Assembly: GCA_002633005.1 (NCBI GenBank)
Contig: NMRA01000031.1
Coordinates: 1,087,004 to 1,151,003, forward strand
Direction of reading: 5' to 3'
Length of the DNA: 64,000 bases
Source: Phoronis australis
Lineage: Eukaryota; Animalia; Phoronida
Shown: positions 1-64,000 of the stretch, piece after piece
Layout: each line of letters begins with the position of its first letter
How positions within the stretch are numbered: position 1 is the first letter of the stretch
Notes under the pieces: generated by a model
Databases searched by the model: none
What the model was told of the DNA's origin: nothing
The model's input: the letters and a program-made list of their open reading frames with translations, nothing else
Position numbers and translations under genes: made by a program

Positions 1-1217
1 GAAATAATTAAAACCCTTTCAACACCGCAGACCACTTAAGCGGTCTCTGAAATTTATCGGTCTCACGACATGCCGAACTTCAAGCAACAGCATAGTATAG
101 TTGATTGGTTGATTGAGGGAATTCTTTTGTGTACATCACAAATTTAAATATAGACTTACCTTCATTTTTAAAAGCTTTTCTGATTCTTTGTTGAGATGTA
201 ACGTGAGTTATTGAAGGGGTTTTCCAAGAATTTATGGATGACTCATGAAAACAAAATGTCGGCCGACGGCGATTCAGATGTAGACTTTTCAGATGACGAA
301 ATTGGCAATAATTTGTATGCTTTTTACTTAATTAATATACGAGTTAAACCAAAAAGGAATTCTTATGTATCTGACCAGATTTTGTTGGCTGTGACGACAA
401 AGAAGTTGAATTTCATGGCTTTGAACCGGAGGAAAACTTTACAGGTTGTGAATTTTGCAATAGGGTCAAACAAACACCATGAACTCCGACAACTTCGCAA
501 ATTTTCTGAACATGTGGAGTCTTCTAGAGTGTACGATTTTTCTGAAAGGAAGTTGAGTACTTTCAAAATTTCTATATCGATGAAATATTCGGTGAAATTG
601 TCAGGATAATTAATTTGAATGCCCAAACGAAGCGCGAGTCACAACTGGACGTGGACAAATTTGAATCGCTGAACTTAACGATTGCCGAATTTTCACTTTA
701 TTGCCTTCAAAGGTTAATAGAAGATATGAATTATGATCGAAAATGTATCTTAAGAAATGGTACTGAAGAATATTGACAACACTATTACTCATAAATCATT
801 TTTATTCTTTAAAAGATACATTGAATTGGCAAATTGGCAAACAAACAGCTGCATTTCAGGTGTAACTTACCTGCATCACCTGAGAGTGTAATTTTGGTGA
901 AATTGTAGATAAAGTTCATTCCATTCTCTACATTTTGGTGTGTCACACTTTGAAATTCAATGAGAAATGGATTGTCTATGGAATTTTGAAAACAAGCACC
1001 TCAGTTTAGCCCATGTGTGCAGAGTTACTTGGGGTTCAAGGACACAATGGCCGACAGTTACTTGGAGGTGAAAGAGTAGGCAGACAGAAATTTGGTCTAG
1101 CACTTGTACTTCCCAATTGTCAAGTAATAGTTTAGTCATGTAGTTTTCAGCACATAACTGTGTGGAAATAATTTGTACAAATTTTCTCAGAAAGTAACAG
1201 TTATGGATATATTCTCA

Positions 1218-1719
1218 AGGCCCTTTCATACTAACGTCAATGTGTTGGGGAGTTGGGGAATTGCGGTCAGTATGAATGGTTAACTTCAGTCCTGGTTCAA
1301 AGTTAACAATGACGGTTAACTTTGCAGTAAACATGTGGATTTAACAGCAGAGCGTCAACGCTGCATTGCAGTATGAATGGTCAACTTTGGTCTCGATGAA
1401 GTTATCGGCAGGGTCCACTGTTATTGTCAACAATTAAAGGGCAGTGTCATCGTTAATACTTGCTTATATTTTGCTCGGATAATCACCAGTGGAATTAAAA
1501 ATAAATTTTATATCAATTAGCGCGTAACTGTTCTCAAATTGTCGCATTAAAAAAATTGAGCGGGCACGAGATGCATCATCACTACCTTGCAATTATTTCG
1601 ATGATGACAGCGTCACCTACCGTTTACTACCAAAGCTGGTATGAATGATTCAATATTAATTTAGCAGTTTACGTCGACGCTACGCTCATGCCGGAATTAA
1701 AGTTAGTATGACAGGGCCT
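1218..1719. mobile_element. PIF/Harbinger-like MITE
   Basis: 18-bp TIR aggccctttcatactaac / gttagtatgacagggcct (1 mismatch), 3-bp TSD TCA at 1215-1217 and 1720-1722, and repeated internal motif cagtatgaatggt(t/c)aactt. Confidence 0.8.
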
Positions 1720-2150
1720 TCAGATAGTTTATTCGTTTGCTGAAGTGCAATAATTATGTGGAAGGCAAAACCAAATTTTTGGTCTGAGGTCACAAGTCAC
1801 TTTTCGTGAACCATACCCCAGGGGCCGGGATCTTATTTGTGTACTCCAAATTAAAATTATTTTTGTATTTTCTATTCTAATTTTGTAAAAACTCAAAATA
1901 AGTGACTTAGTCTGTGCTCGAGTACATTAGGGTTTATGCATACAAGTTTCGAGTCCAAGTTTTCTTTTGGTGACTCCTGCAGACATGCTACAAACTGGAG
2001 ATTTAGAGTAAAAACTTGAAATTTCAAATTCAGACTCAAACTTATAACCTTATGCTGAATAGTGCACACTAAGATAAAAAAGTTATGCACCAAGCCATTA
2101 TGTACTCCAGCACAGACTAATAGCCACTTCTATGGTTTACACAAACCTAG

Positions 2151-2666
2151 AAAAGAAAAGGCCAAAAATAATTTCAAGTTTGATTTCAAGTACAGAGATT
2201 AGATCAGGACACCCTTTTGTATGTTTCAAGTAAAACGATTAGTCCCCAGCCTTGGCCTTATGAAGACTTGATTGGTAGTTATTGCTTGTGCCAAACTCAA
2301 TAGCTCACTTGCGAGTTTCTCGCTAGTCACTGTGACGTCACCGGAAAGGGGGCAAAACCCGCCATATTGCTCTTGTTTTGCCCCGAGTCTTTGCTACACA
2401 CGCTAAAACTTACTGGAGTTCTTATGGTGAATTTTACGCTTAAAACATTAAAACAACTTAAGATATGGTAGATGGGTCGTGGAATAACTGTGAATAGACG
2501 AAGAAAATGTGACCNAAAAGAAAAGGCCAAAAATAATTTCAAGTTTGATTTCAAGTACAGAGATTAGATCAGGACACCCTTTTGTATGTTTCAAGTAAAA
2601 CGATTAGTCCCCAGCCTTGGCCTTATGAAGACTTGATTGGTAGTTATTGCTTGTGCCAAACTCAAT
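2151..2666. repeat. Identical 151-bp direct duplication around an assembly N
   Basis: 2151-2301 equals 2516-2666; the second copy starts immediately after the n at 2515. Confidence 0.9.
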
Positions 2667-4899
2667 TAGTCCCTTGTAAACTGTTGTCATATTTTCCTTT
2701 GAATGTAATATGACTGGCTATGTAGGTTAGTTACGTAATACATTCAGGGAGCATAATGACAAGTCATGTAAAGTCAACTTAAAAACATTGACAAGCTTTT
2801 AGAAACAAATCTTCAAATTAAAATGTATTCTTAATTTTTAGTCGTACAGTAATTCTCCCACAATAATAATTGCCAAATTTGTCAGTTTTAAATTGTCATT
2901 TTTCCAATTTTCTAAAGCTGGTTATCTTTGTGCAAGTGATGGAAACTTTACCAAATTTTGTTTTGTGACATCTACACTGCATACACTCAGCTGATGATAT
3001 ACTAACATGTTGTTGAAGTAATCTTTTTGTGGAGAAGTTTGGCGAAATGTTATTTCGCTCGTCAGTCGTATGGTGTACTAGATGGGTGAAGAGTTGTCCT
3101 ATAGTAAGGGCTTGTTTTATGTAGAAGAGTGAAAGTGCTGCCATTCAGAACCAATAGTACACAGGTTCTTTATGGAACAATTAGTCATGCAACAATTGGC
3201 ATCCTGTTTGAAATGCAGCAATTATGTTCTTAATGCATTTTTGCTTCCTATCTCAATGTCTGTTTTATGTAGAAAAAAATAAACCCCCGTCTATACATAG
3301 TACCAGCAATGCACTGTGCTGATTAGTAAAAGAACCCGTAATTTATTATGCTTAGCACCCTGGTTGAAGTACCATGGTTTTTAGAAGATGTGTGTTAGAA
3401 GCACTTAATATCTGTTTATCACAGGGACCTCTTCATGCAGGATGTAATCAAAGACTAATGATAGTGTGGTATAATAAGCTAATTGGCTCCCTTCCGGTAC
3501 CAAGGATAAATTTTGTAAATAACTGTTTAAATAATGAGTGTTGACTTGTAAAGCTAAATATTTTTAAAATCCTTGGCAGTCAAACATTCTTACTTTGTGC
3601 GCAACAGTAATGCCCACATGTTAATGATTTATACTATTTCTAAAAAATTTTTCATTGAGATTGGCATATTTTCCACAAGTATGAGTTTCTTCACACGAAA
3701 CTTGCATATTCTGTTTTTTTATTTTAGCTACAATAAGTGTCTTTGATTTTTTTCAAAAGCCTTTTGGCCAGAGTTCTCAGTCAAAATGAAAATGTCAATA
3801 TTTTTGATAAAGCGGAAGTAGTCTTATTTTTGAGCTCTTAGGCTAAAAGTCCTTAAAAGGAAATTCCAAGTTATGCTTTTGTAGCTAATGGACAAAATTG
3901 ACAATTGTTTGCGTAAAAATCATGTTTCCACTTGACAGTAAAACGTGGTGATCTCTGCGAAAAATCCAGATTTTTTTTAGAAAAAAGTCATGATGACGAA
4001 GATTTGGGTTTTTGTTTAATACGTTATTATGTGCTCGTCAACGATTTTGACAATACAGAGTTTTTGGGTCCACTGTCAACACTTGTAAATTATTTAAGAA
4101 ATTTGATCCTTGGTAACCAAGGTAGCCAAGTACCTTTTTCTTTGCTAAGCAACAACAAGAATACCATCCCAGTGATCACTGCTTTGAAGGTGTGTTGGAG
4201 TCATATTACCTTATAGACAGTCCTCTGATAATCACTGTCTGTTGGTCTCTGGCTGATAAATCTAGACAAGATTGAAGTGAACTAGTTTCTCAAGGTCATA
4301 CCACTGCTCCCCAAGGAATGATTGTTTTCAATCAGCTGTGAATTGCACAGACATTTAATAGCTTACTATTGATGTCATGAGTGTTATATACAGACATGAC
4401 AGGATGGAACTGCAATATTTGCAGTGTAATTCAATAATTTAGATCTAGTAATACAAGCTCATTTCAAATGCCTTTGACAAAGTTCATGAATCTACTTGTA
4501 TTTGGGGTGAATGTCTTGAAGCAAGCTTTTATGACAAGGACTTGGTTTGTGTCGTGATATGAATGAATCACTTGCTTTAATCCATGCATTGCAGAGAAGT
4601 GCTCGCTCTTAATAAATTATGTCTTTAGGCTGTAGGTTGTGAACTTCTCAAGATTTTTTAAGTAGTTTAAAGGTTGTTAGTTTCATATGTACTCCAAAGT
4701 TTATAACTACAGGAAGGAATTTAAGTTGTCACAATTGACAGCCATTTCAAGTATTCGAACAGATTTGACAAGACAGTTATGTCGTATTAATTTTATAAAA
4801 ATACACTGAAGTGAAATTGGACAAAAAACACAGCCCGAGCTCTGGTCTTTGTTAGCATCTGGAATACATCTGCCTTTTGGACGCTAGCTTTGTCCGGAA

Positions 4900-5075
4900 A
4901 TATGCTCTTCTTGACAATAAGATGCGCAAACCTATGCAACTAGTATTGGGAGATAGTCATATCTTAAGTAATGCCGCGCAATCGATGAAAAGCAGCTCAA
5001 GAACATGATGTTGGGCTTGACTGATGTACGCGCACTCCTAATTGAATAATACTAGAAAGCCAAGCACGATTCTGA
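4900..5075 (+). promoter_or_regulatory. Candidate promoter/5' UTR of the LRP1-like gene
   Basis: Local CpG/GCGC enrichment in otherwise CpG-poor, non-repetitive sequence directly upstream of the candidate start ATG. Confidence 0.25.
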
Positions 5076-5121
5076 ATGTTTTTTTATCCAAATCGTTTTG
5101 CATTATTTATCATCACCCGTG
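5076..5121 (+). CDS. LRP1: Putative exon 1 (signal peptide [15 protein letters not shown])
   Basis: ATG at 5076 follows an in-frame TGA in a locally CpG-enriched region. The phase-1 donor G|gtacgc joins exon 2 to give [22 protein letters not shown], which is signal-peptide-like. An alternative in-frame phase-1 donor is at 5211|gtaggg. Confidence 0.4.
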
Positions 5122-8100
5122 GTACGCATCTGTTTCCATGTTTTTGTCTCTTCCCTGGAGACTGTTTGCCTGCATTTCCTTGGAATTTTGTTGGAATCGC
5201 TGCAATCTCTGGTAGGGAACGCAGTTGTGGGTTTGTTTCCTCATCTGCCTCGTCTTGTGCATGCGAAATTCGATACGGAGAACGATTTTGAATGGATTTC
5301 GATGTAATTTTCTATAGGGAATAAATCAAGAACCAAGCGACGAGATGAACTAACACTAACGAGGTTTCTTATCTCGATAATTGCAAAATGATGAAAACAA
5401 CTCCCTTACCTGGAAAAGATACTGTTGAGAGCTGTGATAATATGGTGTGAATGTTTGATTGATTTTTGAAGTGGTGTTGTTCAGTTTCCTTGTGAGCTGT
5501 GATGGCTTGGTGGAGGGCCTACGATATCAGTTGTTATTTCTGCGGTGTTAATTGAGCACGGTTTTTTGTTGTTTTTATTACGATTGGTTTTGATGGATGC
5601 CCCCAATGATGTCTGTTGAACACTGAAAGATTATACGTATTACGTATTGTGCTCGGAAGGTGACATCATCATGTTGTATTGAGGGTTACATGTCATATGG
5701 GCTGATGGAGAGCAATGTTGCCCCCCCCCCCGGTCCATGACCTGATGTGCCCTAGGCGTCGGTCTATGTTTGATTTATTATCATACCACCAATTCCTCTT
5801 TCTTACGATCTTTTGTCTAATAAGTCCCATTTAGACATCAACTTTTGGCCCGGCGCAACTGACACAGAGCAAATTAACCCATGTCAAGCGGCCGTTTACA
5901 CACTCAACTCACTAACCGTGGCATGACGGAAATTGCAGGCTAGAGAGACTGGATCGCGCATGCGCAGGTTTACAAATGACGAGAGTTGCAGAGACAAAGA
6001 ACCTGTATGAAGATCATTGCACAAGTGCAGTAGAGACGATCCTTTCCGCCTTGCTCCTGTTTCACGTTTAGACTTAAAATTGACGCGGCGCAAGATGTTC
6101 AGGCGCAAATTGCTCTACCTCACAAACGGGTGGCAAAAATTTGTCAGCGCGGTGTCAATTTGCTCCGTGTCTATCCATTTACACACTGGAACAACTTGTT
6201 CAGTGTCAGCTGATTCGTGTCAACTTTGTAAGTGTAAACCCACTTTACATTGACATGTTCTTGTTCTTACTTGGATTGGTTAACTGACATTGCTTGCTGT
6301 TTTTGTCTAGGTTCTTAGTTTCAAGTTCTCTGATTGCGAATAACGACATCTCAGGCTGGGCAACATTAATAAAAATTGATATTCTGCGACAAGCTTGATC
6401 AATATTACCTTATAACGGAAGTAATCGTAAGACATGCTATTTTAATTCTGTCTTTGATGTAGTTTGAGCTAATTACCAATACATATATCTTAGTTTTTAG
6501 CCACAGTTTTAGTTTTGAAGTACCGTAAGCTCCTTACTGTACTCTTTTATTACAGGTAACTCAGTAATTAAATGTTAACTTGCCAATTTTTATTAGGTCT
6601 ACAGGGATATTTCTGGACTGTGCCTTTGGGCCATTAGCTCATTGAATATAAAAAGGCGAAGGTACATTGCAGCAGTGTGTCCTACGGATGCATCTTTTAA
6701 AACACAACGCTTCCAAAAATACAGGTTTCTAGTCAACTTGCAGCCAGTCAGGTAAAACACGACTGTTCTTATTTCGATTGCCCTTGGAGTTTCTGTTTCA
6801 TATGTTACCACTTTTATTACACTAAGCCTGCTGGGCACAACTTTTTGAAAAAGGCACACTTTTTATCATCAGGTGCACCCAATGGGCACGGGTTCAAACC
6901 TGGTCAGGTATATCCATTGATCTGTATTAATCTCTCCTATTGTGGTCTAGGGAGGCTGAATCTAGGTGATTTTACTGTCTGAGTTTCTGATTTCATGAAC
7001 TCGCAGTTTGTCTCTGGTTTTATATGTCAACAATGGCAGTGACTACAGTTGTCCAATGATGGCCCAGTTGAGGACTATTTACTGTAATATTATCTCTAAA
7101 TTTTTGTAGTCCATTATTTTTGTCTTAGTCACTAAAATGCCGTCTACACTACAAAAGTTGACAGTGATCAGCTGACACGGAACGAGATGTTATAGCGCAA
7201 GTATGTGTGTAAACAGGACTGACCTGGAGCAAATTGACACCGCGGTGACAAGTTTTGCCACCGTTTTGTGAGGTGGAGCGATTTGCACTTGATCATCTTG
7301 CTTTGTGTCAATCATATGCCTAAACGTGAAACTGGCGCAAGGCGGTAAGGATCAATTCTACTGTGCTTGTGCAATGACCTACATACGGGTTCTCTGTCTC
7401 TGCAACTCCTGTCATGTGTAAACCCACTCATGTGCATTCCATTCTCCAGCCTACAACTTCCGTCTTGCCACAGTTACTGAGTTGTGTGTGTAAACGGCCG
7501 TTGTTACTGAGTTGTGTGTGTAAACGGCCGTTGTTACTGAGTTGTGTGTGTAAACGGCCGCTTGACACTGATCAATTTGCTCCCTGTCAGTGGTGCCGGG
7601 CCAAAAGTTGAAGTCTAAACTGGACTTAACACATCAGGAGAGGAGGAGGGGGGGTCTCCTACATTTTGAGGAGGGGATGTGTTTTCACGTACAACATCCT
7701 GGCCATTGAACATAAACAACTGGGAAAATGGCGACCACTTTAATCGTGATAGAACAAAACACTAAAGGTGATGGAATACATACCAGCCTGCACTGGAGGC
7801 ATATCCCTACCATTTTCAAATGAATTGTATGGTAAATCAAAGACAACATATTTGCTACTTAGGAATTGTCATGTGTGTCCTGGTGGAGAGGCCACTTGTG
7901 CTTTCGTGGGGGACCATCTGCCAATCAAAACTTAAGGTCTACTTGTGAACAGACGTACATGAACGTAGATCATGTCACAGAAATAATAGCCAAAATTGAT
8001 CGTTTTAAAGCTCACGCTTTTTATAACGCTCTGAATGCCTACCGTACCGTTTCTTAAAACATTTCCTGTTGGTAGCTGAACGAGTGTTGATTTAAAGCAT

Positions 8101-11100
8101 TAATTTGGTGCTACTTGTCTTTTATGAAACTTTTGTAATAAAATTTCGTTTGTCCATCGTAGTTTTTGTGTTCTGTCTTGGTGACATTTTTGTGTACACA
8201 GATAACTTTATCACATGCTCCTGTGCAGCAATATCTGTTCTGTTTATAATTTGGCTTACTCCAAGTCTTTGAAAAAAATGAGTGCAGTCATGGTATGATT
8301 AAGAGGTTACTTTTGTGAACATTTGGAGGGCTATTGTATGAATAACAGTATCCTGTCTGTACATATAAGAAACATGTGTACGGCAGTTAACGGGCCCGTT
8401 CCAAGAGAACTGACCTAGCTAAGGCAAATCTTAAATTTCAGCCAATTTTAATACAAAACTTAAATTTGTCTCAAGTCCGTTCCAAGAAATAGGTCTTAAG
8501 TTTGACTTAAGTTTTTTACTAAAGTTTTGTCTTAATTTTGACTAACTTACCGCATGTGGAAGTTTCAAAGTTTGGAAATTGAGCCAAATCTTAGACTTGT
8601 CAAAAATGAACTTAAGAACACTGAAATTAGACTACTACTTCAAAATATTTGTTTAAGTTACATGCAGGTGGTGCTACATGTTTGCACACAAACAACCTAG
8701 TGACACAGCAAATTTCAACATCTTGGATAATGGCTATTGTCAGTGTTTTCAAGATTGAAAAAACTAAACAAATTGTGATTTTAAATAGTTTGTTTTTTTG
8801 ACTGAAAAAAATCCTTCCATTTAACCAATTTTTCAGATCAATAGAATTTCATTTTGTCAATTTTTTGACAAAAATGACTTTACAAGTTAGCATTAAGTGA
8901 AATTTTAAACATTTGCCATAAAATTTTTAGTCTTTATGAATGAATGAAATATTGTCAATTCTAGCAATTGTTTTTTACTTTTTCTAAAGTTAAAAAATTC
9001 TTAAACACTGGATGTGATCAGTTCTGTGATTGGAATCCGATTCTACGTGCATTCAACAACAATGAATTAGACCCGAGTACTATCGCCACTTTCCGAAGTA
9101 CAAGCCGTGCCTCGTGTGAGTGCGCTGTATTTACCCAAAATGCTGCACGTCAGTAGGGTACTTGTCTCACTTATGGCGTGGTATTGAGTATTTTACAGGA
9201 AAATATATTCACCTTAGGTCATGCAAATGCCAAATAAGACAATAAAGTTTAACTGTCGCACAGTGAGAGCTACATTGATGACATTTGAAAATTGTTCATG
9301 TGGCCTATGATCTATGGTTGCTCACTTGACTCTGCTCACAAGTGCACTAATCGCCTGTCTTTCGAAAATTTGTTTGGTCATAGAGTGCATTTTCTATCTC
9401 CACAAATGAGAGTTGAATTCGAGATATGACAATTGGTATCAGCTTGTGCTTGTCAGACATAGAACTTACAAAGTTTTGTTATGTAAGTTATTTTATATAA
9501 GTCATATTTTTCATTTATCAGCTGTTTTTGCAACAAACTTCTTATTTCAATAAGTTTTCTATTTGATATCTGGTTGTGATTGAGCGTGTGGACTGGTTCC
9601 AGTTTGCATTTATTGAGTTCTGTTGAGCCTTCAGCCTTGTCCATATCAATGTTGACTTGCTCTTGAAATCCTCAAATCTGCCTGTGGCTGTTTGTGGTTT
9701 AGATCTCTCTGGTTCCAGCTTACTGGCTGTTATGTTGCTAATGAGAGTATTTGTTTGGCTATGTGTGATATGGGTACTTAGGAAGTGTGCCTGTTGACAT
9801 GGTAATGTTTTTGTGAACTATTTTAGCAAGTAAATTGTCTCCAATGCTGTGTGAGCATATGCCATTGCTCCCTGGTAGCTTCTGCTCGCAGGGTGATGCA
9901 ATGGGATGTTTTGAGAAATACCCTGCTATTGTTAGCACCAGGTTGTGTAACCTTTGTTATTAATGCTTGGTCAATATTCTGTACTAGGTGTCCTGATCTT
10001 TTATATAACAGTCCTTATGTATCAGGGAGGAAGTACTTTTCACTGTCGGCATATTTAGACTCGTTGATGATTTTTTTCAAAAATATTTTTTTGCTCCAGT
10101 GTTCTTGATATGCAACTGTGTACGGATAGCACCTGCGTTTGCCTAAATGCCACTCCCTAGTTTTTCAAATTTTCAGTTTTCACCACCCCTAGCTGTTTAC
10201 ATCACTTTCTATTGTTGCACAATAGTACACACATGCCAGGTAACGGTATTCAAGTTAGTAAAATATTTCTGAAAGATAACCAGGGATCTACAGGTATTTT
10301 TGCTGAGGGAAAATTGAAAAATGTAGTGCTCTATTAAAAGCACAATGTCTTAAGCTATACTCAATATTCAGCTTCCAAAATGTCTGCATTTCCCTTATAT
10401 TCAGACTGGAACTGTCACGATGGTGACATACAATGAAGTCTCAAAAATTACTAAAATTGGTCATTTTCATTTTTTAAAAGGCTTCCAACGTTGTTGTGAA
10501 TAGTCTCTGAATCTGATGAGAGCTATGGTATAGACCTTTATAAAATGACCAAAACATTTATCTAGCGTTATCTTTTATGGGGGCCCCTATGGAAAGCAGT
10601 GTGAACTGATGGGTTACCCTCATTGTAAATATTACATTAATAAATAATAAATAATTAAGAAAATGAAAAAAAATAATTTCACTTTTTGTCCATGTTGTCA
10701 CTAACTTTGTGAGATTTTACCCTACTTCTTTGATAGTTTGGCCAAATAAATTAGGAATACAACGTATTGTAATGACGTTAATATGAAGTGGTATGCGGGC
10801 TGTGATGAACATCATCCATTGCAAATCACTGACCAGGGTCTAGTGAGGTCTGTGACCGATGCGGGGGGGCGGGGGGGGGGAATAACACAGCAGGGTGCCG
10901 ATTATGCGCCTATGTGAGGTACCTCATTAGTGCAAGTCGTCCACTTGCAGAACATATTGTTTTTCAAATTTAGGGACTATTCATGAATACAACTCTGCAG
11001 CTTGGTTATTGTGAGTTGTGCTCAATAGCATTTACCACTATTCTTCGCTTATTTTGCACAACAATAATTGTCAAAATGGTCATTTTCTATTTACCAAAGG

Positions 11101-14100
11101 CTGCAAATAATGAAAAAGTGTCAAAAGCTGCTTTATGACATCTACACACTTACATAAAAGTAATAAACTAAAATTTTCTTAGTTTTCATTTTTGTGAAGA
11201 AATCAGACAGCAGCACATTTTGCGTTAAATAATGAAGGGTTACCATACTATTTGATTGCTGCTATACTTTATTATACTTAGGAACATGCTCTCCATTCAA
11301 TGACAAAACAAAATTGCCTGCTTTCTGTCCAACTTTTTATTTAATCTCGCGTGTGAAGTGGCTATTTAACCAATAATCACCATACTTTTGCCATGATGGG
11401 CCAGCAAGTTATAAGTTCACTCAGAAACCAAGACTTGTCACTTATCAGTTACTACATCAAGATTCACTCTCACACTGGGCACAAGGTCATCACACACATG
11501 TATATGGTTGAATGACCTGCACAGACTTATACTGAAGATAGGAAACAGGTGACATTGTCTGACATAATCTAATTGAGACTGTGAGTTTGCTCTGGGCATT
11601 GGAGGCCCAAAGATCAGATTCTTCAAATTTAAAGCAATCTGTAAGAGTGGGAGTTTAAACTGGGTTGTCTTTCGTAGATCCGCGACATTCATAAAAAACT
11701 AGTCTAATTGTGTACTTCACTTGTAACGCATGGCGATATCACGCGTTGCCTTGGGTGACTGTGCATTTCTTGTGAGTTTGTTTTTAAACAGGAAACAGTA
11801 TTACTGGAAATGGAATTTCATGTTGTCCACTGAGTAAAATTTGCATTGTGTATAGCGAGATGTCACGAGTCGTTGGAAAAAATAAAAAAATTCATCAGTT
11901 AGAGCTCTTGGTCTTGTTCTTAATTGAAGGATGCTTTTTGTAAGTTGGCTAATCATCAATTTTATAAGTGTCATGAGGTGGACTTGAAGCGATAAACAAT
12001 AAAAACAGTTTAATTGGTGTCAACACTAGGAGTTACTTCAGAATAACTTGCCCTCGAACCTCCCCCCCCCTCCTCTCCGTTCAGCTTTGTGTCCACACTG
12101 CATACCCTACACCATGTGGCAAACCTGCAAGAATGATTAGACACTCCTAATATTTTAACTGGGCAAACTCACAAGTGGTAATTACTACGGTGTTGTGTGC
12201 AGATTTGCATGCACTCTATGACTTACAGTTCTCCTTATCTTACCTCGGTAAGGTGGGGCAAGTTGTCACAGGTGTGTCAAGTTGTCTCAGCTAAAAGATT
12301 ACTACTAAACCAACTGACAACTTGTTGCGGGTGTAACTTGTTCAAGGGCAACTACCACAGCTTGCTTATACGAAAGAGATTACAGTCAGTGCACAAGTCA
12401 CAGTCAGTGCACAAGTCACAGTCAGTGCACAAGTCACAGTCAGTGCACAAGTCACAGTCAGTGCACAAGTCACAGTCAGTGCACAAGCCACAGTCAGTGC
12501 ACAAGTCACAGTCAGTGCGCAAGTCACAGTCAGTGCGCAAGTCACAGTCAGTGCGCAAGTCACAGTCAGTGCACAAGTCACAGTCAAGGTACAAGTCACA
12601 GTCAATGCACAAGTCACATTATTCAAAATGATGTGCTAGTGGGTGAAGATTTTTATTTTGTGATGTTAGAGCGCTTCACAAAGTAATGCACGACTGGAGG
12701 TTATGTGGCTGGACTTGTATTCTGAAGTACAAATATGGCATTTGTTTGTTGCCCGTGTTCGGGTAACAGGCCACCGCCAGTTTCTTGAAATTTCATGTTT
12801 AAGCGCCTGTGTCCGGTTAAGCGCCCAGACCCAATTTAACTTCCCAGGGCGTTAATCTGAATACTTCTGGTAATAAAGTGGATGTCTCTGAAGAAATATG
12901 GCGGGGCTTTTATACCGTGTTAGACTCTCTCCATTTTAGGACACAATGTGGCGTACAATTGAAATTATATTTTTTGTGGTTTTCATAAAAGATATTAAGC
13001 ATCAAATTAATGCTTTACCGTGTTAAGTTTTGTACCACATCTGCCTTTTGAAAATATTTTGAAAAAATGTGTTTCACTGTTTGAATCATGCACAAGACTG
13101 GCTTCCTGGTGTTGGCACACAGACTTGTACTAGTTCACATCATGTTGTTGTTCTTACTTTTTACCTGTTGTGATTTGAACTGGTGATGAGATAAGCTAAG
13201 CCGATTGCCTTAGCACAAGTGTAATAATAATGTATAATGCCTCTTAACCTTTAGTAATATTGCATTGTTATTAGGTCCTCGTTGTTATGAGATAATACAG
13301 CCAAAGGGTATTTTAAGAGCTAGCCCTCAGCCACCGCTCCCCAAGATAATGGTAAAATCTAACCAATTTAGGACACGGGTGAACAGGTGAATTTTATTTT
13401 CACCTTTTTCATAAATGATATTCAATACCAGAGAATGATTCTTTGTCGTATCTTGGTTCTGTACCATAGCTGGCTACCGAAAATATTTTGAAAAACTATG
13501 GCTGCTCACAATATTAAAACCGCTTGAGAATTTTGACAATCATTTTGTCTGAAATTGGTGAGGTTTTACTGTAAATAAACATTAATTTGTAATGCCGTCA
13601 GGTTTGAGGTATTGTTCAATGTAATGATACCATGGACATGACACGGAACTCCTCTATCCAGTAATTGTCCGGCACTTAACACACAGGGCTATCCGGTGTC
13701 CAGTGAGGGTCGGAAACCTAACACATGGGACTGTCCAGTGTCCAGTGAGAGTCAGGCACCTCACAAATGGGCTATCCAGTGAGAGTCTGGCCCCTAATCA
13801 CACGGGGCTATCCAGTGTCCAGTGAGTGTCGGTCACCTAAGACACAGGGTTGATCGATAGCCTCACCTCACTTAGTGCTCAAGTCACAAGTAAAATGTTC
13901 ACTGAACCCATTTTCATCCATTGTTTCTTGTCTGTTGCAGTTGTTGGTTACCCAGAGATTGTTGGTCGTTATAGTGATGTCCAAGTGGTCAACAGACAGA
14001 ATGTATCAGTTACGCTGAATTGTACCGTCAGGAATCAGGGCCCTAATACGGTGAGTAGGGTGGACGCAAAAGAAAATCAATCTATATTTGCTATTTATAG

Positions 14101-17100
14101 AAATGTTTGTTTTTCCCCAGATGAAAATTTGAGAAATATTGACATATTGCCCATATTTTCCACATCCGGGTATGCAAGGCGGTCCCAAAAGAGCCTCTGT
14201 TGGGGGCTTTTTTGGACTTATTTTTCCAAAAGAGCCACCATACGGGCTTTTTTGGTCACATGATACTGTTTTCTTAGTCTGGTGTTTTTTTGTTTAGCTA
14301 TCTGGAAAATTATTAACTTTCTCAGTGCTGCAGCATGTATTGTACAAGACAACAGTAATCAGACAAAATATCGTTTTCCCCATCATAACAGTCAATTCTG
14401 TTAACAGCAAAAATTACTGTTAACAACTTACTGTATAAGGTCATATCAAAGGTAATCACTTGGGCATTTGCCACAAATGTCCCAGGTGTCGGAAGACATT
14501 TACCCAAATGTTTTATGTACAAAGACATTTGCTTACCTTTCATAAAATGTAGTATTTTAGCCAGCCGAGACTGATGACTCTCAGTAAACTAGTTCTAATT
14601 CTGATATTTCTTTTTTGTCTTGGCATTCTTGCGTGTCTGTGCCTTTTTTAAATGTAATTTATTGCCTAATATCATATTTTTGTATATTAAACATGTGGTT
14701 GTTCACAAAGTTGATGCGTAAATCAAAATATGGTAAAATGTTGGGCAAAGATATTTGCTAAAATTTCCATTTCTTGATTTTTCAAGGATTTTTTGCAAAT
14801 GTTATGAATGCCTTTTATTTCACAAAACATGAGGTGGTAGCTATGGTAACAGAACTTGAACAGGAAAACCTGTTAATTTGGTGCTAAATATCTTCCATAG
14901 AAAAATGAGAAAGCAAAATTTCACTTGTCATCCATGTTGTTTCCTTAATTGGCGAGATTTTAGCGTAGAAGTTAAAAATGAAAATCATTTCCTTGGTAAG
15001 GTCCGTGTCCAACTTAGCGTTGTTACTAGTGTATCACTTCCTGTTTTACATGTAGTTCTCAAAAAGTCTGTATTACATGCAAGTTCGGGTTGTGGGGACA
15101 TCTGTTGGTCTCTAATTGTTGACTGCCAATCTGTCATCCGAAGCTCATGGCTGGTGCATCAGAGCTATTTGCACACATTTTGTCAATAAAGCGGAGGATG
15201 ATGCGCCATGGAGAAAACTGCATGGAATTATTACCGCCTTATCTTTTACTTTCCTGTACAGTTAAAGCCAGTTAAATATAAGGGCGGCAAAATTCGGAGT
15301 ACAGAATAGCTTAATTGCTGTGCTAACAGTCCTGTTAACTCCCCTTAATTCTTGATCATGAGAGAGGAGTACTCTGACGGTGAATTCAGCTCCTGCCCGG
15401 CCGCCATGATGGGTAATTCGGGAGCATTTTGTCTGAATACTTTTGGCTCGTACTGTACCGTATTGGATGGGGTACCCGGAATTGTTCTCTTGTTTTATCG
15501 TGATATAACATATCAAGACTCTGTCAACAGAGGGGAAGATAACAAAATGTATTTTGATCACCGGTTACGACCAAAAGTTTAGACGCAGTTTACACCGTTG
15601 TTTTTTTGATGATGGCTATCTTTTTTCCGAGAATGCTCGGTTTGGTAAAGGCTGTGGAATGTATTTGCAATTTTGTTTTTACCGGTATACACGCATTTAA
15701 GGTGATGTAGCACCTTATCAACAGTTCTGTTCATTCAGCCAGAAATATACAAGCATGATTCATCCCTTAATATATTTTCTGATAGTAGAAAGGATTTGAT
15801 TTTTACCAATTTTCCATTGATTTTATCACATGACCCTGCCGTGCACAACATAGCCTGAAGTAAACTTGCAGTATTAGTAAAACAATAGTATCAATGACAT
15901 GTTCAGTGTGAAAGCTTATCACGTTACTTTTGTGTTATGCAGTTTTTGATTTCGTTCTTAAGATTCATTAACGTCCGACTTTTGATAGTCCCCTCTTGCA
16001 AAAGTGGAACATTTTCAAAACAATTTGGACGTACATCCTTTTTTAGAACGGAACAAGAAACATACAGTGCCTGAAAGTTTTATTTGAATACGATCAACCA
16101 CTTCAAGATGTGATGCCAAATTTGGATGATATTCTATAGTCCTGCAGTGCTGTATCATACTGCCCAATTAAAACACCATGAATTTAAATATTTACTTTGT
16201 TTCCTACTGCAGGTAAAATGGTCATTATTAAATCGAAGGGTGCTACAAGTTGGCATCTCGAGAAACACCAGCTTAGTGCGTGGACTGAGTGCTTCAAAGT
16301 ATGAGTTAAATGTCGTGCGTGCTAGCTCACGTGAGGTCACGTACAAGTTGACAATCAAAGATGTTAGTCTCGCCGACGCTGGAAGCTACATGTGCGCCGT
16401 CAAGATTAACGGCACGAACAACTTCCCACGGCAGGTGGTAATGTTGAAAGTTGTTGGTAGGTGGCACTTTCTGTACTAGTTTTTTGTACTTGGCAAGACA
16501 AGAAAAATTAGATTTGGCATATTCACGTGAAATGGTACAGTTGTTTACACATAATTTCATCCCAACATCTGCGTTTATATCTTGGTGGGGCGTGACTTGC
16601 ATTTCTTCCAGGTATTTTTCGTCTGTTGTTTAGCTCAAAACTGAGATATATGGCGCTCTGAAATTGTCAGGATGCGATAAAAGAACATCTAATTGTTCTA
16701 CATGCACGGAGCTGTACTGCTTCAGATATCCCTGTATTCAAAAACATTGTGCCCTTAAGTTCTATTAAAGCAGCCCAGAAGTGTTTAGACTTTTTCCACT
16801 GTAACAGAAGTGTTTGTAATACTTGTTGTTTAGTTAAGATCTGCAGATACACATTGCTATCACAACACAATTCAGGCTGCACTAGGTACGCCTCACTCTG
16901 GATGGAGAAAGAAACTTGTTTGCTCTCTCATCAGTCATCTGTGAAGCAGAGTTGGTCTGGGCCCCGTTATCTGTTCTCCTAGCTTTAGTGTTTACGTAGT
17001 GCGGTGACCCTGCAAGTTGAATTCTTGCCTCCATTCCTATTAGAGTCCAGCTGCAGAATTTGTTTCTCAAACCGTTTACTCCACCCTTCAGCGCTGGACA

Positions 17101-20100
17101 AATGTCCCAAGAGAGCTTCAATGAACAGCTATAGTATTATGCCCTAGGCTCATTCCTCGCATTACAGGATGTTACTGGGAGATAACTACTCCTAATTGTT
17201 GTTACTTCATACTTGACCGCTTAGGAGGTAGCAAATTACTTCAAGGTGTAGAATTGACAGTGGTGTTGGTGTCGCCTCTGTCTTGGGGGCACTTTGGGTG
17301 ACTTCTGCTGTTGAAATTCACCTGGTCAGAAGTCGTTAAGTTTGGATGTCAAAGATGAGTAAATAATTTCAAGAAATCTTTGTTGCTTATTGTATTCTGT
17401 TTAAGTTTCCAAAAAGTATAATTATGACTAAGCCCCTTACCGCTACAAAATTGGTCTCGAAAATTTTCTTGTCTTGTTAGGACTTCATTTCAAATTAGTA
17501 GGGTATGTTGCATAACAATAACTTCAAGCTGCCAGTTTCCAAAAACAGACTACGTCATTAGAAATAAAATTTTGTGGGTTTTTTTTGACATCCATACACT
17601 GCAAATTATGCTAAAAATTGACTAAAACTTTCTTACTTTAGTGGATAAATTGTACAACATAAAATTACACTGGACGGTCATACTAGTTGCTAAATAAGTG
17701 AAAAACTACTGTAGGTTCAATGCTGGAACTAATGCTTTCGTAAAATCTCTGCCACACGAAGTCACCAAGTCATTCTCAAAATGTCCAAGCCCCCTCTTTA
17801 AATTCAACCCGGCTGGGTTCTTGCAGGAAGGGTCAAGTTTGACCCAAAACATGACTACATGCGACGACATCTACTGGTTCTCACTCGCACTTTACAATGC
17901 TTAGTCAGATCCCATTCAGTTTTTGTGACATTTTGTATATTGTACTGCGAACTTTTGGTATAATGGGGCTCTCAGTGAGAATCGTTGTTGAAATTTGTAA
18001 TTTTTATTTGTTGAACTGCCATTCCTATGATACCTCAGTTATAAGTAGTTTGACTTGATGGTCTTTTTATCAGTTCCTCATGTGGTGGTATGCGACTCAC
18101 ATGTTACTTCAAGCAGTAGACGATGGAATTGAAGCAACTTGTTAAGGTTAAAACTATAACGCAGTATTAACAAAATAGGTCAAACAGTTGGCTGAATGTA
18201 AACTAGTAATGTCTATCTTTTGAAAACTTGAAGCAAAATCAAGATGTTGAAAGTTTTGTTTACGTTTAAAGTTAACTTGAAACAAACAGTCACAAGAATT
18301 CCTGTGCTTCTTATTTGGAAGACTGCAAGCAAAATTGGAAAAACCAAGGTCAATTCACCTTAGCTTGTTCTGTCATTTAGGGATGATTCTGTATAGGTAA
18401 AAATTAGCATTTAAAATTCATTTGTTAGTTCAAACAAAATATAGACCTGACTTGAATAGTTATAAAATGACTTAGTTGAACAGGAAGGTACTTGGCTGTA
18501 TTTTTAACAAAGGGTGGAGCTTAAACATTAGTATACACGCCCTTTTAGAGAGGGAACTAGAAAAAAAAACAGGCTGTATTTGTAGAGAGTCCAGACATTC
18601 ACATCTAGGGAGTGTCCAGGGTGTACATTTGGACAGTAAATCAAGTTTAGACATTCTAGTTAGGATGCCCAGCCCAGTTCAACATTTTGATGGGCAAATT
18701 AAGTAAGCAAGTAAAAGTAAGCATGGTTGTCTCCTTTAAGCTGCTAACAGAAGTCCTGGGAGCTGGTTGCCCTGCTCTGAATAAAAATGTTGGTTTAAAA
18801 GTGATGCAAGATACAAAAACTAGTGCTGACCCATGTCTCCACAGTAACCTACTACAGTGTTATAGCAATTCAACTTGGGGTCATAAAACGCTGACATAGA
18901 TGCCCCGAGAATTTGGGAAACCCTTTTTGGATGCTAAAAGAAAAGTAAATTTTCCCAAAAAGTTGTTTTTGTTGAGAAATTTCACCTGTCTGCCACAGTG
19001 TGTCCCGAACTGAAGAATTTTTAGCATACACAATTTTCATGTAAATATATTATGCATGCTTCTACCATTGTGTAGATATGTGTAGTACTTGGAAAAATGA
19101 AGTTAAAAACCTGTTTGTTGAGTCCCCGTCTGTCTTCCTTCCCCGATTAACAATATAGTCAAAACTTCATGTAATTCAAAACTAAGATTTTAAAAAACTT
19201 TACAGTCTTTTAATGAAAAGTCAGCGGACAGTAAAAACAGTATTTTAGGCTATGCGTAAAGAGCAGAACAACTCTAACTTATGCGTTTGTTGCATTTTGT
19301 AATGCTATGCCTTAAAATATGCAAGTTGTGTTGTTTTTAATTTACACAATCGGGGGGTTGGTACATGAATGGTTTATGCTAAGCGCTGTCCACACACAGA
19401 CTTACCATAGAACAAGTTACTCCTGGAACGAATTGTCACTAGATTTGAGGGCTGTGTGGACGCTATTTAAACTGGTACAACTTGCCGCACTTGTGACAGC
19501 TTACTGCACTTTATCAAGGTAAGGTAACTTGTTCTAGGGTACCTTGAACTTCTAGTCGCTGTGTGGCAGCAAACTTGGGGCAAGGTGGAAGTAATTATTT
19601 GTTGTGGTTACATACAGACAGGTCTCCTTTTGCGCCCTTTTGGCATCAGCTGTTCATTGAGTAACAACTTCTGCCGTACCCTAGTTATAGTAACTAAGTT
19701 GGACTTGTGCAAGTTGTTCTAGGCTAGGCGGTGTGTGGATGGGACTTAGGTAATAAAGTGTTCTATAATGAAAATGATATGATGACAAATATGGGTCCGG
19801 TCCCTATTATTATAAAATAGCAATGCGTTAGAAAAGGGCAAAGGTCAACGTCTCCTGACTATTTTTACATTCATTCACTATTAAGTGAGTGGGATGTGTC
19901 CAGATTAGTTGAGATGTGATGCATCAAAATGTGTCCATTCTCATCAGTAGAAGTTTCAGAAATGCCATCTCTAATGTTGTTACACATGAAAAACAAGACA
20001 GTGCTTGTTCAAGTAGATAAGCTTATTAAATTATGATATTAACCAGGACAAGCTTGGGTGCATAATGCCAACTTCATGACCTGACTCGCAAAGGGAGTCG

Positions 20101-23100
20101 CGTGCCAAGTAATGGGGTCTGTAATTGTATCCTCTCTGTGTTGGCCTGTTTTGAAACATCACTGTGAAATATCACCTATTTAGGACACAGTATGGCAGAT
20201 AAATGAAGTTTTGTCTATACTAAACTATGAAAAGGCAATGCTTTGAGGAATTTTCAGCATTCACGACAATCAAGTCTTTGAAAAATAACAAAAGTTTAAG
20301 TTTCACAATTATTTTTGTCCAAAATTGGTGAGATGTTACTGTAGTTAACATAGAAGGTTGATTAATTTAAAATACATGTTTTGTACATGTAACTGTTGCT
20401 AGCTGTTAGAAGCACATGGCATCAGTTGATGTGTGATACATATGCACTAACTTTAAATAATTCTGTTATTGGTAATAATAGAATGATTATAAGGATAGTT
20501 ATTTTAGTAAATTGGTCATTTTGATTGTAACCTTGTGTTGTTTTGCTGTTGTATAAAGCTGGAGATTTAGAGCTAGTCTGCTTTCTGGTGTGAATAGTGG
20601 GAAAATGTTAGAATAAATTGATGTTGTGTCCGAGGTTCAGCAAAATGCTCACTGTCTTGGGCTGTATTCATTTAGAGTTTGAAAGTGATATAGCTAGAAC
20701 ACTTTGAGTTAAACTGTTTTAAATTCATCACGCGAAACCAAAGTGTTTCAAGCAGGAACGTTTTAAAAGGTCTTACGTAAGCATAATTTTATTCCTCCCA
20801 GAATTATGCTTTTTTCTGTCTAAAAAGAGAGAGCGTTAATGAACACCATGCTGAGTGTTGTGTCATATCGTGTAACGTGTGTCAAACGACAATTTGAAGC
20901 TGTTTTAGCGATATCAAGTTTGCCATGTGAACTCAATGCATTTTAAACAAAATCATTTTAGGTAGAATGTTATGAATCAGTGCTTGTGTGAATCAATGCT
21001 TAATTTGTCCTCAACCGTTTGTTGTTTGTAGAGGAATGCTCAGCCGACCTGTTTGAGTGCCGTCTTGAACACAACCCAGGTCGGCGGTGTATCTCCTGGA
21101 ACTGGGTATGTGATGGGGATCCAGACTGCCCAGACGGTGAAGACGAACCGGACAACTGCCGTAAGTTCGGCCTTCCTGACACTTCTACAGAGACAAAATG
21201 GCAACATTTTGTAAACTTTATACCTCTCTTGGTCGTGTTAAAACTTGGGTTTTCTAAAAAATCCAGGGATAAAGTTTAAATCAAACACAGCAAAATATGG
21301 TTCTTCAAGTTATTTAAGACCTTATTGACAAGTATTTTGCCAAATATCTGCAAAATTATAGGTTTTGGCCTGATAGAAGTCACGCTTATACTGTTATGCT
21401 TATACTGATGGTAACTGAACTATCTGCAGTAATGACTTTGTTACGTACGCGACCAAGGAGTTTAAATAATTCTACAAGCGCACCTCTAAAATCCAGGTAC
21501 GACCCTGACACTGAAACTCCAGGCTCGGACCAGAAGACACCTTACCCACTGTACAGATTCATTTGCGCCCCTAAACTCCATGCATGCTCTGAAAATGATC
21601 CATACACACTGATCAAACTTTCTTTCCGGGGACTAGATTCTGTGGCTGTATCTCTAATTCACAGTTGGAATTTAGAGGCATGGCGGGGAGTTTAGGGGTA
21701 CAAATCTAAGGATTTGTACCCCTAAACTCTAGGCCACTCTTGTACCACGGGTTTGCTGTCTGCTGATCCAGGACGGAGTTTAGGGGACTATGGGTGGAAT
21801 TGAGATATTGATTGTGTCCCTTGACAACATGTTGCTAAGTAATCAGCTTACCACTGCTATTCATAGAAAAACTAGCATTGCATAATGTGACTTGTGGGAA
21901 TTTGGTAATTAATTGCAATTTGTTGAATTATGCTCGTAATCGATAATTAACTGTATCTGGGAGAACATTTCAAAAAAACAATGTCGACATTTATTTACAT
22001 AAATTATATATTATGCAAATTTATTTACGGTGTAATGACCTGCAAACTGATTTCATTAAATTTGTTGACCACAAAACATGGGTGTGAATGTCAAAATGGT
22101 CTTCATGTAGTACTGCATGAGGAATTTACAAGCATAAACAGAAGTTTGAATAGTGGTGGTCACTGTTAGCATAAATTATGCAAATTTTTCATGAAACACC
22201 CTGCAAACTTGTCTAATTCACTAACTTTGCAAGAAGCATGAGTAAAACGTCAAAATAATCTGTCTGCAATCCTTATTAAGGAAGCTTTTAGTTAAAACAG
22301 TTATGCGTTATGGTGCCCATAATTTTGCTAATTTAAAAATGTTCAACCCTGCTTAATTGCTTCTAACCATGAAACAATCCAAACACTTTATACTAACTCA
22401 TTGTTGAGGCTCAATGAATGAACTGACCCCACGTGTCAAGCCTACGCATTAGGTCTGGTCTTGGGTGACAGTGGACAAAAGGTCTTTCCAAACCCAAGAT
22501 CACTTTAAATAATTAAAAGAAGCTTAATTTTTAGTGGCTGTAAAATTCAGGGGTGGACATCTAACAGAACACTGCCATTTGCCCCAATGGATATTATATT
22601 TTTGGAGCTTGCGCGGTTTGGTTGTTATGTGTTTCTACTGTTCACTGAGCACTGCTCCAACAGTGAATAAGTCATTGTCATGATGACCCTGGGGCTGGTT
22701 CAGAACCAGCCACAGGGTCATCAACTCACCATTATAAGTCTATGTTCATAAACGATGGTTTAAAATCATCTTCACATGTTGCCGCATTCATTAAAACGTG
22801 GTGGCTGCTGTTTTTGCTTTTGAGGATGCTATTTTATTTGACGCCGAAATGTGTCATGCTGGTTTAAATCCATTGTTTTTATCAAGATATGCTGTTCCTT
22901 GATATCGTCGAGAATATAAGGCTAGTATTTTATTGAACTTCTATACTTTACACTTTTACTTGGATGGGATGTTGGAATTTTTAAATCGTACAATCAAAGT
23001 TTGCTTGCAAAATTCAGAAGTTTTGTTATTTACACATATAAGTGTAAAATCAGTGTTCCTCACATGCAACACCTCACAAACCTGCTCACTCTGAAACATT

Positions 23101-26100
23101 TTACCGTAATTGCTGTCTTGAATGCTATTTTAATTGTCATTCCAATGCAAAATTCTAAATTTAATTACCATTCTATAACCCGCTGAGAATACTTTATTTT
23201 AGTCAGCAGATGCCAAGTAAAAGCAGGGACCACCTACCGAGACTGCTGTTGATCTTGCACAATTATCATAATAACTTAGTAATGATACAGGTCATTCACT
23301 AATTGCTAACTATTAAGGAAAATAGGAAAGTTAATTTAGCTAAGTAATGTGTTTGTAAAAGCAGCAATTAGAATTTGCTTGTAAATGCTAAAGTGAATTA
23401 AGTCTTGTTTTGTAAACAATGTCGTTCACGTTTGCACCACAATCTTCCTCGACCTATTCTAGAGCTTTACTTTAAATTAGTTAATGGGTTGAAACTGCAT
23501 GAGTCAAAGATTAGTGTGTCTCATAAAGTCGAGGGAAACAGTTGTAGAATGGTGGTATACTATAACTCAATGTTTGTTTAATGGGTGTGTGTTTGTAATG
23601 TTTTATTCGTCGCTGATCTTATACATGATGGAGGCCATTTTTCTGTCCTGCCAAACCTACTTGTGAATTTTTTTCCTGGCTGTGAAATTTCTCACAAAAT
23701 GGGAAGATGTATTATTTTAATATTTTTTCTTGCCGATGAAAGCATTTCCATAATTTTAGTAGTTTTTTATGTTAAAAGATTTCATTGCTACAGTAAAAGT
23801 CGCAAGTAATCGGACAAAATACATTTTCCCACATCACGGCGGCTAATCCTGTTAATAGCAAAAGTGACTTCTATTAAGTATCACGAGGGAAAAATAATTC
23901 CTTGGCCACCTTTAAGTTACTAAGGTTACTGTTAATTATGGTCATGCGGGAATTTAGTACTCTGACGATGAACTTGTCGTCTGCCCAACCATTGGTATGG
24001 GGAATTCTGGGTAATTTTATATGAATAGTTTTGACATTTAGTGTACTTGTCTCCAACATTCTACGAAAATAATCTTTAAGTGTCTCAATTTCCAAGTGTT
24101 CAATCAACGTTAGCAATTCACCAATTCGGGATAGACCAGAATTTGAGACTCAGAAATTGCAGCAAAAATAAAATTTCTTGATTTTGTAATTTGGGACAAG
24201 GGCGATTTTGGCATGTACCGAGTTTCTCAAAATTTCGGACAGTGTTTTCAATGTGCAAAGTAGGTGATTCTTGAATTTGGAACGGCCAATATTGCGTATT
24301 TCTAGAATTTGGAACAGCCAGTATTGCGTATTTCTAGAATTTGGTACAAGCTCCGACCTTGAGCAAAAAAGTGAATGTTCACCGTTCCAGTTTGGAGAAT
24401 TTTTGCCGTAATTAAGGAAACATTAAATATCCTGACCAGATGTTGTGCTGAATGCTTTCTCTATGGTTCTTGCATGGGGCAAATCTGTTAGTTTAGATCT
24501 GTGGAACATTTTGGTCAGAGTAAAGTCTTTGCATGACTCCACAATTAATCGTTTCAGCGGAAGTCACCTGCAAAAGTGAACAGTTTACCTGTAACAACAA
24601 CAAGTGTATACCTATGAGCTATGTCTGTGATCGAGATAATGACTGCTCAGATGGCTCGGACGAGACAATTTCAGCATGTAAGTATGATTGATTGTGTATT
24701 AATTTACAAGTGCTGATAATTTAGTTTGAAAATTTGTAACACAAGTAAGTGTTCGCTGCATAGTCCTGCTCGTTTTTCAGGAAAAGCTTACTTTCTTAGT
24801 TTCAAAGTTCTCAGGGCAGGGGTGTTTAAAATATTTGCTTCTTTCTCTGCATGACTTTTTATGCGCCCACATAGTTATATGTGGACGCATTATGCCATCA
24901 TCCCCATCTGTCCGGCGTCAGTCCGTTGTTCGTTGGGCATCCGTCCGACGTCCATCTGGCGTCCGCTGCTCTATCTCCAAAACCCTTCGACGTATGTTCA
25001 TGAAATTTTGCACTTGTTTTCCTTTCCTGGATGGAACAGTATGAGCAAACTTTCGGACATATCCAATTACTTTTTACGTTTACCTCTGTATCTTCAAAGG
25101 CACTCAATGTATTTCATAAAATTTGGTATGTAGGCATCTATTAGTGAGATGACGCTATCCTCCCGTTTTTGGATGGATTCGGCAAAGTTTACGCCATCTG
25201 GTGGCCATTTTTACTGTTTTCGAGTCTTTTTTTTGGCATCCACCCCTCTATCAAGCAAACTGCTCTAAGAGTGACTGTGAAGATTAGCATGTATGTTCTT
25301 ACTATGAAGGAGACGGCTGACGATATTTTTCCGACGACTTCGACTACTGTGGCACCTCCTAGTGGCAGTTTTGTTTTTTTTGCTCCCATGGCTATATCTC
25401 CTAAATCGTTTGGAGGATCTTTTCTAAAATTAAGAAGTGTATTTATATGATGTTGGCAACGGACAACGACAACTTTCGGATGGATCTGAACACCAGTGTG
25501 CCCCTAGTGGCAATTTTATTTTTTTACATTTACCTCTGTATCTTCGAAGGTCCTCAACAGATTTATTTTCATAAAATTTCGAAGATAGGCATTTGTTGGT
25601 GAGATGACGTTATCTTCCCGTTTTTGGATGGAATGGAGGTATTTTGTGCCACTTACTGGCCATTTTTGCTGTTTTCAGGTCTGTTTTTTGGCGTCCAACC
25701 CTCTATCAACAAGACCATTCTAAGGATGATTTTGAAAATTGGTGTATATGTTCTCATTGTGAAGAGAGCGGTTGATGATGATGACTTTGACTACTGTGGC
25801 GCCTCCTAGTGGTAGTTTTGTTTTGTTTTGCCCCCATAGCTGTATCTCCAAAACCCACTGCACAATCTTAAAGTTAGTAAGTGTATTTATGTGCAGCTAA
25901 CTACAGACGACAATGACATTTTTCAGGCAGATTCAACTAACACTGTGCCTCCTAGTGGTAATTTGATTTTTTTCCGTTTTCCTTCTGAAGTTCCTCGCCT
26001 GATTTTTGAGATTTGGTAAATAGCTTTCTATCAAAGAAGCTATGGCATGTTTTTGTTTTCGGACGGATTCGACGTTTTTGCGCCATCCAGTGGCCATTTT

Positions 26101-29100
26101 TATTATACAAACAACCTTAGAAGCACATCGTTTACGGTGCATTCGTCAGCGCATTTCAATGCTCCAGATTGCTCTTTTACTGTGTAGCTGTTGTCAAATG
26201 ATGTTGTGTAATTTTCAACATATGTGGCACTATTGCCAGATTTTGAAATTTTGGCAGTTGCAGTTCAGAGTTGAAGGTTATCTGTACCACATCAATGTTT
26301 TGTCTTGCTATTCAGCTGCTAGGGTAGGAATCTGGCTCCAGGGTATTTGAAATACTTTTAAAATAACTGATGATTGCAGCACTTGCTGTTACCATAGACC
26401 ATATCTAGATATGACACAACTGTGAAGACTGTCTTTGGTGACATAGTAAATTGACTTTGTCCATGGTTTTCTTACTTCGTCATCAATGCATATCCTGTAT
26501 TTTGTGTCGTGGATATTGTTTTTAAATTTTATTATATTATAGTGTATTTTACTGTGTTGTATAAGCAGTGCTTCACACAGGCAAAAAGTGTCTGCTCGAA
26601 AATATGAGTGACTGCATATTTGCATTCGTATTTCCGGATTTGAGCTGTTAAAAAGTGGTAACCGTCGAAAATCCGCTCAGCGCTCTTACAAAGGATCCAA
26701 TTTTGAGCTCCAATATTACTTTTTTCAGTCATTTTTTTCAAGCATTTCACTAATAATTTTGAGTCCACGGGAGTTGCGGTCATCGCCACTGGCAGTGGTC
26801 ACAGGGACGTTGGTCTTGCATTTGTCTGAGAATCACCCAGTTGTTGAAATTGACTCTTACCAGATCTAAAGCCTACCACAACCTCTCATACTACGCAACA
26901 ATTTTATTCTTCAAACGAACCATTCTTTTCTCACAGATTTAAGAGCCAAATCTCCGCCTTGTTCACATTCGTAGTAACAAGTGTTCTACTTGTGACATTT
27001 TGTGGTTGACCTTTTTCATATTTGTCAATTATTCAATGTCAAAGAAACAAAATTAAATCACCCAATTATGGAATTCCACAGAGTAGGAGTATTTTGAGGT
27101 TTTTTATTTTCATGCGAAACTAGTTATTGAGTACACAACCAACATTACACAATATTGTTTCTTGTGAAATTTGCACCGCATCATTTTCTCCTGTCAGAAA
27201 GTCTTTCAGCCTAAGCATACAATGCTTTGCAGAAATTTTTTCGACTGTCATTCTAGTTTCAGAACCTTGAATAGCGCAAACTAATTGAGGAAGTTTGCGC
27301 TTGATAACATGCGCTTAGCTGGTCAGTCCTAGAATTTTGGCAGGCATTTTTGCAACATGTAATTTCTCCTATTTCAAATTGTTTATGTAGATGCTAACTT
27401 TTGCTTCAACAACAAGTCTTACTTCTACATCAAATCCCTTGAATTTCTGATCCGTGTGCTTCAATTTCAAACGTCATGGGCGATCAGGGCGGCACTCAGG
27501 CTCAGCTGAGCCGCGCATCTTGTGAGCAATTTGTTGTTGTTAATGCAACTACTTGAATGACAATTGTAAAGAGGAGATGTGATTTACCGAAACAGATGAT
27601 GGAGAACACTCCATACTCGCTGGGTTAGCGTTGGAGATGTGGTTGCCGGGAAGTGGGACTCGACCTACTCCTGTTTACTTTTTCCACTCGCATTTTCGAG
27701 CATTTACTCGCTTATATTGAGCCTTGATAAGCATTAGAGCCTGCTTGGAGAGCATTGCTTACTCTGCAGAGAATATTTTCCAAAATTAAATGAAAACTGA
27801 GCAGCTTCAGCCATAGAACTCCTAAGTCATCCGATGCTTTGAAATCATTTTGTATGTTGGCAAGGATTCTGTTGAGATCAATTTGTAGCATTAAGGGTCT
27901 AATTAGCCCTGGTTAGACGTGACACGGTGCAAACTGGCACGGTGCAAGATGATCTGTATGAATTTGCTGTGCTAGCACACACGCTTGCGCACTCAACCAC
28001 ATACACATGTCGGTATACACACGCACACACAACTGGCAAGGCAGAACTTGTAGGCAGGAATGCGGTGTGTGCATGCTCACCCTTACAAATGGGGGAAATT
28101 ACAGTTAATCTTGACAAAATGAAAATAATGTGCATCACCTGTATTTACACTAGCGCACGTGATAGCATACGCCTTGCTCCAGTTTCCCCTTTAGACGTTG
28201 AGCTGACACGAAACGAGATGATCAGGCGGTGATCGGGTGCAAGTTGCTCTACCTCAAAAACTAGAGACAAAATTGACACAGTTGTGACAACTTGTTGTTA
28301 GGCACATAATTGCGCCATGTCAACTTTCTCTGTGTCTACCTTTGTAGTGCAAGCGGCACTATTGAAAACTTTATGTTCTTCAAAGAGATGTTTTGTGGCT
28401 TTGAAGAAATGTTAAATACTGAGTCATTATTTCTGCATCAATCTAAATAGCCAAAAACTTTTCAAAACGAATTTTAATGAAAACCAATTTTGTCAAAACT
28501 AATGCCCCCTTTCATATTTTATTAAAACATGTAGATTTAAAAAAATAATTTCAATTCTTTAATTTGAGGTAGTGCAGCTAGTGAACAAGATAAACAGTAA
28601 AGAGAACGTTAAAGACCCTGAATTTTAGTTTATAACAACTTAAATAGACAAATGGACATTAAAAGTGCAAATACATTTAGAATGCTTATATTTTTACATT
28701 ACCTTTTGATTGTTAAAATTTATTATTCTGTATTTATAAATATAAAAATATTAGATTTGCATCATCTTTAACAACATCTTTGTAAAATATCTCTGTGTGG
28801 AGCCTGCCTGGATTCAGTTTCACATAAGTGACTTAAAACTTAAGTGTGTGATTAAGGTCTTGTACCCTCACTTCACTTAGTCATTCAACGATGTGCACGT
28901 CACGGTGTAAGAAATAATTTATAGAAAATACTGTAGTAACTAGCAGTCATTAGTATTTCAGTTTTGCTGAAGTGAGATTTGATTATTTTCCAGAAATAGA
29001 TATTTGGAGTCTAAGACCGTATTCTTACTTAAGTCTGAAGTCACTTTTCATGAAACAGATGCTTGCAGAACTGTGTTAATGCCACTATTGTTTAATAAAC

Positions 29101-32100
29101 AGGTGCTCAAAAGGCGAGCAGTGCTCAGATGAAGCCAGGTTTGTATAAAGCAGACCGTGCGCATCCTCTCTGTCTAACATGTGCACTTCTCTCTCCTCTC
29201 ACTGCCTCTAGGTGTCTCTGTTGTTGGTTTTGTACATCCTGTTTTATCGATCTAGTTTGCTGTAGTGGTGTTTGAGCCTGGCTGTAGAGAAATAACTAAG
29301 TACAGTGTTCCCCCAGAATTAATAATTTATTAAGTTTGGGATCTGTCTAGAAATGGTCTTGAACTTCAACCAGGATCTTGAAAAAGTCCTAAAAGTTTTG
29401 AAGTCTTGCTTTTCTATGTTTTACAAAGTTTTGTATCAACCTTTAAGTGAGTGATAGTGTTAAGTTTTTTGCTAAACCTGCTAAATTATATTTTTCCTAA
29501 TTTTTCACAATTTAGTGCTGAAAATTACTGCTGTCAACCTTTTGTTGTTTGGCATTTTGTCTTAACACCCCCAGCTCATCATCAATTTGCAAAATATACT
29601 AGTAGGCAAAAATATATTTCTTTTATCATGTTTTTCAAATCTTAAAAAAAAAAAAAATTTTTATTAGAGTCTGAAATTTAGCTGTTGTCTGTGCCAAGTC
29701 TGCACTGGATAACAATGCCTCCATTTGTGTGCAGGCTTCTCACTGGAGGAACCTTACATCTACACAAGTTGTAAATTATAAATTTTGACATTCAGTGCAA
29801 CCGTTGTCAGATTTTAATGAGGACTAAGAGGTACAGATGAATGTCAAATTTTACTTTTTATTAGTACGTGTAATGTAATACATTGGCAACAGAAGTACAC
29901 CTATCATAATTATTGGATTTTGTACTTGTGACGTCCCATGCAAAGCAGTCTAGATTTTTAATTTGAGTGCATGTACACCAAATTTACATGCTCTTCACTG
30001 CTTCTAGTAATACCTGACAAAGAACTGTGCGCACGGTAACCAGTCATTGTCATCTAGAAACAGCATGACCTCTTGTGACATTATGGCGACATTTCAAATT
30101 TTAGACAGTACTTTCCCAGAGCCTACATCTCTTGTGCGCTTGCATTTCTCATATCTCCGGTTATCTCAGTTGGTATTTAGAATCTGCTGGGAAACATTTT
30201 AACTTAGACCTTGGCTTGCTGCAGCTGCTTCTTGTAGGCAAACATTGAAGCATTATACGGACTGTGTTAGAGATGTGCTGAACTGGGATCACTGTATAGA
30301 GTGAGCGTCGTCATTAACATGCGGGTAGTACTCGCCTGCCCTTCTGTTGCAATATCCTTATAGATAATTGCCGATTCGCACGGTTATTGGTCAAAGCACG
30401 TTGCATTTAGGGACTTGAAATTTTGCATGCCGATTCCACTAGTGTTTACGGACTGCATGAAAGGTGCCGGTGTAAGGAAACTACAAGTGCACGTCCTAAG
30501 TATGCTGTGTATGACACGGACAAATGAATTTCAAATTATCGCGGTTATCATTGAGTTAAACCAACTTTATTTTAAACTTGACAGACACTACTACACAATG
30601 TGTAAAATGGTGAATCGCTATTGCAGTGAACTTTCTATATGAAAAAAAATATGTTTTCGTCTTAAGTTATGCCTAGCAGCGGCATCTGCTGGTATGTTTT
30701 AAATCATATGTTGAATTTGTATCAGGTGCTTCCGAGTAAAGAAAGAACATTTTGTAATGTTTGACATGTGTCTTGACTTCAGCAGCTAAATGTAATAGAT
30801 AATGTGGTAATTTTGGCATTTTTGTATTTTGAAGCCCAATGCAGTGCCATCTATTGTTTTGGCCATTTTTTACCAAGGAACGTTTTGTTTTGGTTTTCAA
30901 TGCAGCAAATTGGCATTCTTAGTAACGCGTCTGATAAAATAGTGGAATGAATGACGCTCATTGATTGCTTCTATGGGATGGTTTGTCGTCTCTTATTTAT
31001 TCAAGTTTGAAATTAAGAGTTTTCAACTTGACCTATTTGGGACTGTATTCACCTTGGGTTTTTCATAAATCAAAGTTTGCTTTCACGTGAATTTTTTATC
31101 AACGTTTATGATTTTGTCATTGAAGCTTTCAAATAAATGAAAATGGGATAATTTAGATTTTACTGAATAATGCGCGGTTTAAACTTTTAAGTTTACCTGA
31201 AACATATTGAGAAAGGAAAGAAATGGTTTTACGATGAGATGTACTTGTTGAGCATTGCTGTGGACGACTGTGAGGCTGGTGTATATTGTGAAGCGGCATG
31301 TTGTCGCTGTTAAGCTGTCAATGTTGAAGTCTTACGTTCTGGGATTTAAAAACATAACCGTGTTCCTCCCATCTTCAATTATTGCCGAATGGAACGGCAA
31401 CTCAAGTCACTGGCAATGTGAACATGCGCCATTTTTGAATCTACGGTTTTAAGGTTGGCCAACCCCATTAAAATCAGAAGTGTTTTCTTGAGCTGGTGAT
31501 GGTTTCAATGTTCTTGTTGGTAATTGAAATAGAATCCTAACACAATGATGACTATTACAAGCCCGGGTTCACGAGAGTATAAGGCCTAATTTGGTTATCA
31601 CTTTTAAGCCAGGAAATCAAAGCAAAACGCATCTTAAATAGTAAGAAAAGGATTAAACTTGTGCCGCTGATCAAAGGAAATTTCTGAGAGTGTAATAATA
31701 CGTGACCAGACTTCCTTGTTCACATTTTATAACAGTCAAAGGCATTAGAGCGTAGTAGTCTCTGTTTAATCATCGAGTAATCGTTGACACATATCCAACT
31801 CATATGAGTACAAAACATTTAACACGGGAGGATGTTGTAACTGATTTTGTATGTAAATATTTCTTATAACTTCAAAAATAATCTATGTGAAGTGGAAAAA
31901 CATCTTTATGAGAGGAGAAGGTCCCTGGTTTATAATTTATAATGTTTCGCTTAATTCATAACTGCAACCTTTCCTTCAACTGTCGGCTAACTTGAGAGTT
32001 CTAAGTAACAGTCCACTAATATTTGTAAAGTTTGTGTACGTACCAGCCTTGTGAACTAATTGTAATTGATAAAAGCTAAAACGCTGTGCTACCTTTTGGA

Positions 32101-35100
32101 CATCTTTGTTTTGGTTTGGCACGAATTTTTGTTCAAGATTACATTATGCATTGAATGGGATGTGTTGGTTACTTGCTTACCTCAGGTAACCAAGTCCTGT
32201 GCAGCTAGATTTAATAACTGCAATGTTGGTTTATCTAGGTTTGAAATTTGATTTTAGCTTGATCTAATTATTGTAGTTGTATGCAATTTAGTACATGTTG
32301 TTGTTTATTGTGTATTGAACAGGTTTGCCGTGGCTGCACTTAACAAGTACGATAGTGTGTTTGACTTGGCTCTAGTTGTATTTTTGTTTTTTTTGTGTTG
32401 TATTTTTCCTAACTCTCTCATTGATGCATATTTTATTCTATAACAAGCTTGACCTTTAATAAAAGAATAGCGTAATTGAGAGTACGGTTGATACCTGAGG
32501 AAAGAAACGAGTAGCGCTTTGTATTGCAGTTTTGACAATTTACAACTGATAAATTGGAAACTACTTTTGTTTTAATGGATGCACTGTCCATTACCCAGTG
32601 ATTTGTCCAGTCACAGTGTGATATTTGTGCGTTTTCACTGCCTGGCAGGTGCCAAAGAACCATTCCACTGTCCACCCAACATGTATCAGTGCAAGAGGAC
32701 CACCGTTTGTATTAATATTAGTCAGCTGTGTGATGGCAGACAAGACTGCCCTCTAGTGACTGGTGATGTGTCTGAAGATGAGGGACTCCACTGTTCACGT
32801 ATGTATGATAATGCCACTGTTTTTGACGTTTCCAAAGACTACATTTCATGCAAACCAACCCAGATGGAGTGGTTTTATAGAATTTGCGAGTCCGTCTACG
32901 AAATTACATCAACAGTACAATCCTAGTCAGTATTTGATTCGATAGGCAATGTGGTCAATGCCTGTTATTCTAGTTGCTAACATATTACGAGTTGATTAAA
33001 CACTGTTGCGTTACATATCATTAGCTGAAGATTGAAAATGTTCAGTAATTGTCTGATATGTTATGAGCCTTTCATAAAGTTCATCTCTAGATCTCGTGTA
33101 ACTATAGCAACTGTTTCTACTGTAGGTGGCGGTCTTTGTCACAGGCAGGGATGTTCGTATGGGTGCAGGGAGAGCCTGCTGGGCCCACTTTGTTACTGCC
33201 CACCTGGCCAGCAGCCCTATAACACCACCTGTAGAGGTAAGAGTTGTCTCCCCTGTTTATGGTAGTAACTTGTGAGGAAATAGGTGTAACTCTGTGGCAC
33301 TCTACATTTGGACACCTTCATGACTAACTTATATTGCAGGGCTTGGAATTTTCCACGGAAACACGAATTTCCGCTTTTTTCAAATATTCTGTCCGCGCGT
33401 TTTATTATATTTCCGCGTAAAATAATTGGATTTGATATAAAATTTCCACGGCAAATTCCTTTCTTACCGCGGCGTTGCCGACGACGTTCACCTCGAAAAG
33501 CGGAAGTTGCTCTTTATGTTTCGGAGGAACGTAAATTGTCAACATTGCCGGAGCATCTGGGATAGCGTGGTGGGATTTTCAATGGCGTCTCGTGTGATTG
33601 TAAACCGTGGTGACAAATACTACGGCTCTGCAGCCAAAAATGTGTGGGGATGAGAGTGGAGGAGTGGATGGACGAGATAAAAAGACGCAGACACATGCTA
33701 CTGATGGTGGCAACTTTTTTTTTCAGTCCAACTGATTTTTGTCGGCGAAAGGTTGGCACATCGACTATTTCAAGGCTGGGTAGCGCGCATGTTTTGGGCT
33801 GTAAAAGTGTCCGCGTTTTTTGTCATTGGTCATTCCAAGCCCTGATATTGGGAATGAACCCTTTCAAATATTACTCCCTGGCCGTGTATGGACCGCATTT
33901 CATGGGCCAACAACCTTTTGAGCATGTCCCACGGCAACCTAGTTTACTGAAATAAACTCTTTATTCCGTAATATAATGGCTTGTTTGGTTATATTTTGAT
34001 TGAACTGTACTTTTGACTTAAGACAGGCAATTCCAGGATGTGCGACTCGTGCATAAGATTAAGGGCTCGTGCTTCGGATTGTCTTGACATCCTTGTCATA
34101 AACTTGTGTTCATTTTGAAATGACCTTTTCCAACATTGCAGACATGAATGAGTGTTCATCACTGCCTGACGTCTGCTCACAGAACTGCGTGAACACAGAT
34201 GGGAGTTTCACGTGTTCCTGTAAAAGAGAATATTACCTGGCTAGCGACAGACGGACTTGTCTGGCAAAAACTGGTATTTACGTGAATGCTGCATATTTTT
34301 GCATATAGATGTGTAATTATTCCCAGTGAATGTTTAAATGTTTACATGCTGTATTTTGTATTGAAACATTTTGAAGGTTATGTTGATTTGGTTATACAAT
34401 TTCTTGGATGTTATAAAAACATGTTCATGTTTTGTAGTCAAGAATTTGTCATTTTATGTCAGCTCTTTGCTTGTGTCGGTAGAAACCGCAATCTTTAATG
34501 AAGTTGTCTTCATATTCCGCTTTATTTTCAGATATGAAGAAACCACTCCTCATTTTCTCTGATGGTTCAGACATTAGGATTGCTTTGCTGAATGGAACAA
34601 TAACACGGAACATTTCAACAGACGGAGTAGCGGCTCTCAGTCTCGATGTCCGCAAAAAACAAGTATGCTGGGTACGTATATGCAAATTGACCGTGGTTGC
34701 TATGTACTGCAAAGACAACAAATTGAAATCATTATTCAAGTATAGACTTTTCCAGAGAGCAATATCAGGTTACATATTGAGCAAGGGAGAGTAATTTTGC
34801 CTCAGACCAAAGGCAACATTGCTGTCCTGAAGTCCATATAACCTGGAATTGGTCTATGTTTGTTGTTCTATACGACCTCTGATTCTTCTTTCCTCTGATT
34901 TCTACTTCTCGTATTTGTTGTGTTGCTATCGTCTGCTCACTTTGTTTACATTGTCAAGAGTTTATGGTTTCTGTAGCATCTGATTGGTCAATTCTCGAGT
35001 AGCTACCTCAGTTCATGGCGGCTTGAATGTAAAGGGATATTACATGGCTTGAGAGTCGGCATCTCATTATAATGGAAATCACTGTATTGTTTTTAGCGAA

Positions 35101-38100
35101 CCGTAGAGCAGAAATATCGATGATCGTGTAATAATAAATTGTGTGATAACTGCATGAAATATTCCAAAGATTGATTCCTTTTAAGTGGATGTTATTAGTT
35201 ATTTGTTGGCATTTTTGGCAGAAGATATCCCAGATGCCAGTACATACAAAAACCCTATGTAGGACCACCTTCTATTTGTGTTGACAGTAGAGGTGAATGT
35301 TTTGGAGGTTGTGCTGTTAATGGTGTACAAATTGGTTTCTTGCTGGGTTATGATGGCTCGTGATTTGTTGGAGAAAGAAAACTGCGATGGAATAACACAA
35401 ACTTCATGTTGTTTTTCACTGGGGATCAGACTTCAGTGATACTTTTGTGAACTTTCCGATGGTGACTACTTCGAGGACTACGTTATTTATGAACAATAAA
35501 AATTTACCACTTCATAAGTACTTAATGACCTATAACTGGCATCCTCTCCAACTACTGTTTGTGTTATGAGTACTTCTAGTGCTGCTGCTGCAACTGCTAC
35601 TGCTACTGCTTCTACTTCTGCTGCCGCTGCTGCTACTAGTACTACTACTACTGGTGCTACTGCTAATGCTCTTGTCCTAAGCGCCTAGCTCTATACTCCA
35701 TCTGTTGGCCACATCTCGTAACGTTGCTTATACCATGTCAACGCACTGATTTTTGACAGGACAGTTATAATGGAACTATGTAGTAACATCTAGACATTCC
35801 GACAGGTGAGCGAGAAGGCTCAGATGTTCTGTAGCTCAGTTGAGGTGCCCCACAAAACGTGGCGTATCAGTACGAGTTACGTGCTGGATGGAGTCAACCA
35901 AATGGCAAAGGATTGGTTCTCAGGAGACTGGTACTTCACGGCTGGTGACCGAGGCATGTTGTTCGTCTGCTCCAAGGAGGGGCGCTTCTGTAAGACGTTA
36001 CTATCCACCAACTCGACCAGCTTGAAAGACATGGTCCTTGTCCCTGAGTTGGGGTAAGAAAAACTCATTGGATGTTAATCTGATTATTTGGTCATTCTAT
36101 TTTAAAGAAGTTATTAGACACTATTGCTGTGAACGAGCTGAATATAGGTTTCTTGTCAGAATTCATGTTGTTGAGAATATCTACTGTTTTTTGTCACTTT
36201 CGTAGGTCATCTCATCCTCAGTAGTAAAACTGTATTCTTGTGAGTATTAACTCATCTCTGCGCATAAGAACACCAGTAGCTTTTGCTTATGTTTAGTTAT
36301 AAACTTTTTTGAGCTGGTCAGTGCCCACTACACGGAAATTAGCCAGTTGCGTAGACACACTTTTAAGTCAAGTATTGAGTATAGGTTGACATCTATGAGT
36401 AATCAAATGATGCCTTTGTGATCAGCTCGTATGTGGACGAATAGTAATTTATGGTTGTTAAATCCGCTGTGCTCGTCTCGGCTAGGTACATCTTCATCAC
36501 TGAGCTGGCCAAGTTTATAGACCAGCCGATCCTCTCAAGAGTCAACATGGACGGCAGTGGCTATACACAGTTAGTGAATCAAAGAATAGCGCGACCGTTT
36601 GGTCTGACTGTCGACTACCCCAACAACAGACTTTACTACCTTGACTCTTATCTTCACCATATCCAGTTAGTGTCGTTTGATGGGAAACAGCGGAGGACCA
36701 TCTTTGACGATCAGTTGGTGAGAACAATTCTTAATCATACGTTAATTAGCTGGTAACTATAATGGTTACCGAGGTGCTAAGGACCATTTTTATTGTCCTG
36801 GTCATTTCAATGGAAGGTAGTCTAACACACAGATAGTTGACCTTTCACCTTCAAAGTTGGTCTTTGTTACTCAACATGTCCACTGCTTCAGATTTTTGTT
36901 TTAGACAATGTGTTGCACAGTGCGTAGCTGTAGTACCAGTGGGGCTCATTACTCTACAGTTGTGAAGTTGTTTCCTTGAGCAAGGCACTTAAACTACGTT
37001 GTTTCGTTCACTCAGCTGTGTAAAATGTGTACAAACCCTATCTTGGAAGTAACCTGTGATGAACTAGTGAGCTGTCTAGGGGAAATTGAAAGACTCTCAT
37101 CCAATCACCTTACTGGTTCTGGGGCTACCAATAGCAGTGAATGAAATTAATCCGTTAACTGTCGAAAATCAAAATTTACTGACTATTGAGAATCCATTCA
37201 CTGACTATCGAATCAGTTCACCGGCTATCGAATCAATTCACTGACTATTGAATCAATTCACTGACTTGATCAATTTGAAATTGAGCAATGATTAGTAAGT
37301 ACGTCATTTGTTGCTACTTTGTGTCACAATAAAAGATACGGTCAAACATGGCAATAGAAACGTAATGTTCTTTTTGTATTTTTTGTATTATGAGAAATAG
37401 AACTAGTGATTGTGAAATTAAGTGCTTTTCTATAAGGCTTAATGATGGTGAGAATGTAGTTTTACTTCAAATCACAAGTTGATACATAGTGTTCACGGTG
37501 CTCGCTCTAATTATTTTAATTTTAACTTGCGACATTGACAATTATCCTTTCTATATCAGTATCCCTATATCAGTATCTCTGTAACAGTATATATCAGTAT
37601 CTCTATATCAGTATCTCTGCGTGTCTAGGTGCAGCACGCCGTGGGATTAGAGAGTTTCGAAGATTTTCTCTTCGTGACCAATCCACAGGACAAGAACATA
37701 GTCAGACTCAACCGTCGCAACCCTAAAAACAGAATGGTGTTAATTAGACACTTGATCCGTCCCGTGCATATCCACATATATCACCCGGTCAGAGAACCTG
37801 ATCGTGTCGGTAAGTGACCATCTGGTTGTATGATTATGCATAGTACCTTCAAGATACATGAAAAACTCATTTTGTGAGTTGAATTGCACGTCCGTGTATT
37901 CAGCTACGCTCAACGTTTGTGGCAAAAATTGTTTTTTAATACGTCTGCTTTTTCACAAGCAGTTTCAGTCTGGTCGCCATGTCGATAATGAAAAATCATG
38001 AAAAATGGAAAACACATCTTGGAAACTCACAAACAACACAGTATGATTAGTGACCATTGGGTAGGTTTTGGCACATGTCACAACACAGTTGTGGAATAAG

Positions 38101-41100
38101 GCCATTTATGTCGTGCTACAAAGTTGTCCAATGAATAACTTCTGAACTTTATTCAGCCCAGTCTTGCTATTGGTACATATGACGAGCTTAACACTAAATG
38201 TTGCTCTCAAACTGAACCTTTTGTGGTAACTTTTTTAATTTCCAAATGATTATCTTTCAATTTTCAGAAAAAAATGGGGTTTTTTTTCTGAACTTCTGTT
38301 GGCCCACCAATAGAACTTTCTTTGGTATAAGATAAGAATTGAGAGTAAAATATTAACTCTCTTAGAGCCTAGAGTTTAATTATATTTTCAGTTGGATAGA
38401 CTAATGCTATGTAATAACTGGTAAAAGCTATTGAATCTTTAAAAGGCATATGTGTGCATTTGTGCCACAGGTGTCTCTGTTCTTGAACTGCTGTATTTTA
38501 ACACATGTCGTTTCTCCTGTCCAGCCTATTCGCCAGCGGACTCGTGCAACCGTAGATGTCAGCACTTGTGTCTACATCGGAGGGTGAATGGACAGCTGAA
38601 GGCAGCGTGTCATTGTCAAGATGGATACAAACTTTTTAATGAGACGGCATGTCAGTGTATGTGTCCAACTGTTTTCAGGGTTATGGTAAATAGTTCAAAA
38701 ACGATTTGCGAAATGTTTGCTGTGGCTAGAATTAACTAAATGTGCCCATACATTATCAGTCTATCACAATGACTGTTTTTGGTCATTTTAAGCGGGCTTG
38801 TTTTAGTGAGGCCTGTGGAAATACAAGGAAGCACTAACTTCAAACATACTTTCGCGAGAGCAAGGAATTCACTTGTGATGCCCAGTCTCAAATTCTGGTC
38901 TGCAGGACAAAACACGATTTCTTTCATTCACGGGCATTTTGCAACTTTTTTGCGTAAATTCGTATTCGGCGGCATAGTGATTAGAAAGAATTTAAGGTTA
39001 TCTCGAACCTTATTTAGTGGCCTCCATTGTAACTCATATATCAATGAACTAAGCTTTGTCAACTAGAAAAAGTATATATTTTCTGAAAGAAAAGCAATCA
39101 GGGAATATAAAATTACTTTTTTAATTAAAGTACCGTTATTATATTTACGTAAAAACCTTTTTAAATCAAAATTTCATTTTTAACAAAGGTAGAATCATAG
39201 CCAAGTAAGAAATGGATAACAAAAATCGATTTGGCAGTTAAAGCATGTCGTTAGCATGAGATCGAAACATCGAAATGTCAACTTAATAATTGAATTAAGG
39301 AATTAGGATGAGGATTATATCTCTTTCCACAAATTGCTGTGTTCGTGACCACAGAGGCCTGAGGCGACAGTAGCATTCGTTTTCAATGCCAACGGTCGTA
39401 TGCATGTAGATGGGGATCAAAACTACGTTTTGTCTTTGTTTTCCCCGACACCATTCTATCATAAGTACACCTCGTTGACTCAATGTTACGGCGATTTGGT
39501 GAATGAAAGGACTGAGGGTACACGAAGTTGTTCTGTACCTGGCGGGAGATTCGATTGGATTGAAAGCCCTTCAACGTTTGACCTCGGATAAGTAATTAAC
39601 AAATATCCACGCGGTTGTGTGGTTCCATGGTGGTTCTCTTTTTTTTCTCGCTACGCAATTATATTTTGTATTTGAAGTTCCCGGAGAATGAAGATAACAT
39701 ATTTTGCTAGACACGTGAAATATTGTAGAAATGGCCAGTTTTTGTGAATAAGGTTTGAGATATCCTTAAAGATGCTGTGAAATCGAACTGTTTAATCTCC
39801 ATGCAAGTCACAGGTGAGCTGTAGGTGGCGCTGAACATGTTCTTCCGATCACTTTATTTCCATGTAGCGATAAAGCTCTTATTTCGTGATGATGCCATTA
39901 TTACGGGAAACAGCTATTGACACTTACTTGGAAGGTCCTAATTATACGCTTTGTTTATATTTTTCAGTAATCTCCGACGTGTCATTCCTCCTTTATACTT
40001 CCAAACGCCAACAGATGGTGCGAGGACTGTCTCTTGTGAATGGCTCCGATGTCATGTTTCCCATACAGAAGGTCCGGCGCCCCCTTGCGGTTGACTACCA
40101 TTATGGCAGGGGCGAGATCTACTTTGTTGATTCATCCAAAAATCGAATTGGCAAACGCCGCTTGACTGGAGGATTTGTCGACCAAGTGGACTTCACTGGA
40201 GCGAGTATGTTTTCTTCGTAACCCTTAATTCGTATCCTATGATTTTATTACGATTTAGTTAAAATTCAATCCGGAATTGTTGACTTGGAGGTGAATGACG
40301 TCTTAGGGATGTGTTGATTGAGACTGTTCTACATTGCAGATTTATGTGAGCTTACTGCTTTCAAGCTGTTGTCAAACCTGCTTAAGCAAGCATTTGACAA
40401 TTCAGGCTTTGCAATGCTGCTCAAAACATCAGATTTAATGTAAAGTACGAGTCAATGTCATGCACGAGCATCAAGTTGTACCCTCAAACCCCTGAATCCT
40501 ACACACAGACCATATTCTTTGTTAATGACTTGTGGTTCAAAGGAATGGTTCCATACTGATGGTGATGGCTTTTTGTGCTCGTTTAACTGTAGAAATGTAA
40601 TTGTCAGTAATTAAATTGTTAAGCAAGAAATCCCCAAAGATATTATGTCATCTTTTGCAGGCGTTGTGTTTATGAATTTGCTGTTTGTTTGTGTTATTTT
40701 TCGTTTTACTTGAACTTGATTTCGCATTTCATGCGTGTAATTCAGTGGGTCGTGCGGCTGTGTACAGATTTTGATATGGTATTTCATGTTTCTCTAGGAC
40801 TTCACAACTGTGAAGGCATCTCTGTAGACTGGATGGGCAATAACTTGTATTGGACAAGTGGTCATCTCAAGTCTATCAATGTACTCAGCCTCAACAAGTC
40901 TAACATTTACAAGGTGTTACTGCGTGTGATGGGGGAGGCAGATGAACATGTCCACCCTAAAGCCATTGTGGTGGATCCAGCACACGGGTAAGGGGCACAG
41001 GTTTTTCAATAATTAGGTCCGGGGACAAATATACAGCTGTCAGTTTTACTTGTTATTTAAAAAGCTTTCAATTGTTAATCAGTATATATTCTGCGGTTTT

Positions 41101-44100
41101 GCTTCACTAACCCACTGGGAATAACCACTGATGAATATTGTGAACCTTGACATTAATATAGTATTTACAATGAAGGTAGCAATGTAAAAAGTCGTTATTC
41201 GTTGATCAGTTTCTTGTGGGAAAGTTTTCTTTACTATATTGAAAATGTCAGGTGTGTTAACATTATAAATTCTTGGTAATATCAGAGAAGCAAAACCTAA
41301 TAAATCCAAATTTTTCAGGCATTGTGTGCTAGATGTGTTAAGTTTGTCGCTTTTATTTTTTCACTGCACCTCCTTGTTTCAATAACGATGGAAAATGAAT
41401 TTAGGTCGAATGGATCACGAAGCATTAACTTAAAGCCAGCTGCACACTATGCGATTCTGCTCGACATATAGAACTTCATGTGACTAGTACTGAGAAGAAA
41501 AACGGTTCTTTTGGTACCTACTTTTTACCACTATATTATTGATTGTTGTGGACATATAGCAGTGTTTGAGTACAGTGAGCAGGCCTCTTTACAACTTATT
41601 ACAGGTATGTATACTGGTCAAACTGGGCGTCGCTGTCGGTAAGCATATCTGAAGCATCTATACAAAGGGCTGGTATGGATGGAAGTCTGAGGACAACGTT
41701 TGTGAGAGGAGGGATACAGTGGCCAGATGGACTAAGTATAGACCACGTGGCCAGGCGACTGTTCTGGAGTGATGCCTTCTATGACAGGATTCAATACGTG
41801 CCACTAGATGGGGATTCAGTTAGAAGAGTAAGTGAGCTGCTAATTAAACAATGATCACTGAAACGTGATGGTGTCGTGGGTCTTCCTTAATTAGGGAACT
41901 TAAATATTAACATTTTTCTGAGCTTTGCATGTGTGGGTCAAAACTGACGCAACTTCAAAGACGTAAGACAAAATAAGAATGGAGCAGTTTGTTAAGCCAT
42001 GAGTTCCAACCATAGTATAACTGTGGCTAACATCAAGTGTTAACTTGTCTTATTTCGTGACTGGGTTTTTGTGACGATTGCAAAATTAGATAAAGATGTT
42101 CCAACTCTCACCATTGTTTGAAATTGAACGTTCCGAGGTTATAGCAACATTATCTAAGCAGCGTTCAATATAAGTCGTATGTTTATTTGTATAACTCAGT
42201 AGGTATTTTCTTCGAACCTATGGGTTCTTGTTTGTGATGTTGAAGTTCATGCAAAATAAGTGAATTAGAAATGGGGTTTGCTTGTCTCATACTTGTTTTA
42301 CTTTCTCAGTAAATGTGACTATCCAGACCTTATAGTAAACTAGCAATCTTCAGCTATACTACATGTAAGTGACTTTGTTTTCAATGTAATGTCTTCTGCG
42401 CATTGCAATGGTGAAAGAACGGCTACCTTTTCCCACAACTCAGTGCACAGATGACTCGTTAAGCACTCTACGTTAACATCGAATTTTAGTTATTAGGTGT
42501 TATTGAGTTACGTCAGGCGTAATGTTCACTTTCCTTCTAGCCCACCACAGTAGTGCGTACCTCCAAGTCTCCACACGGCATCGCCTATGGCAACAACGTA
42601 GTTTATTGGACTCAAGTGGCTGGATCTGTTCTGTCCTACAACCTGAGCTCCAACAAGACAACTAATGTCCTGAACAGCAAGACAGGAGCCTATGACATCA
42701 AATTGTATGGGCCTGGCTTGCAGACAGGTGAGTTGGTGGTTACTCTGCTAGGGTGAGATTTACCACTTTGTGTATAAGTGACCTAACATAGTGAGCTTGA
42801 TCTCAAGCCGTTGCAAACTTTTAAGCTTGCTAATCACTTCTAATGTTAGTAATGAACAACGTAAGACCATTTTTAGAACTGTAAGTAGTCTAAGTCAAGT
42901 CTTATTTGGTGGAAGGCAGAGGTTTGTAGCTGCTTGAAATTATAAGGTGTGTGTGACATTGATAACGAAATTGAAAACGAATGGCAAGTTACCTCCTTGT
43001 GTCGCTTTTCTAACGGATACGTGACACTTTGTAGACGCCACTTGTGTGATTTTGCCTAACTTGGAACAGAGCAAAAATGTTAAAGCAAGTCTGGTTAGTA
43101 TTTTCAGAAGCTCAAAAACCTGCAACTTGTCAAAATGATGCATACGAATTCCACCCCAGGCAGTACTTCAGTGAAAACTAGAAGTTTCAACTCCCGTTAT
43201 TTCAAGACTTGAATTTAGGTACATTTCTCACGGCAAATACAAAGACCAAATGTATGAGAACTCCCCTTGGGAATGCTTGCCTGTCACAAAATAATAGTTA
43301 CACTTCTTGTGAGCTCCAGGATGTGCTAGCTGGTATGTGATTGTCTGCTTTGTGCTTTCTAGGCTCCAATCAGTGTTCAAATTATAACGGCGGTTGTTCT
43401 GATCTTTGTCTCCAAACACCAAGAGGCACCCCTGTATGCCTGTGTGGTGATGGACGGAAGGCTGTGGGCGGCAAAAACGATCAGTGTCAAGGTTTGTGTT
43501 GTCTCTTGCACAGATAAAGACTTGTATCCATCATGGGTGCAAAATAATGCATTTATAAAAATATTGGTTATTGTTTGCTGGTTTGGAGACATACCAGTGG
43601 CACACTTGTAAGCAAAGTCCAGGTAATTCAAACTAGAGCCATCAAGGCTATCCTGGGTATTAGAATTAGGGACACCTGGGTCAATGAGTTGTAGTTCAAG
43701 CATGGATTTATGAAAGTTAAACAAAGCGTGACACGAAACTAAAATTATCATTAAGTGAATACAGGGTGATTGATGACAAACATAGGGAAAAAAGGTAAAT
43801 ATATAACTTCAAATACTGTAAACAGTTACAGACTTCATGGTTATGTGCTGTGTATCTGTAATAGATCTCTTATTTCACAATACAATACAGTTACATATAA
43901 TAATTCCTCTGGACAACCCTAAGACGGTCCGGTGAGGTCCGCTACCCTTGTGGTGAGGATTGTGTGTGAACATTTTGTAACGTGATGTTTTTGTTGGTTG
44001 TAGATGATAGCTCGTACACGACACCATCACCATGTCTGAGTACAGAGTTCCAGTGTGGTAACGGAAGGTGCATCTCGCAGCGCCTCACCTGTGATGGGGA

Positions 44101-47100
44101 CGACGACTGTGGTGACAACTCAGATGAGAGCCGGGAGGAAGGCGGATATTGTGGTATGCACCTAGTGACATCTGGTGTTGTTATGGTAGAGACTTAATGC
44201 CATCGTTACGAAGAAGTTTTTATACGCATTTGATTAGAGTGGATCAGCTTAATCTTGATGTTAAATGAAATACCCCCTGGGACCAAAACCAGATGCAGAA
44301 GCATAGTGCCTATTTTGTTGAAGATTGTGTGATGGGTCGTAGCACGTCTGTCGTGTGCAATGTGACTGTAGCTGGAGGAGACGGTGTGACTCGGCGGCTT
44401 GAGCTCTGTGGTCTCGTCTGAGAGACCCGGGTTTGACTCCTGGCTTTATTGGCAGACACTTGAGCGTAATACAAAGGTGTCTCCTGCTCCACTGAGCTCG
44501 GTCTTCTTAGTGAAAGTATGCATGGGAGTGAATGAGAACCTGGATATAATGCGAAAGTGATTTCCGGGGGTGTGCTCATATTTAAAAAAATGTAACTGCG
44601 TGTTGCAACTGTTGTAAACTTGACCAGTATTGTTATTTAGATTTCTTAATATGTGAATGAACTGCGAGTAAAGTTAGGAGTGACTTAGCCACGACCCCAG
44701 GTAACTTAGGTGCGACCCCTGGTTACTTAGCTACGACCCCAGGTAACTTAGCTGCGACCCCAGGTAACTTAGCTATGACCCTGGGTACCTTAGCTATGAC
44801 CCCGGGTACCTTAGCTACGACCCCAGGTAACTTAGCTATGACCCTGTACAGCCACTGTTTCATATGCTCCACCTGTGGTGTACGAATAAGTCACCTTTCA
44901 ACTTGTCGTTTCAGAGCGCTTTTCGTGCGGCAATGACTCATTCACATGTCATAATAACAAGTGCATCCGACTGTCCTGGACGTGTGATGGAGAAAACGAT
45001 TGTAAAGATGGCGAAGATGAGACTGCTGCCATTTGTCACAGTGAGTCTGCTCCTTGCTCAGTCAACTTCCTGCTCAGCATTCCCTCTTCAATGTTTTTGG
45101 ACATGTGCTCCAAGTTGGTCCACTTTTCAGTAATAAAAATAGGTAAAAAATGGACAATCGCCGCTCAAATGAAAAAGTTGACATACAGGACCAGCTGGAT
45201 CTCTGAATAACATGCAAACCTCAGTGACCCTACATATTTCCTGTCATTTCACTTCGTGGATGTAGCCTGACTTGTATGTCGACACGTGATGTCTGTTTGT
45301 ATCCTGATGATGTCTAATGAATAGATGAAACGTCGAATTAATATGAACTTTATTTTTATTTGTGTGGCAATTGTCCGTTTTTTTACCAAAATCAGATGTA
45401 ATTAAAATAGGTCAAGTTCCACAATATGCTTAAAACCTGTTGTCTAGGAAACCACTCTTGAGGATGATTTTAGAAATAATGTTTCTACTGTGAAGAAAGT
45501 TGATGATTTTCAGACGATTTAGACTACTGTGGCGCCTCCTAGTGGCATTTTTTGTGTCTGCCAAACTCTGCAGGATCAGGCAAGTGTATTTATATGAAGT
45601 TGACCATGGACAACGACGACGACATTTGGACAGATCCAACTACCGCTGTGCAGCAGTGGCAATTTTTTTGTTGTCTTCTGTATCTCTGAAGCTCCTTGAT
45701 GGATGTCTATGAAATTTAGTAATTTAAATTTCTGTTAAAGAGATGATGTTTTTGGATGTATTCGACGTATTGCGGCTGTTTTTATTATCATGAAATTTTG
45801 TAGATAGGTTTCTGTTAAGGAGAGGCCGACACACTCTCATTTTCAGATGGGTTTGATGTATTCTGTGCCACCTGGTGGCCATTTTGAAAATTTTTGAGTG
45901 CATGTTTGTAATCACCCTCTTCATCCTCCAAATTGCTTGAATGATCATTATGAAAATTTGGAGATGTGTGAGGTTGCCGTTGATTTTCAGATTTATTTAA
46001 CTACTCTGGCACCTCCTGGTGGCAATTTGATTATTTTGCGTCCACGGTTGTATCTTGTTTACCCTATGCAAGATCTTTGTGACATCTTGCAGATGTGTTC
46101 CTTTGGAGATGGCAACAGATGACAGCGAGTTTCAGACCAATCCAACTAACAGCTGTTCTCTTTTTTACGTTTGCCTGTGTTATTTCAGAGTTCTTTGATG
46201 CTTTTTCATAAAATTTAACAAACAAGTTTCGCTTATGAAGACAACAGCATTAATTATTTTTTGGTCTGATTTTTGTCGTCTGCTTCTGTATCTGTCAAAC
46301 CACAGAGAGGATCATTATGAAAATTGGCAGATGTGGTACTACTGACTAGAGCATTACTGACGTGGATTTTCAAACGGTCCAACTACTGTGGTGCCCCCTA
46401 GTGACATTATTTTGCATTTACGGCTATATCTCCTAAATCCCTTCTAAGATGTTTTTGAAATTTTGCAGTTATTAACTTGATTGCAGATGGACGGATGTGA
46501 CTACCGCTGTGATTCCTAATGACTGCTTGTTTTTTTTTCGGTTTGCCTTTGTATCTATGGAGTTCTTTGATGGATTTTCATGAAATTTGGCGATAGTTTT
46601 AAGAGCCGACCTTACCTTCCCATAATTTAGGCAATAGTTTTAAGAGACGACCTTACCTTCCCGTTTTTGGATGGTCTCATTGTATGCTGTGCCATCTAAT
46701 GGCCTTTTTTATGATACAGATAAACACCCCTAGAAGCACACCCTTTGCGATGCTGTCGTGGGAGCATTTCAGCACTCCTGTTGCTCTTGTTACGTAACAA
46801 GAGCAACAGGAGTGCTGAAATGCTCCCACGTAGTTTTGTATTCTGTGTTACCAGTACTGAATTCAACTAGTCACTTTTTAACCAAAAGAAATTGGACTAC
46901 ATATTAAGCTCTAGGATAGTCACAAAATATTCTCTTTCAGTTAATGGAATTTCAAGTGTCCATGCTGTCTGTATTAAGTGTAAGATTAGTCTGCATTCTC
47001 CATTATTTCAGACTCTACTTGTTCAGCCGACCACTTCAGATGTGACTCTGGTCGGTGTATACCACAAGTGTGGCGGTGCGACCACGAGGACGATTGTGGA

Positions 47101-50100
47101 AATGGAACTGATGAGCGGGACTGCAGTACGTTTCTGTATAACATTGTCGGTGGGGGGTTCTGTCTTTTTGTCAGGTGGGATGGGGTTCTGTCAGGGATAG
47201 GTATACAAAGATCAGGCATGGTTTGTGGGCAACATCGTCAATTTGTAAACCTGGAAATAAATAATTCATTACTTTAATGTTTAATTGCCTAATAACACGT
47301 AGAAATTGAAAAATTCAGGTGCTTCCTACAATGAGTCCTGCTTTGTGGCCTGTGCACAACTGTTGAACGGTAAAAGGCATCAAATCTTCGGCACTGAGAC
47401 CTCATTTGTTTCATTCACTTTGAATTAAATGTTGGATAATTGTGAGATATTACATTTTGCTACCTGTAAGGCGATCACTCGCACAGTTGTGCCAAACGTG
47501 CTCTATATCAGTGTTATATTTACAGTCTACACAACTTGCTCTATAGTACAGTTCACGTGCGACAACAAGAGATGCACACAATTAGACTACATATGTGATG
47601 GTGAGGACGACTGTGGGGACGGGTCAGATGAGGTAGATATCGCACAAAGGAGTTGACATTAAAGATCTGCTGTGATACAACTACACTCATTCTATGATAC
47701 AAGCATCCAGAATAAGCCCAATAGGAACAAATTAACTTTTGATTTTTAAATGATACCCAATTTCTACCAAGTTTAGCCGAGAATAACTGCACTCTTTATT
47801 GATGTTTAGTCGATTTTACTGTTATATATGTGAGCTTTCTACATTTTCACCTGTATTTGTGAGTGTAGTTTTATTTAAATTTCTTATCATTTTATATCAC
47901 ATTATTTTAGTCGCTAATGGTTTTCGCTTTGAGTCGGCATGTATAAAAATATGTGATGACATTTGACTTGAGACATAAGAGATGAGCTTGTGGAATGACA
48001 GAGCTATTGGAGCCATTAGTGAACAAAGTATGATCAATAGGTGTCACTGTTTTGTGTTCTGTCTTTACAGAGAAACTGTCAGTATACATGTGACAACTCA
48101 ACACACTTCCAGTGTGGCACCAGTAAACAGTGCATCCTCAGGATTCTACATTGTGATGGAATTAACAACTGTGTTGATGGTTCTGACGAGACTAACTGCA
48201 GTATGTGCATCTTGAATATTTTGTTGTCGTTAGACCTTTTGTTTACCTCGACCTGCTTTCATGCTATAGTGATTAAAAGTAATGCAATGTGAATGTTAAG
48301 TCCATATTAAACTTTCATGTTTAAAGTGGCATTTCATCTTAGAATTAAGTTGCTAAATGTTAAAATGTTAACCATATCTCTTTGAGGTTTAAAAAGTTTA
48401 CCGTGTCCATTCAGTTTTGAATTATTGACTCTGACTAACAGCTATTTGGCTGTGACACACACCAGAGTAACGTATGAGCTCTTGTACTGTATTGTTTCTT
48501 TACCCTGATATGCATAGTCAGTCCTCCTTTGCAGACATGACGTTACCAGTGTGCGGCAAGGATGAATTTATGTGCGATGACAAGTGCATTCCGTCAGCAT
48601 GGCGATGTGACCTTGATGGGGATTGCGATGATGGGGCAGACGAACACAACTGTGGTAATTGTAAATTACAATGTTTAGATGACTTCTCAGAAGATTGAAC
48701 CACACTGAAATAGACAGGTTGTTCTGTAAATTACCCACAGTGTACAGTTGGTCGGTAATGATTTGATATAACGTGCCCGAATTTCGAGAACCGGGGTGAG
48801 TTTTCCCCGCTAAATAACAAGCATCAAACTGGTTCTCAAAGTGCGGGCACGTTAGATCAGACTGTTGCTCAGTTGGTCAATTGTTGAGCAGGTTTGGGCA
48901 ATACTTTAACATCATCCTGAGTCTCTATTCATTTGAGGTCTAGTAAAACTAATGTGGACTCGTATAAGTCAACTCATTGTTTATGTTTGACATAGTTGCA
49001 CTCGATTCTTCAGAGCTCGGATTGCACTTTACTTAAGACAAAGTCTCGTGGTCTGATTGAATCCGACTCGTGCGAGTTAGCAGTTATTTCCTGAAATTAT
49101 GGTTGGGAAAAAGGGAATCCTTAAAATTGTACACACCCTGTGGTATAGCAAATATCTATTTAAGCTAAACTTACAAGGAATGACTCATCATCATGAGAAT
49201 TTTCTAATTATGGTGTAGCGTTTCTATTCTGCTGAGGACTCGACAAATTTCAAATCATTCCTGCTCATGACAAATGGCCGAATGAAAAGGAGAGTTCCAC
49301 TCTCTGTGCCCAGCTCTAGTGATGGGGGAATTCCACTCTCTGTACCCAGCTCTAGTGATGGGGGAATTCCACTCTCTGTACCCAGCTCTAGTGATGGGGG
49401 AATTCCACTCTCTGTACCCAGCTCTAGTGATGGGAAATTCCGCTATCTGTACCCAGCTCTAGTGATGGGGGAATTCCCGATCGTATTTATTCTGTTCACT
49501 TATGGTTTGTGCTGTTCATGTCTTTGTTGTGTCGGTGTGAACTTGGTAATAAGTTGACACAATTTTGTTGATGGATTTTTTGGGAAAATGCTGTGGACTG
49601 AAACAAAAAAAACCCTGTATAGAACGTTATGACTGTGTGTTGTTTGATCTTTTCATTGGAAAGTCATTGTAATCTAATACCTTTGATATCATTGATAGTA
49701 ACATGTGGTGGTGACGAGACAACAATCCAATATCTTCAAGTTGAATATTTGGAACAAGTGTTTTTGACCGATTCCATAATTTAGTTTCACCTAACTTTTC
49801 TTGTTTCTTTGCGTCACGATTGTTGGCACGAGTTTTTCAAAAACTAGATTTTGTGTGTTTATTTGTTAACAAATGTTCTTAATATTCTTGTGCAGCTAAA
49901 GTATGTCACCAAAAGAAGGAGCTGTCATGTGACAACGGCACCAAGTGCATTCCTGTCACGTGGCAATGTGACGGCCATAACGACTGTGAGGACAGGAGCG
50001 ATGAAGTCGACTGTACTGGCCTGTGTATCTACCCCAACTATCGTTGTAACAGTACGGAGCAGTGTGTGAATGTCACCAAGCTGTGTGATGGACACAGAGA

Positions 50101-53100
50101 CTGCGATGATGGATCAGATGAGGGCGGTCATTGTGGTGAGTAGTGGACAGTGGATAATTATGTGTTGTAGAGATGAGGGTGTTGGAGCCTTTTTATCAAA
50201 ATTGTTTATTGTGGCTTGTGGGAGACCCATGGTCATTGTTTTGCCATACATGTGCCTATTTATGAAAGGATGAGTTTCTTCAATGAGAAAATTGTGTCCA
50301 TGCGTTTCACTTATACATGAAGGCTGCTATTCTTTGTATATTTGCGTAACTGTTCAATTTAAGCTTATTTTGTTTGCTATCTAAACTTTTTTTGAGTTTG
50401 TAATGTGCAATACACATTGAAGGTTCAGTTATGAGCTGGTATGACCTGTGCTTTCATCCTTTCCTGGGGTCTTTTTCGTGAAATGGGATTTGATACTTAC
50501 GTGAAAAAATCTCTACTTACACTGTCTCCCAATAGAATAAAGTGTTTGCCTACTAATTATTAACACATCTTAGTGTAGAAGTGATTTAGGAAAATTATCT
50601 CAGCTACTTGCAGTTATGTTTATAATTTCGAAGACCTTGTACTTTTTCTGAGTTGGGATAATTTTTTTTTAAAAATAGTTGTGGGGAGCATAAGATGAGC
50701 TTTCTGACTTCAGTTTCAGCTCACTTTTGATGTTTACTGTGTTACATGACTGACATTGTTACAGATGAGACCTCTTGTGACGTGGCCAACTGTGACCACT
50801 TTTGTAATAAATCTCCCGTTAATGGAACCATGTGTTACTGCAAGCCCAACTTCAAGCTGGGAGCTGATGGAATTTCTTGCATTGGTAAGAGCATCATTTC
50901 ATATGTTGTTTTGAATGTTGATCCAACTGGAAGCTCTTTAAATGTTTTCTGGGTGATATTCGATATAATAAAGTATATTCCGTATGGTCGTGTTAACTTA
51001 AGTCTGCTCAATATGTTTGTGTGGGTCCTGTCATATGAAGTCCCAGCTAGCCAGCTCTAGTTAAGACATTAATTAGTACACCTATGTCCTCAACACTTGA
51101 ATCTCATAAAAACTGTCAAAGAATTACATTGTGGCTCTGTTCTGACACGAAGCGGACACTTAAATGAACTAAAACAGGACATGGCTAGGATTGTTGAGAC
51201 CCTTGTACTTTCAGTGTAGTCGAATTTGGTCTTGAAGACAATGCTCTGCGAGGCGTTATTTGACTGTTTAAGTAAGCATCCTATCAACAGTAGATAGGTA
51301 ACGTTGAGAACACTGCCAAATGAAATTAAAAAAGCATTAAGTTGTGAAATTTTCCCGTTGCACCTTTGTCGCAGTAATAATACACTTTCATGCTTTCAAG
51401 ACGGAAATTAACGTAAGACTGAGAACGAGTAAACTGTTGTACATCATTGGAAAACGTACGTAAAGAGAATCTCCTAACATATGCCTGTGATTGTAGCGTC
51501 TGACGTGTGTCAGCGGTGGGGTATATGTTCCCAGAATTGTACCATCAGCCATGGAGGGAACAGTCATCACACTTGCTTCTGTTACCCTGGATACGAGTTG
51601 GATGTCGACCACTTCACGTGTATACCTAAAGGTACGGCTTGTGAACCATGTTGAGGATTGTGGAAGGTTTTCAGTGTTTATCCTGTAATGCCTTTGCAGG
51701 TTTTAGCCTGTAGTTTTTTTGTATCCTAAGCTCGTGGCATCAATTTCCATCAAAATATTTGCTTGATTATAAATTCCATTCGCCAGCTTTACTTGTTGGA
51801 GCTCAGCTCAACTGATAAATAGACATATTTCTGTAGTGTTTGTTTTTACACATGTAATTTGGGCTTTGTTTCAGATAACCAGCCATCCTATTTACTTTTC
51901 TCAAACCGTTTTGAGATCAAACGGTTTGACGTGAAGACCAAAGAGTTCATCACTCTGACATCTGGATTGCGCAACACTATTGCTCTCGACTTCCATCACA
52001 GACTACAGCTTGTCTTCTGGACTGATGTGGTTGACGACAAGATATACGCAGGCAAATTGATATCCAATGGTGAGATACTAATTTAATAACTGATTAACAT
52101 GCATTTGAAATTTTCAAAATGCAAGTAATTAAAGCGGTGGCATACCTCAGGGCAGTTGCCAGCCGCCCCCTCCCCAAATTTCGTACCTCTACCTCCAAGC
52201 TGCTCACTCGAGTAGCTGGGAGTTATATCCTGGCAGGGCAGCGGGATTCCTATAGGTGCAGTTTCTGAGGCTAAATGTCCCGGCCGTCACCATCCTGACT
52301 GGAGTAGGCTGGGACTAAATAAGGTGCAGTGTGCAGGCCCACTGTCGTGTGGACATGCCCTGGTGCTCACCAGCTCAGCACAGCCCTGCCTGCACTGAAG
52401 TGTGCATTATTTCCAGGGCGGAGGGAATGAAGGCTCAAGGAGATGACTGCTACAGAAAACAGCTACTGCCTTGTGGTTCATTTGAATACATGCCTGGTTT
52501 CAAATGGTTGGACGAGATTTGATCAACAATCATTTTGTGCCTGTATTTGGTTAATGACACTATGAAACAGTAGTCCTCACCTCTTTACCTAAATTGCTTC
52601 TTAAGAACTTTGCTTTGTTTTTGTTGATCACAACCTCCAAATGTGTTATTGGATATTTTGTAAAGATAGATCCAGAGTGACAATCCACTCAGCGTGTTGC
52701 TGAAGTAAAACATTGGCATCTCTTCAAGTTTTCTGACTTCATTTCGTTTTTCACCTTGTCTGCATCGAGCAAAGTTTTAGGCTTGACTTTTGCTACACGA
52801 AAGTTTGCGAAACGTTCACGTAACCAGTGTTTCTGTTTCGTTGAAGCCATTTTGCATAAGGAGGCCGTGGTGGGCGTGGGCCTAGCTACTACCGAGGGAC
52901 TGGCCATAGACTGGGTGGCTGATAACATCTATTGGATAGAGAGTAATCTGGACCAGATAGAGGTGGCTCGTCTAGACGGCAGTAACCGCACTACGCTGAT
53001 AGCAGGAGATATTGAGAATCCGAGGGCAATTGCTGTCGATCCAAGGATCGGGTACGGTGGAATTATTAGTCTGTCGCAGATTAACTTAAGTTGTGAAGTA

Positions 53101-56100
53101 TGTTTTGAAAGACTGACGTTATGGTTGAAATTTAAGGAAACAGTTTTGTCTGACAGGGTTGCATCAGTGTATGTTTCTCAACCCCCTTTAAATCATGTCG
53201 ACACCTCTAGGGCATTTTAATATAAGTTAATTATTTTGGTTTCTTGAATGTCCATAACTGGCACTTACTCAGTCTAGGAAAATGTTGAAGGTATTTAATT
53301 GACATTGTGTCATAATCCACCAATTGTCATTAAACCATTTGCATTCTTTTGTCTCATTAATTTTCTAAAGTTATATGGTGTTGTCAGGATGTTATTTTTG
53401 ACTGGAAAATGCGATAGTACAATACGTGTATCAATATTATTTGATGGTATTTAATATAATATTGCCAGGATGTCGCTTTTGACTGAAAAATGTGAGAATA
53501 CGATATGCCATTCAATATTATTTGAAGGTGTTTGATGTCGTCTAATATATTGTCAGGATGTTGTTTTGAGCTGACGCATTCATTGACTGGATGTAAAGAC
53601 CCTATGTGCTGTTGAATATCAGCTGATATTTTCAGGATGTTGTTTTGGACAGACTGGGAGCCGGACCGTCCGAGGATTGAAGCGTGCTCTATGAGCGGCG
53701 ATCAGAGCACACGTTATGTAGTGTTTGATGTAAGCTCCATCGCTGATGCAGGTTGGCCCAATGGTCTCACCTTGGACTATGAGGTCTCGAGGATCTACTG
53801 GATAGACGCCAGGTACATGCCAAGGAACAATCATAGTGAAATTACGTTACTTGTCAGGACATGTTTCACTCGGAATTTATTTAGTCCTGATTATGATCAT
53901 CAGGTGGCATGAAGGTTCTTAAATTCAGACTTCAATGGTTCCCTGCCTGAACACTAGATGACATGACAGCTACCACATGTCTAGGTACACTACAACTTGG
54001 TAAAAGTTCAAACATTCTGAGCAATGAGAAGATGCTATTGCATCTAAACAGTGGTGACTGCTCTGAGGTGCATGGTAGTGGCCAACTGGAGTTTCACATT
54101 CTCGAGTTTATTTGTGTTACTGGAAGAATCTGGGCATTGGGCGAGTTTGTGCATTCAATAATACTTGGCACAATTATTGGTCTACTTTTGGTGGGGGAAA
54201 ACATGCAGGGAAAGAAAAATTGGAGAATGAATAATTGCTCAGTTGCTGTTGAGTATCTCATGTGTCAGACTACAGAGCTGTCTCATTTCTTACCATGCAC
54301 TCTGCTGTAGGTCTGATTCCATTCACACCATCCACTACGACATGTCAGGATACAGAGAGATCATGCGCGGTTATGAGTTTCTCTCACATCCGTTCGCCAT
54401 CACTGTGTTTGGCAACTACCTCTATTGGACAGACTGGAGAACTAACAGCGTGATAATGGTACGGTTGTGTTTACACCAATCAGTCAGTGCATGCGTACCG
54501 ATGAATTAGTTGTTTTTAGATTCTTTTTGGTTGACTTGTTTATGGGTTCTGACCTCAGTCTGTTTCCATTAGATTCTTGAGTGGTCCTTCAGTATGAGAA
54601 AATGAAAAAATGAAAAGTTTCTTTATTTGGAGCTGTCAAAGGCACAGAGAATATGAAAGTAAAAATTGTGTCTATTAATTGGAAACGTTAATTTTGTTAT
54701 ATATGAATGAGTAATAGTACAAGCCAAAAGAAAACAAGCGAAATGTCCGGTCATGATGGCTCTACTCAAGTGGAATTCCAATGCAGAGTGTAAATGGAAT
54801 GCACCATCACTGTAGTCATTCGTCTTGATGGGTAACTGTACTCAAGTGGAAAAGCTGTTCACTAGAATTCCTGTAATTCAGACCTAATCAGTCGTAAAGA
54901 AACCTCATGTCATTTTTCTAAGGTGCAGCGCTTGATAAACATAGATGACAGATTCATTGTAATTAGGTTACCCATTGCCTCACTGCAGCGCAAGAGTCGC
55001 CCTTTTTATCGGCAATTGCATCGGATTAAAACTGATTCATGTACATATGTGTTACATGTAGTTACAGTTGCAAAAATAGCTTTAGATGAATTTCAAATTA
55101 TTTATAGTTAATCGAGTGTTCCTTTTTTGTCGGTTGTGGGACTCATTTCTACATGAGCATGTATTGAGATTGTGTAGTTTTATACTTGTATTATTATCAT
55201 TTCCAAGGCAAGATGACGAAAAGTTTACAAATAATGTAAGAATCCAAACATAATTTCTAGAAATGGTTCATCGGGACAATCTTCCTCTCTTCAGACAAAC
55301 GTTGATCCTATGCATGTATTTTGCAAAGTATTTCCCAGTTCTATTTGTGTTCGTGATTTTGCGATGATCAAGTTGAACGCAGACATTGGTCTGTACCAGG
55401 GTGAAACAAAGTCAGTTATTAAGAGCTTCTGAAAAAACAAGAGTGTTTGAAAGGTATAGTAAAACTATCACGGCTTTTATTAAAAAAAATCTCCGTAGTT
55501 CAGCTATACATTGTTGTGAATGACGATAATCCAGTCGTTGTTGTTATGATGGTTATTGCGCTGAGTTGTGTACTTGGGTCAGTATTATTGGTTAACTCTA
55601 CAAAATCAGTTTTATCAGCATTGGAAGATTATGATAAGAGATAACGGTGGTTATGCTGGGTTATAATGCATCATTTTCAATCAGAATTAAGTGGAAAGGA
55701 ACCTGCACGTGAAATTTACTTTCGTGACGAGGAAATGGTATTTTGTCTGTTTTCTTTTGGCTCATACTGTATCTAGCTTGTTGTCTGTGTTAAGTTTCTT
55801 TGCATTACTCATCAGCCTCTCAAATTATTGAAATATTTTTTGATACGAAGCTAATGGAAATTGTATTGTTACCCTGTCAAAGGACAATATCCCCATTTTA
55901 GGAGGTTTTATCCGTTTAATTTCACACTCAGTTTGTTACTGTATAGTCTTCTATCGATTCCCAGTTTAAGTTGAACCCATCTTATATAATAATACATTAC
56001 TATAGCATGTATGTATTTCATCATGTGGTGGCTAGGCAAACAAGTGGAATGGTACAGATGTCAAGGCCATACAGCGGGGAACAACCCAGCCATTCGATAT

Positions 56101-59100
56101 CCAGATGATGCACCCACTGAGACAGCCCTCAGGTACATCGTTAAATGTGTACACGGAAGACAAAATAACCTCTAAAATGAGCCACATAGACATTGACCTA
56201 ATTTAATAAAGATTCGAAGGCAAAAATCGTGGGAAATGTCTTGGCGGAAGCTATCACTTTCATGACACCTGTTGGCAGTCTTGTAGATTTACTATTTAAT
56301 TTTGCTGCATTGCCACTAATCTATGGGTGCAGAGAGAATAAATTTCCCCTACTGGAAATTTACCTCGTTAACGCAAATGGTAAAAAATGTTAGTTTGTCA
56401 TGTGGTAGGTGTTAATGGTTGATATCATGTAGATGGAATTTTTGCTACACTGCTGTTGCTGAGTCAGGTGGTTAAGTCAGTATCTTGTAAAGGGAACGTC
56501 TAATTTTCTGTTCTACTCTGATTCCCCTTCATCAGTTAGTGTGTGTTTATGTTTGTGTGGTAGTAGTTCCTTGCCCTGTAATTAGACTCCTTGTCTAACA
56601 TGCGTTGTATGCTCTTCTGCATTGCACTCTTCTCTCGTAGTGTCAAATGTCCCTTGAATATCAACCTCTGACCTTGAAAGTAACTCCAGGTTGACCTTGA
56701 AAAGAACTTGAAAACTAAAGAAAGGCTTTGAGAAGTTGAATTTCAACTTTGTCTTGTTTTCATCAATTTTAAAAAATGTTTTGAATTTAACAAATGGCAT
56801 GACTGACATTTGATGCCAGCTTACAATGAGTGCCTGAAGGAGAGTCTTTGAGAAGTACTGCAGTTAATATAAGAAAAGTCCTTGAATTTGAAAGTCAAAT
56901 TGAGGGGGCGCATCTTGCATAATTCATTTTATGGCTTTATAAAGTGTCTTTCTTGCTGGTTATAGAACTTGAAAATATTTGTCTCTCAAGTTTAGTTAAA
57001 GCGGTTCTTTCTTCATGTCACCTTTTTCCATAAAAGGTAACAACTTTTGTCAGACATTTCTAGTTTCAATTCGTTGAGTTATTTTTCAGAAGCGCTAACT
57101 AAAGCAGCTAAAATTATTCTAAAATTCTGGTATGCAATTTTGTAAAATCAGGGCAAGATGACATTTTGTCAGTTTTTTGAAAACCACCGACATATTGAAG
57201 TTGACCAATCTCTTGGTTTATCCATATTTACTCTTGAGTCATTTGCATTAATTTCTGTTTCACATCCTTCACGTTTGCAGTCAGTAGCAATCCTTGTGTA
57301 AAGAATGGAGGATGTTCTCATCTATGTCTGCTACACCGAGATAGGAGTACCAAGAAACTGACGCGCAAGTGTAAATGTCCGCATCTGATGAAACTACACA
57401 CTGATGGTAAAACGTGCATTGGTAAGTTACATACCTAGCACTTGACCTAAAAGTGTTATGGGATACTGAACGTTCCACAGGTGTTAAAGCGGAGGTACAG
57501 GACAGGCATTTGATTTTGAACATGTACGGCTATGAAATCAGTGTCGTCTTGTTCCTTACTCTGATGAATAGTTTCTGTGCGATGGAAAAACTGACTGTTG
57601 AGTATTGGTTAAAACTGTACGCAGTGAATAAAGGGACGCACTGTGACCAGTCGACTTATTGATCGTGATCTCAAACAACAATAAGGATTCCATGTCCAGC
57701 AATTTCTTCTTATTTTAAGGAGTAAGTTACGACTATTTTTATAATGCTATGTTGTAGTCAGCTGGGAACCACTAAGCTCTAATAGACCTCAATATTTCAC
57801 ACAGCCCGGGTAGGCCTGCTTGTCACCTCGTCGTGAAACTTATATCAGCATGTGGAGTTAACAACATCGGGGGTACATGCGAAATCTGGGAGCGGCACTC
57901 ACCTTGCAGGTTGCAGCCGTTTAGAAAGAAAACAACCTAATAAACGTCATTGTCTTGCATAATTGTCTGTCTTTTGTAATAAAGAAAAGTCCATCGTCGA
58001 AAATAGTGCGATCATGACATGGTCGCGCACCATTTGCTGATTTTTTACAAAGTCTCTCTAGAGATGACAGCTTTGCAGCAGCAAAATTTGCTCTTTAACT
58101 CAGTTGCTGTTATTAAAATACCAAAAACTTATAGCACAATGAAACCAGCTGCGATAATTTGTTCTGGCACATCCGCAACCTCATGAAAGAAGAACAGCTA
58201 ATTGGAGAATTGGAGAAAAACGAAACTGACCAATAAGTGACACCATATTTCATGGCGTCGAAAACCGACGCATAAAATCGCTCCACAACTTTAGCAGCAG
58301 AATAACTGTAGAAACCCAATTTATTTTTTTGACACCAGTAAATATTTTTAGTTTACTCAAGGAAGCATGTAATTTTTATGACACTAAGTTTGTGTCTGAT
58401 ATGATAGCCAGTTTGTGCAAAGCTTTATATTATTTAGTATACAACTTTGCACTTAGACTATGTGTAGACCTGCTTTAGAACTCCTTGGTTATGAATCTGA
58501 TTTTTCATGTGGAATATTAGCAGATAAAAGCACTGAATGCATGTTTGTGCGACTTGAAATGTGTATTTGGTATATTGGTAAATACGCACACTGTTGTACA
58601 GTTTCTTTTACACTCAGTGTCTTGTTTGATAAATGGTATAATAAGCATATTTTAATCTACTATTTCCATTACAGCCAATGAAAAATTCCTGCTGTTTGCG
58701 CGCCAGAATGAGATCCGCGGCGTTGACCTCGCCAACTGTAACTTCAGCGTGATCCCCTCGTTCACCGCGCCGCACGTGGACAAGCCGGTCACTATAGACT
58801 ACGACCACGAAGAACGTAAACTGTACTGGACTGACCAGACACTGAACGTAATCACTACGGCATCACTCAATGGGACGGGGTTAGAAACCGTGGTCGATAC
58901 TGGTGAGTGGTTGGACAATGTGAACTGCCAGTGGCAAGGCTGCTACTCTAGCGCCCCCTAGCACTTGTCAGCCTTGGCATAACCTGGTGGTTCTTCTTTG
59001 TATCTTTGCTGAATTTATAGTTTATGTAAGAAAAGACCGGGTTTAGTGTACCCATGTACAACAATAGTTTTTTTTTCTAATACTTGTCACAGTTCCTCTT

Positions 59101-62100
59101 AAAACGCGCACTTAGCATCTCATTGTCCACAATGCACTTGGAGAAACATTTAGTCAACAGGATTATGTTGACCTTTGACCTGATTTTTTTCTGATGTCTG
59201 AAACTAAGTTACCTTTGAGACTAAATCCATAATCTATTCTGATGTGGATTTTTGTCTCACTTCATTAATTGCAGAAAATACAAGTTAAGACCAGGGTACT
59301 CTGGCACACAAAATATGTCTCCAACATCTCCATATGGAGATCTATTCCCAAATAGATCATTTTGTTGGTAAAAATCTAGTTTCGAACAGCATTTGATAAT
59401 GACAGGACTGTCTCATCCCTACAACTATCTCAATTTAAACTAGCTGTAATGTCAAGGCTTCTTCACGCTTACAAGACAAAAATAATCACTGACAGACAAA
59501 AGTAATCACTGACAGACAAAAAAATGTTTCCCAGTCATGTACTTCAGCTGACAGCAAAAATGACTAGTAGTGACTCCTATGGGGATAAAATTGTAGTAAC
59601 AGAATGACTTNGGCCACCTTTCTTACTTTCATGTTAATTCCGCTTGTTATGAATTTGGTTTATGTCCAGTTGTTACTACATTTTGTCTGGCGCATACTTT
59701 TGGCGTGTACTGTTTTAGCCTAAAATAGGACGGAAGATTTGCTATATGCAAAAACCATCAAGTTTTGTGATGAAACTTGTTACAGTTCATTTGTCAACTA
59801 CAGTATGTTGTTTATAACAGACATTGAATGAAGTTTACGTTTGACCAACTGCAGTAGCTGGAAACAGCAATTATCTAAAATGTTGTTTCTGAGTAGTATA
59901 GAATAATTCCAGTATGATGGAATTTAATCAGTTTTGGTTCAAAATTACAAGATAATGTGTCTTTATGGCAACACCATCTTATAGATGTTTGTTATACATA
60001 ATTGTCATACAGTCTTTACCTGCTTACTTGTTCAGGTATCACCATGCCAACCAGTTTTGCCATTGACTGGGTATCATCCAACATGTATGTGACATCAACC
60101 ATTGAAGATAAGACGCAGCTGTTGGTCTCCAAGTTGAATGGCGCCTTCAGGACTCTGCTGAGGACAGATACCTACCAAGGCAAACCTACCTCGCTGGCTC
60201 TTTATCCAGAAATGGGGTAAGGTGGTGGATTCAGGAACATTGGTACACTGTAGCATTAAGGACGACCAGATTGTGAGTTTAGCTGAAGGGTATTTTGCAG
60301 CTCAGAATGATTCAATTATTTCCAAAAAATGTGAAATCTTGGCAACGCTGTCCAGTTTTGGTGAAGTTTGTGGGAAAAGAAGTATCGCGTAAGAGAAAAA
60401 TTCACTCCGTGTAAATGTTAAGAGTTACTTGAACTTTTGATAAATAATGAAGAAGATAAATCTGAAACTAAGTAATGTGATCCAGATCCTCTGAAGGATA
60501 CTATGGTTTGACGAAATGTAGAATATGTATATATTATATAAATAAAACAAAAATAATGGATCAATTTTCGGATATAATCACATAACATCCTTTGTCAACA
60601 GAAGCATAAACAAAATAAAATCAAACAGGATATGACAATTGACGTCTGATACTTGTCGTAATGAACACGGTAGATTGTTGCGGAAAAAAGCAAAAGATAT
60701 TGTTTAAGAAGTCCATGTTCAATCCATTGGGTTCAAGTGTTTTAAGCTTATCTATCCAAAATTGAGAACAATTTATTGTTTCTGTTGACAAAGGATGTGA
60801 TTATATCCAAAATTTTCAGTTGATCCATTGTTGTTTTATTTATAAAAATTCTATTTTCAGTTGAATAGATGTGCATCAGTTTTTCTAAGACCGCTGTGCT
60901 TTGCCCTTCATTCAGCGATTTTGAAATAACTGCTTTTGCATGGTGGCCAATATGGTAAAAACTCTAGTTTGGGACAGTGAAAATTATTACTTTACTCAAA
61001 GCCAGAATTTGCACCTAATTTTTTAATTATGCAATACTCGGCATCCCAAATTCAATAATCAATAGAAAGGCAACAAAGTAAGCCATGTCTTAAATTCTGG
61101 AATTAGGCTACACATGATAAAATATTGCGGTTATACTCTATAGATGGTCATCAGTCGGAAACATTGCTGGTTTTGTGCATGAGTTATTTGTTACCACGGT
61201 TACAAACCAAACCAATTGTGGTTATCCAATTCCTTGGCAATATTGCACTGTTTGGTGCCCAGCATATTCAGGTCACGGCTGTTTGCGCACAATGTCCCGA
61301 TAGATGGTTGTGACTTGGAATAAACAACAACCTGTGTCAATTTACGTCTTGTTTTCTATCACAAAAGACAGCAAATGTGATAATGGCATTTTGTCCACTT
61401 TTAACGTCTGCTCTATCCATGCATTGCCTTCGACGTTTCAGTTTTTGTGTTTTTTTTGTAAAAAAATTTTGAGGGCTATTTTGTCGGTGTCAATACACAT
61501 TTAATACTGCAATGTTTGTTTACACAGGCGTCTATTTATAAGTGGGCCACAGGAGCATTCCATATATGTCATCGACATGGCGGGAAACGATAGGAAACCG
61601 CTGATCAGTGACGAGAACAACATTAAATCACCGTCCAGTAAGTTGTTGGACCTGAGTCTGAACACAGCGGCTATTTCGTTCAACCAAACTCTGAAATAAG
61701 CAGTTGATCTAATCAGACAAATAAATTATATGCAAGGCAATTTTCAGTTAACATTAACTGTTTCTGAAGAACCCACTGGATTTCAACTTGATTAGCTACG
61801 AATCTGAAAACAATATAATTTGAATGAAGCCACTGCGATGTCCATTTTATGATCTGCATTGGCTGATGGACAGTCATCAGGTCTTTGAATATGTTTTGTT
61901 GCATACTTCAGCAATAAGTGGGACAGATGTTGCTGGACCCGAGCTTGACAAATAAGGCGGTCAAAATTCAACTATTTTTGTACATGATATATGGAAATGA
62001 ATGGTGATCTTTGATCCACCGGGTTCAAAACGTCTCCAAGCCCTCATTTGCTTGCATTGTCTAGCAATAATTGTGGAAAATTTTAATCCGTCTCCTCAGA

Positions 62101-63455
62101 AAAGAAGTGGTCATAAGACTACCTACTTTTGTCAAAATTTATTTTGTTGATTTAAAATAAACGTGTTGTCTGAAGAAAATGGAAACTTTGTGAAACTCGT
62201 AAGATCTTTTCCATTTTCAGTTCCAAGCAATTCAATACCTAATCAAATGTGTCGAGAAAGTATAGGTTCACCAGCTGGATGAGTGCTTAATGTTAAATAG
62301 TTGAAAAGCTATTTGACATTAAGTACTCTTCCTGTTGTATAGTGGCACTCGTCGAGCACAGTGGGTCATGGGATAATGGCGTCTTACAGGTCTGACTATT
62401 GACTTTGAGGACAGGCGTTTATACTGGATCAATAAAGACTCCCCTCACATCGTATCGTGTGACCTGCTGGCAGGAACCAACGTGAGGGCACTGCTTACCC
62501 CTGGCATTGAACTCAGGAAGCCCACGGCTCTGACTATTTACAAGGACACCATTTTCTTCTCTGATGAATACGGTCTCCATTCTGTCAACAAGTCTGGTAG
62601 TGGGCACACCATCCTGAAACATGGCGATCTCTACATCAACTCGATGAAAGTTTATGATGGCCAAACTCGAGAGAATTGTAATTGCCATTTATTTTATCGT
62701 TTGTCTTGATGAAAAAGTAACACCATGCTTATGGTAGGAGCAATTTTCACGAAGTAATGGCAAATTTCCAAACGATTGGCAAATTGGCAAATGTGGTTGA
62801 CGCAGTACACTTTAGTGCTGAATGCCCAAAATATGCCCCGTTCTTTGGTCTTATGCCATAGTGTAAATGAATTAAAAACACGGGCTGAGCTGGTGTTCTC
62901 TTTACCCACCTGAAGTCATGTTCTCAAAGTACTGAATCAAGACTATGATTGCAGTAACATTTGATACGTGTGATGTAGTTTGAATATTGGTCAATCGTAA
63001 GTAGATCTATTGACCTCATTTACCAGTAACGCTTAGGGATTACCCATAGTAACTAATGTTTTCAAAGACGTGCGGGTTTGGTAGCTAAGGGTTGATGGCC
63101 GACATTTGCTTTAAACTTTCCTTGAATTGTCAGTGGGTATTGTATATAAGGAGACGAAATTGGCATTTTTTAAGTGCATAACAAAACGGCAGGAAATTTT
63201 CGAAGAAGAATGTGGTTTTGTAGGGTTTTGAAAATTAAATTTCGATACGAGAGATTACTGAACTGTACTGTATACATACATGTGTTATTTTGCCTGGATA
63301 CATGACTAGTTTGTTGTTCATATACTCAGCTGCCAGCGCATGCAAGGTGAACAACGGAGGCTGTTCACAGCTGTGTCTTCCTATCAACAAGATGGTCCGC
63401 CGTTGCAAGTGTACAGATGGTTATCATTTGGACACAGATGGCACTACTTGTAAAG
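5076..63455 (+). CDS. LRP1: LRP1-like (LDL receptor-related protein 1) multi-exon gene, 3'-incomplete, with an extra N-terminal Ig domain
   Basis: 38 exons with canonical GT-AG sites join in one frame (6079 nt). The 8-LDLa cluster II, the EGF/propeller order and peptides such as [34 protein letters not shown]...[25 protein letters not shown] and [15 protein letters not shown] match LRP1 as I recall it. The 5' boundary is tentative; the core from 32649 onward is secure. Confidence 0.9.
5821..6247 (+). mobile_element. MITE family A, copy 1 (Harbinger-like)
   Basis: Imperfect terminal IRs (taagtcccatttagac...gtgtaaacccacttta); homologous over its length to the reverse complement of 7133-7629 and partly to 27903-28362. 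Confidence 0.75.
7133..7629 (-). mobile_element. MITE family A, copy 2 (inverted)
   Basis: The end gtgccgggccaaaagttgaagtctaaactggacttaa is the reverse complement of the start of copy 1. Contains a 3 x 30-bp tandem expansion at 7473-7560. Confidence 0.75.
10579..10654 (+). mobile_element. 3' tail remnant of a non-LTR retroelement/SINE
   Basis: ggggcccctatggaaagcagtgtgaactgatgggttaccct followed by an (AATA/AAT)n tail. Confidence 0.4.
12081..12350 (-). mobile_element. Degenerate copy of MITE family B
   Basis: 12230-12345 aligns by eye with the reverse complement of 19410-19535 (ccttaccttg.taa.gtg...aag.tgtcaca.gtg...caagttgt...gtaacttgttc). Confidence 0.5.
12383..12617. repeat. 18-bp minisatellite (cagtcagtgcacaagtca) x13
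   Basis: Directly visible; it explains the QSVHKS, CTDCDL and VTCALT ORFs. Confidence 0.97.
13350..13571. mobile_element. pogo/Tc1-mariner-like MITE (family C)
   Basis: TIRs tggtaaaatctaaccaatttaggaca / tgtctgaaattggtgaggttttactg followed by ta; related copies at 20162-20341 and about 12913-13080. Confidence 0.65.
13652..13849. repeat. Degenerate ~40-bp tandem repeat (ctatccagtgtccagtgagagtcggcacctaacacacggg), about 5 copies
   Basis: Directly visible, ending about 90 bp upstream of the exon 2 acceptor. Confidence 0.85.
13941..14050 (+). CDS. LRP1: Exon 2: Ig domain, N-terminal half
   Basis: ttgcag acceptor, gtgagt donor, phase 1-0; [36 protein letters not shown] contains the B-strand Cys. 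Confidence 0.8.
16213..16456 (+). CDS. LRP1: Exon 3: Ig domain, C-terminal half (V/I-set)
   Basis: ctgcag acceptor, gtaggt donor, phase 0-1; VKW...[22 protein letters not shown]...VMLKVV contains the C-strand Trp and the D-x-G-x-Y-x-C signature. Confidence 0.85.
19380..19748 (+). mobile_element. MITE family B (Harbinger-like TIRs)
   Basis: TIRs taagcgctgtccacacac / gtgtgtggatgggactta, with subterminal tagaacaag / ttgttctag motifs. Confidence 0.65.
20162..20341. mobile_element. pogo/Tc1-mariner-like MITE (family C), second copy
   Basis: TIRs ctgtgaaatatcacctatttaggaca / tgtccaaaattggtgagatgttactg followed by ta. Confidence 0.6.
21032..21160 (+). CDS. LRP1: Exon 4: LDLa repeat (cluster I, first)
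   Basis: [42 protein letters not shown]; tgtag/gtaagt; phase 1-1. Confidence 0.92.
21561..21788. repeat. Foldback cluster of CCCCTAAACTCC motifs in alternating orientation
   Basis: atttgcgcccctaaactccatgcatgctctgaaaat pairs with aatttagaggcatggcggggagtttaggggtacaaat; a second pair spans 21712-21788. Confidence 0.7.
22681..22723. repeat. 43-bp near-perfect palindrome
   Basis: tgatgaccctggggctggttc-a-gaaccagccacagggtcatca: 21-bp arms, 1 mismatch, 1-nt spacer. Confidence 0.9.
24273..24344. repeat. 32-bp tandem duplication
   Basis: gaatttggaac(g/a)gcca(a/g)tattgcgtatttcta, about 2.2 copies. Confidence 0.85.
24558..24677 (+). CDS. LRP1: Exon 5: LDLa repeat (cluster I, second)
   Basis: [39 protein letters not shown](C); tttcag/gtaagt; the last Cys codon is split T|GT. 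Missed by the ORF track. Confidence 0.9.
24856..26178 (+). mobile_element. Helentron-associated non-autonomous element (HINE/DINE-1-like)
   Basis: T-run, 5' inverted repeat (tgcgcccacat...atgtggacgca), degenerate (GTCC)n tract, central ~150-bp tandem subunits in a ~450-bp higher-order repeat, and a 3' stem-loop gaagcacatcg...cggtgcattc then gcgcatttcaatgctcc...gctcttt. Confidence 0.75.
27903..28362 (+). mobile_element. MITE family A, diverged copy 3
   Basis: Shares cgccttgctcc.gtttc.c.tt.agac...tgac.cg....agatg.tcaggcg...ttgctctacctca with copy 1; termini agccctggttagac / gtgcaagcggcact. Confidence 0.6.
28811..29061. mobile_element. MITE with ~55-bp imperfect TIRs
   Basis: gattcagtttcacataagtgacttaaaacttaagt...ggtcttgtac versus gtctaagacc...acttaagtctgaagtcacttttcatgaaacagatg; a related end fragment lies at about 1780-1815. 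Confidence 0.65.
32649..32798 (+). CDS. LRP1: Exon 6: LDLa repeat (cluster I, third; CR2-like)
   Basis: [49 protein letters not shown]; ggcag/gtatgt; phase 1-1. Confidence 0.92.
33126..33236 (+). CDS. LRP1: Exon 7: EGF repeat 1
   Basis: [36 protein letters not shown]; tgtag/gtaaga. Confidence 0.92.
33337..33844. mobile_element. hAT-like MITE with 6-bp TSD
   Basis: Perfect 13-bp TIR cagggcttggaat / attccaagccctg flanked by ATATTG on both sides (33331-33336, 33845-33850); CpG-rich interior with repeated ttccgcg/ttccacg motifs. Confidence 0.85.
34142..34273 (+). CDS. LRP1: Exon 8: calcium-binding EGF repeat 2
   Basis: [44 protein letters not shown]; tgcag/gtattt. Confidence 0.93.
34532..34671 (+). 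CDS. LRP1: Exon 9: YWTD beta-propeller 1 (a)
   Basis: [15 protein letters not shown]...[12 protein letters not shown]; ttcag/gtacgt; phase 1-0. Confidence 0.9.
35568..35670. repeat. (GCT/ACT)n degenerate trinucleotide microsatellite
   Basis: Directly visible, intronic. Confidence 0.9.
35806..36053 (+). CDS. LRP1: Exon 10: propeller 1 (b)
   Basis: VSEKAQMFC...[14 protein letters not shown]...MVLVPELG; gacag/gtaaga; phase 0-2. Confidence 0.9.
36486..36717 (+). CDS. LRP1: Exon 11: propeller 1 (c)
   Basis: YIFITE...RVNMDGSG...[19 protein letters not shown]; ctag/gtgaga; phase 2-0. Confidence 0.92.
36965..37130 (+). mobile_element. CORE-SINE-like remnant
   Basis: gtttccttgagcaaggcacttaa...cactcagctgtgtaaaatgtgtac resembles the CORE/MIR central domain; it is followed by aacctgtgatgaactag...ctaggggaaattgaaagactctcatcc. 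Confidence 0.5.
37177..37266. repeat. 20-bp tandem repeat (actgactatYgaatcaattc), about 4 copies
   Basis: Directly visible. Confidence 0.85.
37551..37618. repeat. ~14-bp tandem repeat (ctatatcagtatct), about 5 copies
   Basis: Directly visible; occupies the branch-point/pyrimidine region of the exon 12 acceptor. Confidence 0.85.
37629..37809 (+). CDS. LRP1: Exon 12: propeller 1 (d)
   Basis: [18 protein letters not shown]...[13 protein letters not shown]; tctag/gtaagt; phase 0-1. Confidence 0.92.
38525..38656 (+). CDS. LRP1: Exon 13: EGF repeat 3
   Basis: [43 protein letters not shown]; tccag/gtatgt. An alternative in-frame acceptor would start the exon at 38537. Confidence 0.88.
39968..40204 (+). 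CDS. LRP1: Exon 14: propeller 2 (a)
   Basis: [22 protein letters not shown]...[18 protein letters not shown]; ttcag/gtatgt; phase 1-1. Confidence 0.88.
40798..40987 (+). CDS. LRP1: Exon 15: propeller 2 (b)
   Basis: [21 protein letters not shown]...[12 protein letters not shown]; tctag/gtaagg; phase 1-2. Confidence 0.93.
41605..41827 (+). CDS. LRP1: Exon 16: propeller 2 (c)
   Basis: YVYWSNW...[11 protein letters not shown]...[27 protein letters not shown]; tacag/gtaagt; phase 2-0. Missed by the ORF track. Confidence 0.93.
42541..42727 (+). CDS. LRP1: Exon 17: propeller 2 (d)
   Basis: [25 protein letters not shown]...[12 protein letters not shown]; ttctag/gtgagt; phase 0-1. Confidence 0.9.
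43363..43491 (+). CDS. LRP1: Exon 18: EGF repeat 4
   Basis: [42 protein letters not shown]; ttctag/gtttgt. Confidence 0.92.
44004..44153 (+). CDS. LRP1: Exon 19: LDLa cluster II repeat 1 (CR3-like)
   Basis: [41 protein letters not shown]; tgtag/gtatgc. Confidence 0.93.
44378..44580 (+). mobile_element. tRNA-derived SINE-like element
   Basis: Head ggagacggtgtgactcggcgg (A-box-like) ... cccgggtttgactcctgg (B-box-like) at tRNA spacing; no complete cloverleaf. Confidence 0.45.
44680..44846. repeat. 21-bp minisatellite (gtaacttagctacgaccccag) x8
   Basis: Directly visible. Confidence 0.95.
44915..45040 (+). CDS. LRP1: Exon 20: LDLa cluster II repeat 2 (CR4-like)
   Basis: [41 protein letters not shown]; ttcag/gtgagt. 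Confidence 0.93.
45447..46793 (+). mobile_element. HINE-like element, 5'-truncated relative of 24856-26178
   Basis: Shares gactactgtggcgcctcctagtggc subunits and the 3' end tagaagcaca...gcatttca...ctcc...ttgctctt; has an internal ~40-bp duplication at about 46587-46662. Confidence 0.72.
46757..46830. repeat. Perfect 74-bp palindrome
   Basis: cgtgggagcatttcagcactcctgttgctcttgttac|gtaacaagagcaacaggagtgctgaaatgctcccacg: 37-bp arms, no spacer, no mismatch. Confidence 0.97.
47012..47125 (+). CDS. LRP1: Exon 21: LDLa cluster II repeat 3 (CR5-like)
   Basis: [37 protein letters not shown]; ttcag/gtacgt. Confidence 0.93.
47526..47632 (+). CDS. LRP1: Exon 22: LDLa cluster II repeat 4 (CR6-like)
   Basis: [35 protein letters not shown]; tacag/gtagat; phase 1-0, with the last Cys in the next exon. 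Confidence 0.9.
48071..48200 (+). CDS. LRP1: Exon 23: LDLa cluster II repeat 5 (CR7-like)
   Basis: [43 protein letters not shown]; tacag/gtatgt; phase 0-1. Confidence 0.92.
48535..48654 (+). CDS. LRP1: Exon 24: LDLa cluster II repeat 6 (CR8-like)
   Basis: [39 protein letters not shown]; tgcag/gtaatt. Confidence 0.93.
48764..48859. repeat. Inverted repeat (~30-bp arms), probable TE remnant
   Basis: tgatataacgtgcccgaatttcgagaaccgg / ctggttctcaaagtgcgggcacgttagatca. Confidence 0.75.
49289..49478. repeat. 36-bp minisatellite (gggaattccactctctgtacccagctctagtgatgg) x5
   Basis: Directly visible, head-to-tail, no spacers. Confidence 0.95.
49896..50135 (+). CDS. LRP1: Exon 25: LDLa cluster II repeats 7-8 (CR9/CR10-like)
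   Basis: [79 protein letters not shown]; tgcag/gtgagt. Confidence 0.93.
50765..50884 (+). CDS. LRP1: Exon 26: EGF repeat 5
   Basis: [39 protein letters not shown]; tacag/gtaaga. Confidence 0.93.
51497..51631 (+). CDS. LRP1: Exon 27: EGF repeat 6
   Basis: [44 protein letters not shown]; tgtag/gtacgg. Confidence 0.92.
51875..52069 (+). CDS. LRP1: Exon 28: propeller 3 (a)
   Basis: [16 protein letters not shown]...[11 protein letters not shown]...[19 protein letters not shown]; ttcag/gtgaga. Confidence 0.95.
52847..53051 (+). CDS. LRP1: Exon 29: propeller 3 (b)
   Basis: [44 protein letters not shown]...[11 protein letters not shown]; AAG acceptor, gtacgg donor; phase 1-2. Confidence 0.92.
53381..53660 (+). 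repeat. ~80-bp tandem repeat built from the intron/exon 30 junction
   Basis: The motif cag|gatgt...tttg recurs with AG ending at 53387, 53468, 53556 and the true acceptor at 53635 (spacing 81, 88, 79). Confidence 0.8.
53636..53812 (+). CDS. LRP1: Exon 30: propeller 3 (c)
   Basis: [21 protein letters not shown]...[21 protein letters not shown]; ttcag/gtacat; phase 2-2. Confidence 0.95.
54311..54458 (+). CDS. LRP1: Exon 31: propeller 3 (d)
   Basis: [13 protein letters not shown]...[27 protein letters not shown]; tgtag/gtacgg; phase 2-0. Confidence 0.95.
56036..56132 (+). CDS. LRP1: Exon 32: propeller 3 (e)
   Basis: [32 protein letters not shown]; gctag/gtacat; phase 0-1. Confidence 0.93.
57281..57421 (+). 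CDS. LRP1: Exon 33: EGF repeat 7
   Basis: [46 protein letters not shown]; tgcag/gtaagt. Confidence 0.94.
58675..58902 (+). CDS. LRP1: Exon 34: propeller 4 (a)
   Basis: [18 protein letters not shown]...[10 protein letters not shown]...LYWTD...[14 protein letters not shown]; tacag/gtgagt. Confidence 0.95.
60036..60216 (+). CDS. LRP1: Exon 35: propeller 4 (b)
   Basis: [20 protein letters not shown]...VSKLNGAFR...[11 protein letters not shown]; ttcag/gtaagg; phase 1-2. Confidence 0.93.
60537..60844. mobile_element. AT-rich foldback MITE with ~65-bp imperfect TIRs
   Basis: tataaataaaacaa...aatggatcaa...ggatataatcaca...catcctttgtcaacagaa versus ttctgttgacaaaggatgtgattatatcc...ttgatccattgttgttttatttata. 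Confidence 0.75.
61528..61637 (+). CDS. LRP1: Exon 36: propeller 4 (c)
   Basis: [36 protein letters not shown]; cacag/gtaagt; phase 2-1, which exactly bridges exons 35 and 37. Confidence 0.88.
62390..62677 (+). CDS. LRP1: Exon 37: propeller 4 (d)
   Basis: [14 protein letters not shown]...[17 protein letters not shown]...[12 protein letters not shown]; tacag/gtaatt. Confidence 0.92.
63330..63455 (+). CDS. LRP1: Exon 38: EGF repeat 8 (gene continues beyond the window)
   Basis: [41 protein letters not shown]; ctcag/gtaact. Confidence 0.94.
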
Positions 63456-64000
63456 GTAACTTTGTGACAAATTATTGTATATACCTCAGCACCTCAGACA
63501 TTTAGAATGGTCCCTTCGCTGAGAAGCTTGTTAATCACCAGATGGCGCTTGCAAAACAAACGCTCAATATAGCATCATTGTAACTGTAACAAAACAGTAA
63601 TTAAATCCCATTGGTCTAGCTGAACAGTGTTTCCTTTTCTCACTCTGTTCAGATAATTAGTGGAGTACCTAGTATCCTTCATTAGCGCCACCTGGTGAGT
63701 AGTGAGTCTCCCCTTTTAGGTTATCATATTGTTGTCGATAGAAGTGATTTTTTACGTTTTGGTTATGTGCAGTTTTGACCACAATAAGACTTTCCTGTTT
63801 TAGAACTTTTACTATTGTACAGTTGTTGTTGTACCTTTGCTGAATGTGAATAGAGTTGGTACAGAAACATAGAGGATAAAAATGAACAAGTTTCTGGAGA
63901 GCTAGTGTGTAAAAATCTTCAGCTAGAAAGGAGGGTAGAGTCATTTTTTAAGAGATCGTGTCTTATAAGGTCAAGTGATTCATTGTGTGCTGTGTGGGAA

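What the first reader, a model, noticed from the sequence alone, without database searches (positions are those of the whole stretch)
13941..16456. An immunoglobulin domain apparently grafted onto the N-terminus of an LRP1 endocytic receptor
Seen: two clean exons (phase 1-0-1) encode a complete V/I-set Ig fold ([16 protein letters not shown]...[18 protein letters not shown]). They are on the same strand as, and frame-compatible with, the downstream LDLa exons, and I see no stop or terminal exon between them. Known: canonical LRP1 begins with a signal peptide followed directly by LDLa repeats, and Ig domains are not among the standard LDL-receptor-family modules. The LxCxVxNxGxxTVxW and TYKLxIKD...DAGxYxC motifs resemble the first domain of lachesin/Dpr/DIP (IgLON-like) recognition proteins. 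Inference: exon shuffling produced an Ig-LRP1 chimera that could couple adhesion or immune-type recognition to receptor-mediated endocytosis.
Basis: partly seen in the sequence, partly recalled or inferred. Interest (0 to 1): 0.85.

Follow-up and report, generated by a model that had tools for sequence, protein, structure and literature searches.

The report
Antibody-like domain added to LRP1
In this invertebrate, two expressed exons encode an antibody-like (Ig) domain that is likely spliced onto the front of the giant uptake receptor LRP1, a layout absent from the other animals' LRP1 proteins checked, and it would likely give the receptor an extra partner-recognition site.

Summary
Exons 13941-14050 and 16213-16456 encode one V-type Ig domain in phase with an LRP1 orthologue of a lophotrochozoan. 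RNA reads show the two Ig exons spliced together, a hydrophobic signal-peptide-like exon from outside the window spliced in front, and LDLa1 spliced to LDLa2. The key junction, 16456 to 21032, was not listed: coverage is 1-5 reads and the tool lists only 3 or more. It is inferred (about 0.9) from read bookkeeping: equal depth on both sides, no loose ends listed at either site, no read-through, and crossing reads that fit wholly inside the stretch. None of 166 LRP1-type N-termini has an Ig; three N-terminal LDLa repeats are the protostome norm. No bivalve, chiton, cephalopod or annelid was sampled, so the lineage range is open. Kinship to Dpr/DIP/lachesin/IgLON is weak and unproven. Most likely the Ig is a phase 1-1 module gained between signal peptide and cluster I that adds a binding site feeding LRP1 endocytosis; function is untested. 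New variant of a known receptor; interest 0.45.

The parts
13941..14050 (+). Ig exon a: end of the predicted signal peptide, then the A, A' and B strands with the first Cys; phase 1 to 0
   Evidence: Sequence; 4+9 reads splice into it from an exon outside the window, and 3+2 reads splice it to 16213; that upstream exon's end is not found in the window
16213..16456 (+). Ig exon b: C-strand Trp to G strand with D-x-G-x-Y-x-C; phase 0 to 1
   Evidence: Pfam V-set/I-set; read depth 3-4 (X1), 4-5 (X2), about 1 (X3) per base
21032..21160 (+). LDLa repeat 1 of cluster I (orthologue of the first repeat of gastropod LRP1)
   Evidence: Pfam Ldl_recept_a E 2.4e-10; 61% to Gigantopelta LRP1 residues 32-72; 4 reads run on into the 24558 exon
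24558..24677 (+). LDLa repeat 2; its sixth Cys codon is completed only by the splice to 32649
   Evidence: Pfam E 3.9e-15; sequence
32649..32798 (+). LDLa repeat 3
   Evidence: Pfam E 1e-6; collinear with LRP1 orthologues
33126..34273 (+). EGF exon (33126-33236) and calcium-binding EGF exon (34142-34273)
   Evidence: Pfam EGF_CA E 1.4e-9 for the second; the first has no Pfam hit alone but matches Lineus LRP1
34507..63502 (+). Rest of LRP1 in the window: YWTD propellers 1-2, cluster II (eight LDLa repeats), propellers 3-4 with EGF repeats; the gene runs off the 3' end
   Evidence: Collinear chain of 28-31 tblastn segments against three LRP1 orthologues; tree

Best explanation
This lophotrochozoan LRP1 gene carries two expressed exons for one Ig domain that are likely spliced between the signal peptide and the first LDLa repeat, so the mature receptor would begin with an Ig domain that likely acts as an added binding site for a protein partner, whose capture would feed LRP1's normal endocytosis. 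Shown: the Ig exons, their splice to each other, the upstream hydrophobic exon, LDLa1>LDLa2, and LRP1 orthology. Inferred: the Ig-b>LDLa1 splice (about 0.9); gain by insertion of a phase 1-1 module into the phase-1 intron behind the signal exon; signal cleavage just before the Ig A strand; binding through the GFCC'C'' sheet as in Dpr/DIP/IgLON IG1 domains; and uptake through a tail that lies beyond the window (mechanism about 0.55 if the splice is real).
For:: 13 reads join a hydrophobic, in-phase exon to 13941 and 5 join 14050>16213; no loose ends are listed behind 16456 or before 21032; bins 16551-17800 are empty in all 3 runs; in X2, depth is 4.1-4.8 on Ig-b and 4.3-5.0 on LDLa1 against 0.10 in repeat-free intron bins. 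4 reads cross the 21032 acceptor, but only 1 of 32 partly fitting reads is left after repeats and the two listed loose ends, so at least 1 and probably 2-3 crossing reads continue inside the stretch, and Ig-b is the only in-frame donor there; 0 of 166 LRP1-type N-termini have an Ig, while both positive controls were found. Wirin IG1 domains bind through the GFCC'C'' sheet, and Dprs, DIPs and lachesins expanded in molluscs and annelids (PMC6525511, passages). Clusters II and IV carry most known LRP1 ligand binding (PMC11325810, passages), which would leave the N-terminus free to change.
Against: The 16456>21032 joint is not listed in either lay. The bookkeeping rests on how the tool counts partly fitting reads, and up to 2 of the 4 crossing reads in X2 may have only short overhangs. 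The upstream exon and Ig-b both end in G, so the matched base before 21032 does not tell them apart. X1 could not be resolved. No orthologue with the Ig was found, so there is no evidence of conservation or selection. The family of the Ig is unresolved. The three raw-read runs come from one study and only about 18 in 100 of each was read.
Confidence: 0.55

Rival explanations
1. The splice is real, but the strongly basic Ig folds back on, or shields, the receptor's own acidic LDLa repeats as a tethered RAP-like cap (or binds polyanions), tuning access to cluster I rather than recognising a new partner.
For: Ig pI 10.3 (6 K, 10 R, 6 D/E) beside repeats of pI 4.05, 4.05 and 5.4; the IG1 of the DIP/IgLON-like L002 protein has pI 5.9. 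[quoted passage not shown]
Against: Most of the charge is Arg, not Lys; four N-glycosylation sequons may cover the surface; the Ig-LDLa1 linker is only a few residues long.
Confidence: 0.15
2. The splice is real but the Ig is a recent, nearly neutral passenger or spacer, possibly an optional cassette: skipping both exons would join the phase-1 signal exon to LDLa1 in frame and give ordinary LRP1.
For: No homologue with the Ig found; the phases allow skipping; 1 unexplained partly fitting read in X2 could be a skip read.
Against: Ig exons are covered as deeply as LDLa1 in all 3 runs, so inclusion looks like the main form; the domain keeps both Cys, the Trp and the F-strand motif without stops.
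Confidence: 0.2
3. Two genes: a small secreted single-Ig protein (signal, Ig, stop just after the 16456 donor or in an unseen last exon) lies upstream, and LRP1 gets its own signal exon from elsewhere.
For: The joining reads are not listed; read-through of the donor reaches a stop after 7 codons.
Against: No coverage at 16551-17800, and the first poly(A)-like hexamer is at 16764; no loose ends listed at 16456 or 21032; no expressed non-repeat exon in 16457-21031 and only one weak signal-exon candidate there; bookkeeping needs a within-stretch joint. A true joint would go unlisted 22-46% of the time at this depth under the usable-read shares assumed.
Confidence: 0.1

Closest known systems
LRP1 (LDL receptor-related protein 1), protostome form as annotated in Gigantopelta, Haliotis, Patella, Lineus and Lingula
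   Same: Three N-terminal LDLa repeats, EGF-EGF-propeller-EGF-propeller-EGF, eight-repeat cluster II and propellers 3-4, collinear; groups with lophotrochozoan LRP1, SH-aLRT 99.
   Different: An Ig domain of about 115 residues lies between signal peptide and LDLa1; 0 of 166 LRP1-type N-termini have one.
IG1 domain of Wirins (Dpr, DIP, Klingon, Lachesin, IgLON; PMC6525511)
   Same: V-type Ig at the N-terminus; neurotrimin IG1 is the best whole-exon PDB match for both exons, collinear but weak; 38% to IG1 of a three-Ig DIP/IgLON-like protein. An intron just before V-x-W is recalled for Dpr/DIP genes and comes from no call.
   Different: A single Ig on a giant endocytic receptor rather than a 2-3 Ig surface protein; much more basic than the one relative measured; the interface core was not tested.
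Other proteins with both Ig and LDLa modules, such as perlecan (recalled, from no call)
   Same: Ig and LDLa modules in one chain.
   Different: They lack LRP1's YWTD/EGF/cluster order and are not LRP1 orthologues.

Membership tests
LRP1 | Signal peptide at the N-terminus | tested here: inconclusive
   Only the last 30 bases of the upstream exon are seen; they read as a hydrophobic stretch in phase. The start codon is outside the window and no signal predictor was available.
LRP1 | Cluster I of 2 (vertebrate) or 3 (protostome) LDLa repeats, then EGF-EGF-YWTD | tested here: met
   among 166 N-termini 95 have two repeat motifs, 62 three, 9 fewer.
LRP1 | Cluster II of eight LDLa repeats between propellers 2 and 3 | tested here: met
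   Eight repeats at 44003-50134.
LRP1 | Groups with LRP1 rather than LRP2 in a tree | tested here: met
   Quick IQ-TREE of 25 rows, midpoint root: inside the 22-row LRP1 clade (SH-aLRT 100); the 3 outgroup rows were labelled LRP2-like by me from their architecture.
LRP1 | Clusters III-IV, furin site, transmembrane helix, NPxY tail | not testable with these tools
   Beyond the 3' end of the window; no genome is held.
LRP1 | LDLa1 directly follows the signal peptide | tested here: not met
   The signal-like exon splices to the Ig exon in 13 reads; this is the variant feature.
V-set/I-set Ig domain | B-strand Cys, C-strand Trp, F-strand D-x-G-x-Y-x-C, Cys spacing about 65-75 | tested here: met
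   Spacing 70; Pfam V-set best, just under its cut-off on exon b alone; Atlas look-alikes V-set/I-set at 0.93.
Wirin (Dpr/DIP/Lachesin/IgLON) | IG1 groups with Wirin IG1 domains in a tree | not tested
   No set of Wirin sequences was obtained; similarity searches are weak and mixed.
Wirin (Dpr/DIP/Lachesin/IgLON) | Two or three Ig domains on a small membrane-anchored protein | tested here: not met
   One Ig motif in the 64 kb window, in phase with LRP1 exons. GPI anchoring of Dprs/DIPs seen only as a search listing (PMC10863630).
Wirin (Dpr/DIP/Lachesin/IgLON) | Hydrophobic core on the GFCC'C'' face and IG1-IG1 dimerisation | not tested
   No confident model of the whole domain was obtained; the feature is from PMC6525511.

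The most novel reading that the evidence does not exclude
A Wirin-derived (Dpr/DIP/lachesin-type) IG1 recognition domain has been captured at the tip of LRP1, so that this animal's LRP1 is at once a cell-identity adhesion partner and the receptor that internalises or clears what it recognises, for example Wirin-bearing membranes in neural pruning or haemocyte clearance.
Probability: 0.25. Interest if true: 0.72.

Novelty: new variant of a known kind. Interest (0 to 1): 0.45.

Why it matters
LRP1's domain order is stable from nematodes and arthropods to vertebrates in the set examined, and six literature searches found no LRP1 with an Ig domain. A natural Ig-LRP1 would show that the N-terminal intron of this receptor accepts new modules, and would give a clean case for asking how a recognition domain is coupled to endocytosis. 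The weight is limited: it is one species, N-terminal domain gain is an ordinary route of change in animals, and no partner is known.

Tried and rejected
No genome is held, so the first exon and the 3' half could not be read. The run index listed no RNA holder of the stretch; the runs used came by species label. The first lay (13700-33400, likeness 90, 4 runs) was swamped by intronic repeats: 15 joints shown, 196 hidden, none exonic. Word search with exon b among proteins of 143-2000 residues: 58 candidates, none at E 0.01 or better (weak, since full-length LRP1 was out of range). A search with the Gigantopelta tail to reach non-gastropod molluscs returned only 6 gastropods of 9 candidates. The metagenome scan gave 2 loci among 595 pattern-matching stretches, a titin-like and a DIP/IgLON-like gene, neither with LDLa. 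Signal-exon scan of the introns: 4 weak candidates; the one at 6095 is not the exon seen in reads. AlphaFold2 on exon b alone gave pLDDT 53 and no Foldseek match at E 0.001; not used. The complex job (Ig-a, Ig-b, LDLa1, calcium) gave no answer, score 0.03. The careful tree did not finish; the quick tree was used. One script crashed part-way. Earlier-finding look-ups near this place, by sequence and by words found nothing on this gene. I rejected the idea that the third N-terminal LDLa is part of the novelty, since it is the protostome norm.
Full report
Observation. Joined inside a script with the next five exons (21032-21160, 24558-24677, 32649-32798, 33126-33236, 34142-34273), they give 331 codons without a stop: Ig, three LDLa repeats, EGF, calcium-binding EGF. 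The Ig has Cys residues 70 apart, the C-strand Trp and the F-strand motif. Exon b alone scores Pfam V-set at E 3.5e-5, just under the curated cut-off; exon a alone scores nothing. The exon-b motif appears once in the window and never in 100 resamples. No assembly N lies between 2515 and 59611.

The gene. The exons from 21032 to 63502 form a collinear chain of 28-31 segments against Gigantopelta, Lineus and Lingula LRP1. A quick tree of 25 rows places the window gene in the LRP1 clade and among lophotrochozoans (SH-aLRT 99), outside the clade of 9 gastropods; its class is not resolved. The 21032 exon matches the first LDLa of gastropod LRP1 (61% over 41 residues), the repeat that follows the signal peptide directly in those proteins. 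The 24677>32649 splice was not seen in reads, but it completes the sixth cysteine codon of LDLa2 and follows the orthologues' order.

RNA. Four runs carried the same species label. The first lay was swamped by repeats. The second (13801-21300, likeness 97, runs X1-X3, 44, 46 and 14 reads laid) listed the joint 14050>16213 (3, 2 and 0 reads); loose ends before 13941 in 4 and 9 reads with one consensus, which reads in phase as a hydrophobic stretch ending in a small-residue pattern, as a signal peptide would; and loose ends behind 21160 in 4 reads that equal the start of the 24558 exon. The upstream exon's end is not in the window, so the first intron exceeds 13.9 kb. All exon coverage has the first mate on the minus strand.

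The key junction. The joint 16456>21032 was not listed, and neither were loose ends at either side. Listing needs 3 reads from 2 starts, and at 2, 4 and 1 crossing reads a true joint would be missed 22-46% of the time under the usable shares I assumed. Indirect evidence favours it. In X2, depth is 4.1-4.8 on Ig-b and 4.3-5.0 on LDLa1, against 0.10 in repeat-free intron bins. Of 32 partly fitting reads, 18 are repeat pieces, 9 are the upstream loose ends and 4 the downstream ones, leaving 1; yet 4 reads cover all of 21031-21050. Even if 2 of these have only short overhangs, at least 1 continues inside the stretch, where Ig-b is the only in-frame donor. In X3 the 10 reads with 20 or more unfitting letters are all accounted for by repeat pieces, which leaves 190 read-bases in Ig-b and 85 in LDLa1 for 2-3 reads; with 2 reads a junction is forced, since no read exceeds 151 bases. 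Bins 16551-17800 are empty in all three runs, against a read-through 3' end. Against: this is arithmetic on rounded depths and on how the tool counts partial reads; X1 could not be resolved; the runs share one study; one skip read cannot be excluded. I put the splice at about 0.9.

Relatives. A search of 50%-identity representatives with a propeller exon, a search with Bulinus LRP1 residues 100-900 (907 hits, best 120 listed) and three cluster look-ups gave 360 proteins. 168 matched the window's first-propeller exon; 2 were dropped by the position and score filter. Of the 166 kept, 0 have an Ig before the first propeller by motif or by phmmer, while both positive controls were detected; 95 have two LDLa motifs, 62 three and 9 fewer. 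These rows are not independent (many fish, many isoforms). Named taxa are gastropods, nemerteans, a brachiopod, arthropods, nematodes, echinoderms and vertebrates. No named bivalve, chiton, cephalopod or annelid was retrieved, and an attempt to reach them failed. The architecture could therefore be shared with an unsampled group. Searches with the Ig itself found no orthologue.

Which Ig. For exon b, the PDB matches that cover most of the exon are neurotrimin and OBCAM IG1 (E 0.001-0.011), but multi-Ig proteins such as VEGFR1 and pIgR rank higher on the short F-strand motif. For exon a the only 2 matches at E 10 or better are neurotrimin (E 1.7-2.1). Locus L002, a three-Ig protein resembling DIPs and IgLONs, is 38% identical over 82 columns. 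This is a lead, not membership. The domain is unusually basic (pI 10.3) and has four sequons.

Mechanism. The module is bounded by phase-1 introns, as are the upstream exon's donor and the LDLa1 acceptor, so it could have entered that intron without breaking the frame (inference; the orthologues' introns were not examined and no donor was found). The mature protein would start at the Ig. The most likely role is an added binding site whose partner is then taken up by LRP1's usual route: Wirin IG1 domains pair through the GFCC'C'' sheet (PMC6525511, passages read), and most known LRP1 ligands use clusters II and IV (PMC11325810, passages read). Rivals are a tethered basic cap on the acidic repeats, given that LDLa repeats bind lysines (PMC8239462, passages read); a neutral or skippable passenger; and two separate genes.

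Literature. Six searches combining LRP1 or LDLa terms with Ig, invertebrate, mollusc, annelid, lophotrochozoa, domain shuffling or exon shuffling gave no paper on an Ig-bearing LRP1, judged from listings and abstract starts. A paper on LDLR-family evolution has 0 occurrences of 'immunoglobulin' or 'Ig domain' in its main text (PMC10339998, passages). Subscription journals are not covered and no supplements were read; automatic annotation of this or a related genome may already hold the model.

Verdict. A real, expressed Ig domain, very likely the N-terminal module of this animal's LRP1. It is a new variant of a known receptor, of unknown range and untested function. Interest 0.45.

Noticed in passing
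window 24856-26150: Intronic repeat that draws deep, stranded RNA coverage (bins up to 250-350 deep), mostly from reads 90-95% alike, so from other transcribed copies; many internal rearranged joints.
   Followed up: no
window 13957: G>T in 6 of 9 reads of X2 and 0 of 4 of X1; a Glu-to-Asp change at the start of the Ig, probably an allele.
   Followed up: no
window 12382-12618: 18-base tandem repeat, 13 copies, 95% alike, in the long first intron; it creates spurious long ORFs.
   Followed up: no
window 2150-2670: About 150 bases are repeated on both sides of the N at 2515, which looks like an assembly join; it lies upstream of the finding.
   Followed up: no
window 34507-37810: The first YWTD propeller is much more diverged (32-42% to orthologues) than the third (50-77%); whether this goes with the Ig gain was not tested.
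   Followed up: partly
L002 146-1134: A three-Ig DIP/IgLON-like reading frame in two offset pieces on a short metagenome contig.
   Followed up: partly
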